A stretch of DNA of 64,000 nt from Botryllus schlosseri (Eukaryota), in NCBI GenBank assembly GCA_051294905.1, contig CM119381.1:15128001-15192000 (forward strand), written 5' to 3'. The stretch's first letter is position 1. Every line of letters starts with the position of its first letter. A model generated the notes under the pieces. It did not search any database and had not been told where the DNA came from. It worked only from the letters and a program-made list of their open reading frames with translations. A program made the position numbers and the translations under genes. Positions 1 through 64,000 of the stretch are shown here, one piece after another.

Positions 1-749
1 TTTTTCAAATCCCCATAAATTCTAAACCGCTGAATGGATTTCCGAAGAATAACTTTTGTTCAGTATGAAATATGTCTACGGTGCTTGGGAATTGCATTTA
101 ATGCTTATTTTGAAACACATGGTTATCTGCATTTGTGGATTTAGGCTGGAATTACCCATTGTGGACAACAGCTTGTGTGTGGTTTTTCAGTAACATTCAT
201 CCTCTATTCGTTTCTACATATCCTGATGCTACGTTTTATATTAGGTGATAAAACAGAGCGTTGTGAGGAATTAACCGATTTTGCGAATCCATCGGAAACC
301 TTTCTGCTGAAAAATGTCCGCCGATTTGGGAATTGCCTACGCAGCCAACGATGAAGCCATATGGCGCTAGAACATGATTTCCTTCTTATAACGGTGCTAT
401 ATATATTACAGTTGAAATTGTCATTTCAGGCACCAAACATGCTCACAGCGCAATTTCCGCAATATATTCAGTGCCAAACTGTAAAAAAGGGAATGAGTAA
501 GGCCTCGAGTTTGCCCACGGCTTGACTCGGAAAACGCTTGCTCAATCGCCGCATTTCGAGATCGACTCCAACCTCAGATCGTCATTGAATACCATAACCA
601 CAAAAGTGCAACTCGAAAGAGCGCCAAGTTCGACTCCAGTCGAACTCAAACTCGTTCTCTCGCTTCGCTTTCTGAATACCGATTCTTACGCAATGTTGAC
701 GCAAAATGCGTTTGAGCACTCAGTAAGGTTTCTTGAATACAGGCCACAA

Positions 750-1213
750 TGTTCTCCGAGGGCCGAATATACCGATTGAATTCGGCTATCGGTAAATTCG
801 GCCTCGTAAACATCGGCATATATATATACATATATATATTTATACGCATACCCTGTTCTCCAAATCACATGATAATAATATAATTATGAAATTAATTCAC
901 ATTAATAGTTGGTAATACATTTTTATAAAAAATTCTCCGAGGGCAGAATTGACCGAGTAACCAGTGAAGTGACTGGTGAATTCGGCCGTCGGTAAATTCG
1001 GCCCTCGTGAATATCCGCGCTATCTCCCGTGATTACGCGATCTACGCATACTCTGACATCCAAATCACTTAATAATAGTATAATTATGTAATTAATTCAT
1101 GTTAACGGTTGGTAATACATTTTAATACAATATTCTCGGTGGGCCGAATTTACTGATGTAATGGCCGAATTTGCCTGGGCCGAATTTACTTTGGGGCGAG
1201 TTTACTGGCAACC
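750..1213. repeat. About 190-bp degenerate tandem duplication rich in GGCCGAATT(T/G)AC motifs, probably one end of a non-autonomous DNA transposon
   Basis: The TTCTCCGAGGGCCGAAT...GGTAAATTCGGCC...TGGTAATACATTTT block recurs at about 752, 933 and 1133. It ends in GGGGCGAGTTTACTGGCAACC. No matching opposite TIR was found. Confidence 0.55.
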
Positions 1214-1217
1214 GCTG

Positions 1218-1300
1218 CGGATACCAATTTTCGAGTCTTTGGTATGACCTACCGCTCGAGAAGCCGGACGCATAACCATTACACTATCTCGCTCGCAACA
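1218..1300 (-). mobile_element. Fragment of a tRNA-derived SINE 5' end
   Basis: AGTCTTTGGTATGACCTACCGCTCGAG...CATAACCATTACACTATCTCGC reads as a reversed, internally deleted A-box/B-box SINE head. It resembles the head at 14801. Confidence 0.5.
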
Positions 1301-1363
1301 TGCAGGTTTGGATTAGTTACTGACTGTGCCTATCTATCATCTAATTGGTTTGATTGGTTAACT

Positions 1364-2498
1364 CAGGGGTGGGCAAACTGCGGCCCGCGAGAGTCTGAGG
1401 AAACCTATTGAAAATATTGATAAAATCGAATTAATGCAAGGACTTGACGTGAATAAACTTTTTCTTAGTGTATTTCACCATAATAATTGTAAGGCAGTGG
1501 TTCTCAAACTGGAGGGAGGGGGGCGTGAAAGCATCGGAAGGGGGCACGAAGCTGAGCTCGACTGAAAAATTTTTTTGCGCCCCGCGCGATTCAACTTCAG
1601 TTCATAATTTTTCCTCTGTATTTAGTCTCAATTTCATATTCAAAAATCAAATCATCCACAGTGGTAACCTTCCATGCCATCAAACTACCCGTTAAGTTTG
1701 CTAGCATCCTGGTTGCGTTTTGTGATATGACGATAAGGGGGCCGCGAAATCTTTCACCATCATAAGGAGGGGCGGGGTCGTGTCTTAAGAAGTTTAAGAA
1801 CCACTGTTCTAAGGTAAATACTTCCTATATTATTTTTTATGTTTTATTTCTTGCGCGGCAGCCCGATCTCAAGGCCCACGCAGTTTGAAACATCTGCTAA
1901 ACATCACAGAAATCCTAAACGAGATTGACATAATTCGATTCACGAGTGTGATGTCAGATTGGACACTCCAGTTCTAATTATTTCAATGATGTGCTTATAA
2001 AAAACGATTAGCGCGTGTCTTAGGTAGATTCGTTCTCTGTATGCGTAGAATTTGGGTATTTATATTGTATCTACATATAGTAGAAGCGTGTTTGAAGCTA
2101 ACACGGTTGTGATGCTGTCAGCATTGTATGTCCTGGAATTGAATCAAAAGTGGAATTAGTAAATCTATGAATAGATCGCTGCTCACAGATTTCAATTTCA
2201 ATCCTGTTCTAAGAATCGGGATAACCGAGTTTCATCTCTATAGTTTTGACAAATTGGTTATTGAGGTCGACCAGCCTATGAAATCTCGCCAGTCGCCACT
2301 ATGTTTCTGACGCGTGTACAATATCATCAAAGCAATGGTTTGTTTTAAATGAGCACATATATTATCTCCATGTCCTCACTATATAATCAAATACCACTAT
2401 TCGTTTTGGTTATAATCCCAATTTTATATATAGTGCGGCCCGCGAATGGATTCAGAATTTGAATGCGGCCCGCGAGCTCAAAAGTTTGCCCACCCCTG
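1364..2498. mobile_element. hAT (Buster/Charlie-type) MITE
   Basis: TIRs CAGGGGTGGGCAAACT / AGTTTGCCCACCCCTG. Perfect 8-bp TSD GGTTAACT at 1356-1363 and 2499-2506. Confidence 0.95.
1495..1806. mobile_element. hAT (Buster-type) MITE nested in 1364-2498; further copies at 16157-16421, 56155-56453 and a left half at about 41903-42140
   Basis: TIRs CAGTGGTTCTCAAACT / AGTTTAAGAACCACTG. TSD TTGTAAGG/TTCTAAGG (7/8). The copies share the internal CATAACCTTCCATGCCA...GCTAGCAT segment. Confidence 0.9.
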
Positions 2499-3099
2499 GG
2501 TTAACTTATAGATAAATTCACGATTGTAAGGTGGGGATAATTGGTTAATCCACTTGTTATAGACTAGTCCCAGGCTGGGATGCAGATAACTAGGGTGGGT
2601 AAACCGGTTAACCTTATAGTTATATGTGGCGTAGGTGTCAGTCGTCTGTACAAGAACCCCAGAGAAAGACCCAACCAAGGTCGAATACGAGGAAGAAAAT
2701 GAAAAGAGCGAGGAAGTATCAAAGCTCATAGGTCAATACCGAACACTGGTATATGGGACATCATAACTCGTAATATGCCCAGAATATACCGTGGTGGGTG
2801 TTGGACTGGTATTGGTAGACTCGGCTTGATTGTTTCTACGTCCTATTTGTTCCGTGTAAATTTCTTGAAATGAATTTGCCGTTCCGTCTGTTTCGGAATA
2901 CTATCACTATATCGCCAAGTTATGACAATTTCGATCATAAATGTCATGCCAACACCCCCAAAATACTTTTTTTTTACCATCATGTAAATTGTGAAGTACT
3001 ATGAAACCAAAACCACTTCAGGGAGTAGGCAAAACCTATACTTAAATAGGCCTACTGGTATTCTGAAAAAGTTGAAGTGTTTTGTTAATGAGTTGTCAC

Positions 3100-4004
3100 T
3101 AGGGCGATTTTTTTACCTAAAACGGAAGATTTTGACCTAAAACAAACTTGGTTTTGGCCTCACGTATTCAAATTAGGTGTTTTTGCACAAAATATTGAAA
3201 TTGTACTACTTTTTTCCTTTCTGGTTGGAACTGTCTGTCCTGACGAAGTAGTCTGGCCTGAAAAAACGTTTTTGACTTGAAAACTGACAATTTTTTACAT
3301 GAAGAACCTTGTATTTCGATGAAATCTGGCCCTATGAAGAATTCCAGTAGTTACATCACATATTATGATAGAAATAATTTAAATTTGCTGTAATACAGCG
3401 AAAGATGCTTTCCGACATTCTCGGTAGAAAGTGTCTGTCCATACTGTAGCTTGCCAAGAATGGAGAAAGAACGTTCAACAGCAGCAGTTATTGACTGACA
3501 ACACTGAAGTTGTGCTTACACTGCTGGTGAAACAGCGTGTTGCTTCATTCTGACAATGTTGTCTACATCACAATTTTTTATTGTGCGCTTCTTGATATGA
3601 GAACCATGCAATGCCCAAGCAGTCTTACTTCAGTTAGGATATTGCGGTACGTTGAGTCGTTGACCATAACACCATGTCAACCTATTTGTTTCATTTCACC
3701 GTTTGATTCACAACGAGCAGACAATGGGCAATCTACAACGGTAGGCCTATAAAGCAGGCTACAAGCTCTAAAATATCGAATGATAAGTAGGGGTGTTCTC
3801 AAATTGTACTGGCTACAAATTGTTAGGTTACCTAATTTAAGCCTATACACCAAATTCGGTTCAATTCCAGCCAGTAGCCACATTGCTACAGAAGTGCAAA
3901 ATCTATGATACAAACGAAATGCAGAGGTCAAAAAAATTTGACAAATTTTGACCTAACGCTACAATTTTGACAAAATCTTGACATGTCAAAAAAAAATCGC
4001 CCTA
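3100..4004 (-). mobile_element. Internally deleted hAT transposon carrying a remnant of the transposase C-terminal dimerization domain
   Basis: TIRs TAGGGCGATTTTTTT / AAAAAAATCGCCCTA. Degenerate TSD GTTGTCAC/GTTATGAC. The minus strand at about 3385-3510 translates to SITAAVERSFSILGKLQYGQTLSTENVGKHLSLYY, matching the hAT ERSFS motif. Confidence 0.8.
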
Positions 4005-4259
4005 GTTATGACCATATCTGGAAAATGGTGTAATGCTAAGGTAGCTACGGGACGTGCTAAATCAACACCTCAGTTACTTTTTATACTGCCCCTATTGCTC
4101 GGACCTTCGTTTTTTTCTGGCCCAGTTTCTCAAAATCGACCCCAAGGGGCAATATCCCCCAGCTAGAGAACCACTGGTAGACGAGGAGATTTGTGATCCC
4201 TGATTTGAGCCCGGAGAAGTTATTTTTAGAAATCGTGCTGTACTGCTAAGTTGGCCTCA

Positions 4260-7200
4260 ATGTGTATGTTAGGCTATACCGTTCCGGACTGGCACAGGTA
4301 CTGGACCTCATGTTGGTTTTTAGAGAATTGATGTCAGAACTATTTTGATTATAGACTAGAACATAATTTAGACTTCGATATTGAAGTACATCGTGAATTT
4401 GTATTAGAACACCCTAATTCCGGTCGTATCTCTGTCAATCATGTAATTATTCAAATCTCAGGGGTCATAGTGTGGATTACTAACCTATGCACCATGGCAC
4501 CCGAAGTTGGGCCTCTTATTTTCATATTCTAGCTACCTGGTTTTCAGTTACACCCAACTAGGTGAACGTGACGCTGTGCATCGCGGATTGGAAATGGCGC
4601 AGGATCAATTTGTAGATGTGGATAAGCTGTTGAGCACATACTTTTCAGAAGACGAGGATCGTTATTCGTCCGATTGGGATTTTAAGACGGTGATTACACG
4701 AAGTAAGATTAAGTAATCTAATTTTGGTTTGGAAATATTTGAGGAATGGTCCCGGCAACAAATTTTGCGGGCACATTCACTTTGTCATGAATTGAGGTGT
4801 GAACATGTGACGTTCGGGGTGTATGGCCCTTGAGGACCATATGCAGGCGCGTAGCCAGGGGGGTTTCGGGGGTCGGTACCCCCTCCTAGAAGCGTGAAAC
4901 CACCTTCTTGAACGCGAATCCCCATTCTTTTGAAATGACCCGTTCTGACGCTAATGGTCGGTTGCAATTCAATAAGTCGTATTATCAATTAACGAAAGGC
5001 GTGTTGCCAATTAGAGAGATTCGTCCGTGCGCGATGCACTGCACAAGTGCACAATGTAATGCGACACGAACATCCACTGAGATGATTGCGAAATTGGGTC
5101 ACGTGCTCGGCAATAGTTGCAGTCCTGATTAATCGCGTCTGCGACAAGCCTTAGTTCCGCTGGCTTGAATAATCTCATCTGCAATAGGCCCGGTGTGCAC
5201 TATATCATCGCTGACCTACACAATCGCATCTGCAAGCGGCCTAGTATACGAAAGATAACGCTAGCCTAACTACCGCGTCTCGGGCCTACCATGCTTTGGC
5301 TCCTATTTCCCAATGGCTCGGATAAAATGGTCGATAAGTATATGCTGATTAGCGATTGTGAGTAAAGAGTGACATCTCGAAACAGAGATGGAAGCGGGCC
5401 GGGTGAGCCGGACCCGAACCCGGCCCGAACCCGACAAGTTCAGCCCGAACCCGGCCCGAACCCGACGGTCGAGTTTTGAGCCCGTTTCGGCCCGAAACCA
5501 AGTTCAAATAGCAATTTTCAACTGTTGCGAGCAAATAAGCTGATATACGATTCAAATTTCGAGCTTTTCAACGCTTTCAATGCTCTCACTTTGTTTTCTT
5601 TCGATAGCAATCTTGCATATGGCAAGAGAACTTAATATATCTGAATGAGAATACGCTGCAAACAGCCCCTTAGTTCCACCATCCTTTTTGCAAATTATGT
5701 GAACTGTATTAAATGGTTCAATATTAAACTAAATTAAAGAAATAAAGGAATGAAATTGGCCAAGATCAGAAAAAATAGTGTGTTCAAAATACAAGTCAAC
5801 TGTCATCCATACAAAGGGCGTTGCATTCACACGGTATACGAAGAATTGATTATTTCAATAGCCTCAACAGTTACTGGATACAGTCGGGTTCGTCTCTCAA
5901 TTTGTAAATGGGTAATGTATTGCATCTTATCAATTCGTTCTCAATCAATTCTCTATTCTCTATTTTGGCTGGTGACTATCAACGTAGTTTACCAGTTCTA
6001 CGTATATGTGAGCGATACAGCGCCTTCTTGCGTGTATATTCAACTCTATATCCGTTTAGCGGTTCAGAATCAGGGACCACTCAATATGTATTTCAGACAG
6101 CTAGCAAAATGCAATGATGCAATCATGCCTCATACTTCGAAATGGCAACTTGACTTGAATTGTGACTTGACTCGTGACTTGACTTGACTTGACTCGACTT
6201 GACTCGAGTCACCTCCAAAAATCGAGTGACTTGACTTGACTCGAGTCAGCTTTGAAAATCGATTGACTTGACTTGACTCGAGTCAAAATGCGCAATGACT
6301 CGAAATGACTCGTGACTCGAAGGTAGTGACTTGATCCCAACACTGCTATATAACAATACTACCGCTGTCACATAGCCTAATACAATATAAGTTAGTTTCG
6401 GTATAGACCTAAAGCAATTCACCATGGACGACAAAATCACTATGGCGCATCTAAAAGCTTTCTTTAATAAATATTAACACCGCCGTAACACATCTATCGA
6501 TCAATTCTGCTGTGCCACAACGGAAGCCGTCGTGTCATCACCTGCTTCTAGCTGTTCAGTTCAGCAATCAGCATGCCTCATCGAAATTAAAACTAAATTG
6601 GTAGTAATCCAGGCTCCAGCATGGTAATCCATCCATCCGTAAGTCATGTTTTCGTCACAATGTGGCCTGATTGCATGAACAATGATCAATGTCTGGCGTA
6701 TTTGGGACACTTGTTTACTATTTAGCTGACATTGTTTCATTATTCAATCATAGTCTTCGGGCCGTCTTATAATGAAGTTTATCTGGGTTCGTACTTCGTA
6801 TAAAATTTATTCACAGATATTGCCATACTTATACGTGATAAGGTATTGGTGTATCTTATATGTAGTTGTGCCACATTCGAACAAAATTGCAAATCAAATT
6901 TGTATATGAAGTCAATGCTTTTCGTAGTGACTATTCGGCCCGATTCAATCCCGATAATTTTTATAACTTTGGGCCCGAACCCGGCCCGAACCCGAAAAGC
7001 CCGGCCCGACTTCCATCTCTGTCTCGAAACTGAATTACATCGAATGTGCGCAAACATATGCGACGCGTCCGTACGTACTCGTACATGCGTAATTGATTTC
7101 CGCTAATACTTGAACATAGCCATCAAAAGCTGTGTGTCAAGGCTAAAAAGAGGTAAGGTTTGAACCACCTGAAATTGGCGTCATTATAGCCCGTATTCGA

Positions 7201-10200
7201 TAAAAACTGGTACATTTTGACTTGCTCAAATCGTCGCAGAGGCTATGTAAGACGCATTGCTAAGCGCGCGTATTTAATTGTTTGACGCATTGGTTGGCCT
7301 TCCTACACAATCGCATCTGCAATAAGTGTAGTGGTCATAGGCGCCGAACCTGGGCATGCAAGGCATGCCAGGCATGCCTAGACATTTTTTTAGGCATGCG
7401 GCATGCCTAGAATTCGGTTCGGCATGAATCGGCATAATCCCCGATTGTGTTATTTAGAACGAATCGCAATGTATTTCCGTTTACGACATTACCTGCTACC
7501 GCTTATGTGAGCGAGGTAACCCATTGCGCGCGGCCAATTAGCTACAAGCGCGTTGCCAATTAACGAGATATGTCTGTGCACAATGTAACGCGACACGATC
7601 TCCCGCTGAGATGATCGCGAAATTGTGTCATTGATTGCCGTGCGTTCGGCAATCATCGCTTGGGACGCTTGCCTGCTTTATCGCGTCTCCTACAAGCCTA
7701 GTTTCACTCGCTTGAGCATGATGAACAATCACATCAGCAGTAGGCCCGGTGCCATCGCTGCCTGCACATTCGCATCTGCATTGGCGCACACGATATTATC
7801 GCTTGCCTACACAATCGCATCTGCAACAGGCCTGGTACGAAAGATATCATCGCTGGCTAACTATCGCGTCTAGAGCCGAGCATGCGTTGGCTCCCATCTC
7901 TCGAGCCTAGCATGCGCTAGCTCCAATCTTTCGATGGCTTGGTGACAATGCCGTTAGGTGTTTGTTGGTTAGCGATTGTAATTAAAGAGCGACATCGCTA
8001 ACCTGAATGACATCGAATGTCCGCAGACATGTGCGATTGTGAGTGCGCCGTGCATGCGTAAGTGAATCCCGCTAATACCTAAACATAACCATCAGAAGAT
8101 GTGTGTCAACTGTCAAGGCTTGAGTTGTAAAAGACGGGAAAGGTTTGAATAACCTGAAATCGGCGCCATTATAGAACAGATTCCATAACAACTCTGACAT
8201 TTTGCCTTGCGCTAATCGTCGCCGAGGTTACGTGAAACGCGTTGATAAGCGGCGTATTTAATTGTTCGCTAGCGATCAGGGACTCGCTAATTGACAGCAC
8301 TTCCGGACTCGTTGACAAGCTTATCATACGCGTGAGTTGGTTAACACGCAGATATTGCATAATCGGCATTTATGCAGGCACTTAACCCTCATGAATTGAT
8401 GCTATATTATCCCTAATTATCAATTCCGTCGGATCATGACGTCATTCCTTTGTGACGTCATCGAACTCGCATGCCTAAGGAAAATTAGCGTTCGGCGCCT
8501 ATGGTAGTGGTAGCTCTATGGCGCCACTAGGGTGTGACGACATCGCAGGTGCTTCGGTGCTTGGTCGTCACTGAATACATGGCTGCTTGAGAACTCACGT
8601 CTCGTATATTAGACAGACCGTCAGTCACGTTACTACATGGTGGCAACAGTGTAAAAGCAGCTGATAGCAATTACTTAGCTACTCAGAATTATGGCTAGTG
8701 GATATACTGCCTTGCAAGGACTGCACCCGAAGCCATTATCACTGGCTGGAACCAACCCGCCTCAAGCGTGGGTTGATTGGAAGGAAGACTTTGAAACGTA
8801 TCTCTGTGCTGCAGAATTATCACAAAAGGATGACTGCGTCAAGGTAGGACACCTCCTGAGTCTTATTGGTCCGGAGGGAAAGTCAATTTACAAAAATCTC
8901 ACGTGGCTTCCTGCTCGACGAGAAAATGATCAAGACATTCCTGCTGAGGATAAAAATGACTACAAGCTAGTCATTGAGAAATTTGATGCGTGCTTTGAGC
9001 TTCGTGATGATCGCTTCAGAATGCGAAGGAAGTTTTGGCTATTCTTGAAACGGGAGGAGGACGAGTCTTTTTTGCAATGGTCACTCCGTGTTCGCGAAGC
9101 TGCAGCCAAGTGCTGCTATCATCCGCAGAGGTGTCTTGAGGAAGTTATTATGGATAAACTCCTTCTGTGTTGTACGGACACCGGTACCTTGTCAGAACTC
9201 TTCGCCGAGGATCCGAAAACCTTGACACTGAGCAAAGTTGAATCGATCATCGATAAACGCGAATACGTCAAACAGGATCTACTGCTCGACAGAAGGATGG
9301 AAAGGATGCCAAGACGTCGCTGATAAAATGCAAATACTGTGGTAAGAAGCACCAGTTTGGTAGATTTTTCTGTCCTGCTGCCGATTACAATTGCTCGGTG
9401 TGTGAGAAAACAGGACATTTCGAAACTGTCTGCCGTGCTTCTGCTCGGACAAATATACGCTCCGTGGAATCCGATACGGTTGGTGAAGACGATACGGTTG
9501 GTGAAGACGGTTGGATGAAATTCGCTCAGAGCTCCAGAAAGATGACGTATTGCGCACAGTGATGCAATATGTATCCTCAGGGTGGCTGAAATGCAAAGAG
9601 ACGCTGTCACGCTGCATGGCCCACTTAGGCCATACTGGAACGATAGAGCCTGTTTATCTACTTATGAAGGACTCCTGCTTAAAGGGAATCGCTTGGTGAT
9701 CCCCTGTACGCTGAGACAAGACGTTTTAAGATACCTTCATGATGCTCACCAAGGGGTGACAAAATCCCGACTCAATGCATCACAGTCATGCTGGTGGCCT
9801 GGAATTTCTAAGGACATTGAAGAAACCGTCAGAAATTGCGAAAAGTGCACGGAGCATCAGCGAGAAAAGGTTGAACCGATGCTGTCAGCATCCTTCCCAG
9901 AGAGACCCTGGTCCCGTGTTGGTGCCGACTTCTTTCAATACCAGAATTCCATGTACCTGCTAGCCGTTGACTACTACTCCAGGGATATTGAGATTTGCAT
10001 AGTCTCCAAAACAGTGAACGCAGCAGAGACGATTCTGAAATTCAAGAAGATTTTCAGTAGGCATGGCATCTGCGAGACTTTGGTCACCGATGGAGCACCT
10101 ATGTTCTCTTCCCGCGACTTTGCGTCATTTTGCGAAAGCTGGAAAATTGAACATATCATGTCCTCACCTAGATATCCACAGGGGAACTCGGAGGCTGAGC

Positions 10201-13200
10201 GTGCCGTTCAGACCATCAAAAACCTTCTGCGAAAATGTGACGATGAATATCTGGCGCTACTCACATACCGCAACACGCCATTGGCTATCGGCTACTCGCC
10301 GGCAGAATTGAGCATGGGCCGCAAACTAAGAACAAGAGTACCGTGTCATCCAGACGATCTTCTGCCCAAGTCTGTCGACCGAACCGCCGTGAAGAAAGCT
10401 GAAGCAGATTACCGACGCAGAATTACTCGTGATTACAACAAAAGACACAGAGTAGTACCTGGAGATGAGTTCAAGGTGGGAGATCGCGTCTGGATTCCGG
10501 ACTGCAAATCGCAAGGTGTTGTGGAAAAACTTGACACTGACACTCAACCCAGATCCTTGGTTATCAGAACTGGGCGTGGCACCTTCAGAAGAAATCGCCG
10601 AATGGTGCGGAGATACCAGACGGAGAATGCCCCGCAAGAAGGCGTCGACATTACCGCCAGTGAGGCAGCTGAATTCTTCAAATTTCCCGATCAGGGAGGA
10701 GATAGCAGTTCGAGCGCTACTAGTGTCGATCGTGATGACCATCATGAGGCGGCGATAGTCCGACGGTCGGATCGGAACAGAACCGCACCTCGCAGATACA
10801 TCGAGGAGTACTGATGTAGTTATAGGAGTAGTGTGTGTAAATATGTTGTGTTCTTCATTCACCTCTTGCCTGCCAATTGCTTCATACCTTTGTACCGCTA
10901 ACTGCCTCAATTCGGATTGTTTATTGTCTTCATTCTGTGCTTGCGTTGTATATGTTTGTGCTGCTTATAAGCATTTGTGCTTGTCCCGAGAAGGGAGATG
11001 TAGTGGTAGCTCTATGGCGCCACTAGGGTGTGACGACATCGCAGGTGCTTCGGTGCTTGGTCGTCACTGAATACATGGCTGCTTGAGAACTCACGTCTCG
11101 TATATTAGACAGACCGTCAGTCACGTTACTACAATAAGCCTGATACGAAAGATATATCAATAGATCATCGCTAGCCCTAGCCTAACTATCCCGTCTCGGG
11201 CCTAGCATGGTTTGGCTCCTATCTCTTGATGGCTTGGAGACCATGCCGTTGATTGTATGCTGATTAGCGATTGTGATTAAAGAGTGACATCGCGAAACTG
11301 AAAGACATCGAATGTGCGCATTTGCGCAAACATGTGCGACGCGTGCGTAATATATTTCCGCTAATACTTGAACATAACCACCGGAATGTGTGTATCAACT
11401 TGAGTTATAAAAGAGGACAGGTTTGAAGCACCTGAAATCGGCGTCATTATGGCACTTATTCCCTAAAAACTCGGACATTTCGACTAGCGCAAATAGTCAA
11501 CGAGGCTGCGTAATACGTGTTGATGAGCGCGCGTATTTAATTGTTCGACGCGTTGATGAGCGCGCGTATTTAATTGTTCGACGCTGTGATAAGCGCAGGT
11601 ATTTAATTGCTGACGACAGATCAGGGAGTCGCTAATTAACAGCACTTCCGGACTCGTCGACAAGCTTATCAAACGCGTATAATCGCGAACACGAGGAGAT
11701 TGTATAATGTATGATCGTCATTTACTTAACCCTAATGAATTGACGCTATATTAGTAAATTCACAAATCATCGGAACCCCGCCCTTATATTTTAAAATCCC
11801 TTCCTTATTTTTCGGCTGTCTACGCCCCTGACCATATGGGTAATTCATAGACGCCGGGTAATCCTGAGTGACCACCACAACTTCAAACACATAGGTGATG
11901 TTCATAATATTACCCGCATCGCAAATTTAACCCAAATAATGTTATCCTAATTAAATATGTTTTTCTTAATCGCCGACGGCTAGCACTTTTCTCTTTCAAA
12001 TTCGCCTACTTTCGCTACAGAGGCCATTGAAGCCGTGCACTAATTTTCAGAGACGCTTCGTTACCGAGAGGAGTTTGGTGAATCTGATGATGAGGATTTT
12101 TCCTCGGATGATTCATTATTCGCATTCGATTCTGATGCTTTGGAATTCTTTGCATCTGAAGACGACGAACCTTCTATAGATAGTATTCCTGAGACTACCG
12201 AAGGTTAGTATATTATGATGATTTGGTAGTAAAAGGTATCACAGAGAGAGAGAGAGAGAGAGCAGAGGGTACCGGATCAGTGCTCGGCACTGCTTAGTGC
12301 GCCTCACAATGGCTTAGCTGATTCTCATCCTGCCACAACTTTACCCATTTACCAGTAGCCAACAGGCACCGCTCGTCAGCAGCTGAGTAGTTGGGAGACC
12401 ACCAGTACAAATAATGTAGTCTAACACCTCTGGTTTACGAGACCAGAGGTGTTGCCACTGGGTTGTGGAAGCTGTCAGTAAAATATCATTAGATCTATAA
12501 ATTTATATTCAGGTACTTCTAAGCCTGAAGAGTCGCAGACTGTTGTGTGGACGAAGCCATCCGATGTTCCAAAAAAAAATTAATGAAATTCACTGGCACA
12601 CCTGCCGTAAAGAACAGGATGTTGGGTAAAAATCTGTCAGAACTTGGATGCTTTCTTGAGTTTTTTTTCCGAAGAAGCTATTAAGCTGATGGTTGAAATG
12701 ACAAACAAAAAGTATCACCACGACGAAAAAAATCGGAAGAAGCCAGAAAATAGCCAGACCGAGCAGGAATCTATGTCTTCATGGAGTGACATAACAGTGC
12801 CAGAGATGAAAGCCTTCATTGCGATTTTGATTCATATGGGACTGCCAACAATTGATCGGTTCTGGACCAAACCAATGTTTAGACCTGACAACCTAAAGAG
12901 AATCATGAGTTGCGATAGATTTATGCTAATCTTTCAGCACCTTCATTTTTCCGACTTGAAGCCAGATAATCACCAAGAGGAAGAGGACAGCTCTTCATCC
13001 AAGGCACACCAAACTGATAAGTTAGGTAAAGTTCGGAAGATTTCGGAAATAATTCGCAGCAATTGTGTCCGTAAATATAGTCCTGGAAGAAACTTGGCAA
13101 TTGACGAGTCGATGATGACACACCGCAAACACACACGCGGTAGGCACTTTGTATCATCTACTGCGACAGAACCTAGCTTTGGAATTAAGGTCTGGGTCCT

Positions 13201-14101
13201 TGCCGAGTCTTCGACATCGTATGTATCGAATTTTCAATTATACATTGGAAACGATCCGATAGATATAGACTGTGACAAAGAGTATGGTCTGCCTGGTGCA
13301 ATTGTCTTGCATCTAATGAAGCCTTTTCTCAACGAGGGGAGGCATCTCTACATGGACTACTTCTACACCAGTCCATCGTTGTTGGAAGAATTGCAGAGAA
13401 ACGGAACCTATGCGTGTGGACATATGAGAAAATATGACAAGTGTTTCCCGAAAGAATTCCAAACGATTAAAGCTTCAGTAAACAAGACCAGCGATGAACA
13501 CTGTCTCATGTCCGAAGAAGGAATTGTCTGTTTTCCGTGGCATGATGGTGAGCCCATATGCTTTCTGTCTACAATCCATATGCCAGCGGCGAAACAGTCT
13601 TCCGGGACTGAAACTGCCACGAGCACCGAAGGAAAAGCGGATCCTCCAGTGATAAAGGACTTTAACCGGTACATGAATCATGTTAATTTCACTTCGGATA
13701 TAAGGAAATATTTCAATTCTGCAAGGACTTCCCCCGTCTTATATCGAAAAGTGTTCGGCTACCTCCTGGAAGTGTGCATTCATAACGCTCAGATTGTGTA
13801 TGAGCACCTTAAAGGGGAAGAGGTTTACCCGGGAGACTTTCGCCAAAAACTTGCGATCAGCTTAGTCGGAACGCACCGGACGCTGGGCACACGGTTTGAC
13901 TCCAGTGAAAGGCATTTCCCGACTCGCAAGGAAAAAATGGGAAATTGTATGTATTGCACTGAAAGGGCAGAAGATGCCTATGAGAAAGATGGCACCGTCC
14001 TGACCGTCCACCAGTCAAACGTATCTTGCACCGGATGTAATGTATATCTGTGCCTGAATGACGAACGTCCAAGTCCGTGTTTTGCCCAGTATCATGAGTA
14101 A
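4260..14101 (+). CDS. Spliced piggyBac-transposase-derived gene (PGBD-like, DDE_Tnp_1_7 plus C-terminal Cys-rich domain). Exons: 4260-4297 (tentative), 4548-4702, 12051-12203, 12513-14101. Two compensating homopolymer frameshifts in the last exon.
   Basis: ORF 12644-14101 has piggyBac motifs NLAIDESM, FGIKVWVLAES, LYMDYFYTS and C-terminal CMYC...CTGCNVYLC...CFAQYH. Upstream acidic exons have canonical AG/GT sites and matching phases (2, 1, 1). TAA at 12581 lies between an A9 run (12571-12579) and a T8 run (12661-12668). Confidence is high for the transposase ORF and lower for the upstream exons. Confidence 0.8.
5383..7021. mobile_element. Ac/Ds-like hAT non-autonomous element
   Basis: TIRs CAGAGATGGAAG / CTTCCATCTCTG, similar to the maize Ac TIR CAGGGATGAAA. 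Subterminal CCCGAACCCG arrays at both ends. Perfect TSD TCTCGAAA at 5375-5382 and 7022-7029. Confidence 0.95.
5850..6345. mobile_element. Right half of the GACTT-array TIR element (full copy at 17377-18337)
   Basis: Collinear with about 17840-18337. Ends in GTGACTTGATCCCAACACTG after (GACTT)n/GACTCGAGTC arrays. Confidence 0.85.
7336..8503. mobile_element. hAT-type MITE inserted into the 5' LTR
   Basis: Perfect 14-bp TIR CATAGGCGCCGAAC / GTTCGGCGCCTATG. Perfect 8-bp TSD GTAGTGGT (7328-7335, 8504-8511) made of LTR sequence. GCATGCC subterminal repeats. Confidence 0.95.
8691..9510 (+). pseudogene. Gypsy gag, frameshifted before its CCHC zinc knuckles
   Basis: ORF 8691-9323 is gag-like (WVDWKEDFETYL, FLQWSLRVREAAAKC). 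An alternative frame at about 9325-9440 reads CKYCGKKHQFGRFFCPAADYNCSVCEKTGHFETVCR. Confidence 0.85.
9591..10814 (+). CDS. Gypsy integrase (HHCC zinc-binding domain plus DDE core), open frame
   Basis: LHDAHQG...CEKC, then RVGADFF, LVTDGAPMF and GNSEAERAVQT. First in-frame ATG at 9591 follows an apparent 1-nt deletion in the GWP motif (GGGTGGCTGAA). Confidence 0.9.
   Translation: MQRDAVTLHGPLRPYWNDRACLSTYEGLLLKGNRLVIPCTLRQDVLRYLHDAHQGVTKSRLNASQSCWWPGISKDIEETVRNCEKCTEHQREKVEPMLSASFPERPWSRVGADFFQYQNSMYLLAVDYYSRDIEICIVSKTVNAAETILKFKKIFSRHGICETLVTDGAPMFSSRDFASFCESWKIEHIMSSPRYPQGNSEAERAVQTIKNLLRKCDDEYLALLTYRNTPLAIGYSPAELSMGRKLRTRVPCHPDDLLPKSVDRTAVKKAEADYRRRITRDYNKRHRVVPGDEFKVGDRVWIPDCKSQGVVEKLDTDTQPRSLVIRTGRGTFRRNRRMVRRYQTENAPQEGVDITASEAAEFFKFPDQGGDSSSSATSVDRDDHHEAAIVRRSDRNRTAPRRYIEEY
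10999..11133 (+). repeat. 3' LTR (135 bp)
   Basis: TGTAGT...ACTACA terminal inverted repeat; matches 8504-8637 plus the split first bases at 7327. Confidence 0.95.
12242..12263. repeat. (AG)n microsatellite in an intron of the PGBD-like gene
   Basis: CAGAGAGAGAGAGAGAGAGAG seen directly. Confidence 0.9.
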
Positions 14102-14449
14102 AAGGCATTTTGTTTGGCCAGACTGAATTTGTGATGTTTCGTGCAGTGGGATGGTTGTTTCTATTTGAAGTGTTCTGCTCTGTGCATTTTCTGTAACTGT
14201 TGCCTTTTTATGTTGCGGCTCAAAGCTATTTTTTACTTGTTAGTTCAACTGTGACTTTTTTCCAGTTGGCGATGCTTTTTTTTGCTTTATCCACTGCCAT
14301 TTTTTGAAAAATCGCCACTTTGTAATGTATTTGCACAAATAACACGATGCTTGATTTAAGAGGTTTTCTGTGTTGAATTAGCAAGCATGGCGACTCTAGT
14401 AAAATACAGGTGGAGAAAGAAAACGATTTCGATATGCGCGTGTGCCTGG

Positions 14450-15420
14450 CGAAACCCCGTCATTTTGAAATGACCGTTCCAACTGTTAACTCAAATATTC
14501 AGTTGCAATTCAATCATTGTGCTGTCTGTGTTCCACGCCGCCGATTTGCGAGAAGCATGTTGTTAATTTGCAGGAAGAGTCTGTGATGTCTCCCGCTGAG
14601 ATGGTCGCGAAATTAGGTAATTCATTGCCGTACGCGTGGCAATCGTCGCTGGCTTGAACAATCGCATCTGCAATAGGCCCGCAGTTCACACTATATCATC
14701 GCTTGCTCGCGCAATCGCATCTACATTGGCGGCTTCGGCCTGGTGTGCATGATATCATCGCTGGCCTACACAATAGTATCTGCAATAGGCCTGGTGCGAA
14801 GGTGGCGAGATAGCGCAGTGGTATAATCCACGGCTGCAACACCAATGGGTTGCGGGTTCTCGCTCGACCGAGGTCCACTTCAGAATTCCTATCTAAGTGT
14901 TGAAGCTTGAAGGTTTATCTGGGCTCCTCCTCGCCACCTCAACCGCGTAAAAGCGGTGTCTTACAAAGAGCCTAGAAGTGGGACGTACACATATGGAATA
15001 AAAAATACAGAAAATCGGTCTGGTGTAAATGACCGTTGTAGTCGACAAACACCGTGAATACCCTAAACATACAAGGCCCGGTGCGAAAGATATCATTGCT
15101 GGCCTAGAACTATCGCGTCTCGGGCCTGGCATGCTTTGGTTCCTATCTCTCGCTGGTTTGGAGACAAAGCGGTCGAGTTCCAGCTGATTAGTGATTGTTT
15201 TATGTCATATTAATTAAAAAGCAACATCGCGAAACTGAATAACATCGAATCGCTGGGAATTGGGAACAGACTTCAACATGCGTAATTGATTTCCGCTAAT
15301 ATTTGAACGTATCGATCAGGTGTATCATGGCTTGACTTCTAAAAGCCGACAAAGGTCTGAACCACCTGAAAGCGGTGTCATCAGGTTCGGACATTTCGAT
15401 TTGCGAACACTGTGTGTTGG
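14450..15420 (+). repeat. Copy of the dispersed 'core' repeat with about 45-bp tandem units, interrupted by a SINE
   Basis: GCCTACACAAT(C/A)G(C/T)ATCTGCAATAGGCC units and flanking blocks are shared with about 4990-5374 + 7030-7326 + 11134-11750, 7540-8410 and 52720-55110. Confidence 0.85.
14801..15073 (+). mobile_element. tRNA-derived SINE
   Basis: A-box-like GGCGAGATAGCGCAGTGGTA and B-box-like GGGTTGCGGGTTCTCGCTC, about 270 bp long. 14-bp direct repeat AGGCCTGGTGCGAA/AGGCCCGGTGCGAA at 14787-14800 and 15074-15087. Confidence 0.8.
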
Positions 15421-15821
15421 CTTGTGCCTGCAAATTGGAATTCATTTCCGGGCATATTCATTTCTCTAACAGTGACATAATTCGGTAAATGCAGCAATAC
15501 AGCGATATAATGAGCAAACAATTGTCGCGACGAAAGATACGGTGTCAGCATAGTGTCCTATAGTGTCAGACTCAGCACCCATTCGTGGCGATACTGATTA
15601 GAATACACGCTTTCTCGTTTGGCATCATCCAAATTTCATGTTGTCTGCTTGATACATTCGTACTCCGAAATTGTCGCACAATGTCATTCTTCAGTGATCC
15701 TTTCGTTATTTACGTGCAGTAGGTCATGCCATGCCATTGTCAAAGATTGATGCATCTCCAGATTCAGGGTGACACAAATTCTGAATTTATTCGATTCGTT
15801 TGAACATGGAACCTTCTATAG

Positions 15822-16742
15822 CAGTGGTTCCCAACCTGTGGTACGCGAAGGTCTTCCAGGTGGTACGCGAGTAGATTCTGCTTTTTTTCGACCGAATCTC
15901 ATTAGTTAAGGTGGTGTTGAACTCAAAGATTGATTGTTCTCCAATAAACTTCAGGCTTAGCGTGGCCTCCTCGTAATCGACTCTAACGTCTCACGCTATT
16001 CCCCAGCTGCTAATTTTCCCTTCTACGTGGGAGTTCGAGCAAGGATTTTCATCTCTGATAACTATCAAGTCGAAGAAACGAAACCGACTTGTTGCGCCCA
16101 TGCATGACTTTCGATGCGCTGTGAGCAAACATATGCCACGCATCGACCAGCTAGTGCATTGGTTCTCAAACTGGGGGGGGGGGGGCGCGAAGCTACGACC
16201 AACTGGAAAATTTTTTCGCGCTTCACACGATTTGCTCTGTGTATAGTCCTAATTGCATATTTAAGAATCATCTTATCAACTGTCATAACCTTCCATGCCA
16301 TAAAGTTATTCGTTGGGATTGCTAGCATTCTGGTCGCATTTTGTGATCTGACGGTAAGGGGGGCGCGAAATTTTTCACCATCATAAACGGCGGCATGTCT
16401 AAAAAAGTTTGAGAACCGCTGGGCTAGTGGAAAATAAGCAAATGCAGCCATCGCATTAACACAATTGACGTTTGTTGTTTGCTGTTATTTCAGTATCATG
16501 CTGTTCTTCTTGTGACTGGTGGTCAAAAAACAATTTCATGCATCCCATTAACCCTGGCTGATAATACCTAGTGTAATGGTATTTGCTAATACGCCTCGCA
16601 TACGTCAAATGCGTCATTATGACGTCATAAACGATGGAAACATTTTTACCTCCTTCAGCGCGCGTAACTTATGTAGGTGGTACGCGAGCACTGCATAAAA
16701 CCTCGAAATGGTACGTGGGTGAATAAAGGTTGGGAACCACTG
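15822..16742. mobile_element. hAT (Buster-type) MITE with a second MITE nested at 16157-16421
   Basis: TIRs CAGTGGTTCCCAACCT / AGGTTGGGAACCACTG with perfect TSD TTCTATAG. The nested copy has TSD AGCTAGTG/GGCTAGTG. Confidence 0.95.
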
Positions 16743-17376
16743 TTCTATAGGCTATTCCGTAAAACTTGATTGCTGGACGTACTCGACAGTCGACACTCGT
16801 ATCGAGAACAACGATATCAAATATTCTGAACAATCGCAACCACGCAAGGGTCATTGTTTTGGTCAATTGTGCCGCGTCGCTGCGATTGTTTGGAACAATG
16901 CAGATTTTCAGACTTTGAGGTGTATTTCAATGGGGTTCCATTGCCTTAGTGATTACATTTTATTGTATATTTTCGGCGACAGTAGCTTTCAAATAAGATC
17001 AACTTTATTGAATTTAAGCACGCTATGGGATTAGCAATTATGTTGCGTTCAGATTGCTGAGCAGTAATTTCCTCCGAGCAAGCAAGCGTGACGACGGGCG
17101 TTGCGTATCTATCCGTAGGCTAGTTATCTATAGTTACTCACACGGCACTTTGCGCTTGAGGGCTATTCCCAACACAGACAACCGATGTTCACACCACTAC
17201 CTCTTCATATCTGAAATTTGGTACACGCACAGATTAGCTCATTCCAAACAGGATGAACTTTACTTTATGAAAATTGGACTTCGGGGTGAAAATTTACGTC
17301 ACTTCGAAAATTGACGATTTTCTGCTCATTTTGGGTCTGCATATTTCAGGTTTTATCAATGAAATATTCAAGGTGT

Positions 17377-18337
17377 CGGTGTTGGGATGACTCGAGACAT
17401 GACTTGACTCGAGTCAGACTCGAGTCACTTTTTCGTATGACTTGACTTGACTCGTGTCACTTTGCTAAAATGACTTGACTTGACTCGGCGTATCAGGAGT
17501 GTGGATTGACTCGTGACTCGGAGCAAAATTCACGAGTCAATTTCAAGTCATCAAGTAATCGGTGTCTATATAAATGTCTGCATCTTACATATGTTCGGAT
17601 TGTTCGCGCAACGCTGGTGTAACCCGTGAGAGCGACCAATCATTCAATGATCGTGCGTTTTACTGACCCTCCATTGTTCTTTCACAAATATATTGATCGC
17701 AAACGAAGCGATCGAAGCTGACAGCCTACGTTGTCGTAAACTATAGTATAGTAAAGTGATTTAATCGCAAAATCTCTATTTCTGATCTGTGTTGTTACCT
17801 TAACCAGACCTCTTGTTTTATTAAAATTGAATCCGAAAATAGTTTATATAGTCCTCAACCATTGGCGCAGGCTCGAATCGTATCATATCAATTTGCAAAA
17901 GGGTAATGTATTGCATCTTATCAATTCGTTTCTCTGTTCTCTATTTTGGCTGGTAACTATAATCTGAGGCTGTGCAATACTTACGTAGTTTATTAGTTCT
18001 ACTTATATGTGAGCCATACAGCGCCTTACTTGCGTGTATATTTAACTCTATATTCGTTCATCGGTTCAAAATCAATGACCACTCAATCTGTATTTCAGAC
18101 AGCTAGCAAAATACAATGACGTAATCACGCCTCATACCTCGAAAAGGCAATTTGACTTGAATTGTGACTTGACTCGTGACTTGACTTCACTTGACTCGAC
18201 TTGACTCGAGTCACCTCCGAAAATCGACTGACTTGACTTGACTCGAGTCACCTTCGAAAATCGTTTGACTTGACTTGACTCGAGTCAAAATGTGCAATGA
18301 CTCGTGACTCGAAGGTAGTGACTTGATCCCAACACTG
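17377..18337. mobile_element. TIR element with GACTT/GACTCGAGTC subterminal arrays (probably hAT)
   Basis: Ends CGGTGTTGGGAT / ATCCCAACACTG. Only 5 bp (GGTGT) of flanking duplication is evident. Confidence 0.8.
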
Positions 18338-18667
18338 GGTGTAGCTAGATGTTGGACTACAGTTTAGATACGCCACTTGGATTTATCTGAAGCTTGTCTG
18401 ATCGTCGATATTTCCAAGTGAAATTTAATGCCCTGTAGGTTAGGGTCCAAGGTTAAATTGAGGGGAAGTTTGATCAATGGTCAGGCGTTACACAATTTGG
18501 ACCGCGGATTGCTCAAAAACATCTAAAAATATTTCGGAAAATAGGATCTTAAATGAAAGTTTGCTTCAAGGAGACTTCGTTCATAGCTGTTTGATTTTGG
18601 TTTTGAGACTGTAAAGCGATGAGAGTTTCAAGAGCACACTTCATTTGTACATGGAAATGCAGTAGAA

Positions 18668-19000
18668 GGGTGTGTTCGGACATCAAGTCTGGGGTGGGTG
18701 CGGACATCATGTCTGGGGTGTGTTCAGACATCATGTCTTGGGTGTGTTCGGACTGTGTTGCCATTCTGACATCGTGTCTGGGGTGAGTTCGGACTGTTCT
18801 TCCCCTCGGACATCGTGTCTGGGGTGTCTTCGGACATCATGTCTTGGGTGCGTTCGGACAGTTTTGCAACCAAGACATCGGGCCTAGGGTGTGTTGGGAA
18901 TGTGTTGCCATTCGGACATCGTGTCTAAGGCGTGTTCGGACATCATGTCTGGGGTGTGTTAGGACTGTGTTGCCACTCGGTCATCGTGTCTGGGATATGT
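18668..19000. repeat. Degenerate 24-bp minisatellite (GTTCGGACATCATGTCTGGGGTGT)n
   Basis: About a dozen degenerate units. They produce the SEHTPDMM-repeat ORF on the minus strand. Confidence 0.9.
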
Positions 19001-19859
19001 TTGTGCTGCACCAGACATGGCTCAGGCCTGATATCTGCGCACTATTTTTATCCAGACATGCTCCGGAGCGGATACCTGCGCACTAAATACCCCCAGGCAT
19101 GGTCCGAACCGAATATCTGCGCGCTTAATGGACACAGACATGCGTCAGACGTGATACCCGCGTGCCGCGTCCTAAACGACGCGTGACCTGTATGACCTAT
19201 ATGTCTGCGGTTTTTGCTGTTATCTGGGTATGGTATACTCATCGCGCACCGTATTCGATACAACTTTTCCGTATTGCTCTTCGACTAAACTACGGGCCTT
19301 ATGATATGGGGAGGGTGCTATGGCTTGACATTTTCTGAAACGACGTGTTCGAGTAAACGAAGGATTAGTATTACATCACATCTTCATATCAATACCATCA
19401 TTTGCATCCCATGATGCGGACGAATGCTTATTATGCTGTCGAAAATTGATACCTCCTGGGATGCATCAATATATATCAAGCTCTCGTACGCCTTCCGCAT
19501 ACCTCAATTTGCAGCGTTTGACAGTCCATACGAACGAACTACGACCGTTTTCACAGCTACTTACTTGAGTAGATTTAAAGTCAGTCAATTCTACTTCTAC
19601 TTCAAGCAATCTTAGGATCTTTTTAAAAGTACTGGTTCTACTCGTACTTCAGTCAATTTTAGCTTCACTACTTCTACTTGAGTAGCTTTCTTGACTACTT
19701 TGACCACCTCTGGATATTACCAACAAGTAGTTAGGGCACGGGGCAGTCTATATATAAGGTGATATGCATCAGGAATTGCGATTTACGGTAATAAATATAA
19801 AAATACCGGCTGACAGTTTAACCGCAGTTAGAGCTCCAAATATAACAAACAGCTCTTAC

Positions 19860-22800
19860 GTACTCTCGCAGCACCAGGACTACGATGAGAGCCAGTAATT
19901 TGCGTCCGACTGAAATGATCGTCGACATCACCACCTTTCTCCACAAGTATTCTCCCCTGACATCGTGCGAGATTTCCTCCACTGTGAGAACATCGGCCCG
20001 CTCCTTTAGGTCTGGAATCTGTCGAAATCGCTGAGTCGCTATATTTCCGCGGCCTAATTGTGGAAGTGGCGCGTACCTCCCAGTATAGACCAAATTTGAA
20101 TTCTTTGTCCACGTTGAAGACAGCGTTTGCCACGACTGAATAATTTCCGTTAATGGCATCGTCGTCCATATCGAGATTACTGCATTTTTCCTCTTTCAAA
20201 TCTAGCAATAACTCATTAATCGTACCGATAGTGTATCCACTTGTACCAGTGCAGGCTACATTACAATGTACGCCCGTCGCATGTACATTAGGGCTGTTCA
20301 AAAATAACTTTTTTTCCGGATTCCAGTCATTCACTGATGAAATTGTCAGGTTACCCTAAAAAACGCTGCACACCAAATTTGGTTCAATTCTGACAAGTGT
20401 GGGACTCCGCAGATCCAATTAAAAAATTTAATTTATTAGGGAAAATTAATAAAAAAAGTTCAAATTTTTTTGCCAACCCCATCAAATTGTTGAGCTGTCT
20501 TCAAAGACGATGCAAAAGTTCGATCAAGGATAACCCGAGAATTATCATCAAAAACTCACATAACTCCACTTCTACTGGTCTGAATTGAGTCAAATTTGTT
20601 TTGCATCGTCTTTGAAGACAGCTCAACAATTTAGACAGCTCAACAATTTGATGGGATTGACAAAAAAAATTGAATTTTTTTTTAATTTTTCCTAATAAAT
20701 TAAAAATTTCAATTGGATCTGCGGAGTCCTACACTTGTCAGAATTGAACCAAATTTGGTGTGCAGCGTTTTTTAGGGTAACCTGACAATTTAATCAGTGA
20801 TTGGCTGGAATCCGGGAAAAAAAAATTATTTTTGAACAACCCTAATGTACATGTACAATTGTACATCCAGCTAATGTAATCGCAGTCAGGCGATCCTGAG
20901 CCACATATCATATAAATGCCTCATTGTCATACAGATATGATATTGACCTGTTTTTGAATCGATATTGTAATTTTGTTGGTTTTATTGACATATTTCAGCC
21001 AACTCGACAGTGGTTTGTTCCAATTCTCGATAATAATACGACGAAAACAAAAGACTATAGTTTTCAGTTCGGCTTATTAGCAATTTTCATCAGTTCAATA
21101 CGCCACAAAAATTGCGATACAATGAAAAGATAGTAAGGTGTCGAAACGACTTGGAGCAGTCTTTGAAATCAGACGCGCAACGCGTAACGCCACTTATGGC
21201 GAAGCTCGTCATTATTTCGAAAATAATGTAGTTTATAAGAGGTTTAGTTAACGGAGCCTGCTGGGAAACTGGTGTTGATTCAGTCGTGTTTTAACTGCGG
21301 TAGGCTACAGCTGTGTGGTAGAAGAACTTGGCATAATTTGTGGTCCGGAGGGTTGTAGGCTACTTATGGAAAATAAAGAGGGGGTAACCTCTCTGAGAGC
21401 ACGCTTCAGTATTTTATCTACTCACAATAATATTTATAAACGAATTGATAAATTCATAGGCAGTTCAACAATTTTGATCCATATTACACAAATAAAGGTT
21501 GGGCGGATTCCATCAAATCATATTCATTACATAAAATAATTAGATATTTGCGGTAATCCATGGCCGGGTTGTATTTTTCGTTCCTTATTGCTTTATATAT
21601 TACGCAGTACATATTTAGCCGTACGAAACGAATCGCGCTAATAACATGTACTTGTATCAGAGATGAGCATGGATTAGGATTAGGTTTTGAAAAAACAGGA
21701 TTTGTGAAATTTTGTCGGATTTGGATTAGACATTTTTTTTTAGAACGGATCAGGATTTGGATTGGATTTACCTATTTTCTGGGAGATTGAAATGTCGTGT
21801 GGCGAATGGCGACAAACTTTATTCAGATCAGTTATTAATGTACTTATGGTTACTAAGTTATCTTGAATAAGTGAATCGTTGGTTGTGAAAGACAATTTTT
21901 GAATCCCTCCATTTCATAAATTAGTATTTTTTCTGAATTTCCAGTTGGAATCGGATTAGGATTGGACATGGACTTTAATATGAAAAAGTTATGGATTAGG
22001 ATTTGGATTTGAAGGTTCGGATTTGGATTGGATTAGGACATAGAAATTTCAAATCCGCTCATCTCTGACTTGTATATATTGCGCATCACTTTAAGTTTGC
22101 ATTTCTCCAAACTGAGAGGAGCTCCACCTGGAGTTTATTGCTAATAATTATCCGATATCGCAGGAGATTTAGAATTTTAGTATACTTCGATTCAAGAGTC
22201 TACCCACTTTATCAGACTTCAAATGGTTCAAATCCACCGAACGATTGTGCCAAGCCAGGATGAAATTTTACGGTCACATTTCACCAATTAATTGATGAAC
22301 ACTTATGACGCCACAAGGTCATAAGTCAAACACGGTATCAATGTGCTGCTGCCTCTGTCTACGTCAGGGGTCGGCAACCTTTTGCTAGTCGCGGGCCAAA
22401 CTTAGAGTGAACAACATTTTGGCGGGCCGGAATTCTTCTTACTACGCTCTACGTTTACGCTCACTTCGATATGTTATCCTACATTGCTGCAATGTCAATC
22501 ATACCAATCAGCAAACACTTGTATTTACACTTCAACAACGCAGAATAAATGTGACAATTGACGCAGCTTGCTTTGTGAAAGGTTTTCAACTTCTGGTAAC
22601 AAGTCAGATGAAGCAACAATCAGACCCTATTCTAAATCGGCGCCCGAAATACGTGATCTTAGCTTGCTCTTCGTGAATTTCATTGTTCAAAACTATTGTT
22701 CACATGCGTACGTGCTACCAAAAATCGATGCAATTTCTTTTGCATTGTTGGTCAAACTGGGATAAAGACTGATTCCAAGAACGTACTCTTTGTCAAAGTG

Positions 22801-25800
22801 ATGCAGCGATATGCTCTTTGTATGAAATTTGTCATTCAATTCCATTGCATCGCATTTCAAAAAGGCACATTTAAAATTTTCAGGCAATGTTATTGGCGTC
22901 CACATTAAACAGAGTACTGAATAGTCAGAATTTATTTTGTAGAGAATGAATGTCGGAAAAGCGGGTGAACATTCAGTAGTTAAATTTCGTATCACAGTTA
23001 CAAATGTAGTGCTGGTGCTAGGTTTTCTCTCCTCCGGTATAGGAAAGTGAGAATAATTTTCTTTGTACTGTTGACATTCCCAGAGTCGCAGATTTGTTTC
23101 GAATGCGCCTCAACATCTCATGCATTCAGTTGTTTTTTCTTCCGAAGTTGGAAATTCAATTTGTTCAGATGTGACGTTAAATGTACCAGGAAAGCAAGAT
23201 TAGATACCCATTTTCGATTTCAAGATTATGAGTCGGCGATATTTCTCAGTTCATACACTCGCGCAAGCATAGCTGATCGACTTAATGCGCGAACATGGCA
23301 GATATAATACAGGACATCGCCGATTATCTGCTTCTAGTAATATCTGGCGCAACTGTTGGTGATTCAGTTTGTGAGACAAAATCATTTTAACAGTTTTCCT
23401 CATTGTGGCCAAAACACTATTCAGGTTTGTTGTCTTGGCGCACAATGCATTATGGTGAATTAAACTATAGATAACTAACCTACGGAGGCTACGGAGGCTG
23501 AGACAGTGCTCGAGATTTTTGTCATTGCGTCTCAAATGTTCCAAGCGTTTTCAAAGCAGCGGAAGGACACCTCTATTGTCACGCCCCATCAGAGTGGTAA
23601 ACCCTTTAAAATATATGGTACACCTTCGGTTGCGAGATACACCCGATTGATAAGCACTGATCTAGTCTACTCTCCATCTCCTATACTTCAACCGCCTTCG
23701 TTTTATGGCGTAACAATAGACTATAATACGATGTAGGCTACTTATATCGTATAAATGCCGCATTCTTTCCAAACAGTGCTGCACTGCAGATTGAAACTCT
23801 TTATGAAACGGCGGGCCGTATTCTTGTGATAACTAATTTTTATGTCGCGGGCCGGACGATTTCGCTTGGCGGGCCGGAGGTTGCCGACCCTTGGTCTACG
23901 CCGATTGCCATACAATTTGAAATACATTGGTATTTAACATGTGAGATATTGAAAACATGCACAGTATATATTGTTTTGAGACAAGTCTCATTTCAAACGT
24001 AGCCATGTAGGATTCTAGCAGAGTAACGATTCCTATAAAATTACCATGGCACCCCAGCTTTCACGACATTTAAGTAGCCTATCCCCACTTACCGAGAATG
24101 TTACTGGAGCATTTTCCTTTTTGAACCAGATAAAGGATTCCACAAATAATGTGATTGAACAAGGGTATTGCGACTTTATTCATGCACGCGCTCCAGGTTT
24201 CATTGGAAATCCTGCGACATTCGTCGTACGCTCTTTGGAAAGTCTCTATCCGCACATGGAATTTAGAAAGTGTAAACTATAGGGGAAGGTGAGGAACATT
24301 GGATACAGGGACACCATGGTACGTCGTGAATATTTCAAAAACCAGGCAGGACGAGTCTTTCAGGGCTGGGCAAAATCAAGTACCTGAATGATTCGATTCT
24401 GAATCACGTAATATGCTTCGAGTCGGATCGAGTAATCCAGTATCATTCCATATGACGTCATAACAGAACGTAATATGTCAAAGTTCCAATATGTACCTCT
24501 TATGCGACCACAAAGAATATAATGCCTGTTATCCATCGCATTAAGATACTTTGATATTTTTCGGCCATACCGATTTCATTGCACTTGGGGACAATGTTGT
24601 GGGATGATCATGACTTCGGAAATGTGCAATTTCCAGTAACGTTCGTAGCTTTGTAGGCTACTAGATGTTTCGTATGCTACGATAGCCTACGGCCAACCAG
24701 GGTTTCAAGGCTTCAACAGTGAAAATCAGTATCGGAACCATAATTCTCGTTGATAAATTTACTTTCAGTAGCGAGGATCGTATAATTTCAGTACTTGAAA
24801 AAATCGTCTTTTACTACTCGACTCGAATCATTAAAATTAATACTCGATTCAGATTCGAGTAGGGCCGGCGTTGTCTTTGTGATAAAATGACGCATGGCGC
24901 ATGGCCAACTATTTTTAGTAGGCCATGAATGACGCTGCTACTTTTCGATCGCGCTGTGGTGGGTGTGTCTCGTTTATAGTGCATGAAATTAGTACAAAGC
25001 TTATTCAGAGCAGTTATCGCCGTGCACGCTATTTTAGACGCAAGGTTCCGATTAAAAAATATTTATAAATATAAGCAGAAGAGATCGTCGCCAACACTAT
25101 ACCTTGAAGTGTCACGAAATAGAGGGAGGACGTTAAGGTTATTTTACCCCCCTATAATCAATGTGGGTGTGGATACACCGACAAGGCGGTAGCGATCTTC
25201 ATGCGAAGAACAACTTATACCATCACGCTCCGAAGCGCGATATAGCAAGACATGGATCAAAATTTCGATTTAAAATACATGATTGTGCAAATGTGGTAAG
25301 AAAATTTCGAACCGACTGCTATCACTAAAAGTAGTTTTGTCCTCCCTTGAGAATCGCTACATGATATACTTGTGCGTTGTACTTACGACTGAAAAGCTAT
25401 GATACTATAATCACAGTAGATTTGTTGACTTTAGTTACTCGATTCACCGACTTGCATCATTCCTCGTGCTTCGAACATTCGAAGCCGACTCTAAGCCGTT
25501 AAGGCAGTGACTTGATCTCAATACTGGCACATGACACTAATGTGCGTAGATTTGTACTAGCCTACATATTTTGTATCCTCCGATACATGCGACCAAATGA
25601 TGTTCCAAGGGTCCCACAGAGGAAAATTGTATCTAAACTATAATTCTCGTTGATAATTCATACTGTTAGTGGAAATAGGAGGGTGTAATATCTGTACTCG
25701 AAAAACTCTTCCTTCGCTTTTCGACTCGTTAGAACCAGGGCTGTGAAGACGGTTCATTTTACCACCGAATCCAACTCCTACTCCGGGAATTGTACGTTTT

Positions 25801-28800
25801 CCGACTCCAGTTCCCACTCCTAATATTTTCCGCACACAACTCCGACATTCCTATAAATCTACTCAAAAAATTATACCTCTATGACATTTTTTAGACATGT
25901 ATGGTTCACAGAGATTATGAAACCTGTACTCACAGGAAGAAATTAAGTTTGTGATGGTTCGAAAACGTAAAATCTTTGATAACTTCTGTAACTGCAACGG
26001 CACCTTTTGGTTACATTTGGTTCGATTTTAAAGAACATGGAGTCGGAGTCAAGGTATTTTAAGAAACTCCGACTTCAGTCAATCTGTGCTTCCCCAACTC
26101 CGACTCCATGGAGTGCTACAAATTTTCTGTGACTCAGACTCCAACAGGGAAAAATTGAGCGAAACTCCGACTCCACAGCCCTGGTGAGAACTTAAAATCG
26201 ATTAAGAACAAGTAGGCTACTTGAATCATTGTCCCAGCCCTAGTGGTCAGTAACGAAGCATTTCTACCTTATCTGGAACACGAAGTAGGTTTCGGCTACT
26301 TGGACTACTTACTCAAATGATCTTGTATATATAGACTACGTCCACTTTGAAACTACTTAATTGAGTACTATCGCAACCTTCATTTAATTCTTCTACGTGA
26401 AGTAATTTGACTTTGAATATCTTGGAAATTGCTACTTACAGTTAAGTAGGAACCCTGGCTACTTATACCACGCCTGATAACCGCACACACGGGACCAATT
26501 ACAAATCTAAAACCTTATGTAACTATAGTTGCTACAATAAGCTTTACCCTACAGTTCCTATAGCCATTACAAGGCTACAGTTTTATCACAACAACATTCG
26601 CCAACTACCGTGACACATCTTTGTCCTCTCATTCCGCAGGCTCGCGGCGATGTTTTCTTCGTCGCGGATAACCTCTCTCTCGTTTTCGTCCTCCACTTCC
26701 AAGTATTTGCGACGTCGCTCGTCCGCGGTCCGCTTCCCTCTTAATTCTCTGAGAAATAGCGCGTTCTGCCTTCTACGTCGACGAGTTCGTTGTTTTGCAG
26801 TATGCAAATGCGCCGGCATGTCGGATTCGCCGAATATGCCGGCTAGAAGCTCCTTGCGAAGCCCCGTCATTTCTTCCTCGAGCTGATGCTGCGCGAGCGG
26901 CAATGATTCGGATCCGTTCTGTGGTGACAGCGAGTGCAGTGCATGAGTAATGTCGGGTTTGGTATAGGTTTACAGTACGCAGTGGTACAGATGGTATAAT
27001 ACACCATTTTGTAAAAGATATAGCCTACACCAGTTAGTTTCAGGGTGAAATGAATAATAGAAATCTACAAACCACCAGATGTGGTCAAAGTAGTCAAGAA
27101 AGCTACTCAAGTAGAAGTAGAAGTAGCGACGAAAAAATCTACTCAAGTACGAGTAGAAGTACTTCTTCCATAAGCAGCCTAAAACTACTTGAAGTAGAAG
27201 TAGAATTTACTGACTTTAAAAGTACTCAAGTAAGTAAGTAGTTGTGAAAACGATCCTAATTCGTTCACATGGATTGTAAAAAGGTGCAAATTGAGCTATG
27301 CGAAAGGTGACGAGCTTGATTCATATTGATGCATACCCGCAGGTATTCAATTTTCGATAGCATAAGCATTCGTCCACATCATGGGATGAAAATGATAGTA
27401 TTGATATGGAAATGCGATACTTATCCTCTGCTTTCTCGAACAGCACGTTTTGGAAAATAGCATGGTATGGCGCCATCCCCCATATTATAAGGTCCGTAGT
27501 TTAGTCGAAGAGCAATACGGAGAAGTAGTATAGGATACGGTGTAAACACTTTGTGCGATTAGTAAACGTTAATAAAAATGTGGGAAACGTAAAAATACCA
27601 TATTGTCTAGCTTTATTTCCGGAAATTAAAGACATTACTACACTTGCTTTTATAGTGGAACATGTATTTTATCCAGACAAAAGAACTGATATTAATTATC
27701 CAGGGTTGCCATCGACATAGACCCAAAAATAAAGACAGTCGAAAAATTAGATTAGCATGAAAAAACGTTTTTGAACATACTTTGTATTTTTATGAGCCGT
27801 GGCATATTCGCTACAAACAATCTGCTCCGGCAACTCCTTGTTATTAGAAAGTGCTTCATGGATCTCACGAGAGCTCAGGTCTAGATTTACCTTTACTCAG
27901 GACCGAAACAGCACTTCGTCAACCCCCCTTCCTAAATAAACGTTGGCGTAAGTGCAATATAATTTAGAAAAATTTATCAATGATTAACAGCTTACTACTT
28001 TTTAACCAATGTATCGATTGCACTGCGCCTTTACTCACTACGCAATAAATGGCAACCCTGATTATAACTCAAAGTATATGATACTGGGAATTGAAAATAA
28101 AACATAAATGCTACTTCTAAGAGCGGAACACATTTTTCATGCCTTTGGTCCAGAAAGTTTCAAAGGGGGTATGCTAAAACAGCACTAAAACTAACAAAAA
28201 AGTCAGAGTCCACTTTTCCAGGTTAGGACGCGCCATGGACATGCTAGATTACGATATGACAAGTAAATGATAGATTGCGAAACATCAGTTTCAAACGATA
28301 TGATGAGCCATATAGACTGTGATGAATTATTTCATATGGGCGAAGGGCGACAATGTGGGGTGAACGCAGGGATATCTAGATATCCCTGTGTGAACGGAAC
28401 CACGCTAACACGCTACCTAAATTATATTCACCGATACTTTCGTGAAATCAAATTGGCAACACCGTATCCCCTGCACGCGAAGCGCGACGAAAATTCTGGG
28501 CTCTACTCAACTTTTATGAAAATTAAATGTTGATGCTCCGTGAAAACAGTCACGAAATACCTCAGGCTGTCTTCCTGATTGGAGGATTGAACTACTTCTA
28601 CTTGACAAACTGAAAATAGCTAAAAGTAAGTAAGTAGATCACAAAATATTAGGAAGTAGAAGTAGAAGTAGCGAAAATCAGATCTACTTGAGTAAGTACC
28701 AGAAGTAGAGGAAAACTACTTGAGTACTTCGAAAAAGTAGAAGTACTTCGTTACTGACCACCTCTGCAAACCACCGAAGAACTTTTCTAATCAACAAAAA

Positions 28801-30706
28801 ATCATTAGGTGACTCGATGGCCTTGAACACGTGTTACATCGAACGTGGCTTCCAGTTTATGCCGTTACCGTCGAATATTATTAAAAGCTCTATTCGTAGA
28901 GTACAATAGGGAGCGAACGCAGGACTGTAGAGTCGGAGTTTCATTAAATTTTCTCTTGACGGGGGACGTAGTTGTAGCCTACTGGCTAAAGTAGGATTAT
29001 GTTAAATCCCGTTGACTCCGACTCCAACTATACTATAAAACCGAACCAAATGCTATCAAATGATTTCTGAGTCCATTCCCAGGAATGTTGAAGTCGGAGG
29101 TTTGTGAAGAAAATATTAGGAGTCGGTATATATTGAATATGTCTGGAATCGGTGGCAAAGTGAATCAACTCCACAGCCCTAGTGGAACAAGGTAGGCTAC
29201 ATAAGATTTGATTTGTGCCATTTTCATAGATCTGCGCTCTGCTTCCAGGACCGTAACTGCCGCACCCCAAACCCCGCAATTGGGGGGGGGGGCGAGGTCG
29301 GAGTGAGCCCAAAATTATTTTGTGACTGAAGTATTTTTTTAACACAAAATTTAATGTTGCCAAACATCTTGATTATCGGGTACCCTACTACCCTTCCCCC
29401 AAGAAAAAATACGTATGATTCATAGAAAAGGGCATTTCGGCGTCGGCCATTACCACGCCACGACGCACCAAGACATATGAAGTTTTAGGCCATGTAACAT
29501 GCGACTCTGAGAAGTGTGCCAGAACAATCGGCAGCGAGAAAACTTGGACGAAAAGCACTGCGCTTATGCTGACCGACACTTCGATTTACATATATTTTTA
29601 ATGGTCCATGGGCGCCTAAATGGCTGGCACCGAATGTTCCTATCCTGGCAATCTGAACGTCACAAGACAAATGCCATCCCGCAGAGAAATATTATTTGCC
29701 AGTGAAGACGTACCAATTTGAAATCGTGTGCGTCTTTTAGTTTAGTACGTTTGGGCGATTTCAATATCTTTTGACATAGCAGACATGAGGTCACGAAATA
29801 ACATCATGTAACGAAGTCATTATACCAACATATGGGGGGCCCAAGACCAACGTTTTTTTTTGGGGGGGGCTGAAGAAGTGCTGTTTCGGTCCTGTCTGCG
29901 ACACAACCTTTATTGACGTCGCACAAAAACACGCAACAACAAATCACACATGATAATTTACCACTATTAGACTTTGACCTCTCTTTATAGGCGCCGTCAG
30001 TAGATCGACCATCATTTTCGTCTGATTCACTTGTAATCTCGCAACGCAAGTAACAGCTCTAATTGCTTCTGTCGAATGATAGAAAATGTTCGAAACGGGG
30101 CCTGGAAGAACAAGCCCGTCAAACATTCTATCCGAAAGACTCGCGTTTAATGTCAGCAAACCTGCCATAATCCAAGTGAAGAGAGCTGCTTGCAGCACTT
30201 TTCTTCCAGATTTGGCCGCAAGAGTTGGAATACACAACGAGGCTATGCAGCAGCACTGTACGGAAAAAAAACTTCCGACCGCGCACAAGGACAAAACCAC
30301 CCATTTTACGATATTCGAATAGTAAGCCTCATCAGGTTGAAATGCTTGCGAAAACGAAATCGAGTAGTACACTGTGAACGTTAAAATGAAACAAATTACA
30401 ATTTGGTGCAGAGACCTCGACAGATGTAGCAGATAACAGAGTAATAGAGACTCTTGCAGGCCAAAACAAGCTTCAACTAATAGAATCTTAGCATCAAGTT
30501 GTTGTCTTGCGAGATATAATAATGACACGTCATATTGTCCCACCTTCTGACTCGTAGGCCTACTGGTTGAAATCAAGCCTACATGTATACTTACCGTACC
30601 CAACGGCAAATCCCATTAGCGACGATAAAATTCGTTTGATAAGACGAAATTCTAAAGTCTTGGATTCAACGATTTTCCGGAAAATGGATTTCTTCTTGGG
30701 AAACAT
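19860..30706 (-). CDS. DCST1: DC-STAMP-domain protein, DCST1/sneaky-like. Exons: 30706-30595, 30371-30162, 30101-29962, 26918-26609, 24245-24093, 20255-20077, 20018-about 19860/19864. 3' half not identified.
   Basis: The spliced product contains CIASLCIPTLAAKSGRKVLQAALFTWIMAGPVSNIFYHSTEAIRAVTCVARLQVNQTKMMVDLLTAPIK. From memory this parallels human DCST1 (CASLLLVPKMLGKEGR...GPVAN...LQINNT...TAPLR). It is followed by the Cys-patterned KMCHETFQRAYDECRRISNETWSACMNKVAIPLFNHIICG. All six junctions are GT-AG with matching phases. Confidence 0.85.
20289..20844. mobile_element. Foldback-type hAT MITE with TIRs of about 230 bp
   Basis: TAGGGCTGTTCAAAAATAA... / ...TTATTTTTGAACAACCCTA with near-perfect long arms. 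8-bp TSD ATGTACAT at 20281-20288 and 20845-20852. Confidence 0.9.
21658..22067. mobile_element. hAT MITE with GGATT(A/T/C)G arrays
   Basis: TIR CAGAGATGAGC / GCTCATCTCTG. Perfect TSD ACTTGTAT. Confidence 0.95.
22365..23893 (-). mobile_element. Decayed Buster/SPIN-type hAT transposon with transposase remnants (GTF2IRD2/EPM2AIP1/ZBED5-like), inside a DCST1 intron
   Basis: TIRs CAGGGGTCGGCAACC / GGTTGCCGACCCTTG and TSD GTCTACGT/GTCTACGC. Minus-strand fragments LIHHNALCAK...LNHQQLRQIL (ORF 23251-23544) and SIFGSTYACEQ (ORF 22693-22995). Confidence 0.9.
24361..24860. mobile_element. hAT MITE with GACTCGA/TCGAGT arrays, truncated; an inverted full copy lies at 59744-60252
   Basis: Starts CAGGGCTGGGCAAAATC. 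Its interior is the reverse complement of 59744-60252. Confidence 0.8.
25736..26183. mobile_element. hAT MITE with ACTCCG arrays
   Basis: TIR CAGGGCTGTG / CACAGCCCTG. TSD GTTAGAAC/GTGAGAAC. A related fragment lies at about 28900-29181. Confidence 0.85.
27076..28766. mobile_element. Tol2-like hAT non-autonomous element
   Basis: Ends CAGATGTGGTCA / TGACCACCTCTG, dense AAGTA/TACTT subterminal motifs, perfect TSD CAAACCAC. Confidence 0.92.
29246..29894. mobile_element. TIR MITE (CAGGACCGTAAC family); interior shared with about 53290-54450
   Basis: TIR CAGGACCGTAAC / GTTTCGGTCCTG. Partial TSD TCTGC. Internal block GTCCATGGGCGCCTAAATG... is repeated at about 53292. Confidence 0.75.
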
Positions 30707-31049
30707 GTTACTGTTTTCGTATAAGTAACTACTGTACTGTTTCTTATGTATACTGACGATGTATTCTACGTAAGAGTATCCCTTTGTCTAACGATTTATT
30801 GATTTCTCCGTCACAATCACGAATAGTGTCACTCGATTATCGTCGTCGCGAGGCCTGCGACTCGAAAGCGAGTTTTGTTGATGAGGAGATAAAAGATAAT
30901 AAATTTCTGTTCTATACTGTGGTGTATTGGCTGCGGTTGAATTACGTTGGTGCCAACCAGTTCTCGGGGTTCGGCTTGCATGCAATCTGGAGCAGGGCTT
31001 TTACGCAAGAGTTGATTGATGGGAAGCTTGTTGTGCATGGCTAAGGAAG

Positions 31050-34000
31050 TTAGCGGATGGATGCTTGGATGGATATCTGTAAGCCCAAAAGTCTCTTCAA
31101 ATACTTCCAGAAACAGTACAGCAAGAAGCAGCTGAATACCATCAACACGCAGGAAAGGTTGAGAACTGCAGTTTACGCAACAGCCTTTCTGAAGGCTTGC
31201 ATCGCCAAAAAGACGTTACCAAAATTATCAAAGGTATTATCGGTAGCACGTCTCACCCCGAGTATTGAGCGTGCATTCCTATATGATGAAATTGAGAAGA
31301 AGGATAAGTTGATTGCCATCTTACATGCCATTGCCACCTTATATGTCGGTCACTTCAGAAGGAAATTCGTGGATCTCTATCATTTTTTGATTTGATTCGG
31401 CTCTCCCGGTACCTGGCATCTTCAGATACCATCAAAGAAAAGGAACATTTGGCTAGGAATGGACGGAACTTGAGCCGTCTTGTCACCCAACGCTTTGGTA
31501 ACAATTTTAGTCCCGACGGGAAAAATATTGACAACTTATCGGACTACTACCTCACGTCCACTGAAAAGTGCTGTCGCATTTCTTGAATGACGAAGAAATG
31601 TTTACGCGCAATTAAAGCATTGCGACTAAACCCGAACATCCACACCACCAAACCGGATAAGGGATATTGGGTTGTAATCCTCAGCAAACAGGATAACATA
31701 TATATTCAAAATGGAATCAATACTGGGTGATGAATCAAAATTCAAGTCACTTGGTCCCACTGCTGAATTCGATGATAACGCGAAGATCGAAAGACAGATA
31801 GGCTACGGCACCACTATATTCAGCCTCGAGAAAAACGGCTTCATGATATCTGAGACTATACGCGTCAATCAGGCCACCGAATGTACGCTGTACGGGCTGT
31901 ACGCACAAGAACAACGTCCCCGTATGACCGATTCTTACGATGATTGGATCGGCTCAGCACAAGCCTGCAAAGTGGCTTATTGATATTTTGGAACATGTGC
32001 GTTCCATGTATCGTTCGCACTGTGTCACTGATTCATTTACATTCGCGCACGAGATGAAAACCACTGACCTGGCAAACTCAAACATTTTAATTGTTTATGG
32101 CTTTCTTGATAATTGAATGCGCTATATTCGTCTTTAAAATTCACGTTCGAAAAAGAGTGTGCTAACTCGTTACCGTCCGCGGACGTTCTTACGGAAAAAC
32201 GAGGTATTATCTAACTTCCTCACTTCGGTTTACCGGAAGTCGGCATTTAGGCCTACATAACAATATTTACGCTGGAACGCATTCAGCCCGGCCGCCGAAA
32301 ACTGAATTTGATTGGGACATTGGTTTTGGTATTGGCTTTATTTTCATCCAACCGAAACACATAACTAACAAACAGACAGCAAGAATGGTGGCACAGAAAA
32401 TATGCGTGTACTAAGTACAAGTGTACTTGTACAAGTATACAGTGTACAATGTACAGTACACTGTATACAGCAGTGGTCGGGAACCTATGGCTCGCGAGCC
32501 ATATATGGCTCTTTTGGGTATAAGATATGGCTCTTTGAGAAATATGTAATTTTGTACCTAATTTATCAATATCGCTGCAACTTGTTAGTTTTCATGGCGG
32601 CGAGAATGCTTATTCTCGTGGCAGCACAAATATGTCTTTGAGATGGCAAGACAGTGGGGTATACAGGGTTAGGGGCTCGCACAGCCCTCTTTTCAAAATC
32701 CCCAAATCTAAGTTGATATCGCACCGGCGATGAACACCACTGGCGAATTCGATCTACCAACCATCGCGAGCCTAGCAATCTTGGATTGCACAATACCTTG
32801 ATTGACGGAAGAGAATAGCAGACGTAGCGACACTTGTAGGACAATGCAGTTTTTAAACACACAATGTCTTCCTGCCATACATTGAGAAATTAAATTTCTT
32901 TGGAGTGGCATTCAAAATTACAAGTTCAAATTAAAAACAACGCTATACCTATCCTTTTTCTTGATTGGTTATCAGTTTTTTAGCACCGCCGTAAAAATGT
33001 GAGTGTGTAACGCAACGTCTACGTTACGCCGAATATTTTAGGAGTCGAACAATACTTAGATTTTCAGAATCAGCGCAACAATTACATTTGATTAATATCA
33101 GTGATTATAAATTCTAAGCTATTTACGATGAGTTGCGCTGTCACAGGTGCGGCTTAGCCCGCATATGCCTCATATGAGTCTTACCTCTCTTTCGCGCTTT
33201 ATTTTCGAACAATAAATATGAAAATTCTGTTACTTTGGGAATAAATATGTTCAGAATCTTGTCATTCATAAACATCGATAGAGATACCAATAACCATTGA
33301 AGGTTTCACAATTTTTCTTCACTCTTCCGTGACGACATCTTAGGCACTGCCTCACTTACCTCCCCTAATCTCACGTCACTGACGTATCACACGGTGGGTA
33401 TGTGCTGATGTGGTGACCATGTTTGACTCCACCTACTCATCTGGGCAGAAAAATATGGCGCACACTCCGAATCCCATATAGTGCTACCAATACGTCACGG
33501 ATGTTCAATTGTGACGTGATAGTAGATCGGCATATATGGCTCTTTAGGAGTTACAAGTGAAAATATTGGGCCTATATGGCTCTTCGGTCGAAAAAGGTTC
33601 CCGACCACTGGTATACAGTATTCGGTATCAGATAGGAATGATCGTTACGGCCTTGGAGGTCAACTAGTCTGATCACACACTCGAAGCATTGATGATCTGT
33701 TCGGCTGTAATATTAAACTCGGAAATAGAATATATCCGGAATTTGTAATTGATAACAGATAGCCCGAACATATCACAAGATTTCTGTGGACAGAAAACTC
33801 GGCAATTTGAATGCCAGGAAATTTCAAAAAACGAACGCACGCTGAGGACAATGTACAAAATTGTACATATTAATATACTATATTATATATTTACCGGGGC
33901 CGTGGGCCCCATCTCTTCTCGCTTTGAAAACAATTGATTTCGATAAATCGCTGTTACGACAACTTCAAAACCACTGTTATGTTCACCGCCAAACAATTGC

Positions 34001-34400
34001 TTCGTACAACGTACAAAGATGTCCTTTCAGCTTCTCAACAACCAATATTGTCTATGAATTCATGTCCCACCTTGATTGTCGGTACGTGGGAAGAACAACT
34101 CAGCGCTTGCTCAACGCTTCAAAGAATGTTCCGAGTGTTATTAGATCGCGCACATTAGATTCTCGCGAAGTGAAAATGCAACTGTAACTGATCTACTGTT
34201 GTTAGAACAAAATCAGGCCATGGGTACAAACTCAGCCATTGGCAAGCATTTAGTTGAGAATACTAGGGTACTTGTGCTAAAAATTATCAATCGCGACGAA
34301 AGATTTTCTATATCAGGCATATAGAATCCACACTCTTTTCCATCTGTCTGCACTTGAATCATCTTTTATCATAATCAACCATCCGCGCTCGTGTCAGCAC
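31050..34400 (+). mobile_element. Decayed Penelope-like retroelement (RT remnant plus GIY-YIG endonuclease), interrupted by a MITE
   Basis: Frameshifted fragments: NIDNLSDYYLTSTEK; LRLNPNIHTTKPDKG; MESILGDESKF; KFTFEKECANSLPSADVL; NIVYEFMSHLDCRYVGRTTQRL (GIY-YIG-like); SAIGKHLVEN. Most of the RT core appears deleted near 32090. Confidence 0.85.
32471..33610. mobile_element. hAT (Buster-type) non-autonomous element inserted in the Penelope-like element
   Basis: TIRs CAGTGGTCGGGAACCT / AGGTTCCCGACCACTG. Perfect TSD GTATACAG. Confidence 0.95.
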
Positions 34401-35137
34401 TCATAGTCTGGGAGCCGACGGCCTAAGTGCGTGCTCATAAGGTCTTAGAAGGTTTGAAGGTCGAAATTGAAAGTATAAAATGCACTGCTCACAAATCTTA
34501 ACGTCAGCCGTTACCGCTCCTGGGGGTTTGGCTGTGAGGGGGCAGCAAAAATTTGCATAAAACCGAAATTTCGACTCATAGGTACAGCGTCAGTTCCGAT
34601 ATTTTAAGGAAGAGTACCCTTTCGCATAACAGAATATATATGAACAGGAGGAATTTTTGCTCAAGATGCGCTCGCGGTTTGCCTGTAGCTCATGTTGTAT
34701 TCACTCCTATGACGTTATAATTGGATGCATACAATGTAGTTAGATGCAAGTTTTTGAAAATCATAGAAGCGCTAGATATCCCTGGTCATGTCCGCAATTC
34801 CCTCCAACCAATCAACGAATCGTGCAATCCATAATTTCAAGAAGTGCGATGTCGGGTATAGCTTACGGCTGATTCACGATTGATATCGTTTGCCGGCATG
34901 ACAGAAACTTTGTTTTAGAAATTATATAAACTTCTTTTGGAACTATAGACGCATTAAATTTGTTTTCTTTACTCTACAATGTGACTAAATTTGCTTACTT
35001 TTTGCTCTATGAATGCGAAAATGAATGAAATTTAGAAATTTTCATAAGGCCTTAACAAAACCTGGCGGAATAGAGCAGAGGTGAATTCAATGGCTTCTGG
35101 TGGGGAATAGACCCATTTGTTAAACACTATATACAAG

Positions 35138-38100
35138 CAGAGGTGGTCAGTAACGAAGTACTTCTAATGTTTGGAAGTACTTAAGTAGTTTTCCTCTACT
35201 TCTGGTACTTACTCGAGTAGATCTGATTTTCTATACTTCTACTTCGTAATATTTTGTGATCTACTTACTTACTTTTCGCTGTTTTCAGTTTGTCAAGTAG
35301 AAGTAGTTTAATCCTCCAATACGAAAGATAGTCCGAGGAATCTCGGGGCTGTTTTCACGGACTATCAACATTTAATATTCATAAAAGTCAAGTAAAGACC
35401 ATAAATTTTGTTGCGCTTCGCGCACAGCAGTTCTGGAGTGACAAAGATGTTTTCACGAAAGTATCAGTGAATATAATTTAGGTACCGGATTGCTCACACC
35501 GTGTTGTCGCCCATATCAAATATTACCTATCATATCGTAATCTAGCAGCCCATGACGTATCCTGCCCTGCTAATCTGGAAAATCCGATTTTTGCACTCAT
35601 GCATATGCACGGAACGAGTGTATGTGTATCATGAGTCGGTGTATATGCCGCAAAAACCATCAAGGACAAAAATAAACGACGTCCTTTCCTTTTCCTGCTT
35701 TCCTTTTAACGTTACAGCTGCTTTAGCAGATCACCTTTGAAGCTTTATGAACAAAAGACATGAAATATATTTTCAGCTGTTTGGAAGTGATTTTTGTATT
35801 TCACTTTCAATTCCGAGTATCATATACTTCGAGTTCTAATTACTTTCAATTCTTTTCACTGCAGAACATACATGTTGAAGCATAAAAGCAAGTGTAATGC
35901 CTTTATTTTCCGAAAATAAAGCTCCACCAAATATAAATTTTACGATCCACAATATTTGTTATTAACGTATACTATAATCGCGCAAAGTGTTGAAACCGTA
36001 TCCGATACAACTTCTCCGTATTGCTCTTCGCCTTAACTTGAGGCCATGCCATTATGTTCGCTAAAACGAGGTATTCTAGTAAACATCCCATGATGCGAAA
36101 GATGTTTATTCTGCAAAATTTGATACCTCCTGGGATCAGGGCATGGTATGGTATGGTATGGAATGGAATGGGAATCTTCCATACTCCATACCCGCCCAAT
36201 TGTTCCATACCATACTTGACAATTTTCCATACCATACCAACATTCTTCCATAACATATTTGATACTTTTTCCATACTTTCGCAACTTGACCAACCTCTCA
36301 AGTGATATTCTATTTTTGATGTGTGGAAATGTTCCGTCGTATATATTCTAATTATTTTGAATGAGATTATCCATTTAAACAGCCCTGATGCACCAATGAT
36401 ATCCCCGGTTTCTTTATATCATAAGTCGTCAGCGATGTAGGAACTTATAATGTAGACCTATTCACATGGGATTATTTTAGAAATCACAACATAATCTCAA
36501 GACATGTAAATCTAGTGTGGTAACGCACTTCTACCATAACCTAATCTACAGAATTACATAAAACAAAGATATTTCCAAATTATAGGATAGGTTCCCAACC
36601 TTTATACACTTTAAAACTGTTCCTCCAATAAAATTTGATAAGACTTTCTTTTGTAAAGACTTGTTATTGGTGAAAGTTAAGACCCCCAGAACGGAACAGC
36701 ACGCAATAAAATTAATGAGCAGGGAGCTGGTAACCGTACACACAATGTTGCGCTTCCGTAAAATGGATGGGTGAGGTAAGCCGACAGAAAAATAGGAAGA
36801 ATTTGAAAATTTTCCAAATGTACCAAGGAGCATCAATTTACATGAGTACATGCCGGATATATTGCATTCGTCAAATTAACTTCCTGGTGTTGACGAACTA
36901 ATGCGTATGGTAGATATAAGCCACCATAACCTACACTGTCGCACGCTACTATAACTCGAGTAGTAAGAAATATATGCCATTTCATCAGTAACGAGTCCGG
37001 CTATGCTATCAATTAGCGATTCTACGATCTCCCGTGAATACATATTTATATGCATATGAACTTTATTTTAATGAATCAGGTGATTTCAATCACACCATTT
37101 CGCATACAAATGAATAACAACCTATATGAGGGAGATCGCGTGCCGCTGTCCAATCGATTCTCGCTAATTGGAGACACTGATAAAACGAATTGCTGAATTG
37201 CAATCGGCATTTCATACAGACGTTTAATAAACGAAGTTAATAATGTGAGGAATATGTTTCCAAGTGAGTCTATTCCTAACCAGAAGGCCCTAGATTCCCC
37301 ACAATTGGGGGACTCGCCATCGGTTGGAAACACCTGCATTGATATATACTTTAAATAAATTTTACATCACTACAATCATTTTGCGACAGCTAATCAAATG
37401 TCTACTTCCTCCGTCAATCTGTGGGTCACACTCGTTAGCTTCATTAGCCAACATCAAGGTGTCCGCTGTCCTTTATATCAGAAATAACCAGTTTTCTTGA
37501 AGTTAACGTGCGTGTTGTAGGTCTGCATATCGTAAAGTCGCTTCAAGACAAGCTACATATTTTTGAATTACAATGATGATTCTGTCAAATAGATATTGCG
37601 TGATGATCATCCTCCCAAAGCACAGAAAATAATTTCCAAGTTCAGCAAATTGATAAAAATATTGATGTAACTTCTACATTCTCAGAGTAGACGATATTAG
37701 AACTACATTGGTTATTTACGTAGTGGAAGCTACGATAAGCGAAATGCAATTGACGTGACAGTGGTCGAATGTAATTCGTTTTTATGGTATTTAAATCGGA
37801 ATAATTATCAATAATATTATTTTCATTCATATGCGCGGCGCGAAACTTTGTTGCCTTCAAATAGATGTTGACCGTAATGGGTGAGTCATGAATCACAATT
37901 TGAGATATGAACATAGACAGTGAGCGATGTTATGTGGTATGCAATCAATTTGACAAATCGAAAGTAGTGCTATTGTCATGGTTCTGGCAAAACTGTCAAA
38001 GTATGGAAAAAGTATAGAAGTATGGAAAACACGTTCCATACCATACTTGGGAAATTTTCATACCATACCATACTTTTACTCTTCCATATTCCATACCGAA

Positions 38101-38405
38101 ATTTCGTTCCATACCATACCATACCATACCATGCCCTGCCTGGGATGCATGAATACGAATCAAGCTCTCTGCATCTTCCGAATAGCTCAATTTGCAGCTT
38201 TTGAAAGTCCATGCCAACGAATTACCACTATTTTCAAAACTACTTACTTACTTGAGTAGATTTAAAGTCAGTCAATTCTACTTCTACTTCAAGTAGTTTT
38301 AGGTGGTTTATGGAAGAAGTACTTCTACTCGTACTTGAGTAGATTTTTTCGTCGCTACTATTACTTCTACTTGAGTAGCTTTCTTGACTACTTTGAACAC
38401 CTCTG
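35138..38405. mobile_element. Tol2-like hAT element, inverted relative to 27076-28766, with a 2-kb insertion
   Basis: Ends CAGAGGTGGTCAGTAACGAAGTACTT / TTTGAACACCTCTG. TSD TATACAAG/TATACACT. Interior homologous to 27076-28766 and about 19250-19712. Confidence 0.85.
36137..38138. mobile_element. hAT-type non-autonomous element with (ATGGT)n subterminal arrays
   Basis: TIR CAGGGCATGGTATGGTATGGTATGGAA with its reverse complement at the right end. Perfect TSD CCTGGGAT at 36129-36136 and 38139-38146. Confidence 0.95.
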
Positions 38406-39415
38406 TATACACTATACAGGACAGTCTATATATTTACGGAGACACATGCGCAATTACCGTTACCAGTTAACTACTCTGGAACGTATGTATCGAAAATATA
38501 TTGCGTGTTGTTCACAAAAACTCATTTAAACTCCGGATAACCAATGATGGCGTCACAAACGCATCCAACACGACCAGTATGACGTGGAATAACGCTTTCG
38601 CTAATTTTTGAGGGCTACCTGTATCGGTTCACAATACGTTTGATGTTGCAGTTATAGGCGGTTTTGTGTCTTGTGTACTCAAACAAGCAAATAGCAGCTC
38701 CGTAATGACAAAAGTTTCGGGTAGTGGGTAATGAAGGCTCGGAATATATCTGAAGTGGAGAATGAAGACAAAAAGGTTGGGAGCCACTAGAATGAAGAAA
38801 ATCGGAGTTATAAGCAGATTGTGTTGCTCATCTTTTCGGAGTTGTTTAATTTTGAATTCTCCTCCATATATACGTACGACATGCGATGAAATGTATATTG
38901 TGCTGTCATCTGTAGGGAAATCGTTCCCAGTTCGTCGCTCTAAAACCCAAATATATGCAAACAAATATCTGAATCTTAGATTTTCAGAACTATTAGTGGC
39001 ATCCGAACCTACCTAATTTATTTTATCAGCACAATTGTTATCACCACCGGGGTATACGTAATTTATGTAGCTCCGGCGGCAATTATAATTGTGTTGGTAA
39101 AATCATTTATGATGACCTGAAAGGGATGTAAGAGATACAGTTACATGTAAACGGTTTTGGTGATCATTCTACTTCATATAACGAATGTATTTTGATGTCT
39201 AATACATTCGCTCCAATATAAGCGACGCGATTGTGCTTCTCGAGTGTAAGGTTTCTCTAGCCAACAACGCCAGTACCAGGGATATCTTTAAGCATAATGG
39301 TTAACTTGTTTTGTGTAAATAACAAGATCCTTACAATAAAGTTTACGCCAAGGTGGTCGGGCAGTCAGAATGCTATTAGACGGAGCACCATCACCGCTAA
39401 GAAAACGTCAAGAAT

Positions 39416-40631
39416 ATGACAGATCGCATAAACCGAAATCAAATTAGAGCCCATAAGCAAAATCTTGGAGTTCTTCAGGCGCACGGAATTATGCTTTCGC
39501 AAATCGAGAAGGATAGAAGAAAAAGACTGCGCGCTGTAGAGCAAGAACTGGTTGACGCTTTCAGATTTCTGGGTGATTTTAGTATTTTTAATTGGTAATC
39601 GTATTGATGGTGGAAGTATAATTACAAGTATCTACGCAATCTATATGGGATGAGGAATACTTGAGTTATTTGTTGTAAATATCTCATATTGCATTGTTCT
39701 GTCATATGTATTTCAGATAGAGTGAGGTCGAATAGCGGACACAGTATTTCATATGCTGAAGCGTATGTGGACGAATTAAAGAAGACTCATAATGCGAGCT
39801 TGATGATGTCTGATATGGGTCAAACGCATAGCCGGAGCTCCATCGTTAGATTAGAGGTATAATCATAATTCCTTGTGACCAGAGGTGGTCAGAAACGAAG
39901 TACTTCTTCTTGTCGAAGTACTTCAAATAGATTTTGCTTACTTACACAACTTCCTCAAGCGGTTATTATGATTTAGGACTACTTCTACTTCTACTTGACA
40001 GGTCAAAGTTGTTTAGGCAAAACTAGGCCTAGAATACTTACTTTTTTACTTACTCGTAAATAGCACCTTCTTTAAGTAGAAATAGACGGCTTTACATTTC
40101 GAATTTGATTCACCCTATTACTGACGTTCGCTGCTGATGAGAGTCAGTGGAAAAGCTTTTAGCGAATAAATTAACAATATGAAGTTATTGTTTCGCGTTA
40201 CTTCTACTTGAGTATAGACAATGACCAGTTTGACCACCCTTGCTTGTGACCGACGGTTCAATAGGTGTTGCAATGAGATGCCTCACCACGCGTTGGGTAT
40301 AGCCTTGCAAGATACGAGCACCAATAATTTTATCTTATGCACCACGTGTGATAATAATGCATAGAAGAAAATTATCCGAGCTAAACACAAAATGTGATTT
40401 TGCGAAACAAAAAATGTATATCTTCTGTGTCATTTTCTGCTTCTAATTAAATTAATTGAATATGTGCTATTTTCGATACAGGTCCAAATGCGCAAAGCTC
40501 TTAATGAGGCTCGGTTTAAAATTCGAAGAAATGAGTTTTTTGAAAAGTGGACGAAAGCCCTGGAATTACCTGATCTTGATCTTGATCCTGATCCTGATGT
40601 TCAAGACACCGGTCAAACCGGTTATATGTAG
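39416..40631 (+). CDS. Uncharacterised 148-aa protein, 3 exons (39416-39572, 39717-39856, 40482-40631)
   Basis: ATG start, GT-AG introns with matching phases (1, 0), no internal stops, ends in TAG. Product: MTDRINRNQIRAHKQNLGVLQAHGIMLSQIEKDRRKRLRAVEQELVDAFRFLDRVRSNSGHSISYAEAYVDELKKTHNASLMMSDMGQTHSRSSIVRLEVQMRKALNEARFKIRRNEFFEKWTKALELPDLDLDPDPDVQDTGQTGYM. Confidence 0.75.
39880..40242. mobile_element. Short Tol2-like MITE in intron 2 of the 148-aa gene
   Basis: CAGAGGTGGTCA / TGACCACCCTTG with perfect TSD CTTGTGAC. Confidence 0.9.
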
Positions 40632-41914
40632 TGATCCAGAACCTAAGTTCTGTCACATGACCGGCCTTTTTCCATAAAGATGGCGCCGCATATCGAACAT
40701 CATCGGAAGATGAATTGCGTCTATGTTGTCTTACTCGTTTGGTGCATTGTACTCGGCGCTATAATTCTCACTCGTGGATATGACGCAGTGGTAGTTCAAG
40801 GCTCGGCGATGCTTACAAATTTATCACTGTGTGACTGTGGCAAATTTTGCTCTCGTTCAATTTAAGTATAAGCGAGGTATACTATATTTAAATTTATGAT
40901 TTATCTTTATATCATCACACTTATTGACAATGATATGAAATAAACTTACAGAACTTGTCTCGGGTGGGACATTTTGCTCGTCTTTCATCTTATTTATAGC
41001 TCTATCAGTTCGATACACCAAAATATCGCGATAATGTGGATAGATATCGGGATGCAAAAGATTCGATGGAGTTATACTGATCGAACACAATAAAATGAAA
41101 TGTTTGTTCCATAGGCGATGGGCGAATAAAAATAGCAAGCGCGTATAGAGAGGAAAGACAGCCGATAGAATATGGCATTTTTATACAAATGCTTTCGAAA
41201 ACACATGTAGTATGAACCTACGGACGATTTGCACCCAATCTAGTCGACGTATACGATGTGGGGTGGTTGGAACACTCGAAATCGTCGTCGTTTCAACAGT
41301 TATAGCGTGTAGATATAGATCATCGGTACGTCATGGGTGTATACAGATGATGATCAAAGCCGACCGTGAAAATGCTGCATAACGATCGGATGTAGTTCCG
41401 GTTAACGATATTTTTGGTCTGTTTATGACAGTGGTCGGGAGTCTTATTCGTCGAAGGAGTTATATACTTGCCCCATATTTTCAATTGTCAATGACAATCC
41501 ACTTTGGCGCAACATGTTTGTTTTAAAATGATTTCACTGTGCTGCGTTAATTTTGAGGTTACTAAAGTATTGGCGGTTAGTGTACTTATTGATGCTGAAT
41601 CCTAACTGCAGTTATCAGTTTTTTTCAATCAGGTCTATTTTTGGCAACTTGCGTTTGAATTTTCGAAAACTGCAGCTTTCAACGTTATGCGATTAAGATT
41701 TGTGACGCCATGAAAAGGATTTAGCAATGATGTTTTGATGAAACGTTTCAATCAATCAATCAGTTTTATTTATATTTTCATCATTTCAAAACATCACAAG
41801 ACTGCGATACAATGAAAAGATAGGAAGGTGTCGAAACAACTTGGAGTAGCCTTTAAGGCGCTTAGAAGATATTTCAATTATAACAAAGACCATTCCCCAT
41901 AGCAGTGGTTCTCA

Positions 41915-41916
<2 letters not shown>

Positions 41917-41957
<41 letters not shown>

Positions 41958-41978
41958 ATGGGGGGGGGGGGGGGGGGG
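41917..41978. repeat. (GT)n microsatellite followed by a G19 run, inside a MITE left end
   Basis: Seen directly after CAGTGGTTCTCAAA at 41903. Confidence 0.9.
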
Positions 41979-42419
41979 CTAAGCCGATATGCTACCTGAA
42001 TTTTTTTTTGGCACTTTGCGCGATTTATCTTCATCTTATAGTATTTTTGTTGTCTATTGTCCAAATTTCATATTTGGGAATTCTCTCATCAATATCCATA
42101 ACATTTAATGCCATCAAACTATCCGTTGGGATTGCTAGCAATCTGATTTCTCTCTTCAATAATTAATATACCAATAATTATTATTGGTATTCCCTGTCGA
42201 TGTTCAAGAATCTCGAATAATTTTACACTCAAAATACGGCATTTGCATATTTATTGTTCAAAATATAATGCGAACGGAGAGCTGACGAAGCACTTGTATC
42301 TTATCTGACTCCGAATTGGTGGCCAAATATTCATATGCTCGCTACTTCTGAATTACATTTCAATAAATATTTTCGACCTTAGCTCGAATTTTCTTGAAGA
42401 AAAAACCATTAATTCGGGA

Positions 42420-42710
42420 GTAAGGCAACATAGCGTAGTGGTGACGATAAGCGACCCGACGAAAGAAAGCACTCACAGGGGATGGAAAGAACTAGTAGAA
42501 AGGGCCGTGGCTTCAAAATATCAACATCGAAAAAGAACTGTAACATCTGGCACTCTAGACCGAGGTGGATGTTAGATTAAAAGGATCGCAACTGCGTGTC
42601 GTTCGACATCCTCCTGTCTGTTCATGACATATCGCATTGTGTCTTATCGCATTGTGTGACTTCTTCAGATGTAAAATACAACTCGACGATTATTATAAAA
42701 AAATATTATC
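42420..42710 (+). mobile_element. SINE-like element (second family); relatives at about 49080-49350 (+) and 59490-60362 (-)
   Basis: Shared 3' block GTCGTTCGACATCC...CATTGTGTCTT. The 59490-60362 copy has a tRNA-like head (GGAGATAGCGTAGTGATG...GGGTTCGAGTCCC) and is split by a MITE. Confidence 0.65.
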
Positions 42711-42717
42711 AGTTCAC

Positions 42718-42718
<1 letters not shown>

Positions 42719-42760
<42 letters not shown>
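42719..42760. repeat. (TC)n microsatellite
   Basis: About 20 TC units seen directly. Confidence 0.95.
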
Positions 42761-42766
<6 letters not shown>

Positions 42767-43527
42767 GAAGAACACAGTATGCTACTTCACTTTGACAAAC
42801 TGTAAATATCGAACAGTAATTAGGTTAGTCGCAAAATATGACGAAGTAAAAGTAGGGAAAAAATTAGATTTACTAGCGTAAGTACTGCAAGTAGAAGAGA
42901 ACTACTTGAGTACATCGAAAAAGTAAAAGTACTTCGTTATTACTGACACACCTCCAATCTAAATCAAGGGCCTGCAACTTGCAACGCACAGGAAAAACTT
43001 GTGCGGTCCACGGGTTGAACTAAACACTATAATCGTTAAAGCATGCATTTGATACCCTGACTCAATATATTTGACAACATTTATTGTATACCCTGAATGT
43101 AATTTTCTCGCTTCGCACGAGTTATACATACGGTTATAGTTGTTATGTAGTGATGTAGTCCAATATATAATTCGATTAATAAGTCTATCCATCATCGTTA
43201 CCGATTGTTAATGATGGGCGTTTGTAACTTCTAAAGAATTTCAGCACTTCGGCACACGAAGAAATGCCTGATTAACGGGCCGCAGTTTCACTTTCACCGC
43301 GTAATTTATATCTGGCCCGTTGTTCAAAATTGCGCGCCGTTGATCTATAAAATTTAAAAAATGCAATATTATACTTGGACGTTATTCCAGCAGTTTTTGA
43401 AAGCAGAATAATTTGTAAATTCTCAGTCTTTTCAAACATATCCGATCAGCCAACGAGTTTTCTTCTTATGGTTGTTACGGTTGAATACCTATACTCGAAT
43501 GTTACCTAATGTCATGCTTCGTTGCTC

Positions 43528-43542
43528 GTTGCTATCAGTAAC
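43528..43542. promoter_or_regulatory. RFX X-box upstream of the dynein heavy chain
   Basis: GTTGCT-ATC-AGTAAC fits GTNRCY-N(0-3)-RGYAAC and lies about 470 bp upstream of the ATG at 44014. Confidence 0.6.
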
Positions 43543-44013
43543 AGCATGCTGTTCAAGCAAACCTCTGCTTTGCGGTTTATATTATTGTTTAGTCTTGTGC
43601 ATTATTTTCATCACAAGTCCACAATTTCATATGAATTAGCATCCGTCCTTCAGAAATGTCCTAGACCTTCGAGCGCGATACAGTCGTATAGCTATCTAAA
43701 GCTTGACATGGACAGTTTAGAATTTGCAGACTTTCCGAATTATCGAATTATATCCTTCATGGCAGAATACCGGTATTGAGAAGTCGTGTAGGAAAAGTGG
43801 ATTCGTTCAAAAACCCACTTGTGTACGAAATCCCTGTCGTAATTCTATTTCTAGAAATATAACGTATTGTTACATACATTTCAGGTAGCTGATCTGACTA
43901 TTCCTTGCTTCCATACAGTTGATAATGAACGAGAAAATGTTTATAATATCCAGTTGCTACTAGCTTGTTCGTCTTATCCGCCTTGTTTATGCGGCGATCC
44001 AGCGAAAATAAAA

Positions 44014-47000
44014 ATGGAGTCAGAGACTCGACTGCAGTGGCTGGAAACCAGAATATTATCGTCATGTAAGCCGCGACCAGATGATTTGAGAAAAATATTC
44101 ACCAAAGATGAATCACGTGCTACTCTTCTTGAGTTTTTCTCAAATAACGATGCACACAGGTCAGCTTTTATCATCAAATAATTTCCTTTAAAAGCATAGC
44201 CGGCTATGTTCATAATGTATCATCACATGGATGCATAATTTCCTTTGTTTCTAATAGTAGCTTCTCTTCTCTATCGATGCAGCTGACTAGATGGTCCGTA
44301 AGGATCGTATCGCTGCAACATGTATTTTATTTTTGAATATAATTTTTGCTCAATAAAAACTGTCTCTCTCTTTATGACTATGAAATAAGATCACTGCTCA
44401 TTCCTGTTATGTATTCTAGTATTATATGACTAAACCCGTTACCGGGCTATATACGTTAATAGATTATATCATATATAATTCTTGACCCGATCATGACTTC
44501 TTTTCTGATGTACTCAGGCTGCAGTTGACTCGATGATTTCATATCCCTTTATTGCAGACTTGGTATCATTTTCCATTGTTTCTCTTATTTACGATTTATT
44601 CATGATGATAAAAAACTGGATATATTGATTGATTAATTATTATATTTAGGTACTAGCCTGTTACTCACAATCCTCACTAATAGTTATTGAGGAAGTGTTA
44701 CTTAAAATTGATCTCTATGGAGCATTATTCCAGGTTGCATTGCAATGCTATGCAAATTTTATTGCAGGCTTTTTGTTTATTCCGCCAACGAGGAAGGAAC
44801 CGCTGCTATTGGTTTGAAAGTATCATTGTCACCGCCTGTGTTTGTAAGATTGTTACTTAAAGGTGTTTTGCTACTTCTCGCTAACGCCGATGTAATTTTA
44901 TTAAGTTTCGAGAGAAATGTATCTGTTTCATTAAAACTGGACCGGCTTCTATGCTCCATTCTGGAAATCTCGATGACAGCATTACATGTATGGACTGGTC
45001 AGACCCCCTCACACATGGAGATATTCTACTCAGGTATGCAACATTCATTGTATGTGGGATGGTTAGACTGACAAGATTTGTTGAAAAGGACTAGATCAGT
45101 ACCCACATTGTCAATCAGATACCTCAGTACTAAGAAAATTATCAGTTTGTCCGATACATATGAGACAGGGTGAGACCGAATGGCTTAAAAATGTGAAAAC
45201 ATATTCGACAAATTTGACAGCAAAATGACTCTATCTGTCATCGATCGGCCAGAACAAAATATGTGATCAGAAAAAATATGGCAATGGTGCAATATTGCAA
45301 TTGATGGCTGAGAGAGAAAGAAAGATGTAATTCGTCAACCATGAAAGAAAAACAATTCCATCTTTGCAAACAATAAAACATTACAACAACAATACTTCAG
45401 TTGGTAGGCTAATGAATGGTACTAACGAAGGGATATGATTTTAATGTCAATCAGAATTCAGAACCAGGAGTGATAAGGAACCATAGTTCCAGAATATAGA
45501 AAGAAAGCCTTGGTGTAGGTAGTGAGATAGTGAAATATTGATGCAGTTGATATTCAGGTGAGATCAAGTAGATTCTTTGTTCGAGAAAACCTATATCAGC
45601 AGAGATGACATGAGATGACAAAGTTGTGGATTATGACTCTTGAGTGAATCGGTGAGATAGGTAAAGAATAATCAAAATTTCCAGGACACAAACTCTCGTT
45701 ATTTTTAGAGAGGTTTTCCTCCCATTGCTGTGTACCGATCAAGAAATGACAAATCAGCAAAACGACGATGGAGCAACCATCACCCAGGATAAACTCATGG
45801 ACCTTTTACATCGTTTGTTGGTGACCATTGAAATCGCAAAGGGAACATCTGAAGGCCAGGTAACTTTCACTTTTTTTGTAATTAAGACGCTGCAGTACAA
45901 TCGTCCCAACTTAAATCTTCTGGAATAGCGTTGTTAGTTTCATCGTGTCCCAGGGTTCATCTTGCATACCTGTACGGTTGATCTCAAATTTTCACATATA
46001 TCTCTGCAATACCCAGCATATCGCCTACACGATACTGATTTTCATGCAAATTTCAATATAATAAAGATATCCTAAAATGACGATGAATGCTGTGAAACTG
46101 ATCATATATAACCACACAATATACTGTGTGAGATTAGGTTTAGGAACTTGTGTTTTTTCTGATTTGTCATACTCAACAGTTGCACTGGACTTATTGACCA
46201 ATCAGACCCTTCGACGCCATGATGCTACGGCATAAATGTTTTGTTATCTCATTTTTATTATTCTTGATTAGTTTCCTGAACTAATCCAATGAATTTAATT
46301 CGATATGGTAGGTCTACTGTTTTTTCTTGGTGTCATTGAGACTGTGGTTTACAACTGCTTTTAAAACAAAGCTGTCTATGTATCAGATATTCTAGAAGTC
46401 AATACAGCACATTCTATTTTAGGTTTGCTTGCCCATACCTTCCATCGAAGTTCTGGCAGAAGCGGCAGCCTACCAGCATAGACAACCTGCCGTCGTGCAT
46501 GTACTGGAGTCTGCTGTCATTGGCTGGATTAGGCAAATCAAAAGTATTCTCCGTCACGACCCATTGGCATCAACAAGGTTAGTTAACATTTCTTCCTATA
46601 CATATCAACTACAACTACAGCAGTATGATCCCTGTGTCACCTGGTTATATTTCTGTTGCTATGGATATAAAATTTCAAAATGTTTCAGAGCAATAAGTCG
46701 AGAATGCAAGGAGCCCGTCAGGCCGCATCATGAAGTTGCAATGTGGGAACGGCACATTCAACACTTGGAATCCATTTTGTTACAGCTTGAAGGTGATTAT
46801 CGACATCGATTCGCGATAAGATAAGACAACTGCACAAAATCAATATTTTTGTAGCTCCTATAGCCACGGATATACTTGTGAATTTGACTCACGCCAACAG
46901 CTCGTATGCGCAATCTTTTGGCACTGTACGTACTGAAGTTCAAGATGCTCTCACAACTGCCCGGGCTAGGTTAAGGTGTTTCACCACGGTCTTGCCCTGG

Positions 47001-50000
47001 ATTCAAGATATCTACAGAACTTCATCTTTAGAGCGAATGCTGAAAGGTAGGCCTGGTACAGTGTATGTCTATCCCTTGATCACTGCTTCTGCTCTAATGT
47101 CCTAGTTAATTTTGTTACAATTTTTCCAGTGTTTTTACCTCTTTTGCACACGGTACTACTGATGTGGAGACACTCTGATTACTATCATAATTCCAAAGTT
47201 TTTGCTCATCTGCTACAAATGTTGTCGAATGAGGTAAGATGTATGCAAGTTAGGTTCTTATCATGTATGTGACATACGTTACAAATATTGTAGGTGGTGG
47301 CTCGTGCCAGATCATTGGTTGGAAATAATCCTTTTGAAGACACTTCAAAGTCGTATACTGCACTCAAAGACGCCCTGCGACTTTGCGCTGCTTTCAGAGG
47401 CACCTATCTCGATTTTAAGGTACGTTCAGTTAAAGCAATGTAATCCGTGAAGACTATATCTCCTTGTTTTAATTTCAGGAATCAGCAAACGCTATAAACG
47501 ACCAAAAGCTGGAATCGAATGTTGTAAGCATGGCAAGATTGAGACCAAAAGATCACAATATCCTCTTTCGTGCGAAAATGTATGGGCCCACTGGATTCCA
47601 CCAATTACCCGGTGATACAACAATTAATGGTGAGCTGGATTATATAACCATTCATCACCCTTTGTTAGATAGCCTACACATGACATTTCAATTGGATAGA
47701 ACTGGCTGCAAGATATCTATAAACTTTGAGTTATGAAGTACTGCAATTTATCTTCCTTTATTTGAAATATACTAATGGGTTTACGAGATACGCATTACTT
47801 GGATTTTAGGCGGAATCCCAACGATAGGTTCACTTGTTTGTTGCCTAAAATTAGAAACATAAATACTCATCAAAAATATAATTATAAGTACACTGGTTGT
47901 TTGCACACGTTTTTTTTATTGGAACCAAATTCGGCTATGGATGAAGCTAAATGAAACATAGTTCACTATAAACCAATCTCTGTCTGAGGCTAGATTGGGG
48001 AGTAAGACTTTTAATGCAGTGAAAATTTTTGCATTTACGCACTTACCAATAGATGGCTCAAAAACCTTTGAGTATAATGAAATTGAGATATTAAACGGAA
48101 AATTGTATAATAAAATGAAGGTATATCAAATATAGTATAATAATGAAGGTAGTCGACTCAAAAATCGCAGAGTAATAAAATGAAGTGTTGAATTGTATAT
48201 TGTACAGTCAAGCGTAGATTTATTGAATTATTGTGAACCTGTATAGGTGTCTTTTATGCGAAAGAAGTCATATCTATAACAAAACTTGGAAAAATGTTCC
48301 CCGGTGTCATCAATTTCTTTTTTCAAGCTGGCTCCGAAGAAAACTGGGAAGATTCTCCGTGGCCACCCAGGAACGTTGCCTGCTTCAGCGGGCTGAGTCG
48401 ATTCGTTGAAAGATGCAATGATTTGTTAGACTTGGTCGAAACCACCCGGCATTTTCACACGTTGAAGGAGGCCTCGAAAGTAGGCGGGGCAGGTTCGCGA
48501 GCCCTGGACGCCCTCGTTAACGACATTCACCAGGTTGATATATAAAAATCACCGCAAAACTCATTGTGTTCAAAATCTAATTTTCTTGAATAGGTCTTCA
48601 CTAAAACCATCAAAGAGTTCACAAAGAAGAACCACGACGTTCTCACTATTGACGATAAGCAGCATTTTGAAAAGGCGTTTTTTCACTATCGCTACGTCAT
48701 CAAAACCTTGGAACGTCGACTGGCCGGGGTACTCAGAAAATCCATCAGCGTTTGTGCGAATCCGATGTCACATTTAAGGTAAACAAAGTTGTTTGGTTTG
48801 CGACTCAGTGCTGGACTGGCACTTTCAGTCAACAAAGTTGAAATTGTTAAATTGACCCTTCATAAAACTATAGATATAATGTCGTATATGTTTAATCTGT
48901 CGATTAATATAAATATGAAGCAAACAAAAAATATAGTTTCCAGACAAGTTTCTTTGTTACAAAACTCCATGATTTAGACAAAGCAGATGTGGTCAAAGTA
49001 ATTAGCATTGCTACTGAAGTAGAAGTAGAAGTAATGTCGTACGTTTATACTCGATTACAAGTAGAAGTGTCGTTGTTCATACGGTGACAAAAAAGCCAAG
49101 AAAAGGACCAGGGAAAGAAAAAAAGATCAAGAAGTAGCTTCTAAAAAGGATCAACGAAGAAAGAATATCAACGAAGAAGACCGACATCGGGAACTGTAGA
49201 TCGGGGTGGATGCCAGTTTTTGAGACCTCAACTGGTTGGTCGTTCGACATCCCCCTATCTATTCATTACATTGCATTGTGTGTCTTGTATATCGTATATC
49301 GTGTGTGTCCTGGGCAGATAAGAATATCATCTGACGATGGATTGATTGATTGAAGTAGTGATTGAGAGAATAATGTGTACGCAGCATTCTCCTGGATCAG
49401 CATAACTTTATGATCTCCGCCCTAAATCAAGACAATAAAAAAGGATCGTTCGGTTTGAGTGTGATCTGAGTCAGGTCCAATGCTCCTCTCTGCGATGACA
49501 AGGATGTGACTCCAACTTGATAACACTATCAAATTCGTCAGGGTTTTGGAGGTGTTTGAAGGCATCAGCGCACGGGACCTTCTGCAGAAAGATCTCACTC
49601 CTGAAAACGAATCGCTGGTCACACAACTGATCGACGAATTCAAAAGCGTCAAGCGTCTGTTTCAAAGAAGCGTGGGCGACATACCGAAACACAGGAACAT
49701 GCCGCCCACAGTCAGTAAATTGTTTTGGGTAAGTTAGACTCTGCATTATTCTCTCTGCGGCCCATTTTGCCACTTCTGACAATTTCACATACGTGGTCAA
49801 TGTAGTGAGCATGGTACTCAAGTAGGAGTAGAATTAATGTCATCAATTTCTACTCAAGAACAAGATGAAGTAGCGATTTGCAAGACATGTCAAAACTGCT
49901 TCAAGTAAAAGTAGAAAATTAATGATTCGAAAAATACGCTTGTAATGTGAGTAGTTTAGAAAAGTACATTCGGTCAAGGTATCGCGTAATTTTAGAAGTC

Positions 50001-53000
50001 AATCTGAAGTGTGATACTTTGAAAATTGCAATATGCTTTTTTGCGACAACGCAAAACGACTAATGATTACTCAAATGCTGCAATTTTTGAAAATATATTT
50101 TATTATCATCACGCAGGGACTACATAATTTAATTGTGCCCAACATATCCCAAACTACTTTCTACTTACATAACTCAAAGTATAAAATGTAAGCACTTTGT
50201 GTCAAAAACTGTTGAGTGGATCTTTCAGAGTCTCTGAACATATCCCCTTGAGTAAGTAGTACAAGGAGGGAAAACGTACTTGAGTATTCCAAAAAAGTAG
50301 ATGTACTTTGTTACTGACCACCTCTGCAACTGCACAGATCCGGGGCTTGAAGGATCGCATCAGCGTTCCCATGAACAAAATCCGCAGCGTTTGCCCGCAC
50401 ACGCTGGAGAGCGATAAGGGTTGGCTTTTGCGGGATGCCTACACCGACATCATGAATGACCTGGAGAAATATGAGACCAAATTGCTGTCGTCCTGGAGCA
50501 GAACCATCAATACAGACACCAGGTGTGGGAGAAATTTAGATCAATTAGCACTTGGTGTGATATTGCTTGTTGCCTTTCTGGTTACGTGTTTTAGCAATTG
50601 CGAACATAATTATCCAACTGCCACTTGACTTTTACACCACCGTTACTCTATGCTGTGATGGATTATATATAGAATCCTTGGCCGTAATAGGAAGGTTATA
50701 ATGTGGGTTTCGGCAATGAGTTTTCTAGCTTCAAGAGCGGTGGTTTTGGGCTTATCTGTTGGTATATGTAAAATACAGTGTCACAGCGATTACATAATTT
50801 ACGGCGCCATTTCCCTTCTCCGGAAGGAACCGATGATATTATATTTTAAATACTTTTTCCCTTGATTTGATTACTCTTCCTCATTCCTCTCCGGGATTCA
50901 ATTTTCGTGTCCTTAAAATTTGGCGCCTAGATCGATGTGTGCTTTATACACTGCTGGATCTTATATGTAAGATCTCGCTGTAAATTCAATTGCACTTTAA
51001 TAAGTTTGTAAGTTTAGAAGTTTGATAGCCTTGAGATTAGAGACTTCATATGTAACCTACGGGATTTAAACTTCATATATTTTGCTCATGCCATTGATCT
51101 ATGTTTCTGGGATTTTCAAAACACGCATCCGATTACAGGGAACTATTGAAAAATTGTGTTCTCGCCCAAGATGATACTCCAGTGCTTAGTGTATTGAGCC
51201 CGAGACAGGTAACTGAAAACGATGATGACGTGAATATCGAAAACGGAGATAGCCCGCGGGATCGTTCAATCGCGCTCAAAGTAAACCTAGATCCGAAGCT
51301 TCTGGAGATGCTACGTGACATCAAGTATTTGCGAATGGCCCCTTACGAGGTTCGGTAATACTGTTGTTTTTGTTGCACCGTATGTTGTCAATTATTATCG
51401 TGCAGGTGCCTATTCCCCAGTCGGTCCGCGCTTTACTGAGATCTGTGGACAGCAGTGTGCTTCACCGGCAAGCCACAAGGCTTCGGACTGTTGTGTCAAA
51501 GTATAATCATATCGTTAGGAGTTTGAAACAGCACGAGCTTTTGCTATTCGAAGGAAAACTACGGGAGGTAAATTCAACTTTGTAGTTTGGTGCAAGATTA
51601 TTCATAGTGTTTGATTGACTGCTGAATTTGGATACCTACATTTAACGGTATATAGTTTGAATTAATCATGAATAACACATAGAATAAAATCAGTATCGTG
51701 AGATACACAGGAAATGAAACATTTGTATTGGTAACAATGTTTTGGGTATCATATACGGATGTTAGTTCAGTGTTGTAAATCCCTCTTGTTTATGTGTTCT
51801 AGGCCAGTGGTTCCCAAATTTTTTGACTTATCGCCTTCTTATCCAGCTTAACGTATCTTTATCGTCCCCCTAAATACAAGAATTCATCAACTTATCCTTG
51901 TATTCACTTACTCAATTAGTTTTGCCTGTATAGTACTTCTACTTCAACAGTTTCTTGCCTCCATCTTTCAAAATTGCCCCCAATGGCCACTGTCGCCCAC
52001 TTTGGGAACCTCTGTTCTAGTCCAAGGTGGGTGTTTGATTGAAAGACTACTCCAAGCTGTTTTGACTCCTTATCTTTCCATTCTATCACTATCTTGTGGT
52101 TTTGAAATAATCAAGTCATTAATTAACTCAACTGAATTAAACTATCCCTACAAGGATATGTTGAGTACATCCATAATTTACATAAATCTGTTAATTTCAT
52201 GTCTGCAATCTTGCGATGTTCACGTCAAGATGAATCTTATTATCACTTATTCCGCAGGTTGACGAATTGATTCAAGAAGGGCGAGAGGTGGTCACGTGGA
52301 GTTCAACAGATCTGCAGGATTACGTCGAGAAAGTAACGGCCGTCATCAGCGATGACGTCTACCGATGCCTGACTCGAGTTCATAACAACTGGACGAAAGT
52401 GGAAGAAATTACGAGATCTTGGTCCGAAGGTACGCCGCATTTTGTCGATGAACTCGCGGTAGGTTTTGTGAAAATCGAGTTTTAGAGAAGTGGTTCTTGA
52501 CTTTTACTAACCCGCGGAACACTTACCGTAATTTTCCATGTATAATGCGCAAAATTTTCACGATTTTTTGCCCTAAAATAGGGAGGTGCGTATTATACAT
52601 GGGTACAGCAAGCCTTGAAAAAAATCTCCCTCGATAAAAAACTTGAAATCACACCTTTCTTCATCTTTGTTTCCGATCGCGCATCACTTTCAGCCATCGC
52701 GCACAGTAATTCGTATTATTGAGTCAATTAGCGAGAAGCGTGTTGCCAATTAACGAGAGTCGTGTGCACCTGCACAAGCACGCGATCTCTTGCTGAGCTG
52801 GTTTGCCGTTTGTACGCGAGAGTCACTAATAGGCACTCGCGCGCGGCAATTCCCGCTAATTCGTCGCGTCAACGACAGACCCGAACAATCGCATATACAT
52901 ATACATACACACAAGAGGCCATGTGCGCAAGATATAATCGCTTGCGTAATCAGTCGCATCTCCAACAGACCTGGTGCGCACGACATAGCCGTTAGCCTGA

Positions 53001-56000
53001 GCAATCACATATGTAATAGGCGTCGTGCGCGAGATGTCGGTTCGTTGGCCTAAACCAGTGGTTCTTAACCTTGCCCCCAGCGCCCCCAGGGGGCGCTGGC
53101 GATTTCGAAGGGGGCGGGAACGCTCAGGGGGCGATATGGGGGGCGCTGGGCTCAGGGGGGCGGTATGGGGGGCGCTGGAGAAGAATGGCTTCGCATTAGA
53201 TGATGTGGTGATATCCTTAATGAGTATTCAGAGCAAATTATCACCGAAAACTTCGTTACATATAGCCTTCAAAATAGATATAGGTTTAATTGTCCATGGG
53301 CGCCTAAATGACTGGCACCGAATGTTCCTGTCTGGACAATCTGAACCCCAGAAGACGAATTCCATCTGGCAGGGAAAAATTATATGCCAGTGAAGAAATA
53401 CCAATTTGAAATCGTGTGCGTCTTTTAGTAAAGTACGATTGGGCGACAGGGATATTCCAGTTGGGCGATATCCCTGTTGAGCGATTCTATATTTTTTGAT
53501 ATTGCAGACAGGGGGTCATGAAATAACACCATGCAACGAAGTCATACCAACGGGTTCGCCCGCCCGAATATGTTTAATTATTAGTTACGGGCCCTACAGT
53601 TTCCAAGACACCTCACCTGTTCGCTTTAAGTTTTGATGAGTCTGCGCACACTCAACAACTCACTGCGCTGACCCTTGGACAACAGTGCGTAACGACTAAA
53701 AAAAGGTCATAACTTCGGATTTGTTGTGCGCAACGTAGATTTTCTGTGCGCAGAGACCGTGTCAGCACTGTGCATCACGTGCGCAGCTTAGAGGGAACAT
53801 TGCACCTCACTCGGCTCTACCGGTAAATCTGGTAACGTGAGCAGATAGGACAAGAAATTGATAACAATATATATGCAATCCCCGATCTTACTGACTGATT
53901 TTAGCATGAATTATCGAAAGTTTTCGCGCTTCGCACTGGCTCGCTAAACAGTACAGCTGATTCCGTGGCAAAAGCGAACAACGTGATGGGGGTCGATCGA
54001 TTTATCACCCTATGGGCTCAAGTTTTTTCGGGGGCCTGACGAAGTGTCGTTTCGTTCCTGCCATCGGGTATACGCCCGAAGATGTAGCCTATAATTATTA
54101 TTGAGGGGTCCTACCTTTTCAATCACACATCACTCAGCTTTACCGGTAAATCTGTTTACGTGAGCAGAGAGAGGATAAAAATTGATCTCAATTTACATGC
54201 AATTCCCGATCATATTGACCAATTCAATCATTAATTAGTGAAATTTTTCGCGCTTCGCGCGCCTACGCGAGAATAGCTGCCTCAGTAAATGGACGCCCAA
54301 TGTAGATACCTAGTATCAGCAAATAACGGACAGCCGAATGGGGGTGTGGGAGTGAAATTCCCCGGAAGTTGGGGTTATCGCCCGATAGGGGCCCAGGACC
54401 AACGTTTTTTGTTTGGGGGGGGGACTGACGAAGTGCCGTTACGGCCCTGGTAACGAATAATTGTACCTACGGGCACGGTCGAATATGTTTAATTATTAAT
54501 TACGTGCCCTTTATTTTCTTATACAACAGCTCACTCAGTGCTACTGGTAAATCTGATTAGGTGGGCTGAGGGGATAAAAAGTTTATAGCGACTTATATAT
54601 GTAATTACCAGCTATACAGCTATGGGGTTCGTGGGGGCAAAACCCTCAGAAGTTTGGTTTATCACGCTATGGGTGCGCAAGGCAATCGTTTTTAGGGGGA
54701 TTGACGAAGTGCTGTTACGGTCCTCCCTCTTACTCATTGTCTTTATTGCATTCCTTACAATATGAAGTTGGGGGGCGCTGGAGCACGATAATTTTTGAAA
54801 GGGGGCGCTGGAGGAAAAAAGGTTAAGAACCACTGGCCTAAACTATCTCGCCGCTGGCCTCGCAGGTTTTTGCTGCTATCTACTATGATTTAGAAACAAT
54901 GCCGTTAATTGTATAATTATTAGCAATCGCATCTGTAATAGGTCTCGTGCTCAAGATGTCGTGTCGCTAGCCTGAACTATCGCGCCGCCGGCCTCGCAGG
55001 CTTTGGCTGCTATCTACTATCGTTTAAAGACAATCCCGTTAATTGTATAATGATTTGCGATCGTTATGTCATGATTGTTCAACAGTGACATCGCAAAACA
55101 GAATGACATCGTATACTAAATCGGAACTATTCATGTACAGTACTGAAATGCAGGGTGCATATTATACATGGGTACAGTCTTTTTCCCAGAATTTGCATGC
55201 TATTTTAGGGGTGCGTAATATACATGGGGGCGTACTATACTTGGAAAATTACGGTACGCTAATCTGCAAACCTTAGCGGAAGCCCAAATTTTTGCTGAGT
55301 CATAGAAATTTACCACTTTAGACATTTAACTACACATCTGATACATTGCTATATCTTACTGAATATCGGTGTAACTTCTGCTGTTCCCATTCAGCACCAG
55401 CTCAGAAATGGTAGGCTTCACCTTGGAAAGTGTTATCATATTGTCCGATTGAAGCGCAACAGCGTTTAAGCCAAAAAATGAGCTTCTAAATATCGGACAT
55501 AGTATAGGCATTTCAGAATGACTGGGTTTCGAACCCCAGCCTTTCCTGCGTACGCTACTGCACATGACGTATCACAATAATAGCAACTACTCACCAGGAA
55601 TAATTTCCTGCAGCCAAATAAGAGCCAAGATGGGCGTAGCATCACAAATCATACGTATAAGTTGAGCGTATGTCTTGATCTCCATTAAACCCCTGAGACC
55701 CTAAGTGTTCCATGGAACACTGGCTAAAAGTTACTGGTTTAGACCATCAATTTGATTGCTGCAGGTGATCTCGATATCTTCACAAGCCACCGACTGTCTC
55801 CGTTGACACGCAACCTCGACGATCTGCTGCAAATCCAAGAAGACATGGACCAACAGTATCGGAGTATGCTAATCCCTAGCGGAGACGAGATACACTCACT
55901 GCTGAAGGATTCTTTTCAAGTATGGTAACATGCCTTGCGCTAACGAACAAAAGAGTTTAATTACTGCTACTATACCTACCTTAATAGTTATTTCTTGCAG

Positions 56001-59000
56001 AGGTGGTCACGGTCAGAGCAGCCGGTGTTGCTACTCGATGTAAATTTCTACTGATTTCAAAAAACATGCCAAAACTAATTTAAGCGGATGTACAAAATGA
56101 ACAGTGAGAAAAGTACTCAATTGAGGAGTTTCAAAAAGAAGGTTTGGTCTAGGGCAGTGGTTCTCAACCTGGAGGGCGTGAAACATCTGAAGGGGGGCGC
56201 GAAGAAGCGGTCAACTGAAAGAATTTTTCGCGCTTTGTGCGATTTACCTCCTATTCACGTGTGTTTCTCTATATATAGACCGAATTTCATATTTTTCATT
56301 CTCTCATCAACAGTCATAACCTTCCATGCCACCAAACAATCTGATGGGGTTGCTAGCATCCCGGTTGGCTTTTTGTGATATGATGATAAGGGGGGCGCAA
56401 AATTTTTCACTATCATAAAGGGGGGCGTGTCTAAAAAAGGTTGAGAACCACGGGTCTAAGGGGTTGCATACTTTAAACAGTTATTCGAAGGTGACCACTT
56501 TAGAAGTTGTAAGATGTATCGTCGTGACTGACATAAAATGACTAATAACACAACGAATAGGTGCAGTGTTTAGTTACCGTGATACAGGAGCTATTTCATG
56601 AGCTATTTTATTTAACAATTTCACAAGTGACACAGACTACAATGCTATAACCTATATGGCAAAGTATCACGCAACGATCGTAATTACGAACCATGAAATC
56701 CTCATTGTAACAATGGCAACATAAAACTTTAAAGTATATAGGACAATAATAGCAACGCTAAAGTAAAAATGACAGATGACCTACACCAGCGGTTCCCGAA
56801 TTTTTTCGACTCATCCCCCCCTTATCAAGCTCAACACAAATTCCTCCCCTCTCCATATTTACGGATCCAATGAGTTGAGCTTACATTAGTCAACTTTCGC
56901 GTCATATGCAGAGTATGTCGACTTCGCGCGCATTTTTCATGTGCATTTTTATTTCTCACAGGACGTTCTAACATTTTTGCCCTCTATCGCTCCCTTTGGT
57001 ATTTTCGCCCCCTTGTTTATCAAAATCGTCCACTGGGGGCGATATCGCCCACTTTGGGAACCACTGACCTACATATATGTAATCAAACTGATGGGAGATG
57101 TGTGAGTGATACAGAAACTCTTTTCGTTCGTTGCGGATTCCTACACTTTGAAATGAAAACAAGGATCTACTCCTCACAAAAAAGATATGCCTAATAGCTG
57201 TCCAAGTAGTGGAAGTGATACTTTAGTACTGACCACCTCTGATTTCCTGTTAAGCATTTTAATCACATGACAATTTCGTTTTCAATCTCTCAATTTCTTG
57301 CCTTCAGGCCATCGAAATGAGCGCGGCCTCTCCCGCATGGCGACTATACACAGCGCAAATGGACGAAGTAGTACTGTTAGCCTTGAAAAAGAGCATTTTG
57401 ACGAGTTTGGATGCGATGTTTCTGATCACGTCCGCCGTTGAGATGGCCGCAGAAGCCTTGCCTATTTTGACGATCCGACTGGAACTGGTCGAGCAAACGG
57501 TGTCATTTTCACCACCGATGGACCGGTCATCTTCCGTTAACAACGTGGACGACGCGGTCGAATTGTGGCTTTCGAAATATGTGAAACGCGCCAGTTTGGT
57601 CAGGCGTCTGACGGTGGGCACGGCGATAATGGGTGTATTTTGTGGCCAAATTTAATCGCCAAGTCTCTTTTCTTGCAGGATCCCGCGAATTCTTACGATG
57701 AATTTTTGAAAGTTGACGAGGACGTAACAGAAATAGTTGCCGAGATTAAAAACGTGGTCACCGATAACGCTATGAAGTGCAAAGAGCTGTTGTCTATTTT
57801 CGACAACTACAGGTGATATTTGCGATCGACAATGATTTCCGTACTGGTGAGGTCTCACCGATGGGGTATTGGCAACTTGAAAACTTCATTCCTTGTGGCT
57901 TTGTTGAATGTACATTTATTTGTCGATTATGTAAGAATCATATGTTGTAACATTGTTGAAAACATTATGACATAGTAGTACCTGTTTCGGTATAGGTTTC
58001 TGTGGGTGCAGGATGTGCAGCAGTCTTTTCAAGACTTCTTGAACGGCCGCCCGTCGCCGAATCCTCTACGTGCATTGTCACAACACAAACACCGCAACGC
58101 CACAAGTCAAATGACAACGGGAACTGGACAAAGGTTAGTACGTCACGGCGATTTAGGTTGTCCTCAGCAAATTATTTAAGAATGGGCAGGGATGGATAAA
58201 GCAGTCACTGTTGCTGCACAAGTAGAACTAGAAATAACGCCGTAAATTTCTACTCAATCACAAGTAAATGTAGCAATTTCCAAGACAGGTCAAAACTGCA
58301 TCACGGGGAATTAGGCAATTGAGGAATTGATATTTCCATGGGTGAGACGGTGAAATATATAAAAAAAAAAAAAAAATTTATTGTAAAATCAAAATTTTCC
58401 AACTCTGATAGCTTTACTTCCACTAGTCAGAATTGAGTCAAATTTGGTGCCAACCTAACAATATTAGATGATAGCCGCGAAAATCTGAAGAAAAAAAACT
58501 TATTTTTGAGCAACTCTAATATTCGGTTATCCAGATGACGGGGTTACTTTGTCTGGTAGTTACTACAATAAATCGATGCAAACTTATCCAAAAACTACAA
58601 ATTCATAAAAGGTTTTGCTTCATAACTGTTCAAGTAGAAGTGGAAGTAGTTTGAAAACATAACCACTTGAGTAAGCAGTGAAAGTGGGCTAAGCCTACTT
58701 GAGTAGAGGTACTTCACTACTGATCACATCTGCAAATGAATATACAAGTATCTAAACAATCTACTTCAGATCTCGCTATTCCATGGCGAGTCCAGACGCG
58801 GTGACGGAGGCGGAAAGAGCGTTTTTGACTCCGTATAAAAACGCAATCCGTACCGGTTCCGTACTGACCGGTCAGCAAAGCCAAGGAGACAACAACCAAA
58901 TGGGTTTCAACGGCTCGTCCGAAACTGGGATGGAGTTTGGCGTGCCTGGTCTCGACGACTTTGACGCGGAAATTGGAATTTATAAATCCGCTCGTGACAA

Positions 59001-62000
59001 CATCGCGAATCTGCCCGATAGCAGAATGGAGGGATGGCTGAACGTCAATTTTGAACCTATAAAACAGGTTTGCAGTGCGATTTTGCAGAGGTTTTCTTTC
59101 TATGACTATGTTGTCTCTGACTATTACAGGTCTTGACGACGTACGCGAGTAAATGGATGTGGACCTTCACCAAATATCTCAGCGACCAGGTAATGTAGCA
59201 TCAGATTTGGTGCGACTGTGTTGAAAGAGGCTGGTCGCGATTTAAACTATAAAAGTTTGGTATTGCCCGTCCATGCATTGTGTCGGACTCGTGATTAAGA
59301 CCATATCACTTGACTTAAGATTTTGAAAATATTTAGTCTCTAGTTACCAAATGACTGGAATGAAATTTGAAATTTACATAACATATACCAGTAAGCGAAG
59401 ATGTGAGATTGTAAAATCGGAGCTCGTGATGACGAAAGAGAAGCAATGAGGGATCTGGGAACCAATAAATCAATAATAGTCAGATTATATTTTCATCTGT
59501 CCAAGACACACACACACAATGTACAATGCGATATACAAGACACACAATGCGATGTAATGAACAGATAGGGGTATGCTGAACGACCAACCAGTTGGGGTCT
59601 CTTAAACTAGCATCCTCCTCGACCTATTGCCCGATGTCACAGTCTTCGTCGATATTATTCTTTCTCGGTCCTTTTTAGAAGCTTTTTCTTGATCTTTTCT
59701 TTCTTTATCGTGTCTCTTTTTTTCTGTGCTTTTTTGTCACGGGTAGGGCTGGGCACAATGATTCGAGTACTCGAATCTGAATCGAGTATTAATTTTGATG
59801 ATTCGAGTCGAGTAGTAAAAGACGATTTTTTCGAGTACTGAAATTATACGCTCCTCTCCACTGAAAGTTAATTTACTAGTTATAGTTTTGGTAATATTTT
59901 CCAATGAGGAAGCCTTAAAACCTTGATTGGCGGCATCTCAGCATACGAGACATAGTACAAAGCTAGGAACGTTACTGGAAATAACACATTTCCGAAGTCA
60001 TGATCATCCCACCACATTGTCAAGAAGTGCAATGAAATCGGGATGGTCGAAAAAATACCAAAGTCTCTTTAATGTGACGGATAAGAGGCATTATGTTCTT
60101 CGTGATGGCATAAAAGGTACATATTTTAACTTTGACATAGTACATTCGGTTGTGACGTCATAATGAGTGATACTCGAATACTCGACTCGACTCGTAGCAT
60201 TTTACGTGATTCAGAATCGAATCACTCAGGTACTCGATTTTGCCCAGCCCTAGTCGCAGGGGACGAGGATCCCAAAATAACCTCCAACGGCGGGACTCGA
60301 ACCCTGGCCGCCTGCCTGCGTAGATGGCGCTGACACTCATCACTACGCTATCTCCGCCGAACCACCAGTTCCTTGATTAAGAACTGAAATAGCATTTTTC
60401 TGCGTCCGAACAACATTTATCTCAGCTAATTCGTTGTGTTTCAGGGCAGGGTTCGGCAACCTTTTATGACTGAATAGTTTTCAAAACGAATTTGAATGAA
60501 ACTGGATTGAAAATTTATTACAGCGCAGAAACTATAATGGTGCCCACTGCCCAGTAAGGCAGTAACATACGTTCTGATTAGCATACATTTTTTGAAAATT
60601 GGTTTAGTAGTCTTGACCACTACAAGTCTGAACTTTGACTTATATTGCAAATATATACGAATTTGACACGGAGCATAGGATGTTTTAGGGAATCATCCTA
60701 TTTGGTGAAATAGGGGGTTAATAGCATTGACATATAATATGAAGTGGTCACTGATTGTGTCCTGCACTGATTCCAAAAGCTCAAATAACTTCAAAATAAC
60801 ACCAACCGTTCAACTATGATATAACGCTTCATGTTGCTGAAAATATCACTCCAGTCCAGCGACGTTTGTACCGTAGGTCACTGAGTCGTTGGACACTCTT
60901 GCAAATTTCCTCGCTCGTACGGAACCCGAGATCGAAAGCATCACTGGCGAAGAACGGGACACGGCTTCGTTCATGAAGATGATGAGACTGTTCAACGAAG
61001 TGTCGGCACAGCAACAGGATATGGATGAAAGGTAGGACTGACTTGGACTGTGTTGGCGAAGGCGTTTTAGGAAGGATTAGATGTGTGACTGGAGTAACTT
61101 GAGAAGCCGGAAAGCAGGACATGTTCTTCCAATTATCCTAAAAAGGTCAACGCAGGGTGACGTACCTTCCGGGCAGAAAATTAAGACAAAGTCTCTATTT
61201 GTAATCATGCAGACGAAGATTTATCTACTGCTATATCAACTTTATTACTATGATAGCATTTATTTTTCATTAAAAGGTGCGATGCAGCCCAGTTTGTTAG
61301 ACAATTTCACTCCTAAAAGTGATGCGAATCTAACCATGCATTGCTTTCTACACGACAAAATCTCAAATGTATAATGTAAGTGGGCAGGCCTCAAAAACTG
61401 TTTAAGTAGAATGGAAGTAGCCGTCACCACTGTTGTAGGTAGTGCGAAAATATTATTTTCATTTGCCAAATTGATCTAACTCGTTTCGACTGACTCTCGT
61501 GAGGAGCTAATGTCAGTGAATGAGGTTATTCAAATTCGAAATATAGAAAGATTTGTCATAGTGACAAAATGACAAGTAAATCTTTTTGTATTTTGAATCC
61601 GATTCCGTGAGTGTGATAACCAGTCGAAATGTCTAATAAAATGGAATAAAATGGCAATAGGTATACACTTTTTTTACAATATTGAAGTTTTGTACCTTCA
61701 GAAGGTATAAGTGGTGCAAGTACGCAACTCCTACTTCGGTACTCCAAAAAAGTAGAAGTACTCAGTTACTGACCACTTTTTGTCTTAGACGTGAGTGATT
61801 AGGATCCATGCCGAGGTATGCAATGCAATTTCAGATTTGCGGTTATGCATCGCACCGTTCATCTGCTGGAAAGGTATGACATGAAGCTCTCAAACGACAC
61901 CCAAAAAATGTTCAACTCCGCGCCCGATCGTTGGAACCACCTCAAGACCAAAGTGTCTTTGGCAAAGCAACGTCTCGGACCGAGAATCCAAGTATGACCT

Positions 62001-64000
62001 TGTGAAAAAATCCAATTCAAACCGCGATCCATAACCCTTGAAACGCAGGAGGAGTCTGCCAGAATCACAAGGGACCTGCTTCGTTTCGGGGAAAGGATCG
62101 CGCATCTATCCACGGAACTGCGATCGTCCGAGATATTCTCGCGAGAGTGTCCGATCTACACCGCGATGGACAGTATCGACAATTTCATGAAGACATTGAA
62201 ACACCTACAGGCCGAGGCACAGGACTTGATTGAATTGCAGGTACCTTACTTTATCAGAGCCCAATGCAGTGATACTCAACGGGTAGAATTTGAAAATGAA
62301 TTTTGCGGACCGGTGGAGCTTCAAAATTCACAATTAACCTGAACTAAGTCCAAAGTAGATCAACAATAAGCTCAATATTACGACAGGATGAAGAAAATAA
62401 GTTCCAAATTAGAAATCAGTTTAAAATTTGATGTTGCATTTCTCTAATTAATGTACAACGTCCAACCTATTGCATTTTGCAATTGAGAACGTACTATATC
62501 TTGTGGACCGGCCACAAAGTTGACATGAACCGTCACCAGATCGCTGACCTAGTGTATACACAGAGAAAGTCAGCTGCAATGAAAAAAATATACTCACATT
62601 CGTACACAAGCAGCACATTCGCGTACATAATCTACTGGTTTGTAACAGGAACTTCTCGAGGCGGCCGTCGTGAATTTCTCGTTCTTACCGCAACACCAAA
62701 AAGACTTGAAGAATTTGAAGATTACGTGGGAACTCAAGCGTGGCTGCGAAGCCGAGCAGAGGCAATGGAAATCGAAGCATTGGCAGAATATCGACACCAA
62801 GCATCTGCAGCAGGCGATAAAGCGGCAGAAAGAATCGATCCAGTCGCTGCCGCAAGAGGTTAAATTGTAGATATAGGATTGCCTAATGTGATCTTGTCAC
62901 TGAATGTAGAAAAACCTGCATGTTGAAGACATACTGATAGCATAACAGCCTGTTGATTTAGAATATGTATCTAGTGTTTGGACAACTGACTATAATTCTG
63001 TATAGGAATCGTTTTTGATGACTGGCTACATCTAATGTTTGCCAAATTTGATTATGATTTCGTTTTCAAATTCTTCTTATGACGAGCAGTAGAAACTTAT
63101 ATGCCTTGTAGCAAAATCTGGACATGTTTTTGTCTGCTTTCTAGCATAATGACTTTTATGTGTATGTTCATAATTAGAACTTCTCTTTCAATATATCTAG
63201 CATTTTCAGGCCTTTCGGTTCCAAATGTAGGTCGTTCCCAACTTTAGTTCTCTTAAATTTTAGACGGATCATGGCAATAACCTATGCAGAGACACACACA
63301 CATCTTAATGAAGAAATAGAGCTCAAATTGAATGGGTGGAATAACCATCACATGTATTGAGCCATTTTATTTGTTTCGCCTCACCATTTTGAAATATGTC
63401 CGTGTCTGTGCTCAGGTCCGTGCTTGGGATGTATATCATGGCCTCTTGGAGTCCACCACCATCATTGAGCAATGCCTCCCACTTGTGGAGGATTTGAATC
63501 ATCCGGCCATGAGAACGAGACATTGGAAACAGTTGGTCCGTGTTACCGGTTAGTAGTGTAGTGTATAAACTACATACTGATGTATCGACTAACATTGTCC
63601 CGTACCTTACAGGGGGCTTGCTACAAACTGATACCGACAGTCTCCGAAAGATGATATTGGGTGATTTACTCGAACTGGGACTCCAAAAACATGGGGAAGA
63701 AGTTAAAGCAATTGTACAAAGGGCTATAAAAGGTTAGAGATATCAATATGTTTGATTTATTTTGTGGAGTGTTGTCAAACTCATTTCCAGTATGGTGCGC
63801 ATCAGTAATCAGCCTAACACTATCCTATCTCTGAAAATGATGAAATAAAATTAATTGACGGTCTGTGACATTCCTTGCACAGATTTGACGATTGAAAATT
63901 CATTGAAGACATGCGAAGAAGTATGGCTCGGAAAAGTTTTCGACCTGCAACCACACACTGGTGGAATGTTCCGCGCGCAAAGTGCAGAGTTAGAAGCCGG
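44014..64000 (+). CDS. Dynein heavy chain, 5' part (DHC_N1 tail and start of DHC_N2), axonemal outer-arm-like but divergent; about 27 exons, running off the window
   Basis: Exon peptides match dynein tail motifs: VHVLESAVIGWIRQIK (46423-), PLLHTVLLMWRHSDYY (47130-), KVGGAGSRAL (48320-), RNMPPTVSKLFW (49532-), KVNLDPKLLEMLRDIKYL (about 51280), GWLNVNFEPIKQ (about 59030), LNHPAMRTRHWKQL (63416-), LTIENSLKTCEEVW (63883-). GT-AG phases were consistent where checked. Confidence 0.95.
51805..52014. mobile_element. Small Buster-type MITE (relative at 56787-57066)
   Basis: CAGTGGTTCCCAAA / TTTGGGAACCTCTG with TSD TTCTAGGC/TTCTAGTC. The second copy has TSD ACCTACAC/ACCTACAT. Confidence 0.85.
52526..55254. 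mobile_element. TA-flanked (Tc1/mariner/pogo-type) non-autonomous element containing the core repeat and a nested hAT element
   Basis: TA|CCGTAATTTTCCA ... TGGAAAATTACGG|TA with ATTATACATGGG subterminal motifs. Confidence 0.8.
53056..54835. mobile_element. Buster-type hAT element nested in 52526-55254
   Basis: TIRs CAGTGGTTCTTAACCTT / AAGGTTAAGAACCACTG, perfect TSD GCCTAAAC, GGGGGCGCTGG subterminal motifs. Confidence 0.95.
59744..60252. mobile_element. hAT MITE splitting a SINE in a dynein intron
   Basis: TAGGGCTGGGCA / TGCCCAGCCCTA with degenerate TSD GTCACGGG/GTCGCAGG. Confidence 0.85.

What the first reader, a model, noticed from the sequence alone, without database searches (positions are those of the whole stretch)
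4260..14101. Candidate domesticated, intron-containing piggyBac gene with a substituted catalytic Asp
Seen: the 485-aa ORF is only the last exon. Two, possibly three, upstream acidic exons (4548-4702, 12051-12203, tentatively 4260-4297) splice in phase to it across a 7.3-kb intron filled with TEs. I found no TTAA-flanked TIR pair. The first two catalytic positions are kept (IDE, MDY), but the usual YNxxMGGVD motif reads FNRYMNHVN, so the third Asp is Asn. The C-terminal Cys-rich domain is intact. Known: active piggyBac transposases need the DDD triad, and PGBD genes have been domesticated repeatedly; PGBD5 has introns and PGBD3 is used as a spliced 3' exon. Inference: this is a lineage-specific co-opted gene of about 640 aa, probably DNA- or chromatin-binding rather than a transposase.
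Basis: partly seen in the sequence, partly recalled or inferred. Interest (0 to 1): 0.75.

Follow-up and report, generated by a model that had tools for sequence, protein, structure and literature searches.

The report
Spliced piggyBac-derived gene in sea squirt
A sea-squirt gene that descends from a piggyBac "jumping gene" enzyme has lost its mobile ends and one catalytic residue, yet is still transcribed, spliced as predicted and kept under constraint, so it is a probable new case of a host-retained transposase, which is a known kind of event.

Summary
ORF 12644-14101 is a near-complete piggyBac transposase domain (Pfam E 1.4e-67). Transcript contigs from three independent studies confirm both predicted junctions exactly (4702/12051 and 12203/12513). 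The third catalytic Asp is Asn, all Cys/His ligands of the C-terminal domain align, there is no TTAA/TIR pair, and the gene is single copy in the 495-Mb genome.

- The window sequence has two 1-nt indels (A9 run 12571-79, T8 run 12661-68). They put three in-frame stops between the acceptor and the ORF. All three transcriptomes lack them and read one open 616-codon frame.
- Intron 2 is not a sign of domestication. The same phase-1 intron occurs in a related copy that keeps a piggyBac-type end and in a seven-gene TIR-less tandem cluster on another chromosome, so it is ancestral to the family.
- The family still includes TTAA-flanked elements.

Polymorphism (15 synonymous : 17 non-synonymous, pN/pS about 0.3) indicates constraint. 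No orthologue or synteny test was possible.

Verdict: probably a lineage-specific domesticated, catalytically impaired piggyBac-derived gene (about 0.6). The main rival is a transcribed relic in decay. The scan holds other piggyBac notes in this genome, none on this gene elsewhere. It is a new member of a known kind.

The parts
4260..4297 (+). It is in phase with 4548 but remains untested.
   Evidence: Sequence only. The X11 contig carries 199 nt upstream of 12051, which is 44 nt more than exon 4548-4702. The origin of those 44 nt was not shown.
4548..4702 (+). Upstream coding exon. The likely ancestral start codon is ATG at 4594 (MAQDQFVDVDKLL..., an acidic N-terminus like that of related elements).
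   Evidence: The 30-nt loose end before 12051 in X3 equals 4673-4702 exactly and uniquely; X11's differs by one base. Donor GTAAGA lies at 4703.
4703..12050 (+). Intron 1 (7,348 nt), filled with nested repeats. These include a Gypsy-type element with an integrase ORF at 9582-10814 and identical 134-nt direct repeats at 8504-8637 and 11000-11133.
   Evidence: The ends are GT..AG.
12051..12203 (+). Acidic exon 2. It ends ...IPETTE+G in phase 1.
   Evidence: Covered by transcript contigs in X3, X9 and X11. X11 shows an in-frame GGG insertion allele behind 12127.
12204..12512 (+). Intron 2 (309 nt, GT..AG, phase 1, 12 codons before the conserved Trp). It is ancestral to the family.
   Evidence: The joint is skipped in X3 and X9; X11 shows a 1-nt variant of it. 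An intron at the same place and phase occurs in L005 and the chromosome-2 paralogues.
12513..14101 (+). Last coding exon: the piggyBac transposase domain plus the Cys-rich domain, with the stop codon at 14099-14101.
12571..12579 (+). A9 run. The window is 1 nt shorter than all transcript alleles (+G behind 12571, or +T behind 12579). This causes stops at 12581 and 12584.
12661..12668 (+). T8 run. Transcripts of X3, X9 and X11 have T7. Here the window returns to the frame of the main ORF.
13103..13105 (+). First catalytic Asp (AIDESM), retained.
13355..13357 (+). Second catalytic Asp (LYMDYF), retained.
13685..13687 (+). Third catalytic position: Asn (AAT) where relatives have Asp (or Glu in the C2b paralogues). 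The neighbouring fourth Asp position is Ser (13694-96).
   Evidence: No variant is listed at this codon in three covered transcriptomes.
13946..14098 (+). C-terminal Cys-rich domain (C-x2-C ... C-x2-C-x3-C ... C-x4-H). All ligands are present, with a 2-aa insertion before the last Cys.
   Evidence: There is no Pfam zf-Tnp_2 hit.
14102..14357 (+). 3' untranslated region, at least as far as transcript contigs reach.
   Evidence: The X9 contig covers 13908-14357 and X11 reaches 14214.

Best explanation
This is a single-copy, immobile gene derived from a piggyBac-like transposon of a family that is still present in this sea-squirt genome. It is transcribed from at least three exons (4548-4702, 12051-12203, 12513-14101+UTR). 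In most sampled individuals it encodes a 616-aa protein counted from ATG 4594. That protein keeps the acidic N-terminus, the transposase core and the Cys-rich DNA-binding domain. It has Asn at the third catalytic Asp, Ser at the fourth Asp position, and a degraded strand after the first Asp.

Shown here: origin, immobility, expression, splicing, loss of the catalytic residue, and a within-species excess of synonymous changes.

Inferred: the protein no longer cuts DNA and is retained for a non-catalytic role that uses its DNA-binding and oligomerisation surfaces. The most plausible roles are binding piggyBac-type ends or other sites as a regulator, or pairing with catalytically intact relatives as an inactive partner or inhibitor.
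For: - Pfam DDE_Tnp_1_7 at E 1.4e-67; piggyBat 9c0f at E 1.3e-31 with D, D, N at the triad.
- Single copy at protein level (next best 48% identity) and at DNA level.
- No TIR pair, while the same scan recovers the TIR pair of paralogue L011; L006's was found by the repeat search.
- Exact splicing in contigs of three studies, with one open frame.
- 15 synonymous versus 17 non-synonymous variants against a site ratio of 1:3.9 (pN/pS about 0.29).
- An in-frame 3-nt indel allele.
- The gene forms a 100%-supported clade with ten paralogues of its own genome and P0009, yet is only 40-45% identical to those ten paralogues and has the longest branch (1.28). It has therefore had a long separate history without losing its frame.
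- Immobile relatives in a TIR-less tandem cluster evolve at dN/dS 0.19-0.36, which shows that this family does give rise to retained host genes.
Against: - The assembled haplotype has two frameshifting indels that truncate the full-length frame. If real, a null or N-truncated allele segregates.
- The window protein has lost 10 of 40 columns that are invariant in 17 relatives, the most of any member. This fits relaxed constraint as well as new function.
- No orthologue from another species was found: the best outside hit is 44% identical and belongs to another paralogue line. Long-term conservation is therefore untested.
- The polymorphism sample is small, comes from assembled contigs, and 15 further variant rows were not shown.
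- Purifying selection between paralogues also occurs in mobile lineages (L005/L006 dN/dS 0.15).
Confidence: 0.6

Rival explanations
1. Transcribed relic. This would be an old piggyBac copy that lost its ends and a catalytic Asp, is still driven by a promoter and spliced through its ancestral introns, has no host function and is on its way to becoming a pseudogene.
For: - The reference haplotype is already frameshifted twice.
- It has the longest branch and the most losses at invariant sites in the family.
- Intron 2 is inherited from the transposon, so splicing needs no host adaptation.
- No cross-species conservation has been shown.
Against: - The synonymous excess in polymorphism.
- Open 616-codon frames in three other studies, despite 55-60% amino-acid divergence from every paralogue and no sister copy in the genome.
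- The two indels sit in homopolymer runs and could be assembly errors.
Confidence: 0.27
2. Still an enzyme. The protein would cut or join DNA using other acidic residues, as claimed for human PGBD5, and would act in trans on piggyBac-type ends or host sites.
For: - Two of the three Asp residues and the whole fold are retained.
- An Asp lies four residues after the Asn (NFTSD).
- TIR-bearing relatives exist as possible substrates.
- The literature reports activity of PGBD5 without the canonical triad (PMC4625184 abstract).
Against: - According to PMC5381638, the four Asp positions are strictly conserved in putatively active elements.
- Both the third and fourth positions are replaced here, and the strand after D1 (FKGRxxFRQ) is unrecognisable.
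Confidence: 0.06
3. Not one gene. The upstream exons would belong to another transcript, and the join would be an artefact of contig assembly.
For: Logan contigs are assemblies, and raw RNA reads (X24) were too sparse to show the joints.
Against: - The same joints appear in contigs of three separate studies.
- They have canonical GT..AG ends and correct phase.
- They give a continuous piggyBac-like N-terminus homologous to that of L005/L006.
Confidence: 0.03

Closest known systems
Vertebrate piggyBac-derived genes PGBD1-PGBD5 (especially PGBD5 and the CSB-PGBD3 fusion)
   Same: It is a transposase-derived, TIR-less, single-copy gene that is transcribed, with the catalytic triad not conserved. 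It contains introns, like PGBD5. Ka/Ks in the known groups is 0.12-0.43 (PMC5381638), similar to the pN/pS of about 0.3 found here.
   Different: - It is not an orthologue. Its nearest kin are piggyBac-like elements of its own genome and Styela clava proteins that NCBI names 'PGBD4-like'.
- PGBD5 was reported absent from urochordates (PMC3902484).
- The intron is inherited from the transposon rather than gained.
- No host exons are fused.
- Conservation across species has not been shown.
Ciliate PiggyMac with its catalytically inactive PiggyMac-like partners (PiggyMac per PMC3902484; the PgmL partner roles are from my own knowledge)
   Same: One genome holds a family of piggyBac-derived genes that mixes members with an intact triad (L002, L003) with members that have altered catalytic sites (window D to N; L007-L010 D to E).
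   Different: There is no evidence of programmed DNA elimination in ascidians, no evidence that these proteins interact, and the two families are unrelated lineages.
Autonomous piggyBac-like elements of the same genome (L006 on C4, L011 on C6)
   Same: They share the protein family (40-41% identity), the same domain order and the same N-terminal acidic region. The close L006 relative L005 has the same intron site.
   Different: Those elements have TTAA-flanked terminal inverted repeats and a full DDD triad. The window gene has neither.
Truncated or inactive transposase repressors (such as the P-element KP type; from my own knowledge)
   Same: A catalytically dead relative that keeps its DNA-binding and multimerisation parts could poison or compete with the active transposase.
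   Different: This is purely an analogy. Nothing here tests repression.

Membership tests
piggyBac transposase superfamily (protein) | DDE_Tnp_1_7 / RNase-H-like transposase core | tested here: met
   Pfam E 1.4e-67 over profile positions 4-348 of 349. phmmer to piggyBat 9c0f gives 1.3e-31 and to T. ni 6x67 gives 2.8e-11.
Autonomous piggyBac-like element (PBLE) | Catalytic DDD triad | tested here: not met
   D, D, N at codons 13103, 13355 and 13685. The fourth Asp position is Ser.
Autonomous piggyBac-like element (PBLE) | Terminal inverted repeats flanked by a TTAA duplication | tested here: not met
   No pair was found in 1-20000 at 10 or more matches of 13. There is no GGTTAA in 14100-17500. 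The lone TTAACCC at 11927 has no inverted partner. As a positive control, the same script recovers the L011 ends.
Autonomous piggyBac-like element (PBLE) | Several similar copies in the genome | tested here: not met
   Only self at DNA level. The next protein match is 48% identical.
piggyBac transposase superfamily (protein) | C-terminal Cys-rich (PHD-like) domain | tested here: inconclusive
   All six Cys and the His align with 16 relatives, but Pfam PF13842 gives no hit at E<=1.
Domesticated piggyBac-derived gene (PGBD type) | Immobile single locus derived from a transposase | tested here: met
Domesticated piggyBac-derived gene (PGBD type) | Expressed as mRNA with an intact reading frame | tested here: met
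   Spliced contigs in X3, X9 and X11 carry a continuous frame. Caveat: the assembled allele is frameshifted.
Domesticated piggyBac-derived gene (PGBD type) | Purifying selection on the immobile copy | tested here: inconclusive
   The within-species ratio of 15 synonymous to 17 non-synonymous variants gives pN/pS about 0.29, with p between 7e-4 and 0.018. The sample is small and contig-based, and dS to paralogues is saturated.
Domesticated piggyBac-derived gene (PGBD type) | Orthologues kept at the syntenic locus in other species | not testable with these tools
   No tunicate genome collection is available. The protein databases hold no hit above 44% identity.
PGBD5 orthologue | Closest kin are PGBD5 genes | tested here: not met
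   The gene nests within a 100%-supported clade with ten paralogues of its own genome and P0009. The nearest named outside relatives are Styela 'PGBD4-like' proteins. No PGBD5 sequence was included in the tree.

The most novel reading that the evidence does not exclude
The sea squirt keeps a whole set of immobilised piggyBac-derived genes: a seven-gene TIR-less tandem cluster with both DDD and altered members, plus this dispersed DDN gene. These could work together as a host DNA-cutting or DNA-marking system, with inactive members as obligatory partners, as in ciliate PiggyMac/PiggyMac-like complexes. Such a system could, for example, serve somatic genome rearrangement or control of the still-mobile relatives.
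Probability: 0.06. Interest if true: 0.85.

Novelty: new member of a known kind. Interest (0 to 1): 0.45.

Why it matters
Published surveys (PMC3902484, PMC5381638) found only intronless piggyBac ORFs or fragments and mobile piggyBac-like elements in urochordates. They placed the only intron-bearing chordate piggyBac gene (PGBD5) outside the tunicates.

Here a tunicate has an expressed, spliced, immobile piggyBac-derived gene with a dead catalytic site, plus a tandem cluster of further immobile paralogues. These sit in the same genome as their still TIR-bearing cousins. That puts several stages side by side: a mobile element with an intron, a mobile element that lost the intron, immobile genes with the triad, and immobile genes without it. 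Such a series is a convenient natural system for studying how transposases are captured.

It also gives a caution. An intron in a transposase gene is not in itself a mark of domestication.

Tried and rejected
- Word-indexed protein search gave only distant hits (29% identity or less).
- The exhaustive search gave no orthologue. The best hit, P0009 (44%), belongs with paralogue L004, and its contig DNA could not be fetched.
- BLAST of the acidic exons against the chromosome-2 cluster found nothing (my exon-1 query there was also mis-framed). The upstream exons were found instead by an acidic-ORF scan.
- The TTAACCC at 11927, 124 nt before exon 2, was considered as a relic left end. It was rejected because it has no inverted partner and the motif occurs at chance frequency.
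- An alternative acceptor at 12640 or 12618 was considered as a way to bypass the stops. It was rejected because transcripts use 12513.
- Raw RNA run X24 gave only 50 mostly partial reads. It shows neither the joints nor the indel state reliably.
- The loose-end sequences at 12790 (X24) and 14132 (X3) were not found in the window.
- Pfam did not recognise the Cys-rich domain.
- Structure prediction and complex prediction were not run. The fold is not in doubt, and no binding claim is made.
- I did not verify the species. The genome size (495.5 Mb) matches a published haplotype-resolved Botryllus schlosseri assembly (496 Mb, PMC12448946), but this is only a lead.
Full report
**What is there.** The window is G000:C11:15128001-15192000 of a 495.5-Mb genome. 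An earlier follow-up in this scan calls the organism a sea squirt. ORF 12644-14101(+) matches Pfam DDE_Tnp_1_7 over almost the whole profile (E 1.4e-67). It aligns to the solved piggyBat (9c0f, E 1.3e-31) and T. ni piggyBac (6x67) transposases.

In that alignment, and in a family alignment, the catalytic positions read as follows:
- The first Asp (AIDESM, codon 13103-05) and the second Asp (YMDYF, 13355-57) are kept.
- The third position is Asn (AAT, 13685-87).
- The neighbouring fourth Asp position is Ser.
- The conserved strand after the first Asp (FKGRxxFRQFxPxKR) is unrecognisable.

The six Cys and one His of the C-terminal domain all align with relatives. Pfam's zf-Tnp_2 model does not score it, however.

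**Gene structure, tested with transcripts.** I laid four runs on 11850-14450. Contigs from three separate studies (X3, X9, X11) lack 12204-12512; X11's joint differs by 1 nt.

In X3 and X11 the contig continues upstream of 12051 with 30 letters. The X3 letters equal window 4673-4702 exactly and occur nowhere else in the window; the X11 letters differ by one base. Junction 4702/12051 is therefore confirmed too, across a 7,348-nt intron. That intron holds a Gypsy-type integrase ORF (Integrase_H2C2 plus rve) and many repeats, including identical 134-nt direct repeats.

The tentative exon 4260-4297 could not be tested. The X11 contig has 44 nt beyond exon 4548-4702, but their identity was not shown. 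The peptide that starts at ATG 4594 resembles the N-terminus of related elements, so I take it as the ancestral start. That gives 109+153+1586 nt, or 616 codons.

In the window sequence, the frame entered at 12513 runs into TAA 12581, TGA 12584 and TAA 12608. The conserved segment KLMKFTGTPAVKNRMLGKNLSE..., homologous to paralogues, lies in another frame.

All three transcript assemblies differ from the window at two homopolymer runs:
- One extra base at the A9 run (+G behind 12571 in X3, X9 and part of X11; +T behind 12579 in another X11 allele).
- One T fewer in the T8 run at 12661-68.

Together these changes give one continuous frame. I could not settle whether the window state is an assembly error or a real allele. 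Two points favour a real allele. Run X1 (possibly the source sample) holds 100% of the sampled words. On the other side, both sites are slippage-prone homopolymer runs. X24 raw reads were too few to decide.

**Mobility.**
- The gene is single copy. The next best protein match in the genome is 48% identical.
- At DNA level only one 67% patch, to a paralogue, is found.
- No inverted repeat brackets the gene.
- No TTAA-flanked pair reaches 10 of 13 matches in 1-20000, and no GGTTAA exists in 14100-17500.
- The one TTAACCC at 11927 has no partner.

**Family context.** Ten intact paralogues exist at 40-45% identity to the window gene. With P0009 they form a 100%-supported clade. The nearest named outside relatives are Styela clava proteins that NCBI names PGBD4-like. 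The window gene has by far the longest branch (1.28).

Two members are bona fide elements:
- L006 is flanked by TTAA and imperfect TIRs that begin CCCTAC/CCCTTT.
- L011 is flanked by TTAA plus CCGAATGGCACCG-type TIRs.
- L005, 80% identical to L006, keeps one such end.

Seven further members lie in an 85-kb tandem array on contig C2 (37.98-38.07 Mb) without any TIR pair. They evolve at dN/dS 0.19-0.36. Four of them (L007-L010) have Glu at the third Asp and a degraded post-D1 strand.

**The intron is ancestral.** L005 has a 62-nt GTAAGT...CAG intron in phase 1, 12 codons before the conserved Trp. This is exactly the place and phase of window intron 2. Its close relative L006 lacks it precisely. 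The C2 genes show a good phase-1 acceptor at the head of their open frames, 14-19 codons before the Trp. L007, L009 and L010 also show upstream acidic exons ending PET..G|GT, matching the window's PETTE-G|GT. The intron therefore came with the transposon lineage and is not evidence of host capture.

**Selection.** Variants between the window and the transcript contigs fall as 15 synonymous and 17 non-synonymous. The site ratio is 299:1156, so pN/pS is about 0.29. The non-synonymous changes cluster in the acidic exon and a low-complexity linker. An in-frame GGG insertion allele exists in exon 2. No variant is listed at the Asn codon.

Against strong constraint, the window protein has lost 10 of 40 columns that are invariant in 17 relatives, more than any other member. 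Comparison between species was impossible. Neither protein search found an orthologue, and no tunicate genome collection is available.

**Reading.** The most likely reading (about 0.6) is that this is a lineage-specific, immobile, catalytically impaired piggyBac-derived gene retained by selection. Its probable action is non-catalytic DNA binding or partnering through the retained Cys-rich and core domains. That last step is inference.

The main rival (about 0.27) is a transcribed relic in decay, for which the frameshifted reference allele is the best argument. Residual catalysis with other residues (about 0.06) cannot be excluded from sequence.

**Comparison with known work.** Domesticated piggyBac genes are well known: PGBD1-5, Kobuta, and the ciliate PiggyMac and TPB genes. 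The published surveys found only intronless ORFs or fragments and mobile elements in urochordates. I found no paper describing piggyBac-derived host genes in ascidians. This is a new member of a known kind, of moderate interest. The more unusual observation is the TIR-less tandem cluster of paralogues found in passing.

Noticed in passing
G000:C2:37982855-38066086 (loci L002-L004, L007-L010, L013-L022): There is a tandem array of seven intact piggyBac-derived genes (three on +, four on -) in about 85 kb, with no TTAA/TIR pairs. Each shows an intron acceptor at the same place as the window gene. Pairwise dN/dS is 0.19-0.36. Four of them have Glu at the third catalytic Asp and a degraded post-D1 strand. 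This is a candidate domesticated multigene locus.
   Followed up: partly
L023:3165-6420 (G000:C4) versus L024:5740-5960 (G000:C14): Two old copies (80% aa identity) of one piggyBac-type family differ by the precise presence or absence of a 62-nt phase-1 intron. The intronless copy has TTAA-flanked TIRs and a 702-aa ORF. This looks like a clean intron loss (or gain) inside a DNA transposon.
   Followed up: partly
window 14132-14450: An X3 contig of much higher depth (about 260, against 80 for the piggyBac transcript) covers this stretch just past the stop codon. At 14132 it diverges into letters that are not in the window. It is an unidentified abundant transcript, or a variant, overlapping the 3' UTR.
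   Followed up: partly
window 11850-11980 (contig extends about 126 nt further left): An X3 contig (depth 36) covers the 3' part of intron 1 and ends 70 nt before exon 2. It may be repeat-derived transcription or an alternative 5' exon.
   Followed up: no
window 12790: Four raw RNA reads of X24 match from 12790 onward. Before that point they carry about 104 nt unlike the window and not found anywhere in it. Most X24 reads fit only in part, perhaps because the strain or clade is divergent.
   Followed up: partly
window 8504-11133: Identical 134-nt direct repeats at 8504-8637 and 11000-11133 bracket a 210-aa ORF without a Pfam hit and an integrase ORF (H2C2 plus rve), with no reverse transcriptase ORF seen. 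This is a recent insertion inside intron 1.
   Followed up: no
G000:C11:15102343-15102821 (-), about 25 kb before the window: DC_STAMP-domain exons lie here.
   Followed up: partly
window 46429-46821 (+): This ORF has a weak DHC_N1 (dynein heavy chain N-terminal) match. It fits the dynein gene reported just beyond the window's end.
   Followed up: no
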